A DNA stretch of 64,000 nt from Betaproteobacteria bacterium (GTDB lineage Bacteria; Pseudomonadota; Gammaproteobacteria; Burkholderiales; Burkholderiaceae_C). A program made the translations under genes and the position numbers. This document shows, in pieces, positions 1 through 64,000 of the stretch; positions within the stretch are counted from its first letter, which is position 1; every line of letters starts with the position of its first letter. Under the pieces are notes generated by a model. The model worked only from the letters and a program-made list of their open reading frames with translations, did not search any database and was not told where the DNA came from. The stretch spans positions 545,385 through 609,384 of the forward strand of contig JADJWD010000005.1 in assembly GCA_016716535.1 (NCBI GenBank), written 5' to 3'.

Positions 1-47
1 TTGCCGAACTCGCGGCGCGGATTGCGCCGACGATGCAGGCCCGTTAG

Positions 48-1493
48 TCAGTCCGCGCCGAGCGCCGGCGCCAGGCGCGCGGGGTCCGCAGGTGCAGAGG
101 CCGCGCTGCGCGCGCCATCGGATGCCACAGCGATCTCGCCGCGCCCAAGCGCCGCCTCCGCCGCCACCCGATCCAGCGTCGGACTCGGCCAGCCGAGCAG
201 CGCGCTGGCGCGATCGGCGTGGTCGAGCAGCTCATTGCGGTCGCGCGCGCCGAGGTGCACGTAGCCGTAGTGGTGGCTGCCGGTCCACTTGAAGTCGCGC
301 GCCAAGGCGCTGCCGTGCTTCGGAAAGGCCAGCATCAGCGCCTCGGGGAAAGCGTGCGCGAGCGCGGCGCGCTGCGCCGGCTGCGGCACCGGCGGCACGT
401 GCGCCGGGTCGAACGAGCGGTAGACCAGGCTCGCGGCGATGTTGGCGTTCGGCTCGCAGCCGGGTGCGCTCAGCGCATCGCGGCCGTGCGCCAGCGCCAC
501 CGCCATGGCGTGCGGATCGAGCCCGCGCACGCGCCGGTAGAGGTCGCCGAACTGCGACGCCAGGCGCGGGTTGCACTCGATCACCGTCAGGCGGTCGCTC
601 GCCGCGTCGTGGAAGAACTCGAGGTTGAACATGCCGTGGCGGTAGCCGATCGCAGCGAGGAAGCGCCGCGCCACGTCGAGCGCGCGCCGCTGCGCTGGCG
701 CCGCCAGGCGGCTCGGCAGCTCCCAGCGCATGAAGGCTTGCGTGCCCGGGTACATCACCGCGTCGACGACGCCCAAAGCGTGCACCTGCCCGTTGTCGAC
801 CCAGCCGTCGAGGTTGTACTGCGCGTATTGCGCCACTGGCGGCGGCACCGGCTCCTCCAGCAGCATGCGGTGCGCGCTGCCGGCCTCCGGCAGGCGCGCG
901 CGGCACAGGCGGTCGAACGGGTCGACGAGGTGGCGGATGATCCACAGCTCGCGCCGGCCGAAGCGCGTGTGCGCCTGCAACGCATCGCGGTCGCGCACCT
1001 CGCGCGCCAGCACCGAGAAGGCGGCCTTCACCGGCTTGACGAACGCGGGGTAGGTGAGGCCGGGCGGGATGTCGTCGCCGTACGCGGCGGGCAGCGGCGC
1101 GAACGGCAGGTTCGCCTCGGGCGCCACCTGCGCGAGCACACGCCGCGCATGCAGCTTGTGCTGCGCGGCGAGGATGCTCTCGGGCGGCGTGCCTGGCAGC
1201 TTCAGCTTCTCGGCCACCAGCGCCGCGGCCAGCGCGCCGAAGTGCTCCTGCTGCGACAGCACCGCCTGCCAGCGCCGCCGCCGGCCGCGCGCGGCCTGCG
1301 CGGCGGCGAAGCGCTCGTGGTCGTACAGCGGCAGGCCGAGGTTGCTCGGGAAGCTGAAGAGGTCGAAGCCGGCGTGGTCGAAGTTCGGCGTGCCGGGTTG
1401 CGCCGCCAGCCGCTTCAAAGCGAGCCGGTCCCAGTCGTAGGCGAAGAGCCAGCCGGCGCGCGCTGAAGATCGTGGGGCGAAGAAGCTCGGCAC
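48..1493 (-). CDS. ATP-grasp domain protein, function unknown
   Basis: 481-aa ORF with an ATP-grasp-like core (FVKPVKAAFSVLAREV; MFNLEFFHD...RLTVIECNPRLASQF). Divergent from egtD. Confidence 0.6.
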   Translation of the reverse strand: MPSFFAPRSSARAGWLFAYDWDRLALKRLAAQPGTPNFDHAGFDLFSFPSNLGLPLYDHERFAAAQAARGRRRRWQAVLSQQEHFGALAAALVAEKLKLPGTPPESILAAQHKLHARRVLAQVAPEANLPFAPLPAAYGDDIPPGLTYPAFVKPVKAAFSVLAREVRDRDALQAHTRFGRRELWIIRHLVDPFDRLCRARLPEAGSAHRMLLEEPVPPPVAQYAQYNLDGWVDNGQVHALGVVDAVMYPGTQAFMRWELPSRLAAPAQRRALDVARRFLAAIGYRHGMFNLEFFHDAASDRLTVIECNPRLASQFGDLYRRVRGLDPHAMAVALAHGRDALSAPGCEPNANIAASLVYRSFDPAHVPPVPQPAQRAALAHAFPEALMLAFPKHGSALARDFKWTGSHHYGYVHLGARDRNELLDHADRASALLGWPSPTLDRVAAEAALGRGEIAVASDGARSAASAPADPARLAPALGAD

Positions 1494-1729
1494 GGTGTCG
1501 GCTGACTATCAAGCGGGAATCAAGCTGGGATCAAGTCGTGGTCGGGCCGCAGCCACGCGCGCACGGGCATGCAGCTTGCCTCCCGGCGCCTTCACGCCGG
1601 GCCGGGCGTCGAGGGACTTCATCTGCGGCATCGGGGCATCTCCTGGCGATGCGGGTGGGTCGTCGCGCAGGGTGCGACTCTATCGTCGCCGCTGCTAGAG
1701 TGCGCCGGCCGCTCCCTGCGGACAGTACG

Positions 1730-2719
1730 ATGCCCACACCGCTTTTCTTCCAGCTGGAGTCGATGTCCGCCGAAGCGCTGGCCGCCGAGGCGGCCGCGGG
1801 CCTGCGGGCCAGCCCGGCGGCGGTGTCGCCGAAGTTCTTCTACGACGCATTCGGCTCGCGCCTCTTCGACGCGATCACCGAGCTCGACGAGTACTACCCG
1901 ACGCGGGTCGAGGCCGGCATCTTTGCCGCCGACGCCCAGGCGATCGCCGATGCGGCGCTGTCGGCCAGCGGCCCGGCGCCGATGCTCGTCGACCTCGGCG
2001 CGGGCAACTGCGCGAAAGCCGCGCGCCTGTTCCCGGTGCTCGCGCCGCGCCGCTACGTGGCCGTCGACATCTCGGTGGACTACCTGCGCGATGCGCTGGC
2101 CGCTTTGCAGCGGGCGTGGCCGCAGATGGAGCTGGCCGGCGTCGGGCAGGACTTCGCCTCGCACCTGGCACTGCCGGCGGCGCTGGCTGCGCCGCCCGGC
2201 ACCGGCACGCTCGTTTTCTATCCTGGTTCGAGCATCGGCAACTTCGCGCCGGCCGAGGCGCTGCGGCTGTTGCGGCAGATGCATGCGCTGGCGGCACAAG
2301 CGGGTCAAGGCGGCAAGGGCGGCCTGCTCATCGGCGCCGACCTCGTGAAGGACGTGCACGTGCTCGAGCGCGCCTACGACGACGCGCTCGGCGTCACCGC
2401 GGCGTTCGACCTCAACCTGTTGCGCCGGCTGAACGTGCTGCTCGGCGCGGACTTCGATCTGCGTCAGTGGCGGCATGTTGCCCGCTTCGATACGCAGCAC
2501 TCGCGCATCGAGATGCACCTGCGGGCGCGCGAGGCGCTGACGGTGCGCTGGCCGGGCGGCGAGCGGCGATTCGCGGCCGGCGAGGGCATCCACACCGAGA
2601 ACTCCTACAAGTGGCAGCCCGGGGCGTTCGAGGCGCTGCTGCGCGAGGCCGGCTACACGCAGGTGCGCCGCTTCACCGATGCGCGCGGCTGGTTCGGCGT
2701 CTTCGTCGCGGCGGTGTGA
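1730..2719 (+). CDS. egtD: L-histidine N-alpha-methyltransferase (hercynine synthase, EgtD family)
   Basis: EgtD signature KFFYDAFGSRLFDAITELDEYYPTR and SAM-binding LVDLGAGNCAKA. Start moved to the ATG at 1730; the upstream part of ORF 1472..2719 is Arg/Ala-rich noise. Confidence 0.85.
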   Translation: MPTPLFFQLESMSAEALAAEAAAGLRASPAAVSPKFFYDAFGSRLFDAITELDEYYPTRVEAGIFAADAQAIADAALSASGPAPMLVDLGAGNCAKAARLFPVLAPRRYVAVDISVDYLRDALAALQRAWPQMELAGVGQDFASHLALPAALAAPPGTGTLVFYPGSSIGNFAPAEALRLLRQMHALAAQAGQGGKGGLLIGADLVKDVHVLERAYDDALGVTAAFDLNLLRRLNVLLGADFDLRQWRHVARFDTQHSRIEMHLRAREALTVRWPGGERRFAAGEGIHTENSYKWQPGAFEALLREAGYTQVRRFTDARGWFGVFVAAV

Positions 2720-2731
2720 ACGTCACTGCAC

Positions 2732-3994
2732 CTACAAAGCGCAGCTGCGGAAGCCCGCCGGCACGTCGCTGCGGTGCGCGGGGAAGAAGTTGCGGTAGCG
2801 CGGGTGGCGCATGCGCGGCTGCGTCATGAACGAGGCGCCGCGCAGCACCGGGCGGCCGTCGAACCACAGCGCCGAGTAGTCGCGATAAGGGTGCGGCGTG
2901 AAGCCCGAGAACGGCGTGAACGGGCTCGCGGTCCACTCCCACACCGCGCCCCACCCGAAGGCCGCGCCGCCGGTGAACGCGGCGCGTTCCCACTCGGCCT
3001 CGGTCGGCAGGCGGCGGCCGGCCCAGCGGCACCAGGCCTCGGCTTCGTGCAGCGTCAGGTGGCAGGCGGCGTCGCGCGGGTCGAGCGCAGCCCAGCGACC
3101 GTGCCGCAGGCGCTGCCAGCCGCCGGACGCACCGGACGACGCGCCGGACTTGGGCCGCAAGTAGCGCGGCCACGGCGCGGGATGTGTGCGCCGCCAGGCC
3201 CAGCCGGCGTCGCTCCACCAGCGCCGCTCGTGGTAGCCGCCGGCCTCGACGAACGGCAGCACGTCGGCCCAGCGCGCCACCTGCGCGTCGATGCGGTAGG
3301 CGGCAGTCGGCACGTCGGCGCGGCCGACCTCGTTGTCGAAGACGAAGCCGCGAGCCGTGGTGCCTTCGCCGCAGCCGAGCGTCCACGTGCCCGCGTCGAA
3401 CGCCAGCTCGGCCGCCGGCTCGGGCAGCGGCCGCGGCTGCCAGCGCGGGTCGGCGATCGCGATGCCGAGGCCCTGCGCCATGTACAGCGCCGCCTCGTGG
3501 TGCATGTCCTCGTGCATCAGCGACAGGCGATGGAAGTACAGCGCGTCGTCATCGTCGGGCGTGCGCTCGAGCAGCCGCAGCGACTGCGCCAGTTGCGCCG
3601 CGAGGTCGGCGCGTGTCGCCGCGGCGTCGGGCAGGGGCAGCGTCCAGCGGCTGTCGTGCGCCACGCGGCCGGAGTGATAGAGCGCATCGGCGCCAGCGCG
3701 CAGCGGCGGGTGCCGCACCACGTCGGGGTCGGCGCGCACGCCGTCGGCGCGCGCCGGGTTGCGTTCGATCCAGTACTCCTGGAACCAGCCGATGTGGCCC
3801 AGTTCCCACAGCGGCGGGTTCAGCTCGGCGCGCAGCGGCACCACGAGGTCGGGCCGCGCTTTCTCGTAGGCGGCAAAGGTGTCCAGCGTGTCGCGCCGGC
3901 TGGCCGCGAGCGCGCGGGCCAGCGCCTCGGCGCCGCCGTGGCGCGCGGCGTGCGCCTCGGCGCCCTCGCCGGGCAACGCCGGCTCGGTCATCAT
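2732..3994 (-). CDS. senA: EgtB-like DinB/FGE-sulfatase-fold enzyme, probable selenoneine synthase SenA
   Basis: HIGWFQEYWI (DinB-like N-terminus) and a C-terminal FGE-sulfatase-type region (WEWTASPFTPFSGFTPHPYRDYS...GASFMTQPRMRHPRYRNFFP). Adjacent to the senB-like/selD pair. Start uncertain: tandem ATGs at 3994/3991 chosen, ORF open to 4141. Confidence 0.7.
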   Translation of the reverse strand: MMTEPALPGEGAEAHAARHGGAEALARALAASRRDTLDTFAAYEKARPDLVVPLRAELNPPLWELGHIGWFQEYWIERNPARADGVRADPDVVRHPPLRAGADALYHSGRVAHDSRWTLPLPDAAATRADLAAQLAQSLRLLERTPDDDDALYFHRLSLMHEDMHHEAALYMAQGLGIAIADPRWQPRPLPEPAAELAFDAGTWTLGCGEGTTARGFVFDNEVGRADVPTAAYRIDAQVARWADVLPFVEAGGYHERRWWSDAGWAWRRTHPAPWPRYLRPKSGASSGASGGWQRLRHGRWAALDPRDAACHLTLHEAEAWCRWAGRRLPTEAEWERAAFTGGAAFGWGAVWEWTASPFTPFSGFTPHPYRDYSALWFDGRPVLRGASFMTQPRMRHPRYRNFFPAHRSDVPAGFRSCAL

Positions 3995-4070
3995 CGACGC
4001 TGCCGACGCCGTCACCCTTTTCGCCGCTGTCGTTCTCACTGCCGCTACGGCCACCGATCCGTCCTCACAC

Positions 4071-5138
4071 GTGCCTGCCAAGCCCTGCATCGTCATCGTC
4101 ACGCCGGCGCTGGCCGAGGCCAACAACGGCAACTGGCGCACGGCCCGCCGTTGGGCCGCGATGCTGTCGCCAGCTTACCGCGTACGGCTGACGAAGCACT
4201 GGACCGCCGGCGAGGGCGCGGCTGCCGGCGACGTGCTGATGATCGCGCTGCACGCGCGCCGCTCGGCGGCGTCGGTCGCCGCCTGGCGCGCCGCGCAGGG
4301 TGACCATGGCGACGGCGGCAGCGCGCCGCTGCTGCTGGTGCTGACCGGTACCGACCTCTATCGCGACATCGACACCGATACCGACGCGCGCCGCTCGCTG
4401 GCGCTGGCCGACCGGCTGGTCGTGCTGAACGAACTCGGCGCGGCCCGCCTGCCCGAGGCGCTGCGCGGCCGCTGCGCGGTGGTGCTGCAGTCGAGCCCGG
4501 CGCGCCGCGCGGTGGCCACGAAGCCCGAGCGCTACCTGCGCGCGCTGATGGTCGGGCACCTGCGCGGCGAGAAGGATCCGGCGACCTGGTTCCGGGCCAT
4601 CGCACGGCTGGCCGCGCGCACCGACCTGCGCTTCGACCACATCGGCGGCGCGCTCGATGCCACGCTCGCCGAAGCGGCGCGTGCGCTGATGGCGCAAGTG
4701 CCCGCCTACCGCTGGCTCGGCGAGCGCACGCACGGCGAAGTGCGCCGGCGCATCGCCGCCGCGCACGTGCTCGTACACCCGAGCGTGATGGAAGGCGGCG
4801 CGCAGGTCGTCATCGAGGCCATTCGCTCGGGCACGCCGGTGCTCGCCTCGCGCATGGATGGCAACGTCGGCTTGCTCGGCGCCGTCTACGGCGGCTATTT
4901 CGCGGTCGGCGACGACGCGGCGCTGGCCGCCCTGCTCGAGCGCGCGCGCGACGACCCGGCTATGCTGCCGGCCCTCGTGCGGCAGATCGAGCGCCGCGCA
5001 CCGCTGTTCGCGCCCGAGGCCGAGGCGCTCGCGCTGCACCGGCTGGTCGGCGAGTTGCTGGCCGGCGCGGCGGCATCGCGAGGTGCCGTCGCCGCCACCG
5101 CCACGCCGCCCGCCGAAGTTGTTGGAGACCCCCGATGA
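4071..5138 (+). CDS. senB: GT-B glycosyltransferase, SenB-type selenosugar synthase candidate
   Basis: N-terminal IVIVTPALAEANNGNWRTARRW and a C-terminal GT1-like EGGAQVVIEAIRSGTPVLASR. TGA overlaps the selD ATG (ATGA at 5135-5138). GTG start at 4071 is inferred; the ORF upstream of it overlaps senA antisense. Confidence 0.65.
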   Translation: MPAKPCIVIVTPALAEANNGNWRTARRWAAMLSPAYRVRLTKHWTAGEGAAAGDVLMIALHARRSAASVAAWRAAQGDHGDGGSAPLLLVLTGTDLYRDIDTDTDARRSLALADRLVVLNELGAARLPEALRGRCAVVLQSSPARRAVATKPERYLRALMVGHLRGEKDPATWFRAIARLAARTDLRFDHIGGALDATLAEAARALMAQVPAYRWLGERTHGEVRRRIAAAHVLVHPSVMEGGAQVVIEAIRSGTPVLASRMDGNVGLLGAVYGGYFAVGDDAALAALLERARDDPAMLPALVRQIERRAPLFAPEAEALALHRLVGELLAGAAASRGAVAATATPPAEVVGDPR

Positions 5139-6223
5139 ACGCCCCCGAGAAACCCGCGGCGATGGCCGCCCCGCCGAGCGCCGAGCCGCGCCTGACCTCC
5201 CTTTCACACGGCGGCGGCTGCGGCTGCAAGATCGCGCCGGGCGTGCTGTCCGAGATCCTCAAGGGCACGGCGGCGATGCCGGTGCCCAAGGAGTTGCTCG
5301 TCGGCATCGAGACCGCCGACGACGCCGCCGTCTACCAGCTCAACGACGAGCAGGCGCTGATCGCGACGACCGACTTCTTCATGCCGATCGTCGACGACCC
5401 GCACGACTTCGGCCGCATCGCGGCGACCAACGCGATCAGCGACGTCTACGCGATGGGCGGCCGGCCGATCCTCGCGCTGGCGCTCGTCGGCATGCCGATC
5501 AACGTGCTGTCGACCACCACGATCGGCCGCATCCTCGAAGGCGGTGCGTCGGTGTGCCGGGCCGCCGGCATCCCGGTGGCCGGCGGGCACACGATCGACT
5601 CGGTCGAGGCGATCTACGGCCTCGTCGCCCTCGGCCTCGTGCACCCGAAGCACGTGAAGCGCAACGCCGACGCGCGCGCGGGCGACGTGCTCGTGCTCGG
5701 CAAGCCGATCGGCGTCGGCGTGATGAGCGCGGCGCTTAAGAAGGGGCGCCTGTCGGACGCCGGCTACGCGCAGATGATCGCCAGCACGACGAAGCTGAAC
5801 ACGCCCGGCCCCGATCTTGCGCAGCTCGACGGCGTGCACGCGATCACCGACGTCACCGGCTTCGGCCTCGCCGGGCATGCGCTCGAGATGGCGCGCGGCG
5901 CCGGCTGCGAGGTACAGCTCGACTGGCCGGCAGTGCCGCAACTCGAAGGCGTGCGCGCGCTCGCCGCCGAGGGGCTGGTGACCGGCGCGTCGGGGCGCAA
6001 CTGGGCCGGCTACGGCGCCGACGTGGCGCTGCCGGCCGGCTTCGCTGCCGAAGACCGCGCGCTGCTCACCGACCCGCAGACGAGCGGCGGCCTGCTTGTT
6101 GCCTGCGCGCCCGAGGCGCTGGACGCGGTGCTCGCCGTCTTCGCCCGGCACGGTTTCGCGCAGGCCGCGGTGGTCGGCCGCGTGCGTGCCGCGGCGCGCG
6201 CCGGCGTGACCGTGACCGCGTGA
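5135..6223 (+). CDS. selD: Selenide, water dikinase (selenophosphate synthetase), Cys-type; senC role in this context
   Basis: SelD N-terminal motif SHGGGCGCKI (Cys, not a TGA-encoded Sec) and an AIR-synthase-like fold (TTDFFMPIVDDPHDFGRIAATNAISDVYAMGG). Confidence 0.9.
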   Translation: MNAPEKPAAMAAPPSAEPRLTSLSHGGGCGCKIAPGVLSEILKGTAAMPVPKELLVGIETADDAAVYQLNDEQALIATTDFFMPIVDDPHDFGRIAATNAISDVYAMGGRPILALALVGMPINVLSTTTIGRILEGGASVCRAAGIPVAGGHTIDSVEAIYGLVALGLVHPKHVKRNADARAGDVLVLGKPIGVGVMSAALKKGRLSDAGYAQMIASTTKLNTPGPDLAQLDGVHAITDVTGFGLAGHALEMARGAGCEVQLDWPAVPQLEGVRALAAEGLVTGASGRNWAGYGADVALPAGFAAEDRALLTDPQTSGGLLVACAPEALDAVLAVFARHGFAQAAVVGRVRAAARAGVTVTA

Positions 6224-7515
6224 CGATCGAGCCGCACGCGACGGTGCTGCCGGGCGGCGTGCGGCTGCTCGTCGGCCGCGCGCCGCATGCCGGCACCTGC
6301 AGCGTCGCGGTGTTCGTGCGCTGGGGCAGCGCGCACGAGAGCCCGCGCACCAACGGCATCGGCCACGTGCTCGAGCACATGGCCTTCAAGGGCACGGCGG
6401 TGCCCGGCGGCTTCGGCCGGCCGCTCGTGCGCGACGCGCGCCAGGTCAACCTGGATGCCGAGCGCCTGGGCGCCGAGGTCAACGCGCACACCGACAAGGA
6501 CCACACCGCGTTCTACATGCGCGGCCTGCCCGAGCACGCCGGCCGCATGCTGCGCATGCTGGCCGAGATCGTGCTGCACCCGAGCCTGCCCGCCGACGAG
6601 CTGGAGCGCGAGCGCCAGGTGCTGCTGCAGGAGTTCGCCGAGGACGAGGACGATCCGGTCGCCACGGCCTTCAAGCTCTTCGACAAGGCCTCGTTCGGCA
6701 TGCACCCGGCGGCGCAGCCGGTGATGGGCACGCGGCGCAACCTCGAGCGCTTCACGCGCGACGATCTCGTCGCGCACCGCGCCGCCGGCTACCTGGCCAC
6801 GCAGGTGGTGGTCGGCGTCGTCGGCGCCGTGCGGCCCGACGAGATGCAGCGCGAGGCCGAGCAGGCCTTCGCCGCGACGCCGCCCGGCGCCGCCGCGCCG
6901 GTGCCTGAGCCGGCCTGGCGCGGCGAGGTGCTGACGCGTGCGCTGCCGGGTTCGAGCCAGTCGCATCTGGCGCTCGGCTTCCCGGTGCCTTCGCGCCGCG
7001 CCGACGACCCGGTGGCGACCGTCGCCGCCGCGCTGCTGGGCGAGGGGATGAGCTCGCCGCTCCTGGACCGCGTGCGCGAGCAGCGGGGCCTGGCCTACTA
7101 CACCGCCTGCTCGGCCGACGTGCTGGACATGTGCGGCCAGTTCGTCATCGAGGCGAGCATGGCGCCCGACGACGCGGTGCCGCTGGTGCGCGAGGTGATG
7201 GCGCTCGTGCGCGAGCAGGCCGACAAGCCCGCGCCGCAAGAACTGGAGCGCGCGCGCCGCCAGCTCGCCGTGCGCGCGCTGCGCGCGCAGGAGCGTGGCC
7301 TGCGCTGGCTGGAAGACCTGGCGCTCGAGTGGCTGGCCACTGGCCGCCTGCGCCCCGAGGCCGAGCGCACCGGCCGCCTGCAAGCCGTGAGCGCCGCCGA
7401 GGTGCGCGACTTCTTTGCCGGCCTGGTGCGCTACACGCCGGCGCTGGCGCTCACCGGCAGCGTTGCGCGCGGCATGCGCGAGAGGCTGCGGGAGGCGCTG
7501 GCCGCGCCGCGCTGA
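6220..7515 (+). CDS. M16 (pitrilysin/insulinase) family zinc peptidase
   Basis: HxxEH zinc motif in GIGHVLEHMAFKG. The GTG start overlaps the selD stop (GTGA at 6220-6223). Confidence 0.8.
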   Translation: MTIEPHATVLPGGVRLLVGRAPHAGTCSVAVFVRWGSAHESPRTNGIGHVLEHMAFKGTAVPGGFGRPLVRDARQVNLDAERLGAEVNAHTDKDHTAFYMRGLPEHAGRMLRMLAEIVLHPSLPADELERERQVLLQEFAEDEDDPVATAFKLFDKASFGMHPAAQPVMGTRRNLERFTRDDLVAHRAAGYLATQVVVGVVGAVRPDEMQREAEQAFAATPPGAAAPVPEPAWRGEVLTRALPGSSQSHLALGFPVPSRRADDPVATVAAALLGEGMSSPLLDRVREQRGLAYYTACSADVLDMCGQFVIEASMAPDDAVPLVREVMALVREQADKPAPQELERARRQLAVRALRAQERGLRWLEDLALEWLATGRLRPEAERTGRLQAVSAAEVRDFFAGLVRYTPALALTGSVARGMRERLREALAAPR

Positions 7516-7521
7516 GCCCCC

Positions 7522-8196
7522 TCAACATGCGTGCAGCAGCGCCACCAGCTGCGCCTGGCTGTGCGTGCCGGTCTTCTCGTACATCTCGCCGACGTGTGTG
7601 CGCACGGTCGAGATCTTCACGCCCAGCGCTTCGGCCGCACTCGCCGGGCGCATGCCCTGGCACAGCATCTCCGCGAGCCGCGCCTGCGTGCGCGTGAAGC
7701 GGAAGCGCCGGCGCATCGCGTCGGCGCGCGTCAGCACGACGCGCTCGATCGTTGCCAGCACCCAGGTCGCCATGCCGACGCCGGCGTCGTGCACCGCCAT
7801 CGGCTTCAACGTCATCTGCATCGCCGGCCCGTCGGCCTCCAGCGCCAGCGTCACGCTGCGGCCGGCGGCGAGTTCGGCGTGCCACTTGCTGATCGGCACC
7901 CAGCGGCCGCCCTGGCGCACCGCGAGGCGGCCGCTCGCGTCGAGCCACAGGCCTTCGCAGCGCTCGATGCGGCGCGTCGCGGCCGGGTTGGATTCGAGCA
8001 CCGTGCCTTGCGCGTCGGCGACGACGAGCGGCGTCTCGAGGTGCTGCATCAGCGCGTGGCCGAGCGCGGCCAGGCGCAGCGAGCGCGCGCCGCTGGGGGC
8101 GGCAACCGGGGCGGGGGCCGGTGCGGCGAAGCGACTGAGCATCGATGGGGCCGAAAGCGTTGCTTCGGGGCTGCGGGGGATCGAGTGGAACTGCAT
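7522..8196 (-). CDS. LuxR/GerE-family transcriptional regulator with a sensor-like N-terminal domain
   Basis: C-terminal HTH FTRTQARLAEMLCQGMRPASAAEALGVKISTVRTHVGEMYEKTG. Confidence 0.75.
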   Translation of the reverse strand: MQFHSIPRSPEATLSAPSMLSRFAAPAPAPVAAPSGARSLRLAALGHALMQHLETPLVVADAQGTVLESNPAATRRIERCEGLWLDASGRLAVRQGGRWVPISKWHAELAAGRSVTLALEADGPAMQMTLKPMAVHDAGVGMATWVLATIERVVLTRADAMRRRFRFTRTQARLAEMLCQGMRPASAAEALGVKISTVRTHVGEMYEKTGTHSQAQLVALLHAC

Positions 8197-8294
8197 GGCG
8201 AACCTCCTGTGGCAGTGCGATGCATTGCACCGCAGGGGGCCCGCCGGGCGAATGACACCAAGGTATCCACTGCGGGAGGGAGGTGCGCGGCCGG

Positions 8295-8320
8295 GGCTTC
8301 GACAGGCTCAGCCCGAACGG
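8295..8320. repeat. REP-like element copy (GGCTTCGACAGGCTCAGCCCGAACGG)
   Basis: Same about-25-nt motif recurs twice at 13841-13886. Confidence 0.5.
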
Positions 8321-8324
8321 ATCA

Positions 8325-9938
8325 TCAAAACCACCCGTGCACCGACAACTGCGCCCAGCGGCGCCAGTAACGCGCGCCGGAGGTGCCGCTGCTGGCCAGC
8401 CCCAGCGACTGGCCGGAGCCACCTGCGGCGGCGCGCAGGCGCCAGCCGGGGGCGGTGTCCAGGCCGGCGGCGATTTCCCACAAATGCGGCGCGCCGCGGC
8501 TCGCGTTGCCGGCGGTGTCGACCTCACGCGAGCGGGCGAGCCCCGCGCGCGCTTCCAGCGCCCACGGCCGCTGCTCCCAGCTGGCGCCGGCGACGATGCG
8601 CGCCTCGTCATAGCGGCGCGGGTTCCAGTAGCCGCGCGCATCGGCGTTGGCGCCGAGGCTCGTGCGCTCGAGCCGGTGCCACTCGCCGCCGAGGGTGAGG
8701 CGCGGGCGCGTGACGAGCGCCCACTCGGCGCGGCCGAAGAGGCGCTGGCGCGCCGTGCCGTCGTCGAAGCGCAGCCGCGCGGCGCTGCCGGCGAGTGCCA
8801 GCCGCTCGTCGCGGCGCCAGTCCAGGCCGATCGACGTGACATCGACCGTCACGCGGTTGGCGAACGCGCGCGGCGTCTCGATCAGTTCGCGCGAGTGCTC
8901 GGCATCGACGCGCCAGCGGTCGGCAGGGATCCACTTGACGCGCGCCGTCGAGGTGAACGGGTGCCAGCCGCCGACGCTGCCACCGCCGACGCGATGCGTG
9001 CGCAGCACGAGCTGCGGCCACCAGGTGCCGGTGGGCGAATCGGGTTCGCCGAGACGCAGCCGCGCGGCCGCTTCGAACGTGGTTGCCGAAGCGGCGCCGA
9101 AGTCGTCGTCGAGCGCGACGCGCCGGCCGCCGAGCTCGACCGCCGCGCCGGCCAGTGGCTGCATGCCGGCGCCAAGCGACAGCGCCCGCGTGCGCAACGT
9201 GTCGCGGTCCTCGGTCGCCTCGAGCCCGCCGAAGGCGTACGGGGCCACGTCGCGCGCGACGCGCCAGTCGCGCAGCCATTGCGACTCGCTGCCGGTGGCC
9301 TCACGCAGCAGTGGCCAGGCGCGGTCTTCGTAGCCGGCCCAGCGCCAGGCGCGGGCGAGGTCGAGCCGCTCGGCCTCGGTGACGGGCGGCGACCATCGGC
9401 GGAAGACGGCGATCGCGTCGCGGTGGCGGCCGGCGGTGTTCAGCGCCTGCCCGAGCGCCCAGCCGATCGCGCGGTCGTTCGGGTGCAGGCGTGATGCCTC
9501 TTCGAAGAGCGGCAGTGCCGTCGTCGCGTCGGTCGACCACAAGGTCTGCCAGGCGAGCGAGGGCACGATGTCGGCGCGGCGCGCCGGCGCCACGGCGAGC
9601 GCCTGCCGGTACAGCGCCGCGGCGCGCGCGTTGCGGTCGGCCCAGCCGAAGACACGCGCGGCCTCGATCAGCAGGTCGGCGTCGGTGCCGGCGCCTTCGA
9701 CGAGCCGCTCGTACAGCGGCAACGCGGTGGCGAAGTCGCGCCGGTCGGTGGCGGCGCGGGCGCGTGCACGCAGCGTGGCGGGGTCGGGTTCGGTCGTGGC
9801 GGTGTCGCCTTCAGTAGCGCCGGTCGCGCCACCTGCACCGCGGGCTGCGGCACCCGCTTGCGGCGATGCGCTCTGCGCCGCGGCCACCAACGGCCACGCC
9901 GCGAGCATCGCAATGCAAACCGCTGCGAGCCGCCTCAT
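8325..9938 (-). CDS. TPR-repeat plus C-terminal beta-barrel outer-membrane protein (PgaA-like exopolysaccharide porin)
   Basis: Signal peptide MRRLAAVCIAMLAAWPLVAAAQS, TPR-like N-terminal half, and a beta-strand-rich C-terminal half ending in the aromatic OMP signature ...LSVHGWF. The ATG overlaps the GT2 stop (ATGA at 9935-9938). The longer 989-aa ORF is an artefact. Confidence 0.6.
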   Translation of the reverse strand: MRRLAAVCIAMLAAWPLVAAAQSASPQAGAAARGAGGATGATEGDTATTEPDPATLRARARAATDRRDFATALPLYERLVEGAGTDADLLIEAARVFGWADRNARAAALYRQALAVAPARRADIVPSLAWQTLWSTDATTALPLFEEASRLHPNDRAIGWALGQALNTAGRHRDAIAVFRRWSPPVTEAERLDLARAWRWAGYEDRAWPLLREATGSESQWLRDWRVARDVAPYAFGGLEATEDRDTLRTRALSLGAGMQPLAGAAVELGGRRVALDDDFGAASATTFEAAARLRLGEPDSPTGTWWPQLVLRTHRVGGGSVGGWHPFTSTARVKWIPADRWRVDAEHSRELIETPRAFANRVTVDVTSIGLDWRRDERLALAGSAARLRFDDGTARQRLFGRAEWALVTRPRLTLGGEWHRLERTSLGANADARGYWNPRRYDEARIVAGASWEQRPWALEARAGLARSREVDTAGNASRGAPHLWEIAAGLDTAPGWRLRAAAGGSGQSLGLASSGTSGARYWRRWAQLSVHGWF

Positions 9939-11236
9939 GCCGTCTTCCCCGTGCGCGCCGTCTGCCAGCGCACCGGCTGCGCCTTCGGGCGCTTGAACAG
10001 GTACGGCATCGCGATCACCGTCGTCAGCGCCAGCAACGCCCAGTAGACGATCGGGTACCACACCGCATACGGCAGGTAGCGCAGCACCTGCGGGTCGTAG
10101 CGGCGGTCGATGAGCACGCCGGTGGTCAGCTGGGCGATGCACAGCGTCGCGATCGACATGCCCCAGAGGTTCGGGATCGGGCTTGCGCCGATCGGCGGCA
10201 CGCCGGCCAGGTACGACACGGTCCACAGCGTCGTCAGGAACACGAAGCACAGCGACCACAGGATCGACAGCGCCGACTCGACGAACACCGGCCACAGCCG
10301 CCGGCAGTTCCAGGTGGTGAGCACGTCGCGGTGCTTGTGCAGCACCTGCGCGAGGCCGCGCGCCCAGCGCAGGCGCTGGTGGAAGTGGCCGCGGTAGCTC
10401 TGCGGCACCGTCATCCAGCAGATCGCGCGCGGCTCGTAGCGCACGTCGTAGTGGCGCTTTTGCAGCTTCCACGTCAGCTCGATGTCCTCGGTGGGCATGT
10501 TCGGGCTGAAGCCGCCGACGTCGGCCACCGCGCTCTTGCGCAGCGCCGCGACGACGCCCGAGACGGTGACGATGCGGCCCCAGATGCGCTGCGCGCGGCG
10601 CAAGAGGCTGATGATCGAGCTGAACTCCACCGACTGCAGCCGCGCGAGGAAGTTCTTCGTGTTCAGCACGCGCGGGTTGCCGGTGACGGCGGCCACCCGC
10701 GGCGAATCGAAGTGCGGCACGATCCAGTTCAGCAGCTGCGCCTCGGGCTCGGCGTCGGCATCCAGCGCCAGCAGGATTTCGCCGCGCGCCAGCGGCAGCG
10801 CGTCGTTCAAGGCCATCGCCTTGCCTTCGTTGACGTTCTTGCTGACCAGGCGCAGCCGCCGGTCGGCCAGGAGCGGCGCGAGCGCGGCGACCGTGCCGTC
10901 GCGCGAGCCGTCGTCGATGACGAGCACCTCGAAGCGCGGGTAGTCGAGCGCCAGCATCGCGCGCACCGAGCGCGCGATCACCGCCTCCTCGTTGTGTGCC
11001 GGCACGAGCAGCGTGACGAAGGGGCGCTCGCCTGCCTCGCGTCCACCGGCCCCGTGCGCGCCGGCGGCCGCATCGGGCGGCGGCGGGGGTGTCGCGTTCT
11101 CCCAGCGCATGCGGAACAGCAGCGCGGTGATGATCCACATGATGCTGGTGACGATCGGGTAGGCGGCGAAGAAGACCAGCACGATCCAGTACGGCGGCGA
11201 CGACTGGACCGCCAGCAGCAGCGACTCGAGGCTCAT
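9935..11236 (-). CDS. Family-2 processive glycosyltransferase, PgaC/IcaA-like (poly-beta-1,6-GlcNAc synthase type)
   Basis: Motifs VLVIDDGSRDGT, LALDADAEPE, PTEDIELTWKL and QRLRWARG, with flanking TM helices. Confidence 0.8.
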   Translation of the reverse strand: MSLESLLLAVQSSPPYWIVLVFFAAYPIVTSIMWIITALLFRMRWENATPPPPPDAAAGAHGAGGREAGERPFVTLLVPAHNEEAVIARSVRAMLALDYPRFEVLVIDDGSRDGTVAALAPLLADRRLRLVSKNVNEGKAMALNDALPLARGEILLALDADAEPEAQLLNWIVPHFDSPRVAAVTGNPRVLNTKNFLARLQSVEFSSIISLLRRAQRIWGRIVTVSGVVAALRKSAVADVGGFSPNMPTEDIELTWKLQKRHYDVRYEPRAICWMTVPQSYRGHFHQRLRWARGLAQVLHKHRDVLTTWNCRRLWPVFVESALSILWSLCFVFLTTLWTVSYLAGVPPIGASPIPNLWGMSIATLCIAQLTTGVLIDRRYDPQVLRYLPYAVWYPIVYWALLALTTVIAMPYLFKRPKAQPVRWQTARTGKTA

Positions 11237-11682
11237 GAGTGCGCGGCGGGCTCGTCGCCAACGGGGTTTGCCGCGGCCGCGCCCGGGTCGGCACCGTGCG
11301 CCACGTAGCGCTTGTGCTCGCCCTCGACGACGATCAGCACCCGCTGCGCATCGGCCAGCGCCTCGAAGTCGCCGGTCACCGCGCGGCCGTTGAAGTCGAC
11401 CGTGTAGCGCAGCGTCGCCGCCGGCACGGCGCGCCGCGGCCCCTTGCGGCGGTGGATGCCGCGGTTGTGCAGGATCCACGAGACGGTGACGACCGGCACG
11501 ACGACGGCCGCGCCGACGACCAGTGCGCGCAGCGTGTCGAAGTCGGGGTGCCCGGCCAGCACGCGGTGCCAGCCCCAGACGAACAGCGCCCAGCCGGCGA
11601 TGATCGCCAGCACGTGCGCCGCGCGCTGCCAGCCGCCGGGGGCGCTGGCACGCGGCGAGGTCAAGCCCGTGCCGGCGTGCAC
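11233..11682 (-). CDS. Small two-TM inner-membrane protein (PgaD-like role possible)
   Basis: 149 aa with two hydrophobic helices (VLAIIAGWALFVWGW; LVVGAAVVVPVVTVSWIL) followed by a basic patch. Its stop overlaps the GT2 ATG (ATGA at 11233-11236). Confidence 0.45.
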   Translation of the reverse strand: MHAGTGLTSPRASAPGGWQRAAHVLAIIAGWALFVWGWHRVLAGHPDFDTLRALVVGAAVVVPVVTVSWILHNRGIHRRKGPRRAVPAATLRYTVDFNGRAVTGDFEALADAQRVLIVVEGEHKRYVAHGADPGAAAANPVGDEPAAHS

Positions 11683-12686
11683 TCAGTGCGTGGCCCGCTC
11701 GGCCCAGGCAGCCGCCGCAGGCGTTGCAGGCGCGCTCGGGCCGCGGGCAGGCCGGGCAGGGCGAGCAGGGCCATGAGGCCGATCAGCGCCAGCGCCCAGG
11801 CCGGCGGCTCGGGCACCTCGGAGGCGCTGACCAGGTGCGTCGTCGGCACCGAGGTCCACTCGCAATCGGCGGTGCAGCCGCTTGCCCAGCGCAGGTCGAC
11901 GACGCCGGCGCCGAGGTGGTTCCAGGCGCCGAGTTCGAAGCCGTACAGCCCCGCGTCGAGCACGAGGTTCTCGGCGAAGCCCACGCGCAGCGGCGGGTTC
12001 AGGTAGTCGCGGCCGATTGCCAGCTCGTCGCCGCCGGCGCCGATCAGGCGGAAGAAGAAGCCGTCGTCGTGCAGCACGCCGAAGTTGTACTCGCCGGGGT
12101 CGGTGATGCGGATGTAGCCCGAGTAGCGCGCGGTCCAGTTGTGCTGCGCCAGCGCGCCGGCCTCGGCATTACCGCAGTCGCCCAGGTCGGGCGCGGGCGA
12201 GAAGAACGGCAGCAGCGGCACCGTGCCGCCATGGCATTCGTTGTAGCGTGAGTTGGCATGGCTGACGCCGGGCAGCACGTCAGTGAAGCTCTCGACGATG
12301 GCGCCGCTGGCGGCGCTGCTCTGCCCGGCGGCGGCCTGCTGCACGGCGAGCCAGTCGACCTGGCCCCACAGCCCCGTGCCCCAGCGGAAGGTACTGACCG
12401 GCACGCCGCTGCCGAAGGTGCCGGCGTCTTCGTTCCACAGCACGGCGCTGCCGGCCCAGGCGTTGTCGATGCGATGGAAGGCCGCATCGGCGCCTGAGCC
12501 GTCGGCGAAGGTGCCCGCGTACTGCGGCGCCAGCACATACGCGGCCCCGGCCGGCGCGATGCACGCCAGCGAAGCGATGGCCGCGGCGGCGGCGCGCAGT
12601 GCGCGGCTCGAGCGGCTGAGCCTGCGACGATCAAAGTGCCGTGACGGCGTGAACGAGTTCATGTCGTGCCCATGGGAATCCATCAA
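11661..12686 (-). CDS. Secreted PEP-CTERM-anchored protein with a PA14/GLEYA-like domain
   Basis: N-terminal signal (AAAAIASLACIAPAGAA), PA14-like YSGYIRITDPGEYNFGVLHDDGFFFRL, and a C-terminal sorting signal VPEPPAWALALIGLMALLALPGLPAARAR (PEP motif, TM helix, Arg cluster). Confidence 0.75.
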   Translation of the reverse strand: MMDSHGHDMNSFTPSRHFDRRRLSRSSRALRAAAAAIASLACIAPAGAAYVLAPQYAGTFADGSGADAAFHRIDNAWAGSAVLWNEDAGTFGSGVPVSTFRWGTGLWGQVDWLAVQQAAAGQSSAASGAIVESFTDVLPGVSHANSRYNECHGGTVPLLPFFSPAPDLGDCGNAEAGALAQHNWTARYSGYIRITDPGEYNFGVLHDDGFFFRLIGAGGDELAIGRDYLNPPLRVGFAENLVLDAGLYGFELGAWNHLGAGVVDLRWASGCTADCEWTSVPTTHLVSASEVPEPPAWALALIGLMALLALPGLPAARARLQRLRRLPGPSGPRTECTPARA

Positions 12687-12726
12687 CCCCTCAGAGTAGC
12701 CGACGATAACGCGGCGATGCCGCCGA

Positions 12727-12746
12727 AATGCGCCGTCGGCGTGCCG
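12727..12746 (-). promoter_or_regulatory. Candidate sigma-54 (-24/-12) promoter for the PEP-CTERM protein operon
   Basis: Minus strand reads cGGCACGccgacgGCg. GG and GC have canonical spacing, and the -12 GC lies about 45 nt upstream of the ATG at 12686. The -12 flank is poor (no TTGC). Confidence 0.25.
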
Positions 12747-12808
12747 ATGTTGCGTTGCGCGAAGCAGCGCAGGGCGATGGTGCGCTCGCCGATGACAGAA
12801 TCCCCCGC

Positions 12809-13816
12809 ATGAAAGTACTGGTCACCGGCGCCGCCGGCTTCATCGGCAGCACCGCCTCGCTGCGCCTGCTGGCGCGTGGCGACGAGGTCGTCGGCCTGGA
12901 CAACCTGAACGACTATTACGACGTTCGGCTGAAGGAGGCGCGCCTCGCGCGGCTGACGCCGAACGCGCGCTTTCGCTTCGCGAAGCTCGACGTCGCCGAC
13001 CGCGCCGGCATGGAGGCGCTGTTCGCGAAGGAGCGCTTCGACCGCGTCATCCACCTCGCCGCGCAGGCGGGCGTGCGCTACTCGCTGAAGAACCCGCAGG
13101 CCTACGTCGACAGCAACGTCGTGGGCTTCATGAACATCCTCGAAGGTTGCCGGCACCACGGCGTGCAGCACCTCGTCTACGCCTCCAGCTCCAGCGTCTA
13201 CGGCGGCAACACGAAGATGCCGTTCTCCGAGCACGACAGCGTCGACCATCCGGTCAGCATGTACGCGGCGACGAAGAAGGCCAACGAGCTGATGGCGCAC
13301 ACGTACAGCCACCTGTTCGGGCTGCCGACGACGGGCCTGCGCTTCTTCACCGTCTACGGGCCCTGGGGGCGGCCGGACATGGCGCTGTTCCTGTTCACGA
13401 AGGCGATCCTCGAAGGCAAGCCGATCGACGTGTTCAACCACGGCCGCATGCAGCGCGACTTCACCTACGTCGACGACATCGTCGAAGGCGTGATCCGCGT
13501 GCTCGACAAGACGGCGACGCCGAACCCGGCCTACCGCGCCGAGACGCCCGATCCGGGCACGAGCAACGTGCCGTTCCGCGTCTTCAACATCGGCAACCAC
13601 AACCCGGTGCCGCTCTTGGACTTCATCGGCTGCATCGAAGAGTCGCTCGGCAGCAAGGCCGAGAAGAACCTGCTGCCGCTGCAGGACGGCGACGTGCCGG
13701 CGACCTACGCCGATGTCGATGCGCTGAAGGACTGGGTCGGCTTCACGCCGGCCACCGACATCCGCATTGGCATCGGCCGCTTCGTCGACTGGTATCGCGC
13801 GTACTACAAGGTCTGA
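12809..13816 (+). CDS. NAD-dependent nucleotide-sugar epimerase (UDP-glucuronate 4-epimerase family)
   Basis: [14 protein letters not shown] Rossmann motif, catalytic YAATKKANE (YxxxK), and overall SDR extended-family layout. Confidence 0.85.
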
Positions 13817-13821
13817 CGCGC

Positions 13822-13890
13822 GAGACCGTTCGCAATCAAGCCCTTCGACAGGCTCAGGGCGGCTTCGACAAGCTCAGCCCGAACGGTTCT
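13822..13890. repeat. REP-like element pair forming a hairpin between convergent genes
   Basis: Two tandem copies of CTTCGACA(G/A)GCTCAG(G/C)(G/C)C, flanked by the inverted repeat ACCGTTCG (13825-13832) / CGAACGGT (13880-13887). Related to 8295-8320. Confidence 0.5.
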
Positions 13891-13895
13891 TGGCG

Positions 13896-14765
13896 TCAGC
13901 GCGGCGGCGGCGCCGCCTGCCGCGCCTCGTCGAGCAGCGCACGCAGGTGCTGCACCGGTATCGCGTAGGTGATGCCGGTTGGCGCCGACAGCGCCGTCTC
14001 GCGGCTGCCGCGCACGAGCACCATGTTGACGACGCCGATCACCTCGCCGGTGTCGGCGTCGAGCACCGGCCCGCCGCTGTTGCCGGGGTAGGCAGTGGCG
14101 TCGAGTTGCAGCACCTCGAAGTTGCCGGCGCGCAGCCGCGCCAGCGCGCGTGGGTCGAGCTGCGCGGCGGTGGGCGCCGGCAATGCCACGGTGGTGACCG
14201 ACGCGACGATGCCGCGGTGCGTGACCGGCGAGAAGCCGAGCGCGCCGCCGATCGGGTAGCCCATCAGCGCGATCGTCTTGCCTTCTTCCGCACGCCGCGC
14301 GCCGGCCAGCGCCAGCGGCGGCAGCGCCGGGCCATCCAGGCGCAGCAGCGCCACGTCGTGCGCGCGGTCGGTGGACACGAGCGTCGCGAAGCGCACGTCG
14401 CCGGCCTCGCGCCCGGGCGCCGCGTTCTGCGCCAGCACGGCCAGGCGCGCACCGGGCTCGATCTCATTCGGCAGCACGTGCGCATTGGTCGCGACGTGGT
14501 GGCCGTCGCCGACGACAAAACCGCTGCCGCGAAAGCCGAAGCGCGGCGTCGCTGTCGGGCTGTAGGTGCCGACCGGCAGCACCGAAGGCCGCGCGCGCGC
14601 GACGACGGCGCGTAGATCAGGTGTCGGCGTCGAAGCGGCCGCCGCGCCGGCACCCTGCGCCAGCGCGAGCGGCCCATGCGCGACGCCCGCCAGCGCCAGC
14701 ACCGCGGCGCCGAGCAGGCGCAGCGACATGGCCCGCACGTCGCTCACTGCCCGCGCGCCGCTCAC
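13896..14765 (-). CDS. Secreted trypsin-like serine protease (S1C/DegP-like, no PDZ domain seen)
   Basis: Triad contexts TNAHV, DVALLRL and GNSGGPV. Signal peptide MSLRLLGAAVLALAGVAHG (start may be 14729). Lies 5 bp downstream of prsT on the same strand. Confidence 0.8.
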   Translation of the reverse strand: MSGARAVSDVRAMSLRLLGAAVLALAGVAHGPLALAQGAGAAAASTPTPDLRAVVARARPSVLPVGTYSPTATPRFGFRGSGFVVGDGHHVATNAHVLPNEIEPGARLAVLAQNAAPGREAGDVRFATLVSTDRAHDVALLRLDGPALPPLALAGARRAEEGKTIALMGYPIGGALGFSPVTHRGIVASVTTVALPAPTAAQLDPRALARLRAGNFEVLQLDATAYPGNSGGPVLDADTGEVIGVVNMVLVRGSRETALSAPTGITYAIPVQHLRALLDEARQAAPPPR

Positions 14766-14770
14766 GCCGT

Positions 14771-17554
14771 TCAGCGCGAGAGCTTCAGCAACTCGGCCAC
14801 CTCGGCCTGCGCGGCGAACTTGTCGCCCAGCCGCGACAGGTCTTCGAGCTCGGCGCGGGCCTGCGGCTTCTCGCCGGCCTTCAGGTGCAACCGCGCCAGG
14901 TTCAGGCGCAGGTTCGGGTCGTTGCGCTCGATCTGCACGGCGCGCTTTTGCACGTCGACGGCGCGCTTGATCTCGCCCTCGGCGGCCAGCGCCGTGGCCA
15001 GCGTGTCCATCAGCTGCGGCCGGTTGGGCAGGATCTGGTTGGCCTGCTCGGCCAGCGGCACCGCGCCCGTCTTGCCCTGCTTGGCCATCAGCCAGGCGAC
15101 GTTGTTCAACGCCAGCGCGTTGCGCGGCTGCACTTCGAGCACGGCGCGGTAGTGCTTCTCGCCGGCGGCGTAGTCCGAGCGCGACATCGCCATGTCGCCC
15201 AGGTAGTAGCTGAAGCCGAAGTCGCGCGGGTGCTCGCGCTGCCAGTCGGCGACGAGCTTCTCGGCCTCGGCCCGCTGGCCGCCGGCAAAGAGCGCCTGGT
15301 GCAGCCGGATCGCGAGGTCGGTGCTGCGCGCCATCGTGAAGGCTTTGCGGTAGGCGGCGATCGCGGCCGGCCAGTTGCGCTGCTGGCGCTCGACGTCACC
15401 CTCGAGCTGGAAGCCGCTCGTCTCCTTCGGGTTCGACTTCTGCAGCTCGCGCGCAATGGCGCGCGCCTCGTCGGGCCGGTTCTGCTGCAACGCGAGCGCC
15501 GCCATGCTGCGCTTGGCGGCGAACGAGCCGGGCTCGATCTCGAGCGCCTTGCGCAGCGCGTTGCGCGCCGAGGCGAGGTCCTTCGCCGCCACGTGTGCTT
15601 CGGCCAGGCGCAGCTGGTGGATGGCCTCGGTCGGGTGGCGCGTGGCCATCTGGCCGAAGGTGGCCGCGGCCTGGCGCGCATCGCCGGCGGCCAGCTGCGC
15701 GCGGCCGAGCGTCGCCTGCACGTCGTTGTTGCCGGGCAGCGCCGCGGCGGCGTCCTGCGCCGCGACCAGCGCGCCTTGCGCGTCACCCATGCGCAGCAGG
15801 TGATCCACGTACAGCAGGCGCGGCTGCGGCTGCGCCGGGTTGGCCTTGACGGCCGCGGCGTAGATCTGCCCCACCTCCGCGCCGGTGCCGCCGGTGCGCG
15901 CGGTGACCTCGGCCAGCGCGATGCGCGCCTGCACGCTCATCGGGTCGGCGGTGACGAGGTCCTGCAGGCGCTTGCGCGCCGCGTCGTTGCGGTTGGCGGC
16001 CAGGTCCAGCGCGGCCAGCGCCGAGACGGCGGGCACGAACTTGGGCTCCTTCTTCAGCGCCGCCTCGAAAGCCGCGGTGGCGCCGGCGGTGTCCTTCTTG
16101 GCCAGCAGGATGCGGCCGCGCAGCAGCTCGGGCAGCGCGCGGTCGGGCAGCTTCTTTTGCAGCGCGTCCACCGCCTTCAATGCGCCGGCGGTGTCGCCGC
16201 TGCGCAGGCGGCCGGAGATGATCGCCATGTCGGCGCGCGTGCCGCCGTCGCTGGCGGCGATCGACTCCAGCGCTGCGAGTGCGGGCTGCGTCTCGCCGCG
16301 CACGTACTGCGCCAGCGCCACGCTGGTGCGCACGCGCGTGTCGTTCGGCGAGGCCTTCGCGGCCTGCTGGAAATACACGTCGGCGCGCTTCGAGTCGCCC
16401 AGCATCATCTGCGCCTCGCCGGCCAGCGCCAGCGTCGGGCCGTCGGCCGTCTTCTGCTCGATGGCCGGGGCGAGCGTCTCCATCGCCTTGGCCGGCTGGC
16501 CGGTGCGCAGGTAGGTCTGCGCCAGCAGTTGCCGCGTCGGCAGGTGCTGCGGCACGGCGCGCAACGCGCGGCTGAGGTTCGACTCGGCCTGGTTGAACGC
16601 GCCGAGGCGGAAGTCGGCGCCGCCGGCCAGCATCAGCAGGCGCGGGTTCTCGGGCATGGCGCGCAACAGCCGCGAGGCGATGTCGCGCGCGGCCTGCGCG
16701 TCGCCACCTTGCAGCGCGTACTGCGCTTCGAGGAAGAGCGTGTCCGGATGCTGCGGCGCGGCCTGCTTCAACGCCTGGAACTGCGTCTTCGCCTCGGCTT
16801 GGCGGCCGGCCTCGCCATGGATCGAGATCAGCGCCATGTGCGCGGCCACGGCCTTCGGGTTGGCGGCGACGGTCTTCGTCAGCGCTGCCACCGCGCCAGC
16901 CTCGTCGCGCTTGCCGCGCCACAGCAGCTCGCCCTTCAGCGTGCCGGCGCGCTCGTTGGCGGGCTCGCGTGCCAGCGCCTCGTCGAGCATCTTCAGCGCG
17001 CCGTCGATGTCGTTGTCGCCGGCCTTCACGCGCGCCTGCAGGACGACGGCGGGGATGTGCTGCGGGTTGGCCTGCAGCGCGCGGGCGCTCGCGTCCTTGG
17101 CCTTGTCGGCCTGGCCGGCCAGCGCGTACGCGACGGCCACGCTCGTCAACAGGTCGGCCTGCGCCAGCGACTTGCCGAGTGTCGTGGCGCCGAACTGGCT
17201 GAGCACGCCGGCGTGGTCGCCGGTCATCAGCATCGCGCGCACGAGGTCGGGCACGACCACGTCGTCGGCGTACTTCATGTCGCGCGCGCGGCGCAGCTCG
17301 ACCAGGGCGCCGGTCGCGTCGCCGGATTCCAGCAGCGCCTTGCCGAGCAGGTAGCGGCCTTCGGCCGAGTTGGCGTTGCGCTGGAGCAGGCTCTTCAGCT
17401 GGATCGTTGCCGCCTTGTAGTCCTTCTTCGCCAGGTACTCCTGGGCCGAGGTGAGGAGCTGGCCCTCGGAGTCGCCACCGCTGCAGCCGCCGAGCAGCGC
17501 GGCGGCAATGACCAGGGCGGCAAGCGCGGCGGGTGTCTTCAGGAAGTGATGCAC
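14771..17554 (-). CDS. prsT: PEP-CTERM system TPR-repeat lipoprotein PrsT
   Basis: 927 aa with lipobox LLGGCSG and TPR repeats throughout. Located beside prsK/prsR. Confidence 0.85.
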   Translation of the reverse strand: MHHFLKTPAALAALVIAAALLGGCSGGDSEGQLLTSAQEYLAKKDYKAATIQLKSLLQRNANSAEGRYLLGKALLESGDATGALVELRRARDMKYADDVVVPDLVRAMLMTGDHAGVLSQFGATTLGKSLAQADLLTSVAVAYALAGQADKAKDASARALQANPQHIPAVVLQARVKAGDNDIDGALKMLDEALAREPANERAGTLKGELLWRGKRDEAGAVAALTKTVAANPKAVAAHMALISIHGEAGRQAEAKTQFQALKQAAPQHPDTLFLEAQYALQGGDAQAARDIASRLLRAMPENPRLLMLAGGADFRLGAFNQAESNLSRALRAVPQHLPTRQLLAQTYLRTGQPAKAMETLAPAIEQKTADGPTLALAGEAQMMLGDSKRADVYFQQAAKASPNDTRVRTSVALAQYVRGETQPALAALESIAASDGGTRADMAIISGRLRSGDTAGALKAVDALQKKLPDRALPELLRGRILLAKKDTAGATAAFEAALKKEPKFVPAVSALAALDLAANRNDAARKRLQDLVTADPMSVQARIALAEVTARTGGTGAEVGQIYAAAVKANPAQPQPRLLYVDHLLRMGDAQGALVAAQDAAAALPGNNDVQATLGRAQLAAGDARQAAATFGQMATRHPTEAIHQLRLAEAHVAAKDLASARNALRKALEIEPGSFAAKRSMAALALQQNRPDEARAIARELQKSNPKETSGFQLEGDVERQQRNWPAAIAAYRKAFTMARSTDLAIRLHQALFAGGQRAEAEKLVADWQREHPRDFGFSYYLGDMAMSRSDYAAGEKHYRAVLEVQPRNALALNNVAWLMAKQGKTGAVPLAEQANQILPNRPQLMDTLATALAAEGEIKRAVDVQKRAVQIERNDPNLRLNLARLHLKAGEKPQARAELEDLSRLGDKFAAQAEVAELLKLSR

Positions 17555-17606
17555 GGCAGGATGCCTCCTCGAAGCAAGATGGAGCGAGAGATGGGGAAAG
17601 CGGCGG

Positions 17607-18998
17607 TCACGGCTTGATGCCGAGCCGCTTCATCAGGTCGTAGATCGTCGGGCGGCTGATGCCCAGCAGTTCGGCGGCGCGGCCGATGTTGCCGTTGGTG
17701 CGCGCGAGCGCCGTGACGATCGCGCCGCGTTCGGCTTCGTCGCGGATGGCGCGCAGGTTGAGGTCGGAGCGGACTTCGCCTACGCCTTCGTCGCGCTCGC
17801 TCGCAGCGAGGCCCAGGTCTTCGGCCTTCAGCCGGTCGCCGTCGGCCATGATGGCGGCGCGCTTCACGCAATTGAGCAGCTCGCGCACGTTGCCCGGCCA
17901 CGCGTGGTTCTCGATGGCGAGGATCGCTTCTTCCGACAACGCCAGGCCGTTGCGCCGCTGCTCCTGCGCGAAGCGGCGCAGGAACGCGTGCGCGAGCAGC
18001 ACCGCGTCGCCGGTGCGCTCGCGCAGCGGCGGGATCTCGACGACGATCTCGGCCAGGCGGTAGTACAGATCCTCGCGGAAGCGCCCTTCGCGGATCTGGT
18101 TCTTCAGGTCCTGGTGCGTGGCGCAGACGACGCGCACGTCGACCGCGATCTCGCTGCGCCCGCCCAGCCGCTCGATCGTGCGCTGCTCGAGAAAGCGCAA
18201 GAGCTTGGCCTGCAGCGAAGCCGGCAGGTCGCCGATCTCGTCGAGCATCAGCGTGCCGTTGTGGGCGGTTTCGATCTTGCCCGGCGTCGTCTTGCTCGCG
18301 CCGGTGAAGGCGCCCTTCTCGTAGCCGAACAGTTCGCTTTCGAGCAGGTTCTCGGGGATCGCGGCGCAGTTGATGGCGACGAAGCGGCCGGCGCGCTTGC
18401 TGGCCGCGTGCAGGCCCTGCGCCAGCACCTCCTTGCCGGTGCCGGATTCGCCGAGCAGCATCACGGTGGCGTTGCTCGACGCGACGCGCTCGATCGTGCG
18501 CGCGATCTTCAGCATCTGCGCGTCGCGCGTGATCAGGCCGCCGAGCGCGTCGCTGCTCTGCGCGCTTTGCAGCCGGCGGTTCTCGGCCTGCAGCTCGGCC
18601 AGGCGCAGCGCGCGCTCGACGGTGAGCTTGAGCACATCGGGCTCGAACGGCTTGGCCAGGAAGTCGTAGGCGCCCTGCGCGACGGCGCGCAGCGCGTGCT
18701 CCTGCGCGTTCTGGCCGGTCAGCACGATGACCTTGACCTTGGGATCGATGTCGAGCAACTGGCCGAGCAGCTTGAAGCCCTCGGAGACCGCATCGGGGTC
18801 GGGCGGCAGGCCGAGGTCCATCGTCACCACCGGCGGCGTGTGGCGGCGGAACTGCAGCAGCGCCGACTCGCGGTCGGCCGCGGTGACGGCCTCGAAGCTG
18901 TCGAGCGACCAGCGGATCTGCCGCTGCAGCGCGAGGTCGTCCTCGACGATCAGGAGCGCGGGCGACGAGCCCGGGGCGGCGGCGGCGTTCGTCGTCAT
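17607..18998 (-). CDS. prsR: PEP-CTERM-box sigma-54-dependent response regulator PrsR
   Basis: Receiver domain (LLIVEDDLALQ), AAA+ domain (VMLLGESGTGKEVLA) with the sigma-54 contact motif GAFTGA, and a C-terminal Fis-type HTH (AAELLGISRPTIYDLMKRLGI). The ATG overlaps the prsK stop. Confidence 0.9.
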   Translation of the reverse strand: MTTNAAAAPGSSPALLIVEDDLALQRQIRWSLDSFEAVTAADRESALLQFRRHTPPVVTMDLGLPPDPDAVSEGFKLLGQLLDIDPKVKVIVLTGQNAQEHALRAVAQGAYDFLAKPFEPDVLKLTVERALRLAELQAENRRLQSAQSSDALGGLITRDAQMLKIARTIERVASSNATVMLLGESGTGKEVLAQGLHAASKRAGRFVAINCAAIPENLLESELFGYEKGAFTGASKTTPGKIETAHNGTLMLDEIGDLPASLQAKLLRFLEQRTIERLGGRSEIAVDVRVVCATHQDLKNQIREGRFREDLYYRLAEIVVEIPPLRERTGDAVLLAHAFLRRFAQEQRRNGLALSEEAILAIENHAWPGNVRELLNCVKRAAIMADGDRLKAEDLGLAASERDEGVGEVRSDLNLRAIRDEAERGAIVTALARTNGNIGRAAELLGISRPTIYDLMKRLGIKP

Positions 18999-21094
18999 CG
19001 TGGCACCGGCGGCATCAGGTCGGATTCGTGCTGCCGCTCGAACAGCGGCAGCCGCACGGTGATCGTCGTGCCGGCGCCCGGGCGGCTGGCCACGTCGATC
19101 CGGCCGCCCAGCTCGCGCACGTACTGCGCGCTCTCGTACGAGCCGACGCCCATGCCGCTGCCCTTGGTGCTGCTGAAAGGCTTGAACAGGCGCGTCTGCA
19201 CGAACTCTTCGGTCATTCCTTCTCCCGCATCTCCCACTTCGATGCGGACCTGGCCGCTTTCGCGTTCGACCGACATCCAGACCGCACCGCCGGCGGCCGT
19301 GGCGTCGAGCGCGTTTTGCACGAGATGCCCGAGCACACGCTCGAGCCGGTCTTCGTGGCCGCGCGTGGCCAGCCGTTCGATGCGGCGCACCTCGAGCGTG
19401 CGTCCGCGGCCTTTGGCCAGCGCCTGCAGCCGCTGCACGATCGGGCCCAGTTCGACGCCGGCGCTGACGCCGGCCGCTGGGGTGCCTTCGCGCAATTGAA
19501 GCATCAGGCGCCGCATTTTGGCCAGCGAGCTCTCCACGGTCAGCAGCATGTCCTGCTGGAATTCGCGGTTGTCGTGCAGGCGTTCCGCGTTCTTCAGCAT
19601 CAGCGACAACTGCGTGACGATGTTCTTCAAATCGTGCACGACGAACGCGGACATGCGGTTGAACGCGTCGAACTTGCGCGCTTCCAGCAGCGCCTCGGTG
19701 GCCTGCATCTGCGCCAGGTGGCTGGCGGCCTGGCGGCTGGCGGTCTTCAGCAGGTCGAGCACCTCCCAGTTCACGTCGACGCGCGTGCGAGGGTGCGTCA
19801 GCAGCACGAAGCCGAGCAACTCGTCGCCCGCCATCAGCGGCACCACCAGCCACGTCGCCTGCGCGCCGAGCAGCCAGGTCGGCACGACCAAGCCGTCGTA
19901 CAGGCGCGGCGAGGCGCGCAGCTGGTCGAGGTCGATGACCCAGCCGGTGCGGCGCAGGAAGTCGGCGAAGGCGCTGTCGGCCGCTTCCTCGCCGTCAATC
20001 TGCGGCGTGTTCCAGCGCGCGACCTGGCGAAACGGCCCCTCGGCGCTGGCGCGGGTCCACAGGCTCCCGCCCGGGCACTCGACGAGGTCGGCGAGCGCGC
20101 GCACGACGAGCCGGCCCACTTCGTCGGGCGCGCCGCGCGTGGCCAGCATCGCCGTGAAGCGCAGCCACTCCTCGCGGTAGTCGAAGCGATAACTGAAGAA
20201 GTGCTTGCCAACGAAGACGCGAAGCCACGAGCGCGCCGAACCCGAGAGCGCAAAGCCGACGAGCAACGCGATCGCCGCGAACAGCAGCGCGAGTTGCAGC
20301 GCGCGCCCGAACGTGCCGCCGAAGTAGCGCACGTAGTAGCCCAGGCCCGAGACGAAGAGCAGGTAGACGCCGGCAAGCAGCAGCGTGGCCGTGTGGAACA
20401 CCGCGGTGCGCGAGACCTGCAGCCGCGCGATCCAGTCAGCGCGCCGGCGCGCCGCTACGAGCAGGAACGGCACCGCGAGCGCATGCACCGGTCCGCGCGC
20501 GCCGAGCGTGTCGGGGTCGGCGCGGCCGAACAGCAGCGTCTGCGTGTGCATGTACAGGTCGAAGCCGAAGACGATCGCCAGCGCCAGGCACAGCGGCTTG
20601 CCGACCCAGCGCACGTGGTCGCCGAGGTTGCGGAAGAGCTGCTCGACCAGCAGCATGCCGAGCACCGGCAGCGCGAGCATCACGAACACGACGAGGCTCG
20701 AGGTCGGCCGGTCGGCGGCGCCGACGGCCACGCGCAGCCCTTGCAGCAGCGCCGCCAGCATGACCGCGGCGACGAGCGCGACGCGCAGCGCGCGCGGCGC
20801 CGGCTGCGCCTGCCCTTCGCGCACCGTGCCCACCAGCGTGTAGAGGAACGCGAGCCACAGCGCGTAGCGCATCACGTCGAGCAGCACGGCGGCCGATGCC
20901 CAGGCGAGGCTTGCGCTGCCCGCGGCCAGCGCCTGCGCGGTGGCCCACAGCGCACTGACGAGGAGTGCCGCCTTCAGCAGCCCGCCGCTGGCCGACGACT
21001 CGCGCTGGATGCGGCCGCTCCAGACCAGGAAGACCAGAAAGCCCAGGTGCACGACCGCGCTCAGCGCGTAGCCGGCCACCGCCATGTCGTCCAC
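18995..21094 (-). CDS. prsK: PEP-CTERM system sensor histidine kinase PrsK
   Basis: Multi-TM N-terminal half, H-box FVVHDLKN and an ATPase G-box GSGMGVG. ATGA overlap with prsR at 18995-18998. Confidence 0.85.
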   Translation of the reverse strand: MDDMAVAGYALSAVVHLGFLVFLVWSGRIQRESSASGGLLKAALLVSALWATAQALAAGSASLAWASAAVLLDVMRYALWLAFLYTLVGTVREGQAQPAPRALRVALVAAVMLAALLQGLRVAVGAADRPTSSLVVFVMLALPVLGMLLVEQLFRNLGDHVRWVGKPLCLALAIVFGFDLYMHTQTLLFGRADPDTLGARGPVHALAVPFLLVAARRRADWIARLQVSRTAVFHTATLLLAGVYLLFVSGLGYYVRYFGGTFGRALQLALLFAAIALLVGFALSGSARSWLRVFVGKHFFSYRFDYREEWLRFTAMLATRGAPDEVGRLVVRALADLVECPGGSLWTRASAEGPFRQVARWNTPQIDGEEAADSAFADFLRRTGWVIDLDQLRASPRLYDGLVVPTWLLGAQATWLVVPLMAGDELLGFVLLTHPRTRVDVNWEVLDLLKTASRQAASHLAQMQATEALLEARKFDAFNRMSAFVVHDLKNIVTQLSLMLKNAERLHDNREFQQDMLLTVESSLAKMRRLMLQLREGTPAAGVSAGVELGPIVQRLQALAKGRGRTLEVRRIERLATRGHEDRLERVLGHLVQNALDATAAGGAVWMSVERESGQVRIEVGDAGEGMTEEFVQTRLFKPFSSTKGSGMGVGSYESAQYVRELGGRIDVASRPGAGTTITVRLPLFERQHESDLMPPVPR

Positions 21095-21261
21095 CAGTCG
21101 ACCGCCCCCTGTTGTGATCTCGTGATGCCGCGTCTTCAGCGGCTGATCAGGCGGCCGATTGTGCGTGTGGGCCGCCAGCGCGTAGAGCGCCGGCGCGGCC
21201 TTTGTTCACGCCGGAAGCGGCGGGGATACGGGGGCAGGAGGGCAGGTTTGCGGCGCTGGGT

Positions 21262-22644
21262 TCAGCGCGCGCCCTTGCCCGTCAGCACGACGCCGATGGT
21301 CTCGAGCAGGACCACGAGGTCGAGGAAGAGGGTGTGGTTCTTCACGTAGTACAGGTCGAACTGCAGCTTCTCCTGCGAGTCCTCGACCGTCGCGCCGTAG
21401 GCGTAGCGCACCTGCGCCCAGCCGGTGACGCCGGGCTTGACGCTGTGGCGCACGGCGTAGAAGGGGATCTTCTGCGTCAGCTGCTCGACGAAGTACGGCC
21501 GCTCGGGGCGCGGGCCGACGAGGCTCATGTCGCCCTTGAGCACATTGAAGATCTGCGGCAGCTCGTCGATGCGCAGGCGCCGGATGACACGGCCGACGCG
21601 CGTGATGCGGTCGTCGTTGGCGGCGGCCCAGCGCGGCTTGCCGTCCTTCTCGGCGTCGGTGCGCATGCTGCGGAACTTGGTCACCAGGAACGGGCGGCCG
21701 TTCAGGCCCACGCGTTCCTGGCGGTAGAACACCGGACCGCGGCTTTCCAGGCGGATCAGGAGCGCCGTCACGGCCATGATCGGCGCCGCGACGAGGAACA
21801 GCAGCGTTGCGCAGACGATGTCGAACACGCGCTTGACGAACGTGCGCAGCGCGCCCTGGTTGAAGCCGTCGCCGAAGATCAGCCAGCTCGCGCTGAGGTA
21901 GTCGATGCGGATCTGGCCGAGCGTCTTCTCGAAGTGCGTGTTGAGGTCGCAGACCTTGATGCCGCTGAGTTTGCAGTCGAGCAGCTGGCGCAGCGGCATG
22001 CCGCCGGCGCGGCGCTCGGTCAGCGCGACGACGATCTCGTCGACGCCCAGGCAGATGGCCGTCTCGGTCAGCGAGCCGCGGCTCGTCAGCAGGTCGGCCG
22101 CGGGCACGGCGACTTCACTCTCGTTCGGGCCCGGCATGTAGCCGACGATGCGGGCATTGGGGTCCGCGGCGCGCAGCGTGGCGCCGACGACCTGCGCAGC
22201 CTGGCCGGCGCCGAAGATCAGGATGCGCGTGCTGCCGCGCGGCACGGCGACGCGCTGCGACACGAAGATGCGGCGAAGCACGAGCGCCGAGACGCCGGCC
22301 ATCACCGAGAACTGCACCGCCTCGGGGCTGCTGAGCTGCTCGGGCAGCAGGCCGAAGATCGCATAGGCCAGCGGCAGCACCGTGATGAGCACGAAGATGC
22401 CGCGCGCCATCGAGCGCGAAAGCGACAGCGAGTTCTGCGGCTCGTACAGGCCCGAGGCGCTCGTCACGATGAACAGCGCCGCGGCAAACGACATCAACTG
22501 GCCGCCGGCCAGCGGCACGGCCATGTGCAGGCCACCGACCTGGTAGGTGACCACGCCCAGCGCCAGCAGCAGCGCTGCCAACATGTCGAAACACATGCTT
22601 CGAAGCGAAGCACGGTGCACGTAATGTTGAAAGATTCTGATCAT
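21262..22644 (-). CDS. Undecaprenyl-phosphate sugar phosphotransferase (EpsB/WbaP-like, PEP-CTERM-locus type)
   Basis: Starts MIRIFQHYV. Bacterial sugar transferase domain with KFRSMRTDAEKDG and SLVGPRPERP. The upstream part of ORF 21262..22926 was discarded. Confidence 0.85.
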   Translation of the reverse strand: MIRIFQHYVHRASLRSMCFDMLAALLLALGVVTYQVGGLHMAVPLAGGQLMSFAAALFIVTSASGLYEPQNSLSLSRSMARGIFVLITVLPLAYAIFGLLPEQLSSPEAVQFSVMAGVSALVLRRIFVSQRVAVPRGSTRILIFGAGQAAQVVGATLRAADPNARIVGYMPGPNESEVAVPAADLLTSRGSLTETAICLGVDEIVVALTERRAGGMPLRQLLDCKLSGIKVCDLNTHFEKTLGQIRIDYLSASWLIFGDGFNQGALRTFVKRVFDIVCATLLFLVAAPIMAVTALLIRLESRGPVFYRQERVGLNGRPFLVTKFRSMRTDAEKDGKPRWAAANDDRITRVGRVIRRLRIDELPQIFNVLKGDMSLVGPRPERPYFVEQLTQKIPFYAVRHSVKPGVTGWAQVRYAYGATVEDSQEKLQFDLYYVKNHTLFLDLVVLLETIGVVLTGKGAR

Positions 22645-22885
22645 GGATCTTGATCTTCTTGCCGTGCCTTGCCGGCTGTGCTCTGGGCCGATCGTTCTCG
22701 GCGGGCACCCGGGGCGGGGGGGGTGAAGGGCACTGTAAGAACCGCCTTGCGTGCGAGGCAACCCCCGCGGCGCGGGGTCGGGCGACTCGCCAACAGGATC
22801 AGTGAACTGCTGCACGACGGTGCCGACTGCGAATGGGGCCTGGCGGAACGGTGGGGTGATGCCCGGCCGTAAGGCTCGGGCGCAA

Positions 22886-24022
22886 TCAAGGGGGTATTTG
22901 GGTCTTGGCCGCCCCGTTCGCCCCATCCACCCCCGGCTCCACCGACGCCGTCGGCTTCTCGAACCAGCGCCGCCAGAGCTTGCGGGCCAGGTGCGGGATC
23001 AACAGGTGCATCGGCATGCGCAGCCAGTGCGAGCGCACGTACAGCAGCAGCAGCGCCGCTGCGGTGCCCGCCGTGCTGCAGGTGGCGTGCGGCGGGCGCA
23101 ACGCGCGCCGGTAGCACGCGTCCATCAGCCGCAGCACGGCGGCCGAGGGTTGCCCGGGCCGCGCGTTCGCGTGCACGTGCGCCGGCAGCGGCGTGCCGAG
23201 CAGCATCGTCATGTAACGCACGGCGTAGAACCAGGGCCGCGCCAGGCCCAGGCTCGCGGCGCGCCGGCCCGCTTCGGCCAGCCCCGCGGGCGTGGCCAGC
23301 GCCTGCCGCGCCAGTGCGTCCAGGTCGAACAGGTCGCGCAGGCCGTTGTCGAGTTCGCCTTCGTGGAAGAGGTGGCTGGCGCTGTGCAGCAGCAGGCCGA
23401 GCGCATCGAGCGCCAGCACGCCGTCGTGCCCGGGCACCGGCACCGTGCGCTGCATCAGCGCCGCGTTGTCGACGCGCACGCGCGCGGTGTCGGGCAGGAT
23501 CGCGTGGTGCACGTCGATGTGCGTGCCGCGCCGCTCGTGCCGCATCGGCGGCAGCTCGTGCATCCAGCGGCGGTAGTACTCGTCGTCGTAGGCGTCCATC
23601 TCGGCCACGGTCCAGCCGTGCTCGACGAGCGCGCGCTCGACCTCGGCGAGCCGCTCGCGCGGCACGAGGATGTCGACATCGGAAAAGAGCCGCCCGCGGC
23701 CGGCCTCGAGCCCGAGCAGCGTGTACGCGGCGCCTTTCAGCAGCACCACCGGCACCGCGGGCGGAACGGCCTCGCGGATGCAGCGCACCTCCCAGTCGAC
23801 CATCGCCCGCTGCCGCTCGGCGACGAGGTCGGCCGCCAGCAGGTGCATCGCGGCGTCGGCCGGTACGTGGTCGCGCTGCCTGCTGCCTTCCAGCACGTGC
23901 GCCAGCCGCGCGATGAGGTTCGCAGCGCGCGCCTGGCGGATCGCCAGCTCCCAGTCGAGCGGGCTCAGCGACGCGGCCGTGGCCGGGCGCAGCAGCAGCG
24001 AGACGATGAGGGGCGTGTTCAT
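22886..24022 (-). CDS. Uncharacterised nucleotidyltransferase-family protein (PF14907-like)
   Basis: LFSDVDILVPRE and HIDVHHAILPD motifs typical of minimal nucleotidyltransferase folds. The ATG overlaps the stop of the kinase-like gene (ATGA at 24019-24022). Confidence 0.6.
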   Translation of the reverse strand: MNTPLIVSLLLRPATAASLSPLDWELAIRQARAANLIARLAHVLEGSRQRDHVPADAAMHLLAADLVAERQRAMVDWEVRCIREAVPPAVPVVLLKGAAYTLLGLEAGRGRLFSDVDILVPRERLAEVERALVEHGWTVAEMDAYDDEYYRRWMHELPPMRHERRGTHIDVHHAILPDTARVRVDNAALMQRTVPVPGHDGVLALDALGLLLHSASHLFHEGELDNGLRDLFDLDALARQALATPAGLAEAGRRAASLGLARPWFYAVRYMTMLLGTPLPAHVHANARPGQPSAAVLRLMDACYRRALRPPHATCSTAGTAAALLLLYVRSHWLRMPMHLLIPHLARKLWRRWFEKPTASVEPGVDGANGAAKTQIPP

Positions 24023-24945
24023 CGTTCGGTTTTCACCGTTTGCGGCGCCAGCGCGTCGAGCAACGCGACCGCCGCATCCAGGTCGCCATGCACGAGGCGA
24101 AAACACTCGGCCTCTCCGACCAGCCGCGCGAGGCCGCTGAAACCGGCCGCGCCGTGCACGTTGTAGTTGTACGCCTGTTCGGTGACCTCCATGAAGCACT
24201 CGGTGCGGGCGATGGGGGAGAGCGTCGTCGCCTCGCCGGCGCCGTAGCGCGGCAGCACGATCCAGCCGGGCCGCGCGGCCTCGCACACGCGGCTCACCGC
24301 CTCGGCGGGCGGACACATCAACGACAGCGTCCCCTTCGCCGTGCCGGCGATCGAGCGGCTGAACCGCGCCTCGGGCGCGAAGCGGCTGATCAGTTCGACC
24401 GACTGGTTCTTCAGGTTCACCGGCCGCGCCATGCCGGACACGGTGCCGGTGCGCAGATCGCACAACGCCAGTTCGTCCGACAAGAGCCGCCAGCCGCGGT
24501 GCGCCAGCGCAGCGCACAGCGTGCTCTTGCCCGAGCCGGGCGGGGCGGGCAGGATCAGCGCGCGGCCGTCTCGCTCGACGACCGCGGCGTGCAGGATCAG
24601 GTACTGGTGCGCGTGCGCGACGACGCACCAGTTCAGGCCCCACTCGAGCATTACCGGCGCATGGTCCTGCGGCAGCGGCAGGAAGGCCTCGCGGCCGTCG
24701 ACCGAGAAACGCGCCTGCGGCTTCAGCCAGCCGCGCACGCCGCTCACGCGGCGCACCTCGACCCGGAAATCCGAGAACCGGTCGGGCGGCAGCACGCCGA
24801 AGTCGCGGTAGAGGAAGTGCAGCGCCTCGGCCACCTGCGGCAGGTCGGACGTGACGCGCACGACAAAAGGCGGCGTGGCCAGCAGCAACTCGCCACGCGC
24901 GAGCAGCCGGCGCAGCGCCGGCGCCTCGAGGTCCGCCAGCCTCAC
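24019..24945 (-). CDS. HPr kinase-related protein (HprK-related kinase A type)
   Basis: P-loop ILPAPPGSGKSTLCAALA in an HprK C-terminal-domain-like context. The GTG start overlaps the stop of the PqqD-like gene (GTGA at 24942-24945). Confidence 0.7.
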   Translation of the reverse strand: MRLADLEAPALRRLLARGELLLATPPFVVRVTSDLPQVAEALHFLYRDFGVLPPDRFSDFRVEVRRVSGVRGWLKPQARFSVDGREAFLPLPQDHAPVMLEWGLNWCVVAHAHQYLILHAAVVERDGRALILPAPPGSGKSTLCAALAHRGWRLLSDELALCDLRTGTVSGMARPVNLKNQSVELISRFAPEARFSRSIAGTAKGTLSLMCPPAEAVSRVCEAARPGWIVLPRYGAGEATTLSPIARTECFMEVTEQAYNYNVHGAAGFSGLARLVGEAECFRLVHGDLDAAVALLDALAPQTVKTER

Positions 24946-25244
24946 TGCTGCGGCCCTTGGACGAGGTGCAGCGACTGGAGCACGCGCAGCGCGTGCGCCA
25001 CCCGGTGGCGGCCGTCGTGGGCGTGCCAGGCTTCGTCGAGGTCGAACAGGCCCGCCACCAGCTCGTCGAAGGTGCATGGCCGCTCGGCGACCATCAGGTA
25101 GAGCTCGAAGCTCAGCGGGTCGAGCCGATGTGTGTCGCCCGAGGCACTGTCGAAGACGATGCCATCGTCGGCGCACGGCCAGCTGGCCGACAAAGTGCCC
25201 GGCCGCGCGCGCCAGAGCGCCGTTTCAGCCCCGAGGTGCGTCAA
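24942..25244 (-). CDS. PqqD-family (RRE-like) small protein
   Basis: About 100 aa with a PqqD-like core DDGIVFDSASGDTHRLDPLSFELYLMVAERPCTFDELVAGL. The TTG start at 25244 is inferred and is the first start after the upstream stop at 25268. Confidence 0.55.
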   Translation of the reverse strand: MTHLGAETALWRARPGTLSASWPCADDGIVFDSASGDTHRLDPLSFELYLMVAERPCTFDELVAGLFDLDEAWHAHDGRHRVAHALRVLQSLHLVQGPQQ

Positions 25245-25267
25245 GGCGCGGCATCGAACCCGCTGGG

Positions 25268-26017
25268 TCAGACCGCCAGGTAGCTGGCGCTCAGGTACGT
25301 CTTGATGTCGGCAGCATCCCAGGCGACCGACCGGCCGGGCGGCTTGTACGCGGTGCCGAGCTTGGCCATCTGGTCGAGTTGATCCGGCCCGGTGTAGGAG
25401 GTCGGATTGAGGCACTGGTTCATGACCTGCTGGTGGAACGTCTCGGCGTACTTGCGATTGAGTCCCGCGATCAGGAGGTAGTCGGCGAGGGAAGAGACGC
25501 CGTTGGAAATGAGGCTCCAGCACTTCGTACTGCCAGCGCAGCCGACCAGGCCGTTCGGGAACACCGCCGCGACGGTCAGCGTGTTCTTCGCGTACTCCGA
25601 TTGCTCATAGTTCGAGTAGCTGCCGCCACCCGGCTTGGAGCGACTCCGAAGCTGGTCGCCGACGAACATCCAAGGCTGCTTCTGGTACCGCGCCGGGCCG
25701 CCCGTCCGGCCGGAGTTGTTCTGCCAGTTCGTGATGTACCAGCACTCGTCGCCGTTGATGCGCGTCGTGCCGACGTTGCGCTCGAGCCGGTTGTAGACGC
25801 TCGTGCCGGCGGCGACGCCGTCGGCGCGCTGCGAACCCCAGGCCGAGGTGGTGTAGCAATGCCAGGCCATCACCGGGCGGCTGGTCAGCGTCAGGCCGAC
25901 CGGCACCGAGCCCGCGCCCAGGCGGATGAAGCGCCGGCGGCGCTCGCGCTGCAAACGTGCCTGCTCGGCGAGATCCGGGGTGGGCGTCGCGTTGTTCTGG
26001 TTGAGCTTGTCGTCCAT
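25268..26017 (-). CDS. Hypothetical exported protein with a Tat-like signal; no family recognised
   Basis: 249 aa. The twin-arginine stretch RERRRRFIRLGAGSVPVGLTLTSRPVMA is followed by a Cys-, Asn-, Gly- and Tyr-containing mature region. Codon usage is visibly less GC-biased than in neighbours. Confidence 0.5.
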   Translation of the reverse strand: MDDKLNQNNATPTPDLAEQARLQRERRRRFIRLGAGSVPVGLTLTSRPVMAWHCYTTSAWGSQRADGVAAGTSVYNRLERNVGTTRINGDECWYITNWQNNSGRTGGPARYQKQPWMFVGDQLRSRSKPGGGSYSNYEQSEYAKNTLTVAAVFPNGLVGCAGSTKCWSLISNGVSSLADYLLIAGLNRKYAETFHQQVMNQCLNPTSYTGPDQLDQMAKLGTAYKPPGRSVAWDAADIKTYLSASYLAV

Positions 26018-26444
26018 CTCGAGCCCCTGAGGCGCCGGCTTCGGACCGGCTGAGATCCGTGGTGTCGTCGGTTTCTTGTGTGAATCTAGCAAGGCGTGCG
26101 GCGGATGCACAGGCAGCTTCGCACGCTCGGCCCGGGCCGGGCGGCAGCATCGCCACCGCCCCAGGCACACTCGGCGGCATTCTCGCCGAAGGCGGCTTCG
26201 CACACCGGATCGCCGCATCCCCGGATCGGGGGTCGCGGCGCGCCTGCCGGCGCCCGATCTGGTACGAACGTTTGCATCCATCGGCAACATCGCACACTGC
26301 TTCGGGCGCCGCGCAATGGCGCCGTGAAATCTCCGCGCTCGGGCGCCGGGCCGGTTGGATGGCCCGACCGGCGCGCCTTGCCCGCATGAGAACATCACTG
26401 TAAGGTCGCGTCCCGCCACGCATTTCCCCCTGTAGGAGAACAAG

Positions 26445-27107
26445 TTGTCGAAGCCAATCACACCGGCGCGGGCCACGAGCGTCGGGTCGGGCCCGGCCCT
26501 GCGGCGCGCGGGCTTGGCGCTGCTCGCTTTGGGTTTCTCGATCCTCACCGGCTGCGGCAGCCTGAGCAACCTGCCGCCGGCCCCGGCGGCGGCCACGGCG
26601 GCCGACTACAGCTACGTCATCGGCGCCGGCGACTCGCTGTCGATCATCGTCTGGCGCAACCCGGAGATTTCGCTGTCGGTGCCGGTGCGGCCCGACGGCA
26701 AGATCTCGGCGCCGCTGGTCGACGAACTCGTCGTCCAGGGCAAGACCTCCACCGCGGTGGCGCGCGATATCGAAAAGCAGCTCGCGCGCTTCGTGCGCGA
26801 CCCGGTCGTCACGGTCATCGTCACCAGCTTCGTCGGCCCGTTCAGCGAGCAGATCCGCGTGGTCGGCGAGGCGGCCAAGCCGCAGTTCCTGCCCTTCCGC
26901 CAGAAGATGACGATGCTGGACGTGATGATCGCCGTCGGCGGCCTCACCGACTTCGCCGACGGCAACGGCGCCACCATCGTGCGCACCTCCGAGGGCAACA
27001 AGCAGTACTCGGTGCGGCTGAAGGACCTCGTGCGCCGCGGCGACGTCTCGGCCAACGTCGAGATGCGCCCGGGCGACATCCTCATCATCCCGCAGAGCTT
27101 CTTCTGA
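26445..27107 (+). CDS. Polysaccharide export protein (Wza-like, PEP-CTERM-locus EpsE type)
   Basis: Lipoprotein-like signal (ILTGCGS) and Poly_export/SLBB-type sequence YVIGAGDSLSIIVWRNPE...VRPDGKIS. TTG start preceded by AGGAG at 26434-26438. Confidence 0.85.
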   Translation: MSKPITPARATSVGSGPALRRAGLALLALGFSILTGCGSLSNLPPAPAAATAADYSYVIGAGDSLSIIVWRNPEISLSVPVRPDGKISAPLVDELVVQGKTSTAVARDIEKQLARFVRDPVVTVIVTSFVGPFSEQIRVVGEAAKPQFLPFRQKMTMLDVMIAVGGLTDFADGNGATIVRTSEGNKQYSVRLKDLVRRGDVSANVEMRPGDILIIPQSFF

Positions 27108-27155
27108 GCCTGGCGCCCGTGCCGCTCTCCTCGTCTTCCTGACGGCCGCGTTTCG

Positions 27156-28799
27156 ATGCAAGAGATCCTCAACCAAGTCCTGAGCGCCCTGCGCGGGATG
27201 TGGAAGTTCCGCTGGCCGGGGCTCATCGTCGCGTGGGTCGTGGCCGTCGTCGGCGTGGTGATCGTCTGGCGCATCCCCGACCAGTTCGAGGCCTCGGCGC
27301 GCATCTACGTCGACACCGACAGCATCCTCAAGCCGCTGATGAGCGGCCTGGCCGTGCAGCCCAACGTCGAGCAGCAGATCAACATGCTCAGCCGCACGTT
27401 GATGAGCCGCCCGAACCTCGAGAAGCTCGTGCGCATGGCCGACCTGGACCTGAAGAGCCAGTCCAAGGCCGACCAGGAGGCGCTGATCGAGCGGCTGCAA
27501 AAGGGCATCCAGATGCGCACCGCGGTCGGCGGGCACAACCTGTACACGATGTCGTACCGCGACGCCGAGCCCGAGAAGGCCAAGCGCGTCATCCAGTCGC
27601 TCGTGTCGATCTTCGTCGAGTCGGGCATGGGCGCCAGCCGCAAGGACACCGCCTCGGCGCGCTCGTTCCTCGACGAGCAGATCAAGCTGCACGAGGCGAA
27701 GCTCGAGGAAGCCGAAGCGCGCATGAAGGAGTTCAGGCTGCGCAACCTCGATCGCCAGAGCCTCGACGGCAAGGACGTCACCAGCCGCATGGTCGAGATC
27801 GGCAGCCAGCTCGAGGCGGCCCGGCTGCAGCTGCGCGAAGCCGAGCGTTCGCGCGATGCGGCCAAGCGGCAGCTGGCCGAAGCACGCGGCCAGGCGCCGA
27901 GCACGGCGCTGCCGAACCTGCTGGCGCCGCCGGCGGGCGCCACGACGACCGCCGCCGCTGCCGGCTCGTTCCCGACGCCGGAGATCGACGCGCGCATCCA
28001 GGACCAGCGCCGCAACCTCGACGGCCTGCTGCAGCGCTTCACCGACCAGCACCCCGACGTGCTGAACGCGCGCCGGCTGATCGCCGACCTCGAAGAGCAA
28101 AAGCGCCGCGAAGTCGCCGAGCTGCAACGCCGCGCCCAGGCCGCCGCTGCAGCGGCCGCCGCGGCCGCGGCCAACGCGCCGCGCACCGCCACGTCGCCGG
28201 GTGACAGCCTCGCCGTGCAGGAGATGAGCCGCATGCTCGCCACCGCCGAGGTGCAGGTGGCGGCGATGCAGGCGCGCGTCGACGAATTCAACGGGCGCAT
28301 GGCGCAGGCGCGCCAGCAGCTGAAGACCGCGCCGCAGATCGAGGCCGAGGCGGCGCAGCTGAACCGCGACTACGCGATCATCAAGAAGAACTACGAAGAC
28401 CTCGTCGCGCGGCGGCAGTCGGCGGTGATGTCCGGCGAGCTCGATGTCGCCACCGGCGTCGCCGACTTCAAGCTGATCGACCCGCCGCGCGTCGCGCCGC
28501 GCCCGGTGTCGCCCAACCGCGTGCTGCTGCTGCCGGGCGTGCTCTTCGCCGCGCTGGCGCTGGGCATCGGCTTCGCGTTCGTCGCGACGCAGGTGCGCCC
28601 GACCTTCGGCCACGGCGACGAACTGCGCCAGAAGACCGGCCTGCCGCTCTTGGGCATCGTCTCGGCGCTGATCACCGATGCCGACCGGCGGCGCGAGCGC
28701 GCCTCGATGTTCCGCTTCGTCACCGCCTCCGGCGGCTTGGTGGGCATCTTCGTCGCCGGCTTGATCGCGATGGTCGTGATGAACCGCTATGGGGCTTGA
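27156..28799 (+). CDS. Chain-length determinant protein (Wzz/PCP family, PEP-CTERM-locus EpsF type)
   Basis: N- and C-terminal TM helices flank a long coiled-coil periplasmic region, and the N-terminus is Wzz-like (FEASARIYVDTDSILKPL). Confidence 0.85.
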   Translation: MQEILNQVLSALRGMWKFRWPGLIVAWVVAVVGVVIVWRIPDQFEASARIYVDTDSILKPLMSGLAVQPNVEQQINMLSRTLMSRPNLEKLVRMADLDLKSQSKADQEALIERLQKGIQMRTAVGGHNLYTMSYRDAEPEKAKRVIQSLVSIFVESGMGASRKDTASARSFLDEQIKLHEAKLEEAEARMKEFRLRNLDRQSLDGKDVTSRMVEIGSQLEAARLQLREAERSRDAAKRQLAEARGQAPSTALPNLLAPPAGATTTAAAAGSFPTPEIDARIQDQRRNLDGLLQRFTDQHPDVLNARRLIADLEEQKRREVAELQRRAQAAAAAAAAAAANAPRTATSPGDSLAVQEMSRMLATAEVQVAAMQARVDEFNGRMAQARQQLKTAPQIEAEAAQLNRDYAIIKKNYEDLVARRQSAVMSGELDVATGVADFKLIDPPRVAPRPVSPNRVLLLPGVLFAALALGIGFAFVATQVRPTFGHGDELRQKTGLPLLGIVSALITDADRRRERASMFRFVTASGGLVGIFVAGLIAMVVMNRYGA

Positions 28800-28802
28800 G
28801 GC

Positions 28803-30062
28803 ATGAGCAGCAGCCTGATCGAGCAGGCCGCCAGGCGACTGGAGCAGCTCCGGCGTGCCGGCATCGAGGTGCCGAACACCGATTGGTCCGCGCTTGGCCC
28901 GCCGACAGCGCCAGCGGCGCCCGCGGCTGCGCCTGCTGCACCCGCATCGGCTGCGCCCGCATCGGCCGCGCCTGCTGCGCCTGCTGCGCCTGCCGCTCCG
29001 GCTGCGCGTTCGGCGCCTTCCGCGCCTTCCGCGTCGACCGCGCCCGCCAGCGCCGCCCGGCCTGCCGCGCCATCGCGGTCGGCTGGCTCGGCTGGCTCGT
29101 CGGTGGCCGGCCAAAGCGCCGCCGCGAAGGCCGCCCTCGCTGCCAAGTTGGCGGCCGAAGAGGCCCGCCGCAGCGAGCCGCAGCCGGCCTCGCGCCGCGT
29201 CGATCTCGACCTGCCGGCCATTTCGGCGTCGGGCATCGTCACGCCGAACGCGCCGCGCACGCGCATGGCCGATCAGTACCGCGTCATCAAGCGGCCGTTG
29301 ATCGCCAATGCCACCGGCAAGGGCGCGGCGACGATCAAGCACGCCAACCTGATCATGGTCACCAGTGCCCTGGCCGGCGAGGGCAAGAGCTTCACCGCCA
29401 TCAACCTGGCGATGAGCATCGCGGCCGAGCTCGACCGCACCGTCATGCTGGTCGACGCCGACGTCGCGCGCCCCTCGGTGCTGCGCGTGCTCGGCCTGCC
29501 GCCGAGCGCCGGGCTGCTCGAGCTGCTCGAAGGCAAGGCGCAGATGTCCGACGTGCTGCTGCGCACCAACGTCGACAAGCTCACCGTGCTGCCCAGCGGC
29601 TCGCCGCATCCGAAGGCGACCGAGCTGCTGGCCAGCGAGGCGATGGTGCGGTTGCTCGACGACATGGCGACCCGCTATCCCGACCGCATCATCATCTTCG
29701 ACTCGCCGCCGCTGTTGCTGACCACCGAGTCGCGCGTGCTCGCCACGCACATGGGCCAGATCGTCGTCGTCGTGCGCGCCGACGGCACGCTGCAATCCAC
29801 CGTGATGCAGGCGCTCGGCACGATCGAGGCGTGCCCGGTGAAGATGATGCTGCTGAACATGGTGCGGCACGAGAGTGGCAGCGGCTACGGCTACGGCTAC
29901 GGCTATGGCTACGGTTACGGTTATGGGGACGGCTACAACTACGGCCACGGCGATTCGGTGCCGAACGGCGTCAACACCGTCGCCGCGCCGGTGCCGAGCG
30001 TCCTGCCCGAGGCAGCCGCCCCTGCCAAGGCCGGACGGCCCGCCGACAAGGCCAAGGCCTGA
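28803..30062 (+). CDS. Bacterial tyrosine autokinase (BY-kinase, PEP-CTERM-locus EpsG type)
   Basis: Walker A VTSALAGEGKSFTAINLA, Walker A' MLVDADVARP, Walker B IIIFDSPPLL and a C-terminal Tyr cluster GYGYGYGYGYGYGYGDGYNYGHG. The N-terminus has an Ala/Pro low-complexity region. Confidence 0.85.
   Translation: MSSSLIEQAARRLEQLRRAGIEVPNTDWSALGPPTAPAAPAAAPAAPASAAPASAAPAAPAAPAAPAARSAPSAPSASTAPASAARPAAPSRSAGSAGSSVAGQSAAAKAALAAKLAAEEARRSEPQPASRRVDLDLPAISASGIVTPNAPRTRMADQYRVIKRPLIANATGKGAATIKHANLIMVTSALAGEGKSFTAINLAMSIAAELDRTVMLVDADVARPSVLRVLGLPPSAGLLELLEGKAQMSDVLLRTNVDKLTVLPSGSPHPKATELLASEAMVRLLDDMATRYPDRIIIFDSPPLLLTTESRVLATHMGQIVVVVRADGTLQSTVMQALGTIEACPVKMMLLNMVRHESGSGYGYGYGYGYGYGYGDGYNYGHGDSVPNGVNTVAAPVPSVLPEAAAPAKAGRPADKAKA
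29883..29936 (+). repeat. Nine tandem GGYTAY-type hexamers encoding the (Gly-Tyr)n tail of the BY-kinase
   Basis: Direct read: ggctac ggctac ggctac ggctat ggctac ggttac ggttat ggggac ggctac. Confidence 0.9.
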
Positions 30063-30063
30063 A

Positions 30064-31611
30064 GTGGCACGGGGCGTGGCGAGAGGCGCTTTCGCCGGGC
30101 TGGCCCTGGCCGCTGCCATCGTGCCGGCGGTGTCGCGGGCCCAGGGGGCCGAGGCGCCGGCCGCACCGGCGCCGGGGCGCGCCTTCACGCTGAGCACCGG
30201 CATCGGCTTCGAGGCCAGCGTGCTCAACGTGAGCGAGCGGCCCAACGGCAACAACGGCACCGAGGGTCTCGTGCGCGTGCTGCCGTCGCTGGCGATGGAG
30301 CACCGCGGCGGGCGCCTGCGCGGCTCGCTCGTCTATGGCGGCACGCTGCACGCGCGCCGCGGCATCGACGACCGCTCTGAAAGCGACTACGCGAACAGCC
30401 TCGCCGCCAGCTACCTGCTCGAGGCGATCGAAGGCGTGGGCTTCGTCGACGCGCGCGCCAGCGTCACGCAGCAGGCGCTGTCGGCCGTCGGCACGCCGGT
30501 GGGCGCCGGCGGCTCGGAGTCCAACCGCACCGAGGTCGTCACCGCGTCGCTGTCGCCTTACCTGCGCGGCCGGCTCGGCCGCTTCGCCGAGGCCGAACTG
30601 CGCGCCACCGGCGCCGGCACGAAGGGCGGCGACGCGCTCGCCGCCGACTCCAAGATGGCGGCGTTGTCGTTTTCGCTGCGCTCGCCGCGCAGTGCCGCGC
30701 TGCTGGGCTGGGGCCTGTCGGGCTCGCGCCAGAAGCTCAAGTACGAGGCCGCCACGTCGGCGACGACGAGCGACCGGCTCGCCGCCGAGATCGTCCTGCA
30801 GCCCGACATCGACTGGCGCCTGTGGGTCACCGGCGGGCGCGAGCGCAACGACGTGATCGGCGCCGTCGAGCGCGACTACGAGAACTACGGCCTCGGCATC
30901 CAGTGGACGCCGTCGCCGCGCACCACCGTCTCGGCGCTCGGTGAAGAGCGCTACTTCGGCCGAGCGCACCGCGTCAGCGTCGAGCACCGCATGCAGCGCA
31001 GCACGCTGCGCTACGCCGACTCGCGCGACGTGACCGGCGGCGCCGACATGCTGAGCGCCGGCCAGCCGGTGACGCTGTACGCGCTGCTCTCCGCCGAGTT
31101 CGCCGCGCAGATCCCCGACCCCGTGCAGCGCGACCAGTTCGTGCTGGCGATGATCCAGGCGCTCGGCCGCAGCCGCGACGAGGTCGTCGCCGGCGGCCTC
31201 TTCAGCACCGTCGGCGTCTCGGTCGTGCGGCGCCGTGAACTCTTCTGGACCTGGAACGGCCCGCGATTCACGCTCGCCGTCTCCGGCTTTGCGCTCGACT
31301 CGGAGCGTGCCGACACCGGCGGCTTCAACCCGGCCGGCCTCAATGACAACACCGCGCAGACGGGCTATGCTGCATCGGCCGGCTGGCGGCTCACGCCGCT
31401 GACTTCGATCAACGCGTCGGGCTCGCGCGCCATGAGCCAGGACACCGTGACCTTCGCTCGCTCCGACCTCAAGTCCGCCTCGGTGGGCTTGACCAGCCGC
31501 CTGGGCGTGCGCACCACCGGCGCGTTGTCGCTGCGCTACTCGGTGCTCAACGGCACCACCGACTCGTATCGCGAGACGGCGCTCACCGGTTCCATCAGCC
31601 TGCGCTTCTAA
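30064..31611 (+). CDS. PEP-CTERM-locus outer-membrane beta-barrel protein (EpsL-like)
   Basis: Signal peptide (GAFAGLALAAAIVPAVSRAQG), alternating beta-strand pattern and a C-terminal ...SISLRF. The GTG start at 30064 is inferred, just after the BY-kinase stop. Confidence 0.65.
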   Translation: MARGVARGAFAGLALAAAIVPAVSRAQGAEAPAAPAPGRAFTLSTGIGFEASVLNVSERPNGNNGTEGLVRVLPSLAMEHRGGRLRGSLVYGGTLHARRGIDDRSESDYANSLAASYLLEAIEGVGFVDARASVTQQALSAVGTPVGAGGSESNRTEVVTASLSPYLRGRLGRFAEAELRATGAGTKGGDALAADSKMAALSFSLRSPRSAALLGWGLSGSRQKLKYEAATSATTSDRLAAEIVLQPDIDWRLWVTGGRERNDVIGAVERDYENYGLGIQWTPSPRTTVSALGEERYFGRAHRVSVEHRMQRSTLRYADSRDVTGGADMLSAGQPVTLYALLSAEFAAQIPDPVQRDQFVLAMIQALGRSRDEVVAGGLFSTVGVSVVRRRELFWTWNGPRFTLAVSGFALDSERADTGGFNPAGLNDNTAQTGYAASAGWRLTPLTSINASGSRAMSQDTVTFARSDLKSASVGLTSRLGVRTTGALSLRYSVLNGTTDSYRETALTGSISLRF

Positions 31612-31620
31612 AGGCACATC

Positions 31621-32925
31621 ATGTACGAAGCCTTCTATGGGCTGAACGTCAAGCCGTTCCAGCTCAACCCCGACCCCGCGTTCTACTTCGCGAGCAAGCA
31701 GCACCGGCGCGCCAAGGCGTACCTCGAGTACGGCGTCTCGCGCAACGAGGGCTTCATCGTCATCACCGGCGAGATCGGCGCCGGCAAGACGATGGTGCTG
31801 CGTTCGCTGATCGAGGGCCTGCAGGGCAGCAACATCATCACCGGCCACCTCGTGACGACGCAGCTCGGCGCCGAGGACACGCTGCGCATGGTCGGCGCCG
31901 CCTTCGGCTTCCGCGTCAAGGACGTGCCGAAGAGCGAGCTGCTGATCACGCTCGAGGCGTTCCTCATCAGCCAGACGAGCAAGGGCAAGCGGTGCCTCCT
32001 GATCGTCGACGAGGCGCAGAACCTGACGCCGCGCGCGGTGGAAGAGCTGCGCATGCTGTCGAACTTCCAGTTCGGCAACCAGGCGCTGCTGCAAAGCTTC
32101 CTCGTCGGCCAGCCCGAGTTCCGCGAGATCCTGCAGCGCCCCGAGATGGAGCAGTTCCGCCAGCGCGTGGCCGCCACCTGCCACATCGGGCCGCTGGACA
32201 AGGAAGAGACCAAGGCCTACATGGAGCACCGCATCAAGTGCGCCGGCGGCACGGGCAAGCCGACCTTCGAGCCGGCGGTGTTCGAGGAGATGCACAAGGC
32301 CAGCGGCGGCATCCCGCGGCGCATCAACGGCCTGGCGGACCGGCTGCTGCTGGCCGGTTTCCTGGCCGAGCGCACGCACCTGACCGCCGCCGACCTGGCC
32401 GAGGTGGTGCGCGAAGTCAGCGCCGAGAACGAAGTGCCGCAACGCAAGCAGCCGCAGACGGTGGCCGTGGCGCCGAGCGGCGAGCCGCTGATGCCCGGCG
32501 GCCTGGCCGGCGCCGTGCTCGACCTCGACCTGACCAACGTCAACCTCGCGCCCGAGAAGGCCGAGGACATGTCGCGCCAGCTCGCGCAGCTCACCGCCGA
32601 GCAGCGCGGCGACCAGCTCCAGCGGCTCGAGCGCAGCCTGCTGCGCCTGGAGCGCACCAACTTGCAGACGCTGGCGCTGATGCAAAAGCTCGTCGAAGCG
32701 CTCGGCGGCCGGCGCGCTGCCGAACCTGCGGCCGCGGCAGCGACCGGCACGGCGGCGGGCACGTCGGCAGCCACGTCAGCGGGTGCCGCGTCGGGCACGG
32801 CAGCCGGACCCGCGTCGCGCGCCGGTGAGCTCCCGGTGAAGCCGTCCGAGAAGACCGATCGCATCGATCAGGCCCAGTTGCCCGACCGGTCGGCTGCTGC
32901 CAAGCCCGACATCAGGAAAAAGTGA
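31621..32925 (+). CDS. AAA ATPase, ExeA-like (XrtA/PEP-CTERM-locus secretion ATPase)
   Basis: MYEAFYGLNVKPFQLNPDP N-terminus, Walker A GEIGAGKT and Walker B LLIVDEAQNL. Confidence 0.85.
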   Translation: MYEAFYGLNVKPFQLNPDPAFYFASKQHRRAKAYLEYGVSRNEGFIVITGEIGAGKTMVLRSLIEGLQGSNIITGHLVTTQLGAEDTLRMVGAAFGFRVKDVPKSELLITLEAFLISQTSKGKRCLLIVDEAQNLTPRAVEELRMLSNFQFGNQALLQSFLVGQPEFREILQRPEMEQFRQRVAATCHIGPLDKEETKAYMEHRIKCAGGTGKPTFEPAVFEEMHKASGGIPRRINGLADRLLLAGFLAERTHLTAADLAEVVREVSAENEVPQRKQPQTVAVAPSGEPLMPGGLAGAVLDLDLTNVNLAPEKAEDMSRQLAQLTAEQRGDQLQRLERSLLRLERTNLQTLALMQKLVEALGGRRAAEPAAAAATGTAAGTSAATSAGAASGTAAGPASRAGELPVKPSEKTDRIDQAQLPDRSAAAKPDIRKK

Positions 32926-33051
32926 CGGCGCGCCCCGTGGCAAGCCTCACGGGCAGCCACCGGGGCAGGCTCCGAGGCAGGAGCGGCGAGGTTAAAAACG
33001 CAGCGGCGCCGCGGGCTGCGCCGGCCCCTCGTTTTCCTCGCGCCAACCACC

Positions 33052-33915
33052 ATGCTCGCCCCCGCGATCACCAACGCCCTGACGATCGACGTCGAGGACT
33101 ACTTCCAGGTGTCCGCGTTCGCGCCGTACATCCGGCGCGACGAGTGGGACCGCCGCGAGTGCCGCATCGAACGCAACGTCGAGCGCATCCTGGCGCTCCT
33201 GGCCGAGCGCGGCACCAAGGCCACGTTCTTCACGCTCGGCTGGCTGGCCGAGCGCTACCCGCAGGTGGTGCGCCGCATCGTCGACGGCGGGCATGAACTG
33301 GCCAGCCACGGCTACGGCCACGAGCGCGCCAGCGACCTCGACGCGCGTGCCTTCCGCGCCGACGTGGCGCGCGCCAAGCGAATGCTCGAAGACATCGGCG
33401 GCGTGCCGGTCGTCGGCTACCGCGCGCCGAGCTTCTCGATCGGCACCGGCAACCTCTGGGCCTTCGACGTGCTGGCCGATGCCGGCTACCACTACAGCAG
33501 CAGCATCTACCCGATCGCGCACGACCACTACGGCATGCCCGATTCGCCACGCTTCGCCTACCGCGTCGGCGCCGGCCTGCTCGAGGTGCCGGTCACGACG
33601 GTGCGGCTGCTCAACCGCAACCTGCCCAGCAGCGGCGGCGGCTACTTCCGGCTGCTGCCTTACGCGCTGAGCCGCTGGCTGATCGGCCGCGTCAACGCCG
33701 CCGACCGCGAACCGGCCGTCTTCTACTTCCACCCGTGGGAGATCGACCCCGGGCAGCCGCGCGTCGAGGGCATCGACGCAAAGACGCGCTTTCGCCACTA
33801 CGTGAACATCGCGCGCACGGAAGCCAAGCTGAAACGCCTGCTCGACGACTTCCGCTGGGACCGCATGGACCGCATCTTCCTGCCGCGGCTGCAGCAGCAA
33901 GCCGCCGCGGCCTGA
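33052..33915 (+). CDS. Polysaccharide deacetylase, XrtA/PEP-CTERM-locus subfamily
   Basis: NALTIDVEDYFQV N-terminus and a NodB-type fold (ATFFTLGWLAERYP...ELASHGYGH). Confidence 0.85.
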   Translation: MLAPAITNALTIDVEDYFQVSAFAPYIRRDEWDRRECRIERNVERILALLAERGTKATFFTLGWLAERYPQVVRRIVDGGHELASHGYGHERASDLDARAFRADVARAKRMLEDIGGVPVVGYRAPSFSIGTGNLWAFDVLADAGYHYSSSIYPIAHDHYGMPDSPRFAYRVGAGLLEVPVTTVRLLNRNLPSSGGGYFRLLPYALSRWLIGRVNAADREPAVFYFHPWEIDPGQPRVEGIDAKTRFRHYVNIARTEAKLKRLLDDFRWDRMDRIFLPRLQQQAAAA

Positions 33916-33929
33916 AGCGCAACGGGCCG

Positions 33930-34972
33930 ATGGCTGTGCCGACGATCGAACGCCTGCACGCAGGCGATGTGCAACAGGCCGCGGCCTGGGACCGCTTCGT
34001 CTTCGAGTGCCCGCAGGCCACGTTCTTCCACCGCAGCGGCTGGCAGCGTGTGCTCGAGCAGGTCTTCGGCCACCGCACGCACTACCTCTTCGCGGTGCAG
34101 GACAACCGCATCACCGGCGTGCTGCCGCTGGCGCACGTGAAGAGCCTCTTGTTCGGCAACGCGCTGACGAGCCTGCCGTTCGCGGTCTACGGCGGCGTGG
34201 CCGCCAGCGACGAGGCCAGCGCCGCGGCGCTCGAGGCCGAGGCCGAGCGCCTGGCGCTGCGCCTGGGCGTGCAGCACCTCGAGCTGCGCCACCTGCACAA
34301 GCGCCACGCCGACTGGCCGGCGCAGGACCTGTACGTCACCTTCCGCAAGCCCATCCTGCCCGACGAGGAGGCGAACCTGAACGCCATCCCGCGCAAGCAG
34401 CGCGCGATGGTGCGCAAGGGCATCAAGAACGAGCTGAAGAGCACGCTCGACGCCGGCGTCGAGCGCTTCTTCGCGCTCTATGCCGACAACGTGCACCGGC
34501 ACGGCACGCCGGCGCTGCCGCGCCGCTACTTCGAGCTGCTGCGGCGCGAGTTCGGCGCCGACTGCGACGTGCTCACCGTCACCACCAAGGACGGCCGGCC
34601 GCTTTCCAGCGTGCTCAGCTTCTACTTCCGCAACGAGGTGCTGCCGTACTACGCCGGCGACGACCTCGCGGCGCGCGACCTCGCGGCCAACGACTTCAAG
34701 TACTGGGAGCTGATGCGCCGCGCCTGCGCGCGCGGGCTGACGCTCTTCGACTACGGCCGCAGCAAGCAGGGCACGGGCCCTACGCCTTCAAGAAGAACTG
34801 GGGCTTCGAGCCGCAGCCGCTCTCCTACGAGTACCGGCTGTACAAGCGCGACGCCGTGCCGCAGAACAACCCGGCCAACGCCAAGTACAAGCTGATGATC
34901 CAGACGTGGCGAAAGCTGCCGCTCGGCTTCGCGAACTGGCTGGGGCCGTTTGTCGTGCGGTCGCTGGGATAG
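33930..34972 (+). pseudogene. FemAB-family protein, PEP-CTERM-system associated; interrupted by a 1-nt deletion
   Basis: The reading frame changes inside GGGCCC at 34775-34780. Frame A gives ...[11 protein letters not shown] and frame B continues [22 protein letters not shown]. The joined length is 1043 nt, one short of a multiple of 3. Confidence 0.8.
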
Positions 34973-34986
34973 GCGGCGCTGCGACG

Positions 34987-36302
34987 ATGGCCCGCATCCT
35001 GTTCCTGCCGCACCGCCTGCCCTTTCCGCCGGACAAGGGCGACAAGATCCGCTCGTACCACCTGCTCGAGCACCTCGCGGCGCGCCACGAGGTGACGCTG
35101 GCCACCTTCGTCGACGACCCGGCCGACGAGGCGCACCTGCCGGCCGTGCGCGCGCGTTGCGCCGAGGCCGCTTCGCCGGCTGAGCCGACGCGCGGCCGCT
35201 GCGCAGCCTGGCGGCGCTGCCGACGGCCGCGCCGATGACACTCGGCTACTACCGCGACGAGGGCCTGCGCCGCCAGGTGCAGGCGTTCGCCGGGCAACGG
35301 CGCTTCGACGCGACGCTCGTGTTCTCGTCGTCGATGGTGCCGTATGCCCGCGCCGCGCAGGCGGCTCAGGCCGCCCAGGCGCCCGCCCACCTGCCGATGC
35401 TGCTCGACCTCGTCGACGTCGACTCGGCCAAGTGGGCGGCCTACGCCGAGCGCCGCCCGTGGCCGCTGTCGTGGCCGCTGGCGCGCGAAGGGCGCACGCT
35501 GCTCGCCTACGAGCGCCAGGCGGTGATGCAGGCGAGCGCGTCGTTCCTTTGCACCGAGCAGGAGCGTGACCTCTTCCATCACCTCGCGCCCGAGTGCGCC
35601 GGCCGCGTCGACGTGATGCGCAACGGCGTCGACGCCGCCTTCTACAGCCCCGACCCGGCGCGGGCCTCGCCCTACGCGCCCGGCGAGAAGACGGTCGTCT
35701 TCACCGGCGCGATGGACTACTGGCCCAACGTCGACGCCGTCGTCTGGTTCGCGCGCGAGATGCTCGCGCCGCTGCGCGAGCGGGTGCCCGGCGTGCGCTT
35801 CTGCATCGTCGGCCGCAGCCCGGCGCCGGCGGTGCGCCAGCTGGCCGCCGACACCGTCGTCGTCACCGGCACGGTGGCCGACGTGCGGCCGTATCTGCAG
35901 CACGCCACCGCGGTGGTGGCGCCGCTGCGCGTGGCGCGCGGCATCCAGAACAAGATCCTCGAGGCGATGGCGATGGGCCGGCCGGTCGTCACCGCGCGCT
36001 CCTGCGCCGCCGCGCTCGATGGTGCCGCGGCCCTGGATGGCGAAGTGCCGCCGCTGCTGACCGCCGACGACGCGCCCGGCTACGTCGCCGCGCTCGAGCG
36101 CCTGCTCACCGACCCGGCGCACGCCGCCGCCATCGGCGAAGCAGGCCGCCGCCTCGTGCTCGCGGCCTACTCGTGGGCCGGCAGCCTGCGCGTGCTCGAC
36201 GAGCGGCTCGCCGAGGCGATGCAGCCGCGCGCCGAGCCCCGCCGGGCCGCGCCGCGCGGCGTGGCCGCCGCGCCCACCCCCGCCACGGTGCACGAGGCAT
36301 GA
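34987..36302 (+). pseudogene. Glycosyltransferase (GT-B, PEP-CTERM/EpsH1-system associated type); interrupted by a 1-nt deletion
   Basis: The conserved N-terminus [27 protein letters not shown] is in one frame. The rest (...[20 protein letters not shown] onward) is in the frame opening at 35184. The shift must lie at about 35184-35199. Total length is 1316 nt. Confidence 0.75.
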
Positions 36303-37888
36303 GCAGCGGCTCGATGCCCGAAGCCGCCCTGGCGCCGCGCCCCGCAGGGCTGGCTGCGCTGGCGCCCTGGGCGCCCGCCCTCGCGGCGGCGGCGCTCGTG
36401 CTGGCGCTGTTCGGCGACACGTTCGCCTCGATGGTCGCCATCTGGTGGCGCTCGGACACCTACACACACGCCTTCCTCGTGCCGCCGATCGCGCTGTGGC
36501 TGATCTGGCGGCAGCGCGACCGCCTCGACCTTTCGGCCGCGCGCCCGGCGCCGCTGTGGCTGGTGCCGATGGCCGCGGCCTGCGTGCTGTGGCTGCTCGG
36601 CCACCTCGCCGGCGTCGCCGCAGCCACCCACCTGGCCGCGGTGGCGCTGCTCGTCATGGTGGTGCCGGCCGTGCTCGGCCACGCGGTGGCGCGGCAGCTC
36701 GCCTTCCCGCTGTCCTTCCTGCTCTTCGCGGTGCCGGTCGGCGACTTCCTCGTCGAGCCGATGATGCAGGGCACCGCCGACTTCACGGTGCAGGCGCTGC
36801 GCCTGAGCGGCATCCCGGTCTACCGCGAGGGGCTGCAGTTCGTGATCCCCACCGGCAACTGGTCGGTGGTGGAAGCGTGCAGCGGCGTGCGCTACCTCAT
36901 CGCGTCGTTCATGGTCGGCACGCTCTTCGCGTACCTGAACTTCCGCTCGCTCGCCGGCCGGCTCGTCTTCATGGCCGTCTCGCTGGCGGTGCCGGTGGTG
37001 GCCAACTGGCTGCGCGCCTACCTCATCGTGCTGCTCGGCCACGTCTCGGGCAACAAGCTCGCCGCCGGCGCCGACCACCTCATCTACGGCTGGGTGTTCT
37101 TCGGCGTCGTCATCTTCATCATGTTCGCGATCGGCGCGCGGTTCGCGAGCCGCGAGCCCGAAGTGGCCGCGCCGGCTACGGCGGCCAAGCTCGCCGCCGC
37201 GGGCGCCCGCAACGACCGGCGCGCGCCGTGGTTGAGCACCCTCGCCGTGGCGGCGCTGCTCGTCGCCTTCAACCTCGTCGCCTGGCGGCTGGACCAGCCG
37301 GCCAGCTCGACGCCGCAGCTGGCCCTGCCCGACCGCCTGCAAGGCGACTGGGCGCTCGCCGACCCCAACCTGACCACCTGGGCACCGCGCTTCGACAAGC
37401 CGAGCGTCGTGGCCACCGGCACCTACCGCCGCGGCGACGCCGCCGTCGGCGTCTGGCTCGGCCACTACCGCAACCAGGGCGCCGAGCGCAAGCTGATCAC
37501 CTCCACCAACGTCCTCGTGCCTGGCGGCTCGGCCGAGTGGCTGCCGATTGCCGCGCCGGCGCAGGGCGTCCGCCTGGCCGGCAGCGACAGCACAATCACG
37601 CTGCGCGCGACGCTGCTGCGCACGCCGGCCGACCCGAAGGTCGAACCGCGCCAGCGCCTGCGGGTGCTGCAGACCTACCGCATCGGCGGCACGTTCGTCG
37701 GCGGCGACGCGCAAGGCAAGATCCGGCTCGCGCTGCAGCGGCTGCTGGGCCGCGGCGACGACGGCACCGTGCTGCTGCTGTACGCCGAGGTCGACGAGTC
37801 CGCGGCCGGCGCCGCGCTGCTCGAGGACTTCGCCGCGAAGAACCTGCCGGCCCTGGCCGCCGCGGCCGACCAGGCCGCCCGCCGCTGA
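36299..37888 (+). CDS. xrtA: Exosortase A (XrtA) fused to an EpsI-family domain
   Basis: Multi-TM N-terminal half carries exosortase catalytic contexts VVEACSGVRYL and ANWLRAYLIVLLGH. After a further TM helix there is an about-200-aa periplasmic EpsI-like half. The ATG overlaps the upstream GT stop (ATGA at 36299-36302). Confidence 0.85.
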   Translation: MSSGSMPEAALAPRPAGLAALAPWAPALAAAALVLALFGDTFASMVAIWWRSDTYTHAFLVPPIALWLIWRQRDRLDLSAARPAPLWLVPMAAACVLWLLGHLAGVAAATHLAAVALLVMVVPAVLGHAVARQLAFPLSFLLFAVPVGDFLVEPMMQGTADFTVQALRLSGIPVYREGLQFVIPTGNWSVVEACSGVRYLIASFMVGTLFAYLNFRSLAGRLVFMAVSLAVPVVANWLRAYLIVLLGHVSGNKLAAGADHLIYGWVFFGVVIFIMFAIGARFASREPEVAAPATAAKLAAAGARNDRRAPWLSTLAVAALLVAFNLVAWRLDQPASSTPQLALPDRLQGDWALADPNLTTWAPRFDKPSVVATGTYRRGDAAVGVWLGHYRNQGAERKLITSTNVLVPGGSAEWLPIAAPAQGVRLAGSDSTITLRATLLRTPADPKVEPRQRLRVLQTYRIGGTFVGGDAQGKIRLALQRLLGRGDDGTVLLLYAEVDESAAGAALLEDFAAKNLPALAAAADQAARR

Positions 37889-37924
37889 TTCATCCTTCCC
37901 TCCCACCCGAATCCAAAGAACCCC

Positions 37925-39188
<1,264 letters not shown>

Positions 39189-39205
<17 letters not shown>

Positions 39206-40358
39206 GGCGCAGCCGCCTCTCATCTGCCACGTCGTCTACCGCTTCGACACCGGCGGCCTCGAGAACGGCGTCGTCAACCTGATCAACCACATGCCGCGCG
39301 CCGCGGCGCGGCACATGGTCGTGGCGCTGACCGAGGTGTCCGAGGGCTTCGCCGCGCGTGTGCGCCGGCGCGATGTCGAGTTCGTCGCGTTGCGCAAACG
39401 CCCGGGGCACGGGGTGCGCCTCTATCCAGACCTGGTGCGCCTGCTCGAGCGCTGCCGGCCGGCGGTGGTGCACACGCGCAACCTGGCGGCGCTGGAGATG
39501 CAGCCGGCCGCCGCCTGGGCCGGCGTGCCGCTGCGCGTGCACGGCGAGCACGGCCGCGACGCCGACGACATCGACGGCAGCAACCGGCGCCACCAGTGGG
39601 TGCGGCGCGCCTACTCGCCGTTCGTGCACCGCTACGTGGCGCTGTCGCGCGACCTCGGCGACTACCTCGTGCAGCGGGTCGGCATCGGCGAGGCGCGCGT
39701 GCGCCAGATCTACAACGGCGTCGACACGCTGCGCTTCCGGCCGGCCGAGGGGCCGGGCGGCGGCCGCGAACCGCTGCCCGGCAGCCCGTTCAACGACCCG
39801 CGGCTGTGGGTGGTGGGCACGGTCGGGCGCATGATGACCGTGAAGGCGCAGCCGGACCTCGCGCGTGCGTTCGTGCTGGCGTTGCAGCGAACGCCGGCGC
39901 TGCGCGAACGCTTGCGCCTCGTGATGGTGGGCGAGGGCCCGCTGCGCGCCGAGGCCCAGGCCATCCTCGACGCCGCCGGTGTCGCCGGGCTCACCTGGCT
40001 GCCCGGCGAGCGCCACGACGTCCCCGAAGTGATGCGCGCGCTCGACGCCTTCGTGCTGCCCTCGGTCGCCGAAGGAGTGTCGAACACCATCCTCGAGGCG
40101 ATGGCCAGCGGCTTGCCGGTGCTGGCCACGGCGGTGGGAGGCAACGCCGAGCTGGTGAGCGCCCGGCGCACCGGCCTGATCGTGCCGGCCGGCGACGCCG
40201 CGGCGATGGCCGACGGCCTGGCGCGCTGGGCGACGCAGCCCGATGCCGCGCGCTCGCTCGGCCGCGCCGGACGCGTGCGCGCCATGCAGCGCTTCAGCCT
40301 GCAGGCGATGGTCGACGCCTACCTGGCGCTGTACCGCGGCGCCGATTCGGCCGCCTGA
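39189..40358 (+). CDS. Glycosyltransferase family 4 (PEP-CTERM/EpsH1-system associated type)
   Basis: LICHVVYRFDTGGLENGVVNLINHM N-terminus and a C-terminal GT1 motif EGVSNTILEAMASGLPVLAT. The start overlaps the dehydrogenase gene end. Confidence 0.8.
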
Positions 40359-40569
40359 GGGCGGCGCCGTGCGAGAAGTCATGGCCGCGCGCCGTTCGTG
40401 GGCCATTTCCCGCGGCGCGGCCCGCTTATTCCCGGCGTCACCGCCGAGGCGTCGCATACGATGCCCGGCCAGCTTTGGCGTCGTCTGCGGCGCCGGCGCG
40501 AGCCGCTGCTTCGCCGTCGGGCGGCGCGACCCCCGTGCCGCGTGAGCAGCGGCCGAACCACGACACGCC

Positions 40570-42524
40570 ATGTGCGGAATCACCGGCATCTTCGACACCC
40601 GCGACAAGCGCCCCATCGCCCAGGCGGCGCTGGCGCGCATGAACGACGCGCAGCACCACCGCGGCCCCGACGAGGGCAGCGTGCACGTCGAGCCGGGCCT
40701 CGGCTTCGGGCACCGGCGGCTTTCGATCATCGACGTGGCCACCGGCCAGCAGCCGCTGTTCAATGAAGACGGCAGCGTCTGCATCGTCTTCAACGGCGAG
40801 ATCTACAACTACCAGGACCTGATCCCCGAGCTGAAGGCGCTCGGCCACGTCTTCCACACCAAGAGCGACACCGAGTGCATCGTCCACGCCTGGGAGGCGT
40901 GGGGCGAGAAGTGCGTCGAGCGCCTGCGCGGCATGTTCGCCTTCGCGCTGTGGGACCGCAACCGGCAGACGCTGTTCATGGCGCGCGACCGGCTCGGCGT
41001 GAAGCCGCTGTTCTATTCGGTGCTCGACGACGGCATGCTGCTCTTCGGCAGCGAGCTGAAGTCGGTGCTCACGCATGGCGGCATGCGGCGCGACGTCGAC
41101 CCGCTGGCCATCGAGGAGTACTTCGCGCTCGGCTACGTCGCCGAGCCGCGCACGATCTTCAAGCAGGCGAAGAAGCTCGCGCCCGGCCATACGCTCACCT
41201 GGCGGCGCGGCGAGCCCGAGCCCGCGCCGCGGCCCTACTGGGACGTGCGCTTCACGCTCGCCAACCCGATCAGCGCCGAGGACGCCTGCGAAGAGCTGCG
41301 CGCGCGGCTCGCCGAATCGGTGCGCCTGCGCATGATCTCCGAGGTGCCGCTCGGCGCCTTCCTCTCCGGCGGCGTCGATTCGAGCGCCGTCGTCGCGACG
41401 ATGGCGGGCCTGTCGGACCAGCCGGTGCGCACCTGCTCGATCGCCTTCGACGACCCGCAGTTCAACGAGTCGCAGTTCGCGCAGATCGTCGCCGAGCGCT
41501 ACCGCACCGACCACCACGTCGAGACGGTCAAGAGCGACGACTTCGACCTCATCGACACGCTCGCGCACCTGTACGACGAGCCCTACGCCGACAGCTCGGC
41601 GATCCCCACCTACCGCGTCTGCCAGCTCGCGCGCAAGCGCGTCACGGTGGCGCTGTCGGGCGACGGCGGCGACGAGAGCTTCGGCGGCTACCGCCGCTAC
41701 CTGATGCACCTGATGGAAGAGCGCATGCGCACGGCGTTGCCCTACGGGCTGCGCCGGCCGCTGTTCGGCGCGCTCGGCCGCCTGTACCCGAAGGCCGACT
41801 GGGCGCCGCGCATGTTCCGCGCCAAGACCACCTTCGAGGGCATGGCGCGCACGTCGGTCGAGGCCTACTTCCACTCGGTGAGCATCCTGCGCGGGCCGAT
41901 GCGCCGGCAGCTCTTCAGCGCCGCGCTGAAGCGCGAGCTCGGCGGCTACGACGCGCGCGCCGTCTTCGACCGCCACGCCGCCAACGCGCAGACCGACGAC
42001 CCGCTGGCGCTGATCCAGTACCTCGACCTGAAGACCTACCTCGTCGGCGACATCAACACCAAGGTCGACCGCGCCAGCATGGCGCACTCGCTCGAGGTGC
42101 GCGAGCCGCTGATGGACCACCCGCTCGTCGAGTGGCTGGCTTCGCTGCCCTCGAACCTGAAGGTGCGCGGCAACGAAGGCAAGTTCCTGCTGAAGAAGGC
42201 GATGGAGCCGGCGCTGCCGACGACATCCTCTACCGCCCGAAGATGGGCTTCGCGGTGCCGCTGGCGCGCTGGTTCCGCGGCCCGCTGCGCCAGCGTGTGC
42301 GCGAGTCGGTGCTCGGCGAGCGGCTGCTTTCGACCGGCTGGTTCGACGAGGGTTATCTGCGCCACCTGGTCGAAGCGCATCAGAACGGCACGCGCGACTA
42401 CAGCGCGCCGCTGTGGACGCTGTTGATGTTCGAGGCGTTCCTGCGCCAGGGCGTCGAGCAGCGCGTGATGCCGCAGGCGGCGGTGCCGACGGGCAGCGTG
42501 GCCAAGGCCGAGGCCATGGCCTGA
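40570..42524 (+). pseudogene. Asparagine synthase (glutamine-hydrolysing) homologue, exosortase A-associated amidotransferase type; interrupted by a 1-nt deletion
   Basis: MCGITGIF class-II amidotransferase Cys and the PP-loop SGGVDSS. The frame changes at about 42216-42219: ...KKAMEPALP in frame A, then DDILYRPKMGFAVPLARWFRG in frame B. Total length is 1955 nt. Confidence 0.85.
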
Positions 42525-42540
42525 GACGGCGGGGCGACCG

Positions 42541-43779
42541 ATGCGTGTCCTGCACGTCCTGGATCACTCGATCCCGCTGCACAGCGGCTACACCTTCCGC
42601 ACGCTGGCGCTGCTGCGCGAGCAGCGGCGGCTCGGCTGGGAGACCTTCCACCTGACGAGCCCCAAGCACATCGCGCCCTCGGGCCCCGAGGAGACGGTGG
42701 ACGGCTGGCACTTCTACCGTACCGGCGCCGCGAACTCGGCGCTCTCGCGCCTGCCGGGCTTCGGCGAATGGGCGCTGATGAAGGGCGTGCAATCGCGCCT
42801 GCTGGAGGTGGCGCGCCGCGTGCAGCCCGACATCCTGCACGCGCATTCGCCGGTGCTCAACGCCCTTCCGGCGCTGCGCGTCGGGCGCGAACTCGGCATC
42901 CCGGTCGTCTACGAGGTGCGCGCCTTCTGGGAGGATGCCGCCGTCGACCACGGCACCACGTCCGAAGGCAGCCTGCGTTATCGCCTGACCCGCCAGCTGG
43001 AGACGCACGCGCTGCGCCGCGCCGACCACGTCTTCACCATCTGCGAAGGGCTGCGCGGCGACATCGTGGCGCGCGGCATCGCTTCCGGCAAGGTGACGGT
43101 GATCCCGAACGCCGTGGACATCGAGAGCTTCGAGCCCGGCGGCGCGCCCGACGAGGCGCTGAAGGCCCGCCTGGGCCTGGCAGGCGCGACCGTGCTCGGC
43201 TTCATCGGCTCGTTCTATGCCTACGAGGGGCTCGACCTGCTGCTCGCGGCGATGCCGATGCTGCTGGAGAGCGACCCGATGTTGCGCGTGCTGCTGGTCG
43301 GCGGTGGTCCGCAGGAGGCCGCGCTCAAGGCGCAGGCCCAGGCGCTGGGCATCGCCGACAAGGTGGTGTTCACCGGCCGCGTGCCGCACGCGGAGGTTCG
43401 CCACTACTACGATCTCGTCGATGTGCTGGCCTATCCCCGCCACTCGATGCGGCTGACCGAACTGGTGACACCGCTGAAGCCGCTGGAGGCGATGGCGCAG
43501 GGGCGGGTGCTCGTGGCCAGCGACGTGGGCGGGCACCGCGAACTGATCCGCGACGGCCAGACCGGGCAACTCTTCCGCGCCGGCGACGCGCGCGCCCTTG
43601 CGGCCGCCGTGCTGCGCCTCTTGCAGCAGCGAGACCGCTGGCCGCAACTGCGCGCCGCTGGCCGGCGCTTCGTCGAGCAGGAGCGCAACTGGAGCGGTAG
43701 CGCAGGGCGTTACGTTGGCGCTTACGGCCAGGTTCTGGCGGGTCGCGGCATGGCGGCGCCGGCGGCGTTGAGCGCGTAG
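42541..43779 (+). CDS. Glycosyltransferase family 4, exosortase A-system associated type
   Basis: MRVLHVLDHSIPLHSGYTFRT N-terminus with ...VYEVRAFWEDAAVDHG..., and a C-terminal GT1 domain. Confidence 0.8.
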   Translation: MRVLHVLDHSIPLHSGYTFRTLALLREQRRLGWETFHLTSPKHIAPSGPEETVDGWHFYRTGAANSALSRLPGFGEWALMKGVQSRLLEVARRVQPDILHAHSPVLNALPALRVGRELGIPVVYEVRAFWEDAAVDHGTTSEGSLRYRLTRQLETHALRRADHVFTICEGLRGDIVARGIASGKVTVIPNAVDIESFEPGGAPDEALKARLGLAGATVLGFIGSFYAYEGLDLLLAAMPMLLESDPMLRVLLVGGGPQEAALKAQAQALGIADKVVFTGRVPHAEVRHYYDLVDVLAYPRHSMRLTELVTPLKPLEAMAQGRVLVASDVGGHRELIRDGQTGQLFRAGDARALAAAVLRLLQQRDRWPQLRAAGRRFVEQERNWSGSAGRYVGAYGQVLAGRGMAAPAALSA

Positions 43780-43819
43780 CGCACACGCGTCGCGACTTCG
43801 AAGCGCTTGCCGCTGGCCC

Positions 43820-45034
43820 ATGGACCGCCCGATCCGATCGCTGCTGTTCTCGACGCTGTATCCCAGCAGCGCGCGGCCGATTCACGGCATCTTCGTCGAG
43901 ACGCGCCTGCGCGAACTGCTGCAGACAGGCGGCATCGAGACGCGCGTCGTCGCGCCGGTGCCCTGGTTTCCGTCGACGAACCCGCGCTGGGGCGAATGGG
44001 CCCGCATGGCCAGCACGCCGGTGCAGGAGGTCCACAACGGCATCGAAGTGCATCACCCGCGCTACCCGCTGCCGCCCAAGTTGGGCATGACGATGGCGCC
44101 GCTGCTCATCGCCTTGGCCGCGGCGCCGGTGCTGCGCCGGCTGAGGCGTTCGGGCTTCGACTTCGACGTCATCGACGCGCACTACTACTACCCCGACGGC
44201 GTGGCGGCGGCGCTGCTGGCGAAATGGTTCGATCGGCCGGTGACGATCACGGCGCGAGGCACCGACCTCAATCTGATTCCCCAATACACGTTGCCCCGGC
44301 GAATGATTCAGTGGGCGGCCGGGCAGGCGCATGCCTCGATCGGCGTCAGCTCGGCACTGGTGGATGTCTTGCGCGGCTTGGGCCTTCCCGAAGAACGCTT
44401 GCACGTCATGCGCAACGGCGTGGACCTGCAACGGTTCCGGCCGGTGCCTCAACGCGAGGCGCGCGCGATGCTTGGCATCGCAGGCTCAGGGCCGCTGCTG
44501 CTGTCGGTGGGGCACCTCGTCGAGCTGAAGGGCCATCACCTCGTGATCGAAGCGTTGACGCGCTTGTTGCCGCATCACCCGGAAGCTCGGCTCGCCATCG
44601 TTGGTGCCGGTGAGGAGCGCGACCGTTTGATGGAACTGGCCCGCGCGCGGAACCTGAGCGAACGAGTCATCTTCGCCGGGCAGCAGCCTAACGATCGCTT
44701 GCAGACGTGGTACTCGGCAGCCGATGCACTGGTACTGGCCTCCAGCCGCGAAGGCTGGGCCAACGTCCTGCTCGAAGCCATGGCGTGTGGAACGCCCGTG
44801 GTCGCCACGGAAACGGGGGGCACGCCGGAAGTGGTGAGCCCGCAGGTCGGCGTGCTCGTGAGCCGTGACGCGGCGTCACTCGCGGCCGGTGTAGCCCGCC
44901 TGCTGGCAAACACTCCGAAACGCGCTGAAGTGCGCGCCTACGCCGAGACCTTCAGTTGGCGTGCCACGAGTGAGGCCCAGCTGCGGTTGTTCGGCCGTAT
45001 TGCGCATCAGAGAAGCGGCCTCTGCCATGCGTGA
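43820..45034 (+). CDS. Glycosyltransferase family 4
   Basis: LLFSTLYPSSARPIHGIFVETR N-terminus and a GT1 C-terminal motif REGWANVLLEAMACGTPVVATE. Confidence 0.75.
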   Translation: MDRPIRSLLFSTLYPSSARPIHGIFVETRLRELLQTGGIETRVVAPVPWFPSTNPRWGEWARMASTPVQEVHNGIEVHHPRYPLPPKLGMTMAPLLIALAAAPVLRRLRRSGFDFDVIDAHYYYPDGVAAALLAKWFDRPVTITARGTDLNLIPQYTLPRRMIQWAAGQAHASIGVSSALVDVLRGLGLPEERLHVMRNGVDLQRFRPVPQREARAMLGIAGSGPLLLSVGHLVELKGHHLVIEALTRLLPHHPEARLAIVGAGEERDRLMELARARNLSERVIFAGQQPNDRLQTWYSAADALVLASSREGWANVLLEAMACGTPVVATETGGTPEVVSPQVGVLVSRDAASLAAGVARLLANTPKRAEVRAYAETFSWRATSEAQLRLFGRIAHQRSGLCHA

Positions 45035-46337
45035 CATCGTCATTCTGTTGGTCATCGCATGCGGCGCGCTCTACTCGCTGAAGCGGCCATGGGTGGGCGC
45101 GATCCTTTCGGTGTGGATCAGCCTAATGAGCCCCCACATGGAGTTTGGCTGGCTTGCCGCCAGCATGCCAGTCGCACAGGCGGTCGCATTGTCCACCCTG
45201 GTCGGGTGGCTGATGAGCACCGACAGGACGAACCCGTTCGAAGGCGCGCCGACGCGGTGGTTCATGGCGTTCTGGGTCTGGATCTGCGTCACGCTGCCGT
45301 TCTCGTTCTACTTCGGCGCCAGCCTTTCGCTCTGGGAGCGGTCGATGAAGATCAACCTCCTCGTCCTCATGGCCCTGGGCCTTGTCAACACGCGAAAGAA
45401 GCTTGATTGGCTCATCGGCATCATCGTGCTTTCGCTTGGCTACTACGGCGTGAAGGGCGGCATCTTCACGATCTTGACGGGTGGAAACTACCGGGTCTGG
45501 GGACCAGGAGGTTTCGTCCAAGGCAACAACGAGCTTGCTTTGGCGTTGGTGATGTTGCTGCCGATGGTTCGCTACTTCCATTTGCATGCGGCCAACCGGT
45601 ACGTGCGCTGGGCAGCGCTCGGTACATTGATTCTCTTGCCGTTCACGATCCTTGGCTCGCACTCGCGGGGCGCGCTACTGGCCTTGGGAGGAATGGGTGC
45701 GTTCCTGTGGCTCAAGAGTGATCGGAAGATCGTTGGCGGCGCCCTGTTTGTCGCGTTGGCTGTTGCGGTGCTGGCGTTCATGCCCGCGCACTGGTGGGAG
45801 CGGATGGAGACCATCCAGACCTATGAGCAGGATGACTCCGCCCTCGGGCGCATCAATGCCTGGTGGAACGCCTGGAATCTGGCCAAGGCCAACTTCTTCG
45901 GCGGGGGCTTCTCAATCTACACACACGAGGTGTTCGCCAAGTACTCGCCGGAGCCGGACAGAGTGCATGCCGCTCACAGCATCTACTTCCAAGTGCTCGG
46001 CGAACACGGCTTCATTGGGCTGCTCATCTTCCTCGGTATCGGCGGTGCCACTTGGCTGCATTGCCGCAAGCTGATCATCGCTGGCCGACTGGATGCCGAC
46101 CTCAAATGGGCTGCTGACCTTGGCGCGCTGATGCAGGTCAGCATGGTCGGATTTGCGTTGGGCGGTGCATTCCTGAGCCTGGCGTACTTCGATATGCCGT
46201 ACTACCAGATGGCGGTTGTGGTCGTTGCACACCGGCTGGTATCAGCGCATCGCGCCGGGGTTGCTGGTGGGGTTCGAGGTGCCGAGCCGACCGTTGGCGC
46301 ATCGCCTGGTCTGGTACCACCCGGCCGAGTTGCCTGA
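45027..46337 (+). CDS. O-antigen ligase/polymerase-like membrane protein (exosortase A-associated O-glycosylation ligase type)
   Basis: About 10 TM helices, N-terminus MRDIVILLVIACGALYSLKRPWVGAILSVWISLMSPH, and a Wzy_C-like loop (GSHSRGALLALGG). Confidence 0.75.
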   Translation: MRDIVILLVIACGALYSLKRPWVGAILSVWISLMSPHMEFGWLAASMPVAQAVALSTLVGWLMSTDRTNPFEGAPTRWFMAFWVWICVTLPFSFYFGASLSLWERSMKINLLVLMALGLVNTRKKLDWLIGIIVLSLGYYGVKGGIFTILTGGNYRVWGPGGFVQGNNELALALVMLLPMVRYFHLHAANRYVRWAALGTLILLPFTILGSHSRGALLALGGMGAFLWLKSDRKIVGGALFVALAVAVLAFMPAHWWERMETIQTYEQDDSALGRINAWWNAWNLAKANFFGGGFSIYTHEVFAKYSPEPDRVHAAHSIYFQVLGEHGFIGLLIFLGIGGATWLHCRKLIIAGRLDADLKWAADLGALMQVSMVGFALGGAFLSLAYFDMPYYQMAVVVVAHRLVSAHRAGVAGGVRGAEPTVGASPGLVPPGRVA

Positions 46338-46342
46338 GCACT

Positions 46343-47296
46343 ATGTTTCGCGCGCTCTTCTCGGTGCTCTCGCCATCTGGTGCGCGGGCTCGCCTTTCCA
46401 TCTTCATCTTTCACCGTGTGCTGGCCGAGCGCGACCCGCTGTTCCCTGGCGAGGTGACACGGGCGGAGTTCGATGCCATCTGCGGCTGGTTGCGTGGGTG
46501 GTGCAACGTGCTGCCGCTAGGCGTTGCTGCAAAGGCTCTGAAGGACGGCACGTTGCCTTCGCGTGCCGTGGCCATTACCTTCGACGACGGCTACGCCGAC
46601 AACCACGATCAGGCTGCGCCCGTACTGGCACGGCACGGCCTGACGGCCACTTTTTTCATCGCCAGCGGATTCCTCGACGGTGGGCGGATGTGGAACGACA
46701 CCGTCATCGAGTCTGTGCGACGCTGCGGAAAAGCGAGCTTGGACCTGCGCCAGGCGACGGCAGCCGCACTTGACGTTTTGGCACTTGGTACCAATGAAGG
46801 GCGCAGGCAGGCCATCGATCGAATCCTCGCTGCCACCAAGTACCGACCGCCTGCCGAGCGGGCGAGATGGGTGGATGCGATTGCCGAGGCCGCCGAAGTA
46901 ACGCTGCCGAACGACCTGATGATGACTTCGGCGCAGGTTCGCTCGCTGCACCGCTCCGGCATGGAGATTGGTGCCCATACCGTAAGTCACCCGATCCTCC
47001 GTGACCTGCCGATTCCGGCCGCCGAAAAGGAGATCCGAGATGGTCGTCAAGCATTGCAGGAGATCATCGCGGCGCCGGTCCGACTCTTTGCCTACCCGAA
47101 CGGCAAGCCGAGCGTCGACTATTCTTCTCAAAGCGTTGACCTCGTGCGCGAGCTTGGGTTCGACGCAGCGGTGTCTACTGAGCGACGCGCGGCCAATGCA
47201 ACGGACGATTTCTTGCAGTTGCCACGTTATACGCCCTGGGAGCGGACCGAAATGCGGTTCGGGTTGCGTATGGCGCACACGCTTGCGACTACATGA
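46343..47296 (+). CDS. Polysaccharide deacetylase family protein (NodB homology domain)
   Basis: AITFDDGYADNHDQAAPVLARHGLTATFF and GAHTVSHPIL motifs. Confidence 0.75.
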   Translation: MFRALFSVLSPSGARARLSIFIFHRVLAERDPLFPGEVTRAEFDAICGWLRGWCNVLPLGVAAKALKDGTLPSRAVAITFDDGYADNHDQAAPVLARHGLTATFFIASGFLDGGRMWNDTVIESVRRCGKASLDLRQATAAALDVLALGTNEGRRQAIDRILAATKYRPPAERARWVDAIAEAAEVTLPNDLMMTSAQVRSLHRSGMEIGAHTVSHPILRDLPIPAAEKEIRDGRQALQEIIAAPVRLFAYPNGKPSVDYSSQSVDLVRELGFDAAVSTERRAANATDDFLQLPRYTPWERTEMRFGLRMAHTLATT

Positions 47297-47405
47297 CTGT
47301 TGATCATCGTGAGGAAACGCAGGGCTGCGGGCGATGATCGTTTGGCGTGTGAAGCACGCCGTAATTTGGATGACAGGTTCGGCATTTAGTTGGAAGGTTC
47401 TCCGT

Positions 47406-48134
47406 ATGCTAAAGGCCATTCTCGATGCTGCCGGGGTTGAGCTGGTTGCCAAATGGCGTATTCCAAGGGCATCACAAACTGCGTACCTCTCTCGGCTACT
47501 GCGAACTCTCGGTGTTGATTGTGTCCTGGATGTCGGCGCCAATATCGGTCAATACCGAGAGTACCTGCGCAGCCACGTTGGTTTCAAGGGGCCAATAATC
47601 TCGTTTGAGCCGCATCCTGAATGTTTGGCGGTATGTCGACAGTCTATGTCATCCGATTCGCTGTGGCATGTCATGCCGTACGCATTGGGCGCGCAGGCAG
47701 GCAAGATGGATTTTCATCTCACCAAAGATAGTCAATTCAGTTCATTCCTTGAGCCTGAAAACTCAGCGACGCCACAATTCGAGAGTACTAACAAAGTCGA
47801 TCGCACGGTGACAGTCGACGTGGTTCCGCTGGATGATGTCTTGCCCGGGCTCATGAGGCAGTTACGTGTGGGTCGCCCGTTTCTCAAGCTGGATACTCAA
47901 GGGTTTGACCTTGAAGTCCTGAAAGGCGCCTCTAGTTCTCTGAGTTCTATACCTGCTCTCCAGACTGAAATCTCTAACCTGCCGATCTACAAAAACATAT
48001 CAAGTATGGAGGCGGCTTTCCGGCAACTGAGGGAGTGGGGTTGGCAGTTGGGATGCATGTTTCCAACAAACCCGGAGCAGTTTCCCGTTTCTGTGGACTT
48101 CGATACGTATTTCTTGAGATTTGATCCTCGCTAA
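47406..48134 (+). CDS. FkbM-family methyltransferase
   Basis: VLDVGANIGQY SAM motif and FLKLDTQGFDLEVLKGA. The ATG at 47406 has a GGAAGG 8-13 nt upstream; the ORF is open from 47334. Markedly AT-richer than the core locus. Confidence 0.75.
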   Translation: MLKAILDAAGVELVAKWRIPRASQTAYLSRLLRTLGVDCVLDVGANIGQYREYLRSHVGFKGPIISFEPHPECLAVCRQSMSSDSLWHVMPYALGAQAGKMDFHLTKDSQFSSFLEPENSATPQFESTNKVDRTVTVDVVPLDDVLPGLMRQLRVGRPFLKLDTQGFDLEVLKGASSSLSSIPALQTEISNLPIYKNISSMEAAFRQLREWGWQLGCMFPTNPEQFPVSVDFDTYFLRFDPR

Positions 48135-48212
48135 CTTTTCGGGTTTTGGGCGGTTCCGCTTGCTGGTTACACTTTGCATTGACGCGGCCCAGAAGAGGGA
48201 GACGAGGACGCG

Positions 48213-49601
48213 ATGGCGAATAACAAGTTCGGTGAATGCCAGGCCGCGGCGATCCGGGGGGATGGCGAGACTGGACTGGCGGTGCCAACGGAGCGCCGGT
48301 TGGTTGCTTTGGCGGGTACCGACAGCGGTCGCTGCGTTGTGGTGGTGACCGACAATCGATTCTGGCGCGCGCAGATCGGCTCTCAGGTCCGGATCAAGGC
48401 ATTGCTGGAACACCTGCACACGGCCGGCTGGGCGGTGCGCGTCGCGTTCCAAGGCCGTCCTTACCTCGACGATGCTGCGAAGGCGGCGGCGATGCTGGGC
48501 ATCGATGTGCGCTTCCTCCTTCCCCCCAAAGAGGTTGCGCCGGCGCATGACGCGTCCACGCCGCCTGGCTGGAGGACGCGAGTGCGTGCGCAGGCTGGCC
48601 GGGGCCTGCGTTGGCTACGTGCGCTGTGCACCCAGTACCACCGTGCGCGCGGCGCGTCCTCCCTGTGGGCCGAGGTGGGACTGCGCTCCAGAGAGCAGCG
48701 TGTTGGCGACGGTGCGGACCCTGCCCTGCTCGAACTGGTGCGCCGATGCGCGCCGGGCGTTGCGCGGACGGTGGTTCTGGTGGAGTACCTGCGGCTGGCC
48801 TGGGTGGCTACTGCGCTGCGGCCCCTCCTGCCCGGGGTCACCTGGGTGCTTGACACACACGACGTGATGCACGAGCGGCAGGCCCGCTTCCACGCGGTAG
48901 ACGAAGCGCACGAACTCGATGTCTCCGCAGCGGAAGAGGCGCGCTGGCTGTCCGGCTTCGACGCGGTCCTTGCCATCCAAGCGCGTGATGCACGCACCTT
49001 CGCGGACATCGGCGTACGCGCGCAGGTCCTGACGGTGCCGCACCCGGTGCGCGCCCAGCGCATGCCGTCCCGCGACTCGTCCGTAGTCGGCGTGGGCTTC
49101 CTGGGATCGGACATGGCTCCGAACCGGATCGCTCTGCGAGAACTCGTGTACGAGGTCTGGCCGCTGGTGCAGCGGCAGGCCCGTGTGCCGGTGCGCCTCG
49201 TACTCGCCGGCGCGGTGTGCGCAGCTTGGCGGGAGCGCGGCGATCTACCGCCGTCGGTGCAGGTGCTGGGTTTCGTTGACGATACGGCCGAGTTCTACGA
49301 ACAAGTCGACATCGTGGCCAGCCCGATGCGTGTCGGCGGCGGCCTGAAGATTAAGAATGTCGAGGCGCTGTGCCGGGGCAAGGCCCTGGTCACCACCGCG
49401 GTCGGCGCCGAAGGCATGGAGCCCGGGCTGCCGCACGCGCTCGCAGTGGTGCAGGCGAGCGCCGAGATGGCGCACTTGCTGCTGGCGTGGATCCACGACC
49501 CGGCGCTGCGCGCCCGGCGCATGGACGCCGGCTACCGGTTCGCGCTTGAACAGTTCGACCCCGAGACCGCATTCCGGGCGCTAGACCGCTTTCTCGGTTG
49601 A
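48213..49601 (+). CDS. Glycosyltransferase (GT-B fold, family 1/4-like)
   Basis: 462 aa. The C-terminal half has a GT1-like layout (GFLGSDMAPN...GGGLKIKNVEALCRGKALVTT). The assignment is weaker than for the other glycosyltransferases. Confidence 0.55.
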   Translation: MANNKFGECQAAAIRGDGETGLAVPTERRLVALAGTDSGRCVVVVTDNRFWRAQIGSQVRIKALLEHLHTAGWAVRVAFQGRPYLDDAAKAAAMLGIDVRFLLPPKEVAPAHDASTPPGWRTRVRAQAGRGLRWLRALCTQYHRARGASSLWAEVGLRSREQRVGDGADPALLELVRRCAPGVARTVVLVEYLRLAWVATALRPLLPGVTWVLDTHDVMHERQARFHAVDEAHELDVSAAEEARWLSGFDAVLAIQARDARTFADIGVRAQVLTVPHPVRAQRMPSRDSSVVGVGFLGSDMAPNRIALRELVYEVWPLVQRQARVPVRLVLAGAVCAAWRERGDLPPSVQVLGFVDDTAEFYEQVDIVASPMRVGGGLKIKNVEALCRGKALVTTAVGAEGMEPGLPHALAVVQASAEMAHLLLAWIHDPALRARRMDAGYRFALEQFDPETAFRALDRFLG

Positions 49602-49682
49602 GTACCGGGCGCGCTCGTCGTGACCGGCATCGCCGCACGCAGGCAACGCTGTCCTAGTCTTGAGTTGGCCAAAATTCTTGAG

Positions 49683-50579
49683 TCAGCAAGAAACGATCAC
49701 TACATCGCGCTTCACGTAGGGGCCGATCTGGGCGAAGAAGGGTTGCTCCACGTCGAGCACGACGTCGGCCTGCGCACTTGGATAGAAATGGCATTTCCTG
49801 AGCGATCGAACGAAGCGGACGCATTCCATCGGGTCATAGCCAGTCCGTTTCATCACCTCTTTGTGCGCTTCGAAAAGGATCACGAAGAACGGCGCTCGCG
49901 TTAGCGTCTGCGCAGCGCCCTTGAGGATCGGAAGCTCGCATCCCTCGACGTCGATCTTCATCACTACGCCTTCGTTCTCCGGTAAGTTCAGCATGTCTAC
50001 TGTCGCGACATCAACGCCACCGGTAGGTTCCTCGATGATGAACGCGCCGTCGGAGTCCTCGACGTCCAGAACGAGTCGTGCTCGGCCGGGACGCTCCGCC
50101 AAGGCAGCGCGGTGCGCTTGCGCCGGAATCGGAAGCTCGCTGCAGTTCTGTTGCAGCAGTGGAAACAGGTGTTGATTCGGTTCAAACGCCAATATGCGCT
50201 TCACAGCGCTGCTGCGTTGAGCTACGTAATGGGAGACAAGACCAACGTGGGCGCCGCAGTCAAGCAGCACTGCGTCGCCAGTGGCGACGCGGTTGATAGC
50301 CTCGGTGAACGCGCGTAATGTATTGGGTTCGTATTCACGGAGGTGACGGTGCTTCCAGAACCACGGCCAGTTCAGCGGCACCAATAGATTCGTGGCGTCG
50401 AAGAATGGTGCCCGGCAGCTGCGGTCTAGGAGTTTTAATCGCTGAAGTGCCAACATCGCGCGCCATGCGCCAGGGGTATCCCTAAGCAGCATCGACTTGG
50501 CCAAGTTGAAGTACCACGGGGGTGCCGGGAAGTTCGTCATACTCTGCGAAATGCCAATCTTGTGTGAGCGTGAGCGCAT
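49683..50579 (-). CDS. FkbM-family methyltransferase
   Basis: LLDCGAHVGLVS SAM motif and MKIDVEGCELPILKGA. The start could be 50540. Confidence 0.75.
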   Translation of the reverse strand: MRSRSHKIGISQSMTNFPAPPWYFNLAKSMLLRDTPGAWRAMLALQRLKLLDRSCRAPFFDATNLLVPLNWPWFWKHRHLREYEPNTLRAFTEAINRVATGDAVLLDCGAHVGLVSHYVAQRSSAVKRILAFEPNQHLFPLLQQNCSELPIPAQAHRAALAERPGRARLVLDVEDSDGAFIIEEPTGGVDVATVDMLNLPENEGVVMKIDVEGCELPILKGAAQTLTRAPFFVILFEAHKEVMKRTGYDPMECVRFVRSLRKCHFYPSAQADVVLDVEQPFFAQIGPYVKRDVVIVSC

Positions 50580-51559
50580 CAGATGACCTTGGCGCGCATC
50601 AAGTCGTTGGCGTTAAGGGCGCCTACGAGCAGATCTTCGTCGTCCGCGACGAGGACGCTAGTGATGCGGTGGTCTTCCATGACAGCGGCTGCTTCCGCCG
50701 CCAAGGCATCGGCCCGTACGTGGCGGGGGTTGGCATGCATGACGTCCCGGGCCATACGACCTCGAAGATCGTCTCCCGATTCAATCAGCCGGCGAAGATC
50801 GCCGTCGGTGAAAATGCCCACTGCCTGCCTGCTCTCTACAACCGCCACAAAACCGAGACCTTTGCGCGTCATCTCGCGCAACATGACGGTAAACGAGCAG
50901 TCTGGTTCGACGCTTGGAACGGCATCGCCGGTCCTCATCAGGTCGCGCACGTGAACCAGCAGCCGCCGCCCGAGGGTGCCGCCCGGGTGCGATCGCGCGA
51001 AGTCCTCGGCCTGAAACCCACGGGCATCCAGAAGGGCCACGGCTAGCGCGTCACCCAGCGCCATCTGCGTAGTGGTACTGGCAGTAGGCGCCAGGTTCAA
51101 CGGGCAGGCCTCGGCCGGCACGGCAGAGTTGAGGACCGCATCGGCCATGCGCCCCAACGAAGACGAGCGGCGGCCGGTGATGGCAATGGTGGGCACCCCC
51201 AAGCGCTTGATGACCGGCAGGATGGTGTTCAGCTCGTCGCTCTCGCCCGAGTTCGACAAAGCGAGGAACACATCGGCCGGTGTGATCATGCCCAGGTCGC
51301 CATGGCTGGCTTCAGCCGGATGCATGAACAGCGCCGGCGTCCCGGTGGAAGCCAGTGTGGCGGCGATCTTTCGGCCCACGTGCCCACTCTTGCCCATCCC
51401 TGCCACGACTACTCGTCCCGGCCGCGAAAGGATGATCTGCACTGCTTTGACGAAGTCGTCGTCGATGTGCCCACGCGCCGTCTGGAGCGCCGACACTTCG
51501 ATGTCGAGCGTGCGTTCGGCCAGTTCGCGAACGCGTTGCGGAAGGGCGATAAGCGGCAT
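50579..51559 (-). CDS. kpsF: Arabinose-5-phosphate isomerase (KpsF/GutQ family; SIS plus tandem CBS domains)
   Basis: VVVAGMGKSGHVGRKIAATLASTGTPALFMHPAEASHGDLGMI, followed by a CBS pair. Confidence 0.9.
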   Translation of the reverse strand: MPLIALPQRVRELAERTLDIEVSALQTARGHIDDDFVKAVQIILSRPGRVVVAGMGKSGHVGRKIAATLASTGTPALFMHPAEASHGDLGMITPADVFLALSNSGESDELNTILPVIKRLGVPTIAITGRRSSSLGRMADAVLNSAVPAEACPLNLAPTASTTTQMALGDALAVALLDARGFQAEDFARSHPGGTLGRRLLVHVRDLMRTGDAVPSVEPDCSFTVMLREMTRKGLGFVAVVESRQAVGIFTDGDLRRLIESGDDLRGRMARDVMHANPRHVRADALAAEAAAVMEDHRITSVLVADDEDLLVGALNANDLMRAKVI

Positions 51560-51657
51560 CGTGACTCGTGGACGCGGCGTGGCAGACTGTCTGGAAGCCG
51601 ATCGCGGAGCTTATCGAAGCTCGCCCACCCCAGCCATCGCCGAAGGGCTGAACTACT

Positions 51658-53124
51658 TCACGAAGGCGGGCGCCCCGGCTCGCGCACGCGGGCTGCAAGC
51701 GAGAGAAGCAGCTGCATCACCTCGTGCCAGATGGGATGCTTCAAGTTGCGGGCGGCCAGGGCCCAGGTAATCGTGGTAACCACGCCACCCGCCACGAAGT
51801 GCCACGCGAAGTTGCTTTCGTTTGCTGGCCACGCCAGCATCAGCGCGCCGTATGGAATAGTAGTGAGCAGTGCAAGCAAGAGGCTGGCACGGCACGCGGA
51901 CCACACGTCCCGGGCTCGGTACCCCGCGTGCGCCTTGAGGAATCGATGGGATGCGAACAGGCCCGCGACGGCCGCCGCCAGCAAGCCAAAGGCCGCACCC
52001 ATCAGGCCATGCGTGAAGGCCGCGCTCAAGCCCAGCAAGCGGATCGCCAAGTGCGTGAGTTGCAGTCGATTGGCCACGCCGGCCAAGCCAAGCGAGAACA
52101 GCGCCTGGTTCGCGTACCGATAGACCGTCTCAATGGCGATTACCGCGCATAGCACCTGCGCTACTTGTACTGCCGCAATCCACTGGGGACCGTACATCAG
52201 GCGAATTGCCGGATAGGCTGCCAACCCCAGAAAGAACACGAAGGGCCAGCCCACGCCTGTCATCAGACGGGTGGTCTGAACGAGGCTGGGCACCACGGTC
52301 CCCTCGCTTCGGACACCTCGCGCGAGGTAGGGCAGACAAACCTGCGAGACCACTTGACCGATGGCACGTTCGAACAGGTCGCCAACCCCTGCAGCTCGGC
52401 TGTAAAAGCCCACTTCGGTCATGCCAGCGGTTCGTCCGAGCACCAGTTCCGGTGCCCCACGGCTCAGGTGGCCCGCCACGAAGACGGCGCTGGCGAACTT
52501 CCCGAACTTCAGCACCTCGCGGGTGCCCTTGAGACCGGGACGACGTGGAAACCACTTGGGCCGGTGCCACGTGGCCACCGCCACCGTGACTACCACGCCG
52601 ACCAGTGAAGACCACGCCAGGGCCATGTAGCTGAAGCCCGCCAGCGCCAGCCCAACAGACGAGAGGAACTGGGCGAGATTCGCCGCCAAGGCTGCCCGGA
52701 AGATCGGCGTGAAGTCCATCTCACGCCGGAACCACGCCAATGTGACGGCCCCGAACGGAATGAAGATGAAATTCAACGCCTGCACCTGCATCACCGCCGC
52801 GACTCCAGGCTCCCGATAGAAAGACGCGGCCAGCGGTGACAACGCCAGCAGCACCACCCCAACCAGCCATGAGGCGCCCAGATTCACCGCGAAGGACGCC
52901 TTCAGATCTGCCTCAGTGACTTCCTTCTTCTGAATCAGGTATTCGGCAACACCGAAGTCTCGAAAGGTGCTGGCGATCGCGGCAAAGATCGTGGCGACCG
53001 CGAACACGCCGGCCTCAGCCGGCGAGAGGATGCGCGCGATGATGATCGTGCCAGCGATCTGCAACACGAGACCCGCATAGCTGTTGGCCGAGGACAGCAG
53101 CAGCGAAGATCGGACGGCGCTCAA
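51658..53124 (-). CDS. Wzx-like oligosaccharide flippase (MOP/PST family polysaccharide biosynthesis protein)
   Basis: 488 aa with about 12-14 TM helices, and a Polysacc_synt-type N-terminus (SYAGLVLQIAGTIIIARILSPAEAGVFAV). TTG start. Confidence 0.75.
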   Translation of the reverse strand: MSAVRSSLLLSSANSYAGLVLQIAGTIIIARILSPAEAGVFAVATIFAAIASTFRDFGVAEYLIQKKEVTEADLKASFAVNLGASWLVGVVLLALSPLAASFYREPGVAAVMQVQALNFIFIPFGAVTLAWFRREMDFTPIFRAALAANLAQFLSSVGLALAGFSYMALAWSSLVGVVVTVAVATWHRPKWFPRRPGLKGTREVLKFGKFASAVFVAGHLSRGAPELVLGRTAGMTEVGFYSRAAGVGDLFERAIGQVVSQVCLPYLARGVRSEGTVVPSLVQTTRLMTGVGWPFVFFLGLAAYPAIRLMYGPQWIAAVQVAQVLCAVIAIETVYRYANQALFSLGLAGVANRLQLTHLAIRLLGLSAAFTHGLMGAAFGLLAAAVAGLFASHRFLKAHAGYRARDVWSACRASLLLALLTTIPYGALMLAWPANESNFAWHFVAGGVVTTITWALAARNLKHPIWHEVMQLLLSLAARVREPGRPPS

Positions 53125-53172
53125 CCTTGCTCCCGCACTCGGCTCACGCCGGCCCGCTCCGCACGCGGCACG

Positions 53173-54459
53173 CTAGGTCGCAAGGAGGGACCCCTGCGCG
53201 ACGTGCCGACTCAGCAGGTCGAGCATGGTGGCAACCCGACCTTGGTCGCCTGTCAGCAAGGCCTCGACCCGAAGCCTTTGTTCGGCCTCACGCTTCTTCA
53301 GATCGTCCATGGTCGCGAGCCAGACACCCCCCAGCTCAGCGATGCCGTCCACCTGCACTATCAAACCTGCTTCCAGGGTCTGCCTGTAAACGGGATAGCT
53401 TGGGTAGACCGGCAACCAATTGCCCGAGACGAAAACAAGGCGACCGAAGGCAAGTGGCTCGAGTACGTTGTGGTCGGTGCCCACGTAGGCAAACGTGGCA
53501 GCTGCGTAGCAGCCACCCAGTTCACCCATCGTGTCGAGGATGAGCACCGGCTTCGCGGCGGCCTGTCCAGGTTCGATGTGGCTGCGGTAGGCATGATCGA
53601 GCCCGCTCGCGCGAAGCAACTCAGCGAGCGCTTCCATTCGAGGGCGGTTCTCGGGATGACGCGGCGCAAGCACCAGGCGCGCGCCCGGATAGCGAGCAAA
53701 GACGCCGGCGAAAGCCTGAAGCATCTGCCGTTGATCCTCGGTCTCCGTCACGCTTCCGGCCACGATCATCGGGCCGTCTCGGTACGCGGACAACGCGTCG
53801 TAAAGGGCACCAATGGGGTGGCGCCGAGCTGCGGTCCGCAGAGCGTCGTACTTGAGATTGCCGGTGGCGATGACTTTCTCGGGCGACGCGCCCAGCGCTA
53901 GCAAGGCTTCGCGGACCGACTCGGTCTGCACCAGCATGAGGTCGAACGCGCGGACATAGTCAGCGCTAAACCACGCCCGCTCTATTGCGTCCATCCGGCA
54001 CCCAGGCCCGTCGCCATAGAGCCACCCATTGACGAGAACGATAGGCGCGCCGTACTCCTTGGCGGCCAACAGGGTGGCGAAAGAGAAACGACAGGGTGCA
54101 TCGTGTGGAATGCAGGGAATCTCGGCAACCACCAACAGAGCCGGCGGGAATCGCTTGAATAGTCTCCTCGCTTCCACCGCGGCGCCATCGAAGCTTACAA
54201 CCACGGCAGTGCTGAACTTGCGGAGGTAGGCATCGGCGTAGTGGGCGTGGTTGGTCAGAAGAACCAACTGCGGCTGACCCATGCGTTGGAGCAGCTCGCT
54301 CAACCATGCCTCGATGGCGTTGAGCTCACCGATCGTGGTGACGTACACCCAGAGGCACGGGCCCCCGCTCGACGCACCTACGACCTTGGGGGTGGCGGGC
54401 GGCCTGCGCAGGTGGCTCAGCCACTCCAGCAAACGGAACAGGTGAAGCCTGAAGCCCAT
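53173..54459 (-). CDS. Kdo-transferase-like glycosyltransferase (KdtA/WaaA N-terminal domain family)
   Basis: LWVYVTTIGELNAIEAWL matches the KdtA HxxSxGE region in position. C-terminal GT-B half. Start chosen at MGFRLHLFRLL (54459); the ORF is open to 54537. Confidence 0.55.
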   Translation of the reverse strand: MGFRLHLFRLLEWLSHLRRPPATPKVVGASSGGPCLWVYVTTIGELNAIEAWLSELLQRMGQPQLVLLTNHAHYADAYLRKFSTAVVVSFDGAAVEARRLFKRFPPALLVVAEIPCIPHDAPCRFSFATLLAAKEYGAPIVLVNGWLYGDGPGCRMDAIERAWFSADYVRAFDLMLVQTESVREALLALGASPEKVIATGNLKYDALRTAARRHPIGALYDALSAYRDGPMIVAGSVTETEDQRQMLQAFAGVFARYPGARLVLAPRHPENRPRMEALAELLRASGLDHAYRSHIEPGQAAAKPVLILDTMGELGGCYAAATFAYVGTDHNVLEPLAFGRLVFVSGNWLPVYPSYPVYRQTLEAGLIVQVDGIAELGGVWLATMDDLKKREAEQRLRVEALLTGDQGRVATMLDLLSRHVAQGSLLAT

Positions 54460-54523
54460 GATGAACCGGGCCGCCTGCGATGGATATCGATGAGCGAACC
54501 TATCCTTCCGCGATGCGTTGCCT

Positions 54524-55153
54524 TCAGCCACCGGCACCAGCCTTGGCCTTGTTCAAACGGGACAGCAGCTCGGCGGATTTCGGCGCGTGACCCAGCCCTT
54601 GCTCCAGAAGCTCTCGAGCAGCCTTGTACTGCTTCAGCTTCATCAACTCGTCTGCCCATGCTGTGTAGGCAGGCCAGTAGTCAGGCTTCAATCGTCGCGC
54701 GTTCTCGAACGCTGCCTGAGCATCCGCGAGTCTGCCCAACTGAAGAAGAGACTCACCCATTCGAGTGAATATTTCCGGAATCAGTGGCATGCCAGGCCTA
54801 CTGTTTCGGAGCATGTACTCGTACTCGTTGACCGAGCGCTCCCACAGGAAGCGGCGGTGCTGCGCGCTCACTGTCGCCATGCGTGCAAAGAACACATCAC
54901 GCAAACCGCGACAGTAGTGGTGGATGTGCTGGAAGTCCTCGCCCATCTGCGAGCGCCAATGGTCACCGAGAGGGCCGTCATATCCAGGCATGCCGTGCAT
55001 GTCGCTGCAATACGGCGGCAACAGGGCCAACTCGCCAGGAGTGAACGATCCGCGGCGGTTGGGGATGTCAACGCCTTGCGCGGACGCCGGCAGTAGAGGT
55101 ATTAGAAAAGCAACGGCCAGCAGCGCTAGGCGAAGAGGCAGGCAAGCGAACAT
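54524..55153 (-). CDS. Secreted TPR-repeat protein
   Basis: Signal peptide MFACLPLRLALLAVAFLIPLLPASAQG and a C-terminal TPR-like region (LQLGRLADAQAAFENARRLKPDYWPAYTAWADELMKLKQYKAARELLEQGL). Confidence 0.55.
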   Translation of the reverse strand: MFACLPLRLALLAVAFLIPLLPASAQGVDIPNRRGSFTPGELALLPPYCSDMHGMPGYDGPLGDHWRSQMGEDFQHIHHYCRGLRDVFFARMATVSAQHRRFLWERSVNEYEYMLRNSRPGMPLIPEIFTRMGESLLQLGRLADAQAAFENARRLKPDYWPAYTAWADELMKLKQYKAARELLEQGLGHAPKSAELLSRLNKAKAGAGG

Positions 55154-55374
55154 GTGAAGAGCTGGAATGACGGGCACAGCCGGGCGCGAACTAGCCATGA
55201 TTGTCTACCCGCCCTTCGGGGAAGGGCGCGAGTCTCGACACACCCGGCGCTACAGCGGCACTGCTGAAGCTTCATCTCGTGCATGAGCGTGAAGGCGTGC
55301 ACAGGTAGGCGCAGTTGGCCCCGTACGGGCTTGCGCCGAGCCGATACTCCTGCATGCGCCTGCGCGAGTGAAGC

Positions 55375-57786
55375 ATGAAGCATGAGAGCGGGCCCTCCGG
55401 CGGCCGACCCGACATGAGCACCACCAGTATCCCGAACGATCCGCCGGACCTGAATGATCCGCTCTCTGCGCGGCGGCGGTTCCTCGAGTGCCTCTTCGCA
55501 GGCGCCTATTTCGGGGCTCTGCCGGCCTGCGGCAGCTCAGGGGACTCTTCCCCGACGCCGTCTGATGCGCCATACGCACCGCCGGCGCCCGTGCCGCCTG
55601 CCCCAGGTCCGGTAACGCCCGCACCGCCTTCGCCGGTTCCGTCGTTGCCATCGACGGGCACGCCGTCTTTCCGGCTGGCCACCTCGGCAGGCGCCCGATC
55701 CGCGCCGTTCACCGTGGGAATGGCACTACGGCGCGGCGAGGTGCCCAACGGACAAAACGTGGTAGTCGAGGGGGTGGCTGGCGTCCAGGTCGACGTGCGC
55801 AATCGCTGGCCCGACGGGAGCGTCAAGTTCGCACTGGTTAGCGGCCGCGCAGATGTGAGTGTGGGCACCCCGGTGACGGCCACCCTGCGCGCCGGCACTG
55901 GTCCCGCTGCAGGCACGGCGTTGACCGAGCCCGACCTGCTGGCTACGGGCATCGATGCCACGTTGCAGTTCAACGGCGGAACCACGGCGCGCCTTCGCAG
56001 CCTGATTGGCGTGGCGGCGGCGGCGACGGCAGGCACCATCACGGCTGGCAGAGTGCGCACGCTGGCAAGCGGCCCGCAGATGAGTGCTTGGCTGTACTGC
56101 GCGCCGCTGGGGAGCAACCCGCACCTGATGGCGTGGTTCGAGGTGCGCTACTACGGCGGCAACGTAGCCCAGGTGCTGCCCTGGATCGAGAACGGCTGGA
56201 CCCGCGTGGGCGAATGCGCGGGGCAGGCCGGACGGCTGGTGTTCACACTCAACGGCACCGCGGTCTTTGACATGGCCGACGTGCACATCGCCAACCATTG
56301 CCGGGTGGTTGCGCAGGACGGCGTGGGGGTAGGCCACTGGACTGGTGGCGCGCCAGACCTCTACGCAGCACCCGATCCACAGTACCTGCAACTCACCCTG
56401 TTGGTGCCCACGTACTTTGCGGACACCGCCGGCTCGACTGCCAGGCTGGACGGACTCGCACAGCGATACAGCCCTGCGCTTTTCGGCCAACTGACTACGT
56501 CACCCCGCGACAGCGGGGGCAACGGTACGCAGAACGGCGACTTCGATGCAGCCATGAGTGCCGCTGGCTACCACTCCGGCATCGGATTGCTGCCGGAGTG
56601 GGACGCGTTCTATCTGACTTCGCGCGCAGATCAGCGCGCTTGGCGTGCGGTGGTGGCCAACGCGCTGGGATACGGCCGTTACGGTGTGCACTTCCGCGAC
56701 GAGACGACATTGAGGCCAGTGGTGCATACCGATGTGCCCAACAAGACGCTGCGCCAAGGTTCCAATCACAACATTGCGGACACGGGCGCCAACCAGTTCG
56801 GCGCGGCCGAGACTCTGCCGGCGGTTAGCGGGCTGACGGTCAACGGCACTACGCTCAAGCCTGAGTACTGGGCCCAGACCCACCACCCGTCTGCGGGCTA
56901 CACGGCCTACCTCCTGACCGGGCACGAGTACTTCCTCGAGCTCTCGCAGTTCGTTGCCGGGACCTGCTTCCTGCGCCAGAACAATCTACAGCGCGACTAT
57001 GGCAACGGCATCCAGTTCACCCATCGCGAGACGGTTCGCGGGGCCGCTTGGGCGCTGCGCTCGATTTTCCAGGCTGCTGCCATCAGTGCGGACGGCAGCC
57101 CTACGCAGGCCGCGTTTGCGGCGCTGGCGGCGAGTAACGTGCAGTCTTACCACGCCAACTACATCGTCAGCCGCTGCGGAAGCTTCGGTGTGCCGCGTCC
57201 GTACTCCAACTTCCAATTAGCGGCGACGCCGCCCCGATACAACGTCAATGCTTGGGAGTTGGACTTCTGGGTGGCCGCCTGGGGCTACGGCGCGCGCCTG
57301 GGGATCCCCTTCGCGAACGCGCGTCAGGTCGAACTGGAGGGGTTCTTTCAGTGGACGGCCCAATGGATCGTCGGCCGGCTCGGTCCGTTAGGGGATGCCA
57401 GCTCCTACGGCTACAACGCAGCCGGTCGGAACAACAGCGTGTCCATCGCCAACAGTTCCACCGATGCACCGTGGGTGAACAACCAGGGGCCATGGATGGC
57501 CAACTGGGGCGAGGCATTCCAGCTCACGCACAACGCCTCCAACGCGACCAACACCACACCCGCCCTGGGATCGTTCGGCTCCGACAACGGCTACTTCCCC
57601 GACGCCACCAGCTACTGGGGCAACCTGTTGCCGGCGATCTCCTACGCCGTCGATCTGGGCGTACCCGGAGCTGTGGCAGCCTACGCCCGGCTGACCAACG
57701 CGCCCAACTGGACACAGTTGATCAATAACTTCGCGCGCGCGCCGGTGTGGGCCACGCGCCCCCGCAATCCAGGGGGGGCCAACTGA
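55375..57786 (+). CDS. Large Tat-signal lipoprotein of unknown function (possible polysaccharide-active enzyme)
   Basis: 803 aa with twin-arginine SARRRFLE, lipobox LPACGS and a Pro-rich linker, followed by an about-650-aa domain with no motif I can name. Confidence 0.55.
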   Translation: MKHESGPSGGRPDMSTTSIPNDPPDLNDPLSARRRFLECLFAGAYFGALPACGSSGDSSPTPSDAPYAPPAPVPPAPGPVTPAPPSPVPSLPSTGTPSFRLATSAGARSAPFTVGMALRRGEVPNGQNVVVEGVAGVQVDVRNRWPDGSVKFALVSGRADVSVGTPVTATLRAGTGPAAGTALTEPDLLATGIDATLQFNGGTTARLRSLIGVAAAATAGTITAGRVRTLASGPQMSAWLYCAPLGSNPHLMAWFEVRYYGGNVAQVLPWIENGWTRVGECAGQAGRLVFTLNGTAVFDMADVHIANHCRVVAQDGVGVGHWTGGAPDLYAAPDPQYLQLTLLVPTYFADTAGSTARLDGLAQRYSPALFGQLTTSPRDSGGNGTQNGDFDAAMSAAGYHSGIGLLPEWDAFYLTSRADQRAWRAVVANALGYGRYGVHFRDETTLRPVVHTDVPNKTLRQGSNHNIADTGANQFGAAETLPAVSGLTVNGTTLKPEYWAQTHHPSAGYTAYLLTGHEYFLELSQFVAGTCFLRQNNLQRDYGNGIQFTHRETVRGAAWALRSIFQAAAISADGSPTQAAFAALAASNVQSYHANYIVSRCGSFGVPRPYSNFQLAATPPRYNVNAWELDFWVAAWGYGARLGIPFANARQVELEGFFQWTAQWIVGRLGPLGDASSYGYNAAGRNNSVSIANSSTDAPWVNNQGPWMANWGEAFQLTHNASNATNTTPALGSFGSDNGYFPDATSYWGNLLPAISYAVDLGVPGAVAAYARLTNAPNWTQLINNFARAPVWATRPRNPGGAN

Positions 57787-57894
57787 GCGACGCCTCGCTG
57801 CGGTGGCCTTGCGCCATGGTTTCGTGTTTCACTCTCTGACATCGAGCAGCTGAGCAAGCCCAGAGACGCCGTCCTGACCGAAAAAAATCAGAGC

Positions 57895-59512
57895 ATGAAC
57901 CGAAACGCTTCGCTCCAGGCACCCACTGCCCTGGCAAGTAGCAGCAACCCTTCGGAGTCCAATGTCCAACGGCGCGCCATACTTCAAGCGTTCCTGGGGT
58001 CTGTGGCTTCTCTTGGTGCAGTCCCCACGCTATCGGGATGCGGAAACTCGGACGCGAGTGGTGAGACGCCTGCCAGCGGTTCTCCGGCGGAACCACCTCC
58101 CGCGGCGCCGGCAGCGTCTCCTCCTCCTACCGCCGCCCCCGCGCCGCTGCCACCGGCGGCTCCGGTAGTTGTCAACATCGACTTCGGAAGCGGATCCGCA
58201 ACCGGGACGCTGTCGGGTGACGTGTGGACGCCGGCTCGGGACAGCCAAGGCAGGGTGAACCGCGCGTCTTGGGAGTCCGTACCGAAGGGCCGGTGGATCG
58301 AGGTAGCAGGCACGCGAATCGATTCGTCGCTCACGGACGCGCTGGTCAATTCGGGCCTGGGGTGGACTTCTTCATCTCAGCTTTGGGGTGGGAGTCCGGC
58401 GAGCAATCTGTTTCAGTCGTGGTCCGGGTTTGCAGTCGATCAGGGGGCCGGCAGGATCTTCTTCCTCGGCGGCGGCCACTCGGACGGCTACAACAACGGG
58501 TTGTATCGGTTCGACTGCAATCGGATGTCTTGGGCGATCGAGTGCATGCCGAGCAGTCGCAGCCAGATGAGCGCGGCCTATTTGGCCAACGGCTCGAGCA
58601 CCTATAACCCTGAGTCGCTTGCAACTGCGCTGGCGAAGTTCAATACCGACAATGGTGCAGGCGCGACCACCGGCACGGTCACGCCGGTCCAGAACGGCCC
58701 GTTCTACGACGAGATTCCATTCGACTCGAAGCCCACGGCCAGGCACCTATCAAGCGATGGTGTTTGCGCCCGACATTGGCGCGTCGGGGTCGGTCTTCAT
58801 GGGGGCTCGTCGTCTATGGCGCTATGACCTTGCGTCGGGCAGATGGGTGATGCGCCGGCTTGTCAATGACCAAGTCAGGGCCCTGGGCGGCAGCGCACCC
58901 AACGCGCTTGGACTCATCGAAATTCACGCCGCAGAAGCGGCCTTCACGGCCTACGACGAAGTGCGACGGCGGGTGCTGGTCTCCGCCAGCGGGTCCGCCG
59001 GTGCCGGTGCCTTTGCCTTTGACCTGCAAAGCGGGAGTTGGTCGTCGTGGTCCGGCAGCTATGGCCTCAACTACAACCACGCTGCACAGGCACGCGTTGG
59101 TCGCAAGCTTGTTGCTCTCAACCCGCCGGTATCCGATCAGTCGGTGGCCGTGGGCCGCTACTGGGTCCACGACCTCGATACTGGCTCTACCGTCGCAGCC
59201 AATCTTCAGTTCGCCGGAGGACTTTCGCTTTCGGACTTTCCGAGTGGCGGGGCGTTCTACGATGGTGCGGCAATGGTCTACGTTCCGCCGATCAATCGCC
59301 TCTGGTTGGTGACTCGGCGCAGCAACGGATCGATGTTCTGGATCGAAATCGATCCAACAACGACGCCTTGGACTGCCTCGCCGCTGAGCTTCCCGAACTC
59401 CAGCCCAATTGAGCAGAGGCTTCCGATCGGAAGAGTTCAGTGGGTCGAAGGGCTGAGGGCGGTGCTGGCCTGGGATCACTGCTTCAGCGGTGCGAAGTTC
59501 TTCCGGTTCTGA
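57895..59512 (+). pseudogene. Kelch/beta-propeller-like lipoprotein, duplicate copy 1; interrupted by a 2-nt deletion
   Basis: Tat-like QRRAILQ and lipobox LSGCG. Identical to copy 2 from about residue 72, but AGGCACCTAT (58741-58750) replaces AGGCACACCTAT, so the frame shifts after ...DSKPTARH. Total length is 1618 nt. Confidence 0.7.
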
Positions 59513-59514
59513 AC
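58108..59514 (+). repeat. Tandem direct repeat, copy 1 (about 1.4 kb, near-identical to 60327..61735)
   Basis: Base-by-base comparison shows only scattered substitutions plus one 2-nt indel. The offset is 2219 nt before the indel and 2221 nt after it. Confidence 0.9.
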
Positions 59515-59945
59515 AGTACAGGGCTCGGTGACATCGCGATAGCGTCCTGCGCATTGCGCGGCTGCGCGCCAAGCACTAAGGAAGGGGCGGCGTCCACACT
59601 CTGGCAAGGACAGTGACGGCTGGTATCAGTTGCCGGAACCCGGCAGTACATCACGTTCTCCGGCTTGGGTTCTAGAACGCCGTGCAGCAACCGCCCGTAC
59701 TGCGTGGGCTAGGAGCGACTCTGCGCGGGGCCCGCCGTGCGCCGCCGTGCGCAACGCCGTAACGCCGGCGAGCGATTCGTTACGGGCCTGCTCCGCCGCC
59801 GGCCGAAGATTACGAACAGCGGACTGACGCGAAGGGCGCCGGTTTGCCGGCGCACCAATGGACCTTCGCGACGAAGGTGAGGCCCTCCGGGGATGTGCGC
59901 CTCTCCTCACGACGCAGTTCTCCGAATTCGTACCTTGGCCATCCC

Positions 59946-61733
59946 ATGAAAGTGCAGCGCAGAAGAGTCACCATGGCATTTGCCGCGATCGCGGCGACGC
60001 ACGGCCTCTCGGCGTGTGGCGGCGCCGAGGAAGAGGCGGCAACTGATGAGACCGCAGAAGCGTTGTGGCGGCGGCGGCTGCGCAATACCGCGCCGCCTGC
60101 TGCACCGACGAATAGGCCGACGCCGACGCCCACTGCTGTAGCGACGCCCGCACCCACCACGGCGCCCGTGTCGCCAGGCCCGACGCCGACAACGTCGCCT
60201 ACGCCAGCACCGACCCGCTTGCCGACGGCAGCCCCGACCCCGGCGCCAACGCCTGCGCCGGCCGCACCCACGCCGGCACCAACTTCCGCGCCAACGCCCC
60301 CCCCGACGCCGGCCCCGGCGCCCCCCCCGGCAGCGTCTCCTCCTCCTACCGCCGCCCCCGCGCCGCTGCCACCGCCAGCTCCGGTAGTTGTCAACATCGA
60401 CTTCGGAAGCGGATCCGCAACCGGGACGCTGTCGGGTGACGTGTGGACGCCGGCTCGTGACAGCCAAGGCAGGGTGAACCGCGCGTCTTGGGAGTCCGTA
60501 CCGAAGGGCCGGTGGATCGAGGTAGCAGGCACGCGAATCGATTCGTCGCTCACGGACGCGCTGGTCAATTCGGGCCTGGGGTGGACTTCTTCATCTCAGC
60601 TTTGGGGTGGGAGTTCGGCGAGCAATCTGTTTCAGTCGTGGTCCGGGTTTGCAGTCGATCAGGGGGCCGGCAGGATCTTCTTCCTCGGCGGCGGCCACTC
60701 GGACGGCTACAACAACGGGTTGTATCGGTTCGACTGCAACCGGATGTCTTGGGCGATCGAGTGCATGCCGAGCAGCCGCAGCCAGATGAGCGCGGCCTAT
60801 TTGGCCAACGGCTCGAGCACCTATAGCCCTGAGTCGCTTGCAACTGCGCTGGCGAAGTTCAATACCGACAATGGTGCAGGCGCGACCACCGGCACGGTCA
60901 CGCCGGTCCAGAACGGCCCGTTCTACGACGAGATTCCATTCGACTCGAAGCCCACGGCCAGGCACACCTATCAAGCGATGGTGTTTGCGCCCGACATTGG
61001 CGCGTCGGGGTCGGTCTTCATGGGGGCTCGTCGTCTATGGCGCTATGACCTTGCGTCGGGCAGATGGGTGATGCGCCGGCTTGTCAATGACCAAGTCAGG
61101 GCCCTGGGCGGCAGCGCACCCAACGCGCTTGGACTCATCGAGATTCACGCCGCAGAAGCGGCCTTCACGGCCTACGACGAGGTGCGACGGCGGGTGCTGG
61201 TGTCTGCCAGCGGGTCTGCCGGTGCCGGTGCCTTTACGTTTGACCTGCAAAGCGAGAGTTGGTCGCCGTGGTCCGGCAGCTATGGCCTCAACTACAACCA
61301 CGCTGCACAGGCACGCGTTGGTCGCAAGCTGGTTGCTCTCAACCCGCCGGTCTCCGATCAGTCCGTGGCCGTCGGGCGCTACTGGGTTCACGACCTCGAC
61401 ACTGGATCAACCGTTGCAGCGAATCTCCAGTTCGCTGGGGGACTATCGCTTTCGGACTTTCCGAGCGGCGGAGCGTTCTACGACGGTGCGGCAATGGTCT
61501 ACGTTCCGCCGATCAACCGCCTGTGGTTGGTGACTCGGCGCAGCAACGGATCGATGTTCTGGGTCCAAATCGATCCGACGACGACTCCCTGGACGGCCTC
61601 GCCGCTGAGCTTCCCGAACTCCAGCCCAATCGAGCAGAGGCTTGCGATCGGAAGAGTCCAGTGGATCGAAGGGCTGAGAGCGGTGCTGGCCTGGGATCAC
61701 TGCTTCACCGGTGCGAAGTTCTTCCGGTTCTGA
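59946..61733 (+). CDS. Kelch/beta-propeller-like lipoprotein with a long Pro/Thr/Ala linker, duplicate copy 2 (intact)
   Basis: MKVQRRRVTMAFAAIAATHGLSACGG (basic n-region plus lipobox), an about-110-aa PT/PA-rich linker, then FFLGGGHSDGYNNGLYRFD and further propeller-like repeats. Confidence 0.7.
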   Translation: MKVQRRRVTMAFAAIAATHGLSACGGAEEEAATDETAEALWRRRLRNTAPPAAPTNRPTPTPTAVATPAPTTAPVSPGPTPTTSPTPAPTRLPTAAPTPAPTPAPAAPTPAPTSAPTPPPTPAPAPPPAASPPPTAAPAPLPPPAPVVVNIDFGSGSATGTLSGDVWTPARDSQGRVNRASWESVPKGRWIEVAGTRIDSSLTDALVNSGLGWTSSSQLWGGSSASNLFQSWSGFAVDQGAGRIFFLGGGHSDGYNNGLYRFDCNRMSWAIECMPSSRSQMSAAYLANGSSTYSPESLATALAKFNTDNGAGATTGTVTPVQNGPFYDEIPFDSKPTARHTYQAMVFAPDIGASGSVFMGARRLWRYDLASGRWVMRRLVNDQVRALGGSAPNALGLIEIHAAEAAFTAYDEVRRRVLVSASGSAGAGAFTFDLQSESWSPWSGSYGLNYNHAAQARVGRKLVALNPPVSDQSVAVGRYWVHDLDTGSTVAANLQFAGGLSLSDFPSGGAFYDGAAMVYVPPINRLWLVTRRSNGSMFWVQIDPTTTPWTASPLSFPNSSPIEQRLAIGRVQWIEGLRAVLAWDHCFTGAKFFRF

Positions 61734-61735
61734 AC
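60327..61735 (+). repeat. Tandem direct repeat, copy 2
   Basis: See copy 1 at 58108..59514. Confidence 0.9.
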
Positions 61736-61773
61736 GGAGTTCGGTGACATCCCGGGCAGAGCTGTCGAAAATC

Positions 61774-63297
61774 TCAGCAGCTTGCTCGGCCTCCAAGGAA
61801 GCGGCGCAGCCGGGCGCGCGCTCGATGCAGCACATCGTGTTCAATGCCGTTCGGTGCGCCGCTCATCCGCCACAGAATGAGGAGTATCGCAGGGTAGACG
61901 AGCGCACACGCCGTGCCTGTGAGGAACAGTCGCAGGATCGGGCTGTCGATCTGACTTGCGGGGAGCCAGCTCAGCAACGTCATCATGCCAAGAGCTGCTG
62001 CGGCAGGCCGCCAGACCGCAGATGCGAGCGCGGTGAGACTGATGATCCCTGCGCGCCCTACGAGCGCCATCATGAGGGGCAACATCAACAGCCCAACGCC
62101 CGCGCGCGCTACCGCCACCCCCTCTGCACCGTCTGATTTCACGGCCCACACGCTGAGGGGCAGGAGCAGCCCCAACTCCAACCAGCTTTGAATTGCCGCC
62201 ATTCTTGTCTTGCCGGCAATCCATAGGGGCACCTCCAGCACCAGGATAAGCGCGGACAAGCCGCCGAACAGCGCCAACCAACGCATCAATACTGCTGCAT
62301 CAGGCCATCTGTTGCCGAGCACCACGGTCACCAAGTCGGTCGCAACGAGTGCCAGCGTGCATGCAATAAATAAGCAGACTATCGCAACGCCGGAAAAGCT
62401 CAAAAGCACCGCACGCGAGTATTCGTCCGCCGACTTGTCGATCTTCGCGAGAGCAGGGAACATTGCCCTGCGCACCGGCATAACCACCTCGTTACTAGGC
62501 AACGTTGCGAGATCGTTTGCCACGTGGTAATTGCCCATGGCTGTCGTGCCTGCGTACGACCCGACCACGAACTCATCGCATTTGCGATTTAGGTAGGAGC
62601 CCAAACGCGAGACGACAAGCCACTTCGAGAATCCCCAGATCTCATGGAATCTGGCTAGGGAGAGACGGGGTCGATAAGGATGCATGCGGTAGCTCAGCCA
62701 GACGCCGAGCGCCGATCCCGCGAGCGAACCAGCGACGAGGGCCCAGTAGCTGCGAAACCACAAGGCGGCGCATATGACCGCGGCGAAGCCAAGCAGCTTG
62801 TTGATCAGAACGAATCGAAACTCCTTCGCGAAATCGAGATCCTTGCGAAACGCAACGACGCCGATGTTTTGCAGCGACTCGATCGGCGCCCGCAGAGCGA
62901 TCAACCAAGTGACTACCAAGGCGCGCGGCTCGTTGAAGTAGTGCGCAACGAATGGGGCGGCCACGGCAAGGCATGCAGCCACGAAGAGGCCCTGGAGCAA
63001 CTGGATGGTCCACGCAGTGTCGCAGTGAGCGCGGGAGTCGTGACCTGGTCGCATCAGCGCGAGATCGACGCCAGCGTATGAGATCGCCTCAACAGCACCG
63101 TAGGCCAGAAGCGCAACGGCGATGAGTCCGAAGTCCTCGGGTGCCAGCAGGCGTGCCAAAGCCATGGTACTTACCAGGCCGATGACGCGCATCGCCCAGC
63201 GCGCGGCGATCATCCAGCCGCTCCCGCGGACGACGTTCTTCAGCGTCTGCTTGGAAGAGGCGGCATTCTGGGCAGGCGGATCGACTGGGAAGGTCAC
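61774..63297 (-). CDS. Wzx-like oligosaccharide flippase (MOP/PST family), second copy in the window
   Basis: 507 aa, multi-TM, with a Polysacc_synt-type N-terminus (RGSGWMIAARWAMRVIGLVSTMALARLLAPEDFGLIAV). GTG start. Confidence 0.75.
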   Translation of the reverse strand: MTFPVDPPAQNAASSKQTLKNVVRGSGWMIAARWAMRVIGLVSTMALARLLAPEDFGLIAVALLAYGAVEAISYAGVDLALMRPGHDSRAHCDTAWTIQLLQGLFVAACLAVAAPFVAHYFNEPRALVVTWLIALRAPIESLQNIGVVAFRKDLDFAKEFRFVLINKLLGFAAVICAALWFRSYWALVAGSLAGSALGVWLSYRMHPYRPRLSLARFHEIWGFSKWLVVSRLGSYLNRKCDEFVVGSYAGTTAMGNYHVANDLATLPSNEVVMPVRRAMFPALAKIDKSADEYSRAVLLSFSGVAIVCLFIACTLALVATDLVTVVLGNRWPDAAVLMRWLALFGGLSALILVLEVPLWIAGKTRMAAIQSWLELGLLLPLSVWAVKSDGAEGVAVARAGVGLLMLPLMMALVGRAGIISLTALASAVWRPAAAALGMMTLLSWLPASQIDSPILRLFLTGTACALVYPAILLILWRMSGAPNGIEHDVLHRARARLRRFLGGRASC

Positions 63298-63588
63298 AGG
63301 ATGCTGGCTTTCCGGGACTACAACTCTGGGAGTGGGCCGACGTTCAGCGCGCGAAGCGACAGATCAGTCGCGCAATGCGTCGCCTCTGACACACGTAGCC
63401 TGAACTACGGCGTCGGCACTGGTGACGAAATGCAACGGTTCGGCACTCGGAGAAGGGCCTGTGTAACACGTGCCGGCAGGTGGATGTCGTTCGGTTACGT
63501 CGCGCGGATACTCGATCCCGACAATGTGGACGCATTGTGGACGCGTTGTCGCGCCGCTCTGCATCCACTGGCCTGGTAGATCTCCAAC

Positions 63589-64000
63589 ATGACTTGTCAG
63601 CGTCGTCGTATTTCGATAGCCATCGCACTGCTGGCCTCGGGCACCACCGTAGCCGGTTGTGGGGGCGCTGATAATGCTATCGAGGAGACGGATGAGACCG
63701 CAGACGCCGCAGGGCGGCGGCGTTGGCGACGGGCGTCGTCCCAACCGACTGCCGCGCCGACGACAGTGCCGACATCGAGTCCAAACCCGACTCAGACGCC
63801 GGTGCCAACACTTGCACCTACGGCCGCTCCAACTCCTGTCCCGACACCCGCGCCGACTTCCGCGCCAACGCCTGCGCCGGCCCCTGCTCCGGCGCCAGCT
63901 CCGACTCCGACTCCGACTCCGACGTCCGCTCCGGCGCCGACACCTGCGCCGTCGCCGGCGGCACCGTCGCCGGTGCCCCCGCTGCCCACCAGCGGCACGC
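63589..64000 (+). CDS. Lipoprotein with a Pro/Thr/Ala-rich linker, 5' part only (runs off the window)
   Basis: My own translation from the ATG at 63589 gives MTCQRRRISIAIALLASGTTVAGCGGADNAIEETDETADAAGRRRWRR... followed by a PT/PA linker ending ...PPLPTSGT. The frame stays open to the window end. The leader resembles that of 59946..61733. Confidence 0.6.
   Translation, partial: MTCQRRRISIAIALLASGTTVAGCGGADNAIEETDETADAAGRRRWRRASSQPTAAPTTVPTSSPNPTQTPVPTLAPTAAPTPVPTPAPTSAPTPAPAPAPAPAPTPTPTPTSAPAPTPAPSPAAPSPVPPLPTSGT
63901..63924 (+). repeat. Tandem hexanucleotide (CCGACT)x3 plus CCGACG, encoding (Pro-Thr)4
   Basis: Direct read of ccgactccgactccgactccgacg inside the PT-rich linker. Confidence 0.9.

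Follow-up and report, generated by a model that had tools for sequence, protein, structure and literature searches.

Gene content of the locus

The window analyzed here, a 64,000-nucleotide stretch of betaproteobacterial DNA, carries four adjacent genes in a block of 4.5 kb (1730-6223): egtD (1730..2719, plus strand), senA (2732..3994, minus strand), senB (4071..5138, plus strand), and selD, also called senC (5135..6223, plus strand). The four open reading frames were confirmed at these positions, and genes called independently on five metagenome contigs of identical sequence give products of the same lengths (329, 420, 355, and 362 amino acids). The locus is sequence-identical in five independent metagenome assemblies, and GC is strongly enriched at the third codon positions of the frames, as in real genes of this genome. 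Each protein scores above the curated cut-off of the NCBIfam equivalog model for exactly its function, with E-values far beyond chance (egtD, 5e-101; senA, 4e-144; senB, 5e-125; selD, 8e-161). The initial annotation had named an EgtD, an EgtB-like enzyme, a glycosyltransferase, and a Cys-type SelD here, and the frames and model scores bear this out. The peptides that it quoted are also present (KFFYDAFGSRLFDAITELDEYYPTR in egtD, IVIVTPALAEANNGNWRTARRW in senB, and SHGGGCGCKI in selD).

The layout is compact. As had been described, egtD and senA converge, with 12 nt between their stop codons, and senA and senB diverge across 76 nt. The TGA of senB (5136-5138) overlaps the ATG of selD (5135-5137) in an ATGA, which was likewise correctly noted and through which selD is translationally coupled to senB. 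Clusters of the sen type have been defined by an egtB homologue, a tigr04348 gene, and selD lying no more than 5 kb from each other (Kayrouz et al. 2022); in the window, all three lie inside 2732-6223, within 3.5 kb.

Identity of the four enzymes

The first gene is predicted to encode a SAM-dependent L-histidine N-alpha-trimethyltransferase, the enzyme that makes hercynine. EgtD reaches 337.9 bits on TIGR03438 (cut-off 290.9), fails the EasF model, and matches Pfam PF10017 at E=2.7e-94 and the Mycobacterium smegmatis EgtD structures at E=1e-56. Nine residues that we take to form the histidine pocket were checked, and all nine are kept (Tyr39, Phe47, Tyr56, Asn166, Tyr206, Thr213, Met252, Glu282, and Ser284).

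SenA is a predicted non-haem-iron selenoxide synthase, an enzyme that links C2 of hercynine to a selenosugar through a C-Se bond. On NF041186, its score of 480.7 bits exceeds the cut-off of 420, and it falls below the cut-offs of the EgtB model TIGR03440 (206.7 bits versus 360) and the OvoA N-terminal model (92 bits versus 400). Identity to the crystallized Variovorax paradoxus SenA (8RYZ/8K5I) is 57%, with E=1e-121, whereas solved EgtB structures are matched at E=1e-32 and OvsA at E=1e-36. Reference residues for SenA and SenB were taken from PMC11237966 and the discovery preprint (10.1101/2022.04.13.486033). In the alignment, the iron triad His67/His161/His165 corresponds to His71/His167/His171 of V. 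paradoxus, the catalytic Tyr370 and the hercynine-binding Asn402 to Tyr363 and Asn395, and the selenosugar-binding Asn59, Glu64, and Arg116 to Asn63, Glu68, and Arg120; Arg408 is likewise kept.

The signature of SenA is the replacement of the thiol-binding pair of EgtB, Arg87 and Asp416, by His and by Phe or Tyr (10.1101/2022.04.13.486033). Here, Phe404 (V. paradoxus Phe397) occupies the position of Asp416 and His113 stands where EgtB has Arg87. The sequence AHDSRW aligns with AHRTRW of V. paradoxus, which places His113 three residues before Arg116, the counterpart of EgtB Arg90. The decision between SenA and EgtB rests on the model scores and these signature residues, and by both the protein that the initial annotation had called senA-like is a SenA and not a thiol-dependent EgtB. 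The same evidence rules out an EgtB of ergothioneine synthesis. An OvsA of ovoselenol synthesis is ruled out by the far weaker OvsA match, the presence of egtD, and the lack of ovsM.

SenB, a predicted GT-B Se-glycosyltransferase converting selenophosphate and UDP-GlcNAc or UDP-Glc to a 1-seleno-sugar, was tested against the SenB-type model as the initial annotation had proposed. It scores 416.6 bits on TIGR04348 (cut-off 300), with the next family at merely 99 bits, and matches the crystallized V. paradoxus SenB (8JJQ/8RZ3) at 57% identity and E-values of about 9e-95 to 1e-98. The catalytic Lys168 (V. paradoxus Lys158) is kept, as is the selenophosphate site, where Asn21, His61, Thr92, and Arg165 correspond to V. 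paradoxus Asn20, His58, Thr83, and Arg155. Among the UDP-sugar contacts, Gly20, Arg23, Thr24, Gln140, His221, the Glu-Gly-Gly motif, and Val246 are retained, and three UDP-contact positions are changed relative to V. paradoxus (L209R, T214V, and H235Q). In the structure from V. paradoxus, positions 209 and 235 make their contacts through the backbone; the loss of Thr214 could alter nucleotide-sugar binding.

SelD is a predicted Cys-type selenide, water dikinase, making selenophosphate. It scores 534.7 bits on NF002098 (cut-off 299) and 424.7 on TIGR00476 (cut-off 125), and matches E. coli SelD (3U0O) at E=2.5e-96. Among the residues that we take to be important in the E. coli enzyme, Cys17 and Lys20 have their counterparts in Cys29 and Lys32 of the HGGGCGCK loop, and the ligands Asp63, Asp80, Asp103, and Asp239 are conserved together with Asn99. 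In the 64 kb, no large ORF matches models for selA, selB, or selU, ARAGORN reports neither tRNA-Sec nor any other tRNA, and egtA, egtC, egtE, and ovsM were not found. The earlier remark that no selA, selB, or selU-type gene lies near selD thus holds, by models and ARAGORN, across the 64 kb. Its corollary, that neither selenocysteine nor selenouridine synthesis draws on this SelD, is supported for the 64 kb window only.

Proposed pathway

With the chemistry taken from the literature on known systems, the four products would form a complete route to selenoneine, a selenium antioxidant. SelD would use ATP to convert selenide to selenophosphate. SenB would move the sugar of UDP-GlcNAc (or UDP-Glc) to selenophosphate, and its Lys168 would then cleave the Se-P bond, leaving 1-seleno-beta-GlcNAc. 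EgtD would trimethylate histidine to hercynine, and SenA, with Fe(II) and O2, would couple the selenium of the selenosugar to the imidazole of hercynine at C2. The selenoxide so formed would eliminate the sugar, and reduction would give selenoneine. The genes would be expected to fall into three or more transcription units: egtD, senA, and senB-selD, the last probably extended by a following M16 peptidase gene. The initial annotation had proposed that the block should suffice for selenoneine synthesis, and this would agree with the published in vitro reconstitution of selenoneine with exactly EgtD, SenA, SenB, and SenC (Kayrouz et al. 2022, 10.1101/2022.04.13.486033).

We therefore consider it very probable that the block is a functional selenoneine cluster of the type described in 2022 (senA, senB, and senC/selD) with its own egtD, located chromosomally in an uncultured Rubrivivax-like betaproteobacterium. 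The four enzyme identities and the retention of their catalytic residues are firm at the level of sequence, and we infer that the cluster is expressed and produces selenoneine. Two observations weigh against this reading: the SenB substitutions at UDP-contact positions, and the absence of a selenate transporter that accompanies the cluster in comparable loci.

The cluster is genuine but ordinary. The physical joining of egtD to the sen genes, to which the initial annotation had drawn attention, is real and neither new nor unusual: the discovery paper already noted sen clusters with co-located egtD for "a small subset" (Kayrouz et al. 2022, 10.1101/2022.04.13.486033), and egtD lies no more than 10 kb from senB in 44 of 80 related species-level loci. 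At least 14 of the 66 related species-level loci with enough flank show the full layout, in which egtD is followed by an oppositely oriented senA and then by senB and selD.

Flanking genes and a lost transporter

Upstream of the block, a gene of the ATP-grasp fold (48..1493, minus strand) is transcribed divergently from egtD and is a possible accessory gene, a ligase with no assigned substrate. Pfam, NCBIfam, and PDB sequence searches with its product gave nothing above threshold, the best Pfam match being ATP-grasp_4 at E=0.017. Its AlphaFold model (pLDDT 83) matches, in a PDB fold search, L-amino-acid ligases (3VOT, YwfE/BacD, and RizA), biotin carboxylases, and PurK with TM scores of 0.5-0.6; at 12-16% identity, these matches are generic for ATP-grasp proteins. 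Lys153/156 and Glu306-x-Asn308, which are Mg/ATP-site residues, are invariant among 40 homologues.

It is synteny that suggests a tie between this gene and selenoneine. In five arrangements, the gene has sen, egtD, or selenate-transporter genes as neighbors, one of these arrangements being a co-directional string of VTT, ATP-grasp, YHS, and egtD in a Rhodocyclales metagenome-assembled genome (L030), and 15 of the 28 metagenome loci centered on its homologues are linked to sen or transporter genes. The cluster might then make a derivative of selenoneine or hercynine, with the ligase, co-regulated through the shared palindromic promoter region, ligating an amine or amino acid or modifying an intermediate. 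The nearness of the fold to L-amino-acid ligases, the invariant Mg/ATP-site residues, and the conserved palindrome between this gene and egtD would fit such a role. We nevertheless regard a derivative as an unlikely end product. About half of the close homologues lie away from sen genes, the ligase gene is present in just 12 of 61 SenB-centered loci, the fold match is generic, the characterized V. paradoxus pathway needs no such enzyme (10.1101/2022.04.13.486033), and no paper in the literature searched connects ATP-grasp enzymes to selenoneine.

The palindrome itself is an imperfect one of 25 bp, ACTCTATC-N9-CTAGAGT (1677..1701), lying 28 nt upstream of the egtD ATG within the divergent ATP-grasp/egtD intergenic region. 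The window contains a single site, which matches on both strands, whereas 100 shuffles gave an expectation of 0.00. Among related loci, about 30 distinct ones carry it once each, always just upstream of egtD, and it was found nowhere else in the 1.93 Mb of fetched loci. The element is likely a shared promoter or operator. Searches for other signals returned little: one sub-threshold and unrelated Rfam match for known RNAs and riboswitches in 1-9000, no promoter-like sites by the sigma-70 consensus in 1-8500, and one terminator-consensus site in the same interval, inside egtD and no more than in shuffles.

The gap between the ATP-grasp gene and egtD is 236 nt here, whereas relatives hold in this place a four-gene operon of about 3.7 kb for a "putative selenate" ABC transporter (SBP, ATPase, and two permeases). 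This transporter accompanies the four-gene cluster in 14 of 14 comparable reference loci, and the lineage of the window has lost it. An assembly artefact is ruled out, as the same junction is present in five independent assemblies. A 41-nt segment (1589..1629, minus strand) is tentatively a relic of the phnD-like SBP gene (TIGR04553) of the lost selenate-type transporter; it shows 85% nucleotide identity to about codons 55-70 of the transporter SBP gene in a related locus (L025) and keeps the peptide pattern P-x-M-K-x-L-x-x-R-x-G-x-K. With the transporter missing, selenium would have to be supplied by another route.

Such a deletion, with its probable relic, might mean that the cluster has gone unused since the loss and is decaying. 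This seems quite improbable to us, given four intact reading frames, conserved catalytic residues, a retained promoter palindrome, identity of the locus across five assemblies, and the same transporter-less layout in a second lineage (L087), whose ATP-grasp protein and EgtD are 78% identical to those of the window. Least probable is that the EgtB-like protein is a sulfur enzyme yielding ergothioneine or ovoselenol-type products, with SelD a mere neighbor serving selenocysteine or selenouridine: SenA, EgtB, and OvsA do share one superfamily and the selA/selB/selU search covered only the 64 kb, but the model scores, the Phe404 and His113 replacements, the weak OvsA match, the coupling of selD to senB, and a window free of egtA, egtC, egtE, ovsM, selA, selB, selU, and tRNA-Sec all speak against it.

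Downstream of the block lies an M16-family zinc peptidase gene (6220..7515, plus strand; PF00675 and PF05193) with no known pathway role. Its GTG start overlaps the selD stop as GTGA, and the gene is probably co-transcribed with selD. A position after selD is conserved for it only in the nearest relatives (L001-L003, L017, L025, L042, and L087) and not in other sen loci, and we therefore set the gene aside as a neighbor. The remainder of the window holds a PgaC-like operon and an XrtA/PEP-CTERM exopolysaccharide locus, with no selenium genes there.

Implications for selenium metabolism

Beyond the selenoneine cluster itself, the surroundings allow a wider and more speculative reading. The transporter loss, the recurring ATP-grasp gene, and the palindrome either differ from relatives or are undescribed in the literature searched. 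There is perhaps a modest chance that, in Burkholderiales and Rhodocyclales, the sen cluster forms the center of a broader, as yet undescribed selenium regulon marked by the palindrome (ACTCTAnC...nTAGAGT, 25-27 bp), in which the ATP-grasp ligase has a selenium-related job. Its members may include the divergent ligase, often with a DedA/VTT membrane protein and a YHS-domain "(seleno)protein", and ATP-dependent derivatization of hercynine or selenoneine is a possibility for the ligase. If such a regulon exists, the window would represent a naturally occurring minimal form of it, with the ligase kept and the selenate transporter lost.

With this locus, the likely selenoneine producers gain a further uncultured betaproteobacterium, and its four genes form a compact cassette of 4.5 kb, which could be cloned to produce selenoneine in a heterologous host. 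Current understanding is unchanged by the locus: publications of 2022-2024 already covered the pathway, the enzymes, their structures, and the occasional linkage to egtD, and the annotation models of NCBI assign names to all four genes automatically. The ligase, the palindrome, and the transporter loss could extend what is known of selenium regulation and supply to the selenoneine pathway.

Comparison with known systems

The characterized system closest in kind is the sen cluster of V. paradoxus DSM 30034, also of the order Burkholderiales, for which several structures are available (8RYZ, 8K5I, 8JJQ, 8RZ3, and 8FBX). Both clusters encode the same three enzymes, with SenA and SenB 57% identical and catalytic residues kept, and both have senA divergent from senB and selD following senB. 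In contrast to V. paradoxus, the window block includes egtD, convergent on senA; its SenB is changed at the three UDP-contact positions; and its SenA and SenB contain short low-complexity insertions, SenB also having a C-terminal tail.

Loci combining egtD and sen genes with the TIGR04553 transporter are found in Rubrivivax, Rhizobacter, Ideonella, Hydrogenophaga, and Polaromonas (e.g., L042, L001, and L025). They have egtD, senA, senB, and selD in identical order and orientation, with the palindrome upstream of egtD, and the proteins of the closest are 72-88% identical to those of the window. The closest six also share the ATP-grasp, M16, and LuxR neighbors, but all differ in the transporter operon between the ATP-grasp gene and egtD, which the window lacks.

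The ovoselenol cluster of OvsA, OvsM, SenB, and SenC (PMC11030361) uses the same SenB/SenC selenosugar route and a SenA-related iron enzyme. OvsA, however, targets C5 of histidine, and most ovs producers are without egtD; the window has egtD, no ovsM, and an iron enzyme much closer to SenA (E=1e-121) than to OvsA (E=1e-36). The egtABCDE cluster of Mycobacterium likewise pairs EgtD with an EgtB-fold iron enzyme acting on hercynine C2. Unlike it, the window is without egtA, egtC, and egtE, and its iron enzyme misses the EgtB model cut-off. The chalcogen donor of the mycobacterial system is gamma-glutamylcysteine, whereas in the window SenB and SelD would supply a selenosugar as the donor.

Identity of the four cassette genes

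The four open reading frames of the block at 1730-6223 have exactly the coordinates and strands proposed in the initial annotation, and the peptides it quoted occur in the translations. egtD (1730-2719, + strand) and the senA-like gene (2732-3994, - strand) are convergent, with stop codons 12 nt apart. The senA-like gene is in turn divergent from the senB-like gene (4071-5138, + strand) across 76 nt, and the senB TGA shares an ATGA with the ATG of selD, or senC (5135-6223, + strand), as had been claimed. The protein lengths of 329, 420, 355 and 362 aa are the same in independent gene calls from metagenome contigs with identical sequence, and the frames show the strong third-position GC bias typical of genuine genes in this genome (about 73% GC).

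Identity was judged against the curated cut-offs of NCBIfam equivalog models, one for each proposed function, and all four proteins score higher: EgtD on TIGR03438 (337.9 bits, cut-off 290.9), SenA on NF041186 (480.7 bits, cut-off 420), SenB on TIGR04348 (416.6 bits, cut-off 300) and SelD on NF002098 (534.7 bits, cut-off 299). The glycosyltransferase is thus of the SenB type, as had been proposed. The rival named in the initial annotation, that the EgtB-like protein is a thiol-dependent EgtB, does not survive: the senA product passes the SenA model, reaches only 206.7 bits on the EgtB model (cut-off 360) and fails the OvoA model as well. Solved structures give the same ranking, with E=1e-121 to Variovorax paradoxus SenA (8RYZ/8K5I) and weaker matches to OvsA (1e-36) and EgtB (1e-32). 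For the glycosyltransferase, E-values against solved SenB run from 1e-95 to 1e-98; SelD matches the E. coli SelD structure at 2.5e-96, and EgtD the M. smegmatis EgtD structure at 1e-56.

Functional residues of SenA and SenB were taken from the structure paper (PMC11237966) and the discovery preprint (10.1101/2022.04.13.486033). In SenA, 10 of 10 V. paradoxus residues checked are conserved: the iron triad His67, His161 and His165, the catalytic Tyr370, the pair Asn402 and Arg408, Asn59, Glu64 and Arg116 of the selenosugar site, and the SenA-specific Phe404, which stands at the position of EgtB Asp416. In addition, His113, in the motif AHDSRW, replaces EgtB Arg87. SenB retains Lys168, the proposed catalytic lysine, and the residues of the docked selenophosphate site (Asn21, His61, Thr92 and Arg165). 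Its UDP-contact positions carry three substitutions relative to V. paradoxus (L209R, T214V and H235Q), two of them at backbone contacts in the V. paradoxus structure. SelD is of the Cys type with conserved Asp ligands, and its Cys29 and Lys32 correspond to E. coli Cys17 and Lys20. In EgtD, all nine residues checked in the histidine pocket are kept, including the Met252/Glu282 pair.

Predicted pathway

These comparisons support the reading of the block as a selenoneine cassette. Following the chemistry in the literature, SelD would form selenophosphate, SenB would convert UDP-GlcNAc or UDP-Glc to a 1-seleno-sugar, and EgtD would provide hercynine. SenA, with Fe(II) and O2, would then make the C-Se bond at imidazole C2, and loss of the sugar from the selenoxide by elimination, followed by reduction, would give selenoneine. 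Because selenoneine synthesis was reconstituted in vitro with exactly EgtD, SenA, SenB and SenC (10.1101/2022.04.13.486033), it is reasonable to expect that the four genes would suffice, given cellular selenide, UDP-sugar, SAM, iron and reductant. The proposal that neither selenocysteine nor selenouridine depends on this SelD is supported only for the 64-kb window, which contains no tRNA and, among its large ORFs, no selA, selB or selU.

Upstream ATP-grasp gene and loss of a transporter

Divergent from egtD lies a gene (48-1493, - strand) whose 481-aa product reaches the threshold in neither Pfam nor PDB sequence searches. Its AlphaFold model (pLDDT 83) has an ATP-grasp fold, nearest to L-amino-acid ligases (3VOT, YwfE/BacD, RizA), biotin carboxylases and PurK, and 40 homologues share its Lys and Glu-x-Asn nucleotide/Mg motifs without exception. 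Five arrangements place close homologues next to sen, egtD or selenate-transporter genes. The homologue may close the transporter operon, be directly divergent from egtD (the window's arrangement), stand behind a DedA/VTT gene and divergent from egtD (Rhizobacter sp. AJA081-3), form part of a co-directional series of VTT, ATP-grasp, YHS and egtD genes (Rhodocyclales loci L030 and L050), or be divergent from senA. Sen or transporter genes were present in 15 of 28 homologue-centred metagenome loci with at least 3 kb upstream. This recurrence suggests a functional link to the sen genes; the literature searched yielded no paper connecting ATP-grasp enzymes with selenoneine. A gene for a YHS-domain '(seleno)protein' (NF041384) often follows the ATP-grasp gene, and DedA/VTT and YHS genes often flank it in relatives (L030, L085, L096, L113 and L117).

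The Rhizobacter sp. AJA081-3 locus (L085, CP059067.1) has five further genes beside its egtD-sen cluster and ATP-grasp gene, at 11382-15576, encoding a YHS '(seleno)protein', a DUF547 protein, a TPMT/TehB-type methyltransferase, an AhpC/redoxin protein and another methyltransferase. Methylation of selenium and tellurium has been linked to TPMT/TehB-type enzymes, and this region may be an extended selenium island.

In nearly all relatives, including the six closest loci (L001, L002, L003, L017, L025 and L042), a four-gene ABC transporter operon of about 3.7 kb (binding protein, ATPase and two permeases) is divergent from egtD, and it is present in 14/14 comparable reference loci. In the six closest loci and most others it is located between the ATP-grasp gene and egtD. 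On TIGR04553, 'putative selenate ABC transporter substrate-binding protein', the binding protein scores 396 bits (cut-off 250). The 64-kb window holds no trace of these genes; only 236 nt (1494-1729) separate the ATP-grasp gene from egtD, compared here with 3810-7616 of L042. An assembly artefact is dismissed by the same junction in five independent assemblies. Within the junction, the 41 nt at 1589-1629 are probably a deletion relic of the binding-protein gene, since they are 85% identical to an internal segment of that gene in L025 and retain its peptide pattern. A second lineage, L087, also has the transporter-less layout; its ATP-grasp and EgtD proteins share 78% identity with those of the window. 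The description of the cassette as self-contained therefore stands for biosynthesis and not for uptake: judged by locus comparison, the dedicated uptake system that relatives possess has been lost from the window's lineage.

An imperfect palindrome, ACTCTATC-N9-CTAGAGT, occupies 1677-1701, 28 nt upstream of the egtD ATG. Its conserved form, ACTCTA(T/G)C...(C/A)TAGAGT, is present as a single copy in each of about 30 distinct related loci, always close upstream of egtD, and is absent from the rest of the 1.93 Mb of locus sequence compared; none would be expected in the window by chance. The palindrome could represent back-to-back -10 boxes, with TGcTAGAGT reading as an extended -10 for egtD, or it could be the operator of a dimeric regulator. 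That it belongs, together with the ATP-grasp ligase, to a wider, undescribed selenium regulon is a possibility that we consider less likely than not.

Downstream region

The GTG start of an M16 zinc peptidase gene with an HxxEH motif (6220-7515, + strand) overlaps the selD stop (GTGA). This gene follows selD in the nearest relatives only, and an amidase gene takes its place in three Rhizobacter loci (L085, L136 and L138). An apparent operon at 8325-12686 (- strand) includes a PgaC-like poly-beta-1,6-GlcNAc synthase gene (397 bits, slightly under the cut-off of 422), neighboured by genes for a PgaA-like TPR outer-membrane protein, a small membrane protein and a PA14-like secreted protein. At 14771-about 55200 lies an extensive XrtA/PEP-CTERM exopolysaccharide locus with genes for PrsT, PrsK, exosortase A with an EpsI domain, a chain-length determinant, a tyrosine kinase, an amidotransferase, several stp glycosyltransferases and an O-antigen-ligase-like protein. 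Across about 44000-64000, where the polysaccharide locus carries its glycosyltransferase, methyltransferase and flippase genes, GC content decreases from about 72% to about 64%, reaching its lowest value (59%) at 46-48 kb; the decrease suggests a horizontally exchanged variable cassette. Two ORFs of this low-GC part have Kelch-like repeats (57895-58827 and 59844-61733), and another, of 803 aa (55375-57786), matched no family.

Comparison with known sen clusters

We compared the block with 80 species-level loci centred on SenB relatives from genomes and MAGs of Rubrivivax, Rhizobacter, Ideonella, Hydrogenophaga, Polaromonas, Rhodoferax and Ramlibacter. The best SenB match was 80% identical, so the source species is absent from these representatives. 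Of the 80 loci, 44 have egtD no further than 10 kb from senB, and the full layout of the window recurs in at least 14 of the 66 with enough flank; egtD-sen linkage is common, not rare, in this clade. Seven loci (L029, L037, L040, L052, L054, L060 and L062) differ in layout: egtD directly precedes senB in the same orientation, and senA was not detected within 10 kb. In SenB loci of Polaromonas, Rhodoferax and Limnohabitans (L035, L039, L046, L049-L051, L054, L056, L058, L060, L066-L068, L071, L073 and L074), the sole SelD-like gene has 32-38% identity to SelD of the window and lies about 2.2 kb downstream of senB, with another gene between; in other loci, SelD abuts senB and is 80-90% identical. 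The discovery preprint (10.1101/2022.04.13.486033) defines sen clusters by the co-occurrence of an egtB homologue, tigr04348 and selD no more than 5 kb apart, counts 827 of them, and already notes a co-located egtD in a small subset; the block is an uncharacterised instance of this published cluster type.

Follow-up and report, generated by a model that had tools for sequence, protein, structure and literature searches.

An XrtA/PEP-CTERM exopolysaccharide locus of a betaproteobacterium contains a four-gene cassette in which a PqqD-like protein, an HprK-related kinase A and a PF14907 nucleotidyltransferase are encoded directly behind the gene for an uncharacterised protein, here called X, whose position and sequence make it the obvious, and probably the correct, candidate for the substrate of the kinase-like and nucleotidyltransferase-like enzymes. 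The pairing of X with the kinase, found in 78 of 80 loci compared, gives what was an orphan set of three enzymes a candidate substrate with which it can be tested, and the kinase itself belongs to a very large family that is named in databases but has no assigned function. We tentatively favour the view, to which slightly less than an even chance is given, that the cassette is self-contained and modifies its own first product, which is then exported by the Tat pathway.

In the window (the whole analysed stretch of 64,000 nucleotides), the cassette is read from the minus strand in the order X (25268-26017), PqqD-like gene (24942-25244), kinase gene (24019-24945) and nucleotidyltransferase gene (22886-24022). 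The stop codon of the PqqD-like gene overlaps the GTG start of the kinase gene by 4 nt in GTGA (24945-24942, minus strand), and the kinase stop overlaps the ATG start of the nucleotidyltransferase gene in the same manner in ATGA (24022-24019, minus strand), so that the chain of three minus-strand genes described in the initial annotation is present in the sequence. X lies upstream of them, with a gap of 24 nt between its end and the PqqD-like gene, and neither a promoter-like site nor a convincing terminator was found within the cassette; with these overlaps, the short gap and no internal signals, the operon is tight. Searches around the cassette for riboswitches or other RNAs, sigma-70 promoters and terminators gave nothing credible. 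A sigma-54 promoter was sought 5' of X because co-regulation with PEP-CTERM genes by PrsR would fit, and this candidate was rejected: TGGCAC-N5-TTGC has no match with two or fewer mismatches in 26018-26444, and matches to the consensus are fewer in the window than in shuffled sequence. An anti-phage defence or toxin-antitoxin role of the nucleotidyltransferase was likewise discarded, with no PADLOC match for any of the four proteins.

The kinase-like protein (308 aa) scores 379.8 bits against HprK-related kinase A (TIGR04352; cut-off 200), its homologues carry a precomputed assignment to the Pfam 'ScmC' family (PF27840), and its length and sequence are the same as those of protein P0001, which supports the gene start. 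Its Walker A P-loop, PAPPGSGKST (residues 133-142; 24520-24549, minus strand), and the downstream segment G151-W-R-L-L-S-D-E-L159 do not vary among 20 homologues. In a profile search of PDB sequences the best match was HprK/P (1jb1, E = 0.011), with PAPPGSGKST and GWRLLSDEL aligned to GDSGVGKSE...LIADD of that protein. The AlphaFold2 model (mean pLDDT 92.4) retrieved ATP-dependent PEP carboxykinase (PEPCK) in Foldseek at an E-value of about 1e-6 and HprK/P at about 3e-3, and the predicted structure is accordingly of the PEPCK/HprK type. The protein shares with both enzymes the P-loop kinase superfamily and a predicted two-domain fold, but identity is only 10-16%, HprK/P has a different N-terminal domain, and there is no HPr/PTS context.

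The nucleotidyltransferase-fold protein (378 aa) matches PF14907 (NTP_transf_5) at 154 bits (cut-off 31.2) over 248 of 249 model positions and had no match among PDB sequences. Its signature of G-[SA], D-x-D and a third carboxylate is present, including the metal-binding motif D115-V-D117 (23672-23680, minus strand), and conservation across 79 homologues is 95% or higher at K96, G97, A99, D115, D117, D170, H172 and H173. The PqqD-like (RRE-type) protein of about 100 aa reaches 33.2 bits (E = 7e-8) against TIGR04353, just below the cut-off of 35, and does not match the Pfam PqqD model (PF05402). Among 26 positional homologues, all match TIGR04353 (best E = 5e-21), nine match PF05402 and 12 match the RRE domain NGO1945_C. 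An attempt to recover a PqqD-like fold by sequence profile against the PDB returned only weak matches to MarR/ArsR winged-helix proteins and designed repeats and was set aside. The TTG start of this gene at 25244 is plausible, with another in-frame TTG 17 codons downstream. All three family assignments made in the initial annotation from the letters alone thus stand: the kinase is well above its cut-off with an intact P-loop, the nucleotidyltransferase is above threshold with an intact catalytic signature, and the PqqD-like identity is carried by the positional homologues where the window copy falls just short. The motifs quoted there (PAPPGSGKSTLCAALA, SDVDILVPRE and HIDVHH) were also found. 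The maximum 19-residue Kyte-Doolittle mean in the three enzymes does not exceed 1.48 (working threshold 1.6), a profile without strongly hydrophobic segments that fits action in the cytoplasm.

More than 7,700 clusters of HprK-related kinase A at 90% identity were scored, and relatives occur in at least 553 GTDB species; the census covers the best-scoring 80 of at least 553 loci, each from a different species and nearly all from Betaproteobacteria. The nucleotidyltransferase gene directly follows the kinase gene in all 80 loci, a PqqD-like ORF precedes the kinase gene in 77, in most cases with a 4-nt stop/start overlap, and in 78 the PqqD-like gene is immediately preceded by an X homologue. 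Matches to X among 15,115 six-frame ORFs were confined to that position, and two distant X homologues reached by an independent route again have PqqD, ScmC and NTP_transf_5 genes downstream. This gene arrangement is far beyond chance, and X is its fourth, co-conserved member. In one locus (L066), neither X nor a PqqD-like gene lies upstream of the kinase and nucleotidyltransferase genes. A pssA-like gene 3' of the nucleotidyltransferase gene was rejected as a functional partner, since it is confined to 16 loci of one clade, with 78-85% identity, and therefore probably reflects inherited synteny with a housekeeping gene.

X is a protein of 249 aa, identical in length and sequence to a 'hypothetical protein' (P0121), which supports its gene start, and it has no match in Pfam, NCBIfam or PADLOC. 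Its family comprises 5093 representatives at E <= 1e-3, with lengths of about 170-290 aa that include a folded domain. Residues 26-51 (RRRRFIRLGAGSVPVGLTLTSRPVMA; 25865-25942, minus strand) form a twin-arginine signal-like segment in which R27 and R28 never vary and R29, F30, G34, T43, L44, S46 and P48 vary rarely or not at all. With 2.77 bits per column, this segment is the most conserved part of the protein, compared with 1.17 in the folded domain. The Tat pattern is complete in ERRRRFIRLGAGSVPVGLTLTSRPVMA, with R-R-x-F-[LI], a moderately hydrophobic h-region, a basic c-region and an A-x-A-type cleavage site before WHC, and X is accordingly a predicted Tat-exported protein. An X homologue is called a 'Tat pathway signal protein' in one source. 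Immediately after the predicted cleavage site, residues 52-62 (WHCYTTSAWGS; 25832-25864, minus strand) carry the family pattern C-x3-S-x3-S at 2.36 bits per column, in which C54, S58 and S62 reach at least 90% conservation, or full invariance, among distant members; together with R27, R28 and P48, these residues are invariant in distant members of the family. The N-terminal conservation of X appears to exceed what a signal peptide needs, and the candidate acceptor residues would be those of the C-x3-S-x3-S motif. Residues 89-249 (25271-25753, minus strand) are predicted by AlphaFold2 to form a helical globular domain of unknown function, mostly with pLDDT above 90, and residues 25-88 are predicted to be disordered (pLDDT below 50); the motif lies in this disordered segment and should therefore be accessible to enzymes. 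Foldseek gave no match for X in the PDB (best E-value 4.5), no recognisable cofactor-binding fold or motif was found in the C-terminal domain, and one protein of 808 aa (P0242) contains six tandem copies of the helical domain. The initial annotation had seen no obvious precursor in this module; the range it considered falls 24 nt short of X, and with its co-conservation and leader-like N-terminus, X speaks against that statement.

The surroundings of the cassette in the window are those given by the initial annotation, as confirmed by family matches. Downstream lies the XrtA-system priming sugar transferase (TIGR03013, 512.8 bits; 21262-22653, minus strand), and on the other side is the divergent export operon, whose first gene encodes an XrtA-system polysaccharide export protein (TIGR03027, 235.2 bits; 26445-27107, plus strand); PrsK, PrsR, PrsT, XrtA (about 36380-37888) and other genes of the system are around them. 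Across genomes, XrtA-system markers occur within 10 kb of the cassette in 42 of the 80 loci (34 of the 55 full-length loci), at many different junctions, while the other 38 have no such marker in this range. The five other loci examined (L001, L029, L035, L052 and L083) place the cassette among housekeeping genes. As to whether the triad always travels with xrtA, the association is therefore a strong enrichment and not a dependency. Because the cassette is also found amid housekeeping genes, it appears to be an autonomous module that has often been recruited to XrtA loci rather than an obligate part of them, and its substrate should be encoded within the cassette.

The closest precedents come from lasso peptide biosynthesis. 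In a pathway of Bacillus pseudomycoides, the HprK-family kinase PsmK phosphorylates a serine of the precursor peptide, and a hexose appears on the resulting phosphoserine only when PsmN, an uncharacterised NTP-transferase, is present (PMC6993621; PMC11912497); a D-x-D double mutant of PsmN is inactive (PMC6993621). The precedent invoked in the initial annotation is thus borne out by the literature. PsmK and PsmN, like PadeK of paeninodin, correspond to the cassette in combining an HprK-family P-loop kinase with a D-x-D protein of NTP-transferase fold, although PsmN may lie outside PF14907, and lasso clusters also include PqqD-like (B1/RRE) proteins (PMC6993621). These systems differ from the cassette, which encodes neither a lasso cyclase nor a leader protease nor an ABC exporter. 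Where they modify the C-terminal serine of a precursor of about 40 aa, the candidate substrate here measures about 200-250 aa and has a folded domain behind its twin-arginine signal, and the serines proposed as acceptors lie close to its N-terminus. An Asn-synthetase-like cyclase and a leader peptidase beside a short precursor are absent from the window cassette and from L081, L083, L084 and L085, and the single homologue of Asn synthetase in the window (40570-42426) is the XrtA-system amidotransferase TIGR03108, above its cut-off.

Other comparisons extend to RRE-dependent RiPP maturation in general (PqqD with PqqA/PqqE; lasso B1), where a stand-alone PqqD-type gene likewise stands beside the modifying enzymes and, as here, right after the putative substrate gene. 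X itself may resemble a RiPP precursor in having a conserved recognition-like N-terminal segment followed by a candidate modified region. What sets X apart from those systems is that its putative leader has the look of a Tat signal peptide and that an entire exported protein would be the product; the cassette also lacks partners of the radical SAM, YcaO or cyclase kind. Tat proofreading chaperones are small cytoplasmic proteins that hold a twin-arginine signal until maturation is complete; the PqqD-like protein may resemble those of the TorD, DmsD and NapD type in concept, as a putative signal-binding protein, but has no sequence or fold relationship to them. The same kinase-PqqD pairing is catalogued in NCBIfam as the 'HPr-rel-A system' (TIGR04352 with the PqqD family peptide chaperone TIGR04353), of which the window kinase is a full member; this is a catalogue name without a function, and neither of the two models found covers X. 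In agreement with the initial annotation, which had noted no demonstrated function for the pairing, a literature search retrieved no function assigned to the cassette or the 'HPr-rel-A system' and nothing relevant on SynChlorMet/ScmC, and the cassette genes are not mentioned in Haft 2006 or the Aquincola floc papers.

Given these families, their preserved catalytic motifs and the lasso precedent, the general reading offered earlier, a peptide- or protein-directed phosphorylation or nucleotidylylation system, still appears to be the best one. In the self-contained form proposed here, X would be made in the cytoplasm with its twin-arginine signal-like N-terminus and with the C-x3-S-x3-S motif right behind the predicted cleavage site. 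The PqqD-like protein would dock on the conserved signal or leader segment and present X to the enzymes, the kinase would phosphorylate a conserved serine, S58 or S62, and the nucleotidyltransferase-fold enzyme might elaborate this phosphate with a nucleotide substrate, yielding a nucleotide or a phosphodiester-linked sugar. Modified and folded, X would then leave by the Tat pathway and, where the cassette is embedded in an XrtA/PEP-CTERM exopolysaccharide system, act in or near that system; NTP-dependent tailoring in the cytoplasm would explain the Tat-type signal. Several points weigh against this scheme. In structure, the kinase comes closer to PEP carboxykinase, which phosphorylates a small molecule, than to HprK/P, and this leaves room for a non-protein substrate. 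The lasso acceptor is a C-terminal serine and the lasso kinase itself reads the leader, whereas the site considered here belongs to the N-terminal part of a 200-aa protein. Tat export of X is predicted from a sequence pattern, another constraint could account for the high conservation of the X N-terminus, and in L066 both X and the PqqD-like gene are missing upstream.

The PEPCK-like kinase also underlies two unlikely alternatives. A cofactor-insertion or Tat-proofreading system, in which kinase and nucleotidyltransferase build or attach a nucleotide-derived prosthetic group on X while the PqqD-like protein delays export as a signal-binding chaperone instead of serving RiPP-style serine phosphorylation, would suit the invariant twin-arginine motif and the over-conserved signal region. 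Tat typically carries proteins completed in the cytoplasm, and a kinase followed by a nucleotidyltransferase is the usual route by which small alcohols are activated to NDP-derivatives. However, the C-terminal domain of X lacks a recognisable cofactor-binding fold or motif, its conserved residues cluster in the disordered N-terminal segment and not in a pocket, and, to our knowledge, every known function of PqqD-type domains is the presentation of peptides to modifying enzymes. It is distinctly unlikely that the two enzymes instead phosphorylate and nucleotide-activate a sugar, a lipid-linked intermediate or an exopolysaccharide substituent, with X and the PqqD-like protein as accessory or regulatory factors. 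The position inside an exopolysaccharide locus in the window and the XrtA markers near 42 of 80 loci speak for such chemistry, and PF14907 proteins are also encoded near non-peptide pathways, for example beside phosphonate clusters (PMC8942020). Against it stand the half or so of the loci that lack an XrtA marker within 10 kb, the housekeeping context of the five examined, the strict co-conservation of the PqqD/RRE partner and of the predicted exported X, and the action of the characterised relatives HprK/P and PsmK on proteins or peptides.

The more specific proposal of the initial annotation, that the triad modifies a component or cargo of the PEP-CTERM/exosortase pathway, taken here with targets such as PEP-CTERM proteins, PrsT or XrtA itself and with X unrelated, does not hold up well and is now regarded as highly doubtful. 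It draws on the embedding in the XrtA locus in the window and on the enrichment beside prsK, prsR, prsT and export genes at many different junctions, but a regular-expression search revealed no PEP-CTERM ORF in the window, the C-terminus of X (...YLSASYLAV) has neither a PEP motif nor a transmembrane segment, 38 of 80 loci have no marker within 10 kb, and X is far more tightly co-conserved (78 of 80) than any XrtA gene (at most 42 of 80). Least probable of all, and very much so, is a cross-link in which S58 or S62, once phosphorylated or nucleotidylylated, undergoes beta-elimination and is attacked by C54 or a second conserved cysteine to give a lanthionine-like thioether, in the manner of class III/IV lanthipeptide kinase-lyases. 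Kinase-initiated dehydration is established chemistry in lanthipeptides, and an invariant cysteine lies four and eight residues from the invariant serines. The cassette, however, encodes no lyase or cyclase homologue, a nucleotidyltransferase has no known role in such chemistry, and a periplasmic disulfide would serve the conserved cysteines equally well.

If the self-contained scheme is true, RRE-guided tailoring would reach from small peptides to whole secreted proteins, Tat targeting would have a reason besides cofactor insertion, and a phospho- or nucleotidyl-modified protein would be added to the poorly understood XrtA/PEP-CTERM machinery of floc and biofilm formation in wastewater and soil Betaproteobacteria. 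In a bolder and unlikely version, the Tat signal of X would double as a RiPP-style leader for the PqqD-like protein, the mark of a large unrecognised class of tailored Tat-exported proteins, and the serine would be converted, while X is still in the cytoplasm, into a phosphodiester-linked or nucleotide-activated group. Once outside, X might through this group become bound covalently to the XrtA-dependent polysaccharide, or else serve as a ligand for PrsK, an orphan sensor kinase, either intact or as a piece cut out by an often-adjacent trypsin-like protease. Such a protease (Trypsin_2, PF13365, 97.9 bits; 13896-14765, minus strand) adjoins PrsT in the window, and its orthologues lie directly upstream of X or downstream of the nucleotidyltransferase gene in 21 of the 80 loci, as well as in L081 and L084, making it a possible facultative partner of the cassette.

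The three minus-strand genes described in the initial annotation as a module are adjoined by a fourth, here named X (25268-26017, minus strand; 249 aa), whose stop lies 24 nt upstream of the start of the PqqD-like gene (24942-25244), with the genes for an HprK-related kinase A (24019-24945) and a PF14907 nucleotidyltransferase (NTase; 22886-24022) following on the same strand. The X sequence is identical to a database 'hypothetical protein', and Pfam, NCBIfam and PADLOC gave no match to it. Gene order was compared in 80 loci, the best of at least 553 confirmed HprK_rel_A relatives and each from a different GTDB species, a top-scoring subset that is betaproteobacterial almost throughout. The NTase gene directly follows the kinase gene in all 80, a PqqD-like ORF precedes the kinase in 77 (its stop overlapping the kinase start by 4 nt in most), and an X homologue, detected with an iterative profile seeded by X, lies immediately 5' of the PqqD-like gene in 78; away from this position, the same profile found no X match among 15,115 six-frame ORFs. 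One of the two loci without X is truncated, while the other, the sole clear exception among the 80, comes from a Nitrosomonadaceae MAG (L066:7886-8869), where kinase and NTase are present and ruvX, yqgE-like and pyrR-like genes stand upstream of the kinase in place of X and the PqqD-like gene. Two distant X homologues, found independently via the protein database, are followed by PqqD, ScmC (PF27840) and NTP_transf_5 genes. Rubrivivax gelatinosus and Rhodoferax ferrireducens T118 are among the bacteria that have the cassette. This co-occurrence of X, PqqD-like protein, kinase and NTase therefore makes a four-gene cassette the functional unit, so that the earlier view of a three-gene module with no obvious precursor needs correction, and the neighbourhood census proposed there for a co-varying fourth gene leads to X. 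An exhaustive profile search places 5093 representatives in the X family at E <= 1e-3, a number that falls to 2074 if E <= 1e-10 is required; most are 170-290 aa long; named members are hypothetical proteins, with one exception called 'Tat pathway signal protein'.

The three enzyme genes are joined by GTGA at 24945-24942 and ATGA at 24022-24019, the 4-nt overlaps that the initial annotation had described and through which they are therefore translationally coupled, and every motif that it quoted is present in the window. Its family predictions were borne out for the kinase, a full-scoring member of TIGR04352 (379.8 bits; cut-off 200), and for the NTase, which matches PF14907 (NTP_transf_5) over its full length at 154 bits. 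For the small protein, the hit is to TIGR04353 ('HPr-rel-A system PqqD family peptide chaperone') with E = 7e-8, although its 33.2 bits fall slightly below the cut-off of 35. All 26 positional homologues tested also match TIGR04353, nine of them additionally match Pfam PqqD and 12 the RRE domain NGO1945_C, and at the level of family the PqqD assignment appears secure. In the kinase, the P-loop PAPPGSGKST and the segment GWRLLSDEL are invariant in 20 homologues, and the best PDB sequence for the corresponding profile is HprK/P, the alignment spanning both elements. Its confident AlphaFold2 model (pLDDT 92.4) most closely resembles ATP-dependent PEP carboxykinases (E ~1e-6), followed by HprK/P (E ~3e-3), structural matches that place it in the PEPCK/HprK kinase superfamily. 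K96-G97-x-A99, D115-x-D117 and D170-x-H172-H173 of the NTase are conserved at 95% or more in 79 homologues and correspond to the expected catalytic signature. Strongly hydrophobic segments are absent from all three proteins, which fits a cytoplasmic location, and the enzymes look active.

X consists of a variable polar N-terminus, a twin-arginine segment, a conserved motif, a variable linker and a C-terminal domain. The twin-arginine motif is invariant and leads into a stretch of moderate hydrophobicity and then a basic c-region (ERRRRFIRLGAGSVPVGLTLTSRPVMA); the conserved motif reads WHCYTTSAWGS in the window and C-x3-S-x3-S across the family, often extended as SGNxS. R27, R28, P48, C54, S58 and S62 are invariant even in members only ~20% identical overall. 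Information content reaches 2.77 bits per column in the signal-like segment and 2.36 in the conserved motif, as against 0.87 in the linker and 1.17 in the C-terminal domain. A signal peptide more conserved than the mature protein is unusual, and this pattern suggests that the segment is read by something in addition to the translocase. AlphaFold2 predicts residues 25-88 to be disordered and residues 89-249 to form a confident helical domain, for which no PDB match was found. Six tandem copies of the C-terminal domain (C..GFW...VAALLNA...CP), each bracketed by Cys, make up an 808-aa database protein (P0242) with no twin-arginine N-terminus and no informative Pfam match; the domain is therefore an autonomous module, probably extracytoplasmic.

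Taken together, the co-conservation of the four genes, the intactness of the catalytic motifs, a conservation pattern in X that resembles a leader and the position of the conserved Ser motif within the predicted disordered region are the basis of a model in which the PqqD-like protein would bind X at its conserved N-terminal segment, the kinase would phosphorylate S58 or S62, the NTase would extend the phosphate by a nucleotide-derived or sugar group, and the finished protein would be exported through Tat. Tat targeting would make sense here because NTP-dependent tailoring would be needed before export. As a whole, this model is held tentatively, its chance of being correct being put at a little under one half. 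A variant in which the same proteins serve cofactor loading or proofreading is considered unlikely, and chemistry on a small molecule or glycan quite unlikely, even though the latter agrees with the PEPCK-like fold of the kinase. A kinase-initiated thioether bridge linking the invariant Cys of X to its invariant Ser seems highly improbable.

The closest characterised counterpart is PsmK/PsmN, a tailoring pair for a lasso peptide: a Ser of the precursor PsmA is phosphorylated by PsmK, a kinase of the HprK family, and PsmN, an uncharacterised protein of NTP-transferase fold whose D-x-D mutant is inactive, is needed for the addition of one or two hexoses to the phosphate (PMC6993621; PMC11912497). 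PsmN and the cassette NTase are likened here as NTP-transferase-type proteins and not through a PF14907 assignment of PsmN. The cassette contains none of the genes that define lasso clusters, in line with the earlier remark that a cyclase is missing, so it is not such a cluster; it may instead function as a lasso cluster's tailoring half does, acting on a Tat-exported protein. NCBIfam lists the kinase/PqqD pairing as a named system to which no function is assigned, as previously noted; no paper on it was found in the literature, and neither the founding PEP-CTERM paper nor one on the genetics of floc formation in a related organism mentions it. On these comparisons, the cassette is a candidate for RRE-associated modification of a ribosomal product, a known type of system to which X and its signal-like leader would be new.

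The preferred model, with X as the substrate, also has to be weighed against the initial proposal that the enzymes act on another component of the XrtA pathway, which is here regarded as improbable. In the window (G+C ~72%), whose proteins share full identity with those of a Rubrivivax-like betaproteobacterial metagenome-assembled genome, the cassette is surrounded, as that proposal had it, by a complete XrtA/PEP-CTERM exopolysaccharide locus, with the TIGR03013 priming transferase, PrsK, PrsR and PrsT downstream on the same (minus) strand, and a divergent operon on the other side encoding an export protein, chain-length determinant, tyrosine kinase, outer-membrane protein, ATPase, deacetylase, FemAB protein, stp1, XrtA-EpsI fusion, stp2, amidotransferase, stp3 and O-ligase. 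The fusion, in which a C-terminal domain of the EpsI family is joined to XrtA, lies in a long plus-strand ORF (35594-37888; TIGR03109 at residues 263-518 and TIGR02914 at residues 583-756 of this ORF); its true start is probably near 36380. Using tblastn with window proteins under identity and coverage thresholds, 42 of the 80 loci (34 of the 55 full-length ones) proved to have XrtA-system markers no more than 10 kb from the kinase, whereas chance closeness would, by our own estimate, affect only ~1-2% of genomes. The junctions differ: NTase then EpsB2-PrsK-PrsR-PrsT as in the window, and elsewhere PrsK-PrsR-PrsT then X, an export gene then X, NTase then the export operon, or a convergent PrsT beside the cassette, which argues for repeated or maintained association and not a single inherited synteny. 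The other loci that were inspected have housekeeping genes or genes of unrelated function around the cassette, such as prmC, ntrBC, purD, trmJ, c-di-GMP enzymes and an ABC transporter, and no PEP-CTERM domain was found in X or elsewhere in the window. The cassette is thus an autonomous unit, frequently recruited to XrtA loci, and no obligatory component of the sorting system. On the question raised in the initial annotation, whether the triad always travels with xrtA, XrtA-system markers accompany it within that distance in 42 of the 80 loci.

Several neighbouring genes and compositional features deserve mention. A PDZ-less Trypsin_2 serine protease (PF13365; 13896-14765, minus strand) adjoins PrsT in the window, and orthologues with 44-61% identity border the cassette directly, either upstream of X or downstream of the NTase, in 21 of the 80 loci (L005, L014, L015, L016, L018-L020, L023, L025, L028, L038, L042, L048, L053, L056, L057, L063, L067, L072, L073 and L080), including one with no XrtA marker (L057), as well as in two loci besides the 80 (L081:12109-12894; L084:5869-6675). 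Possibly this protease serves the cassette as a facultative fifth member and, for instance, processes X in the periplasm. A pssA-like CDP-alcohol phosphatidyltransferase gene directly 3' of the NTase (L001:12030-12647 and 15 other Roseateles/Paucibacter-type loci; L083:12407-13024) shows 78-85% identity, the cassette genes being conserved far less, and its adjacency probably reflects synteny of a housekeeping gene within one clade; its CDP-alcohol chemistry parallels the proposed kinase-then-NTase activation. GC3 of the cassette is below that of its neighbours in the window (22886-26017; kinase frame 0.82 and X frame 0.85 against 0.89-0.96 in flanking XrtA genes) and in L046, L052 and L060 (0.60-0.65 against 0.88 in the last), which hints that the cassette is horizontally mobile or expressed at another level. 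Past ~44 kb, G+C falls from ~0.72 to 0.59-0.65, and the section 44000-64000, with two MOP flippases, FkbM methyltransferases, KpsF, a Kdo-transferase-like gene and three large ORFs with no NCBIfam match (55375-57786, 57895-58827 and 59844-61733), has the look of a variable region devoted to glycan tailoring, possibly acquired. A PgaC/IcaA-like GT2 synthase (9935-11479, minus strand) scores 395.9 bits, where TIGR03937 demands 422; situated upstream of the XrtA regulatory genes, it suggests that another polysaccharide system adjoins this one.
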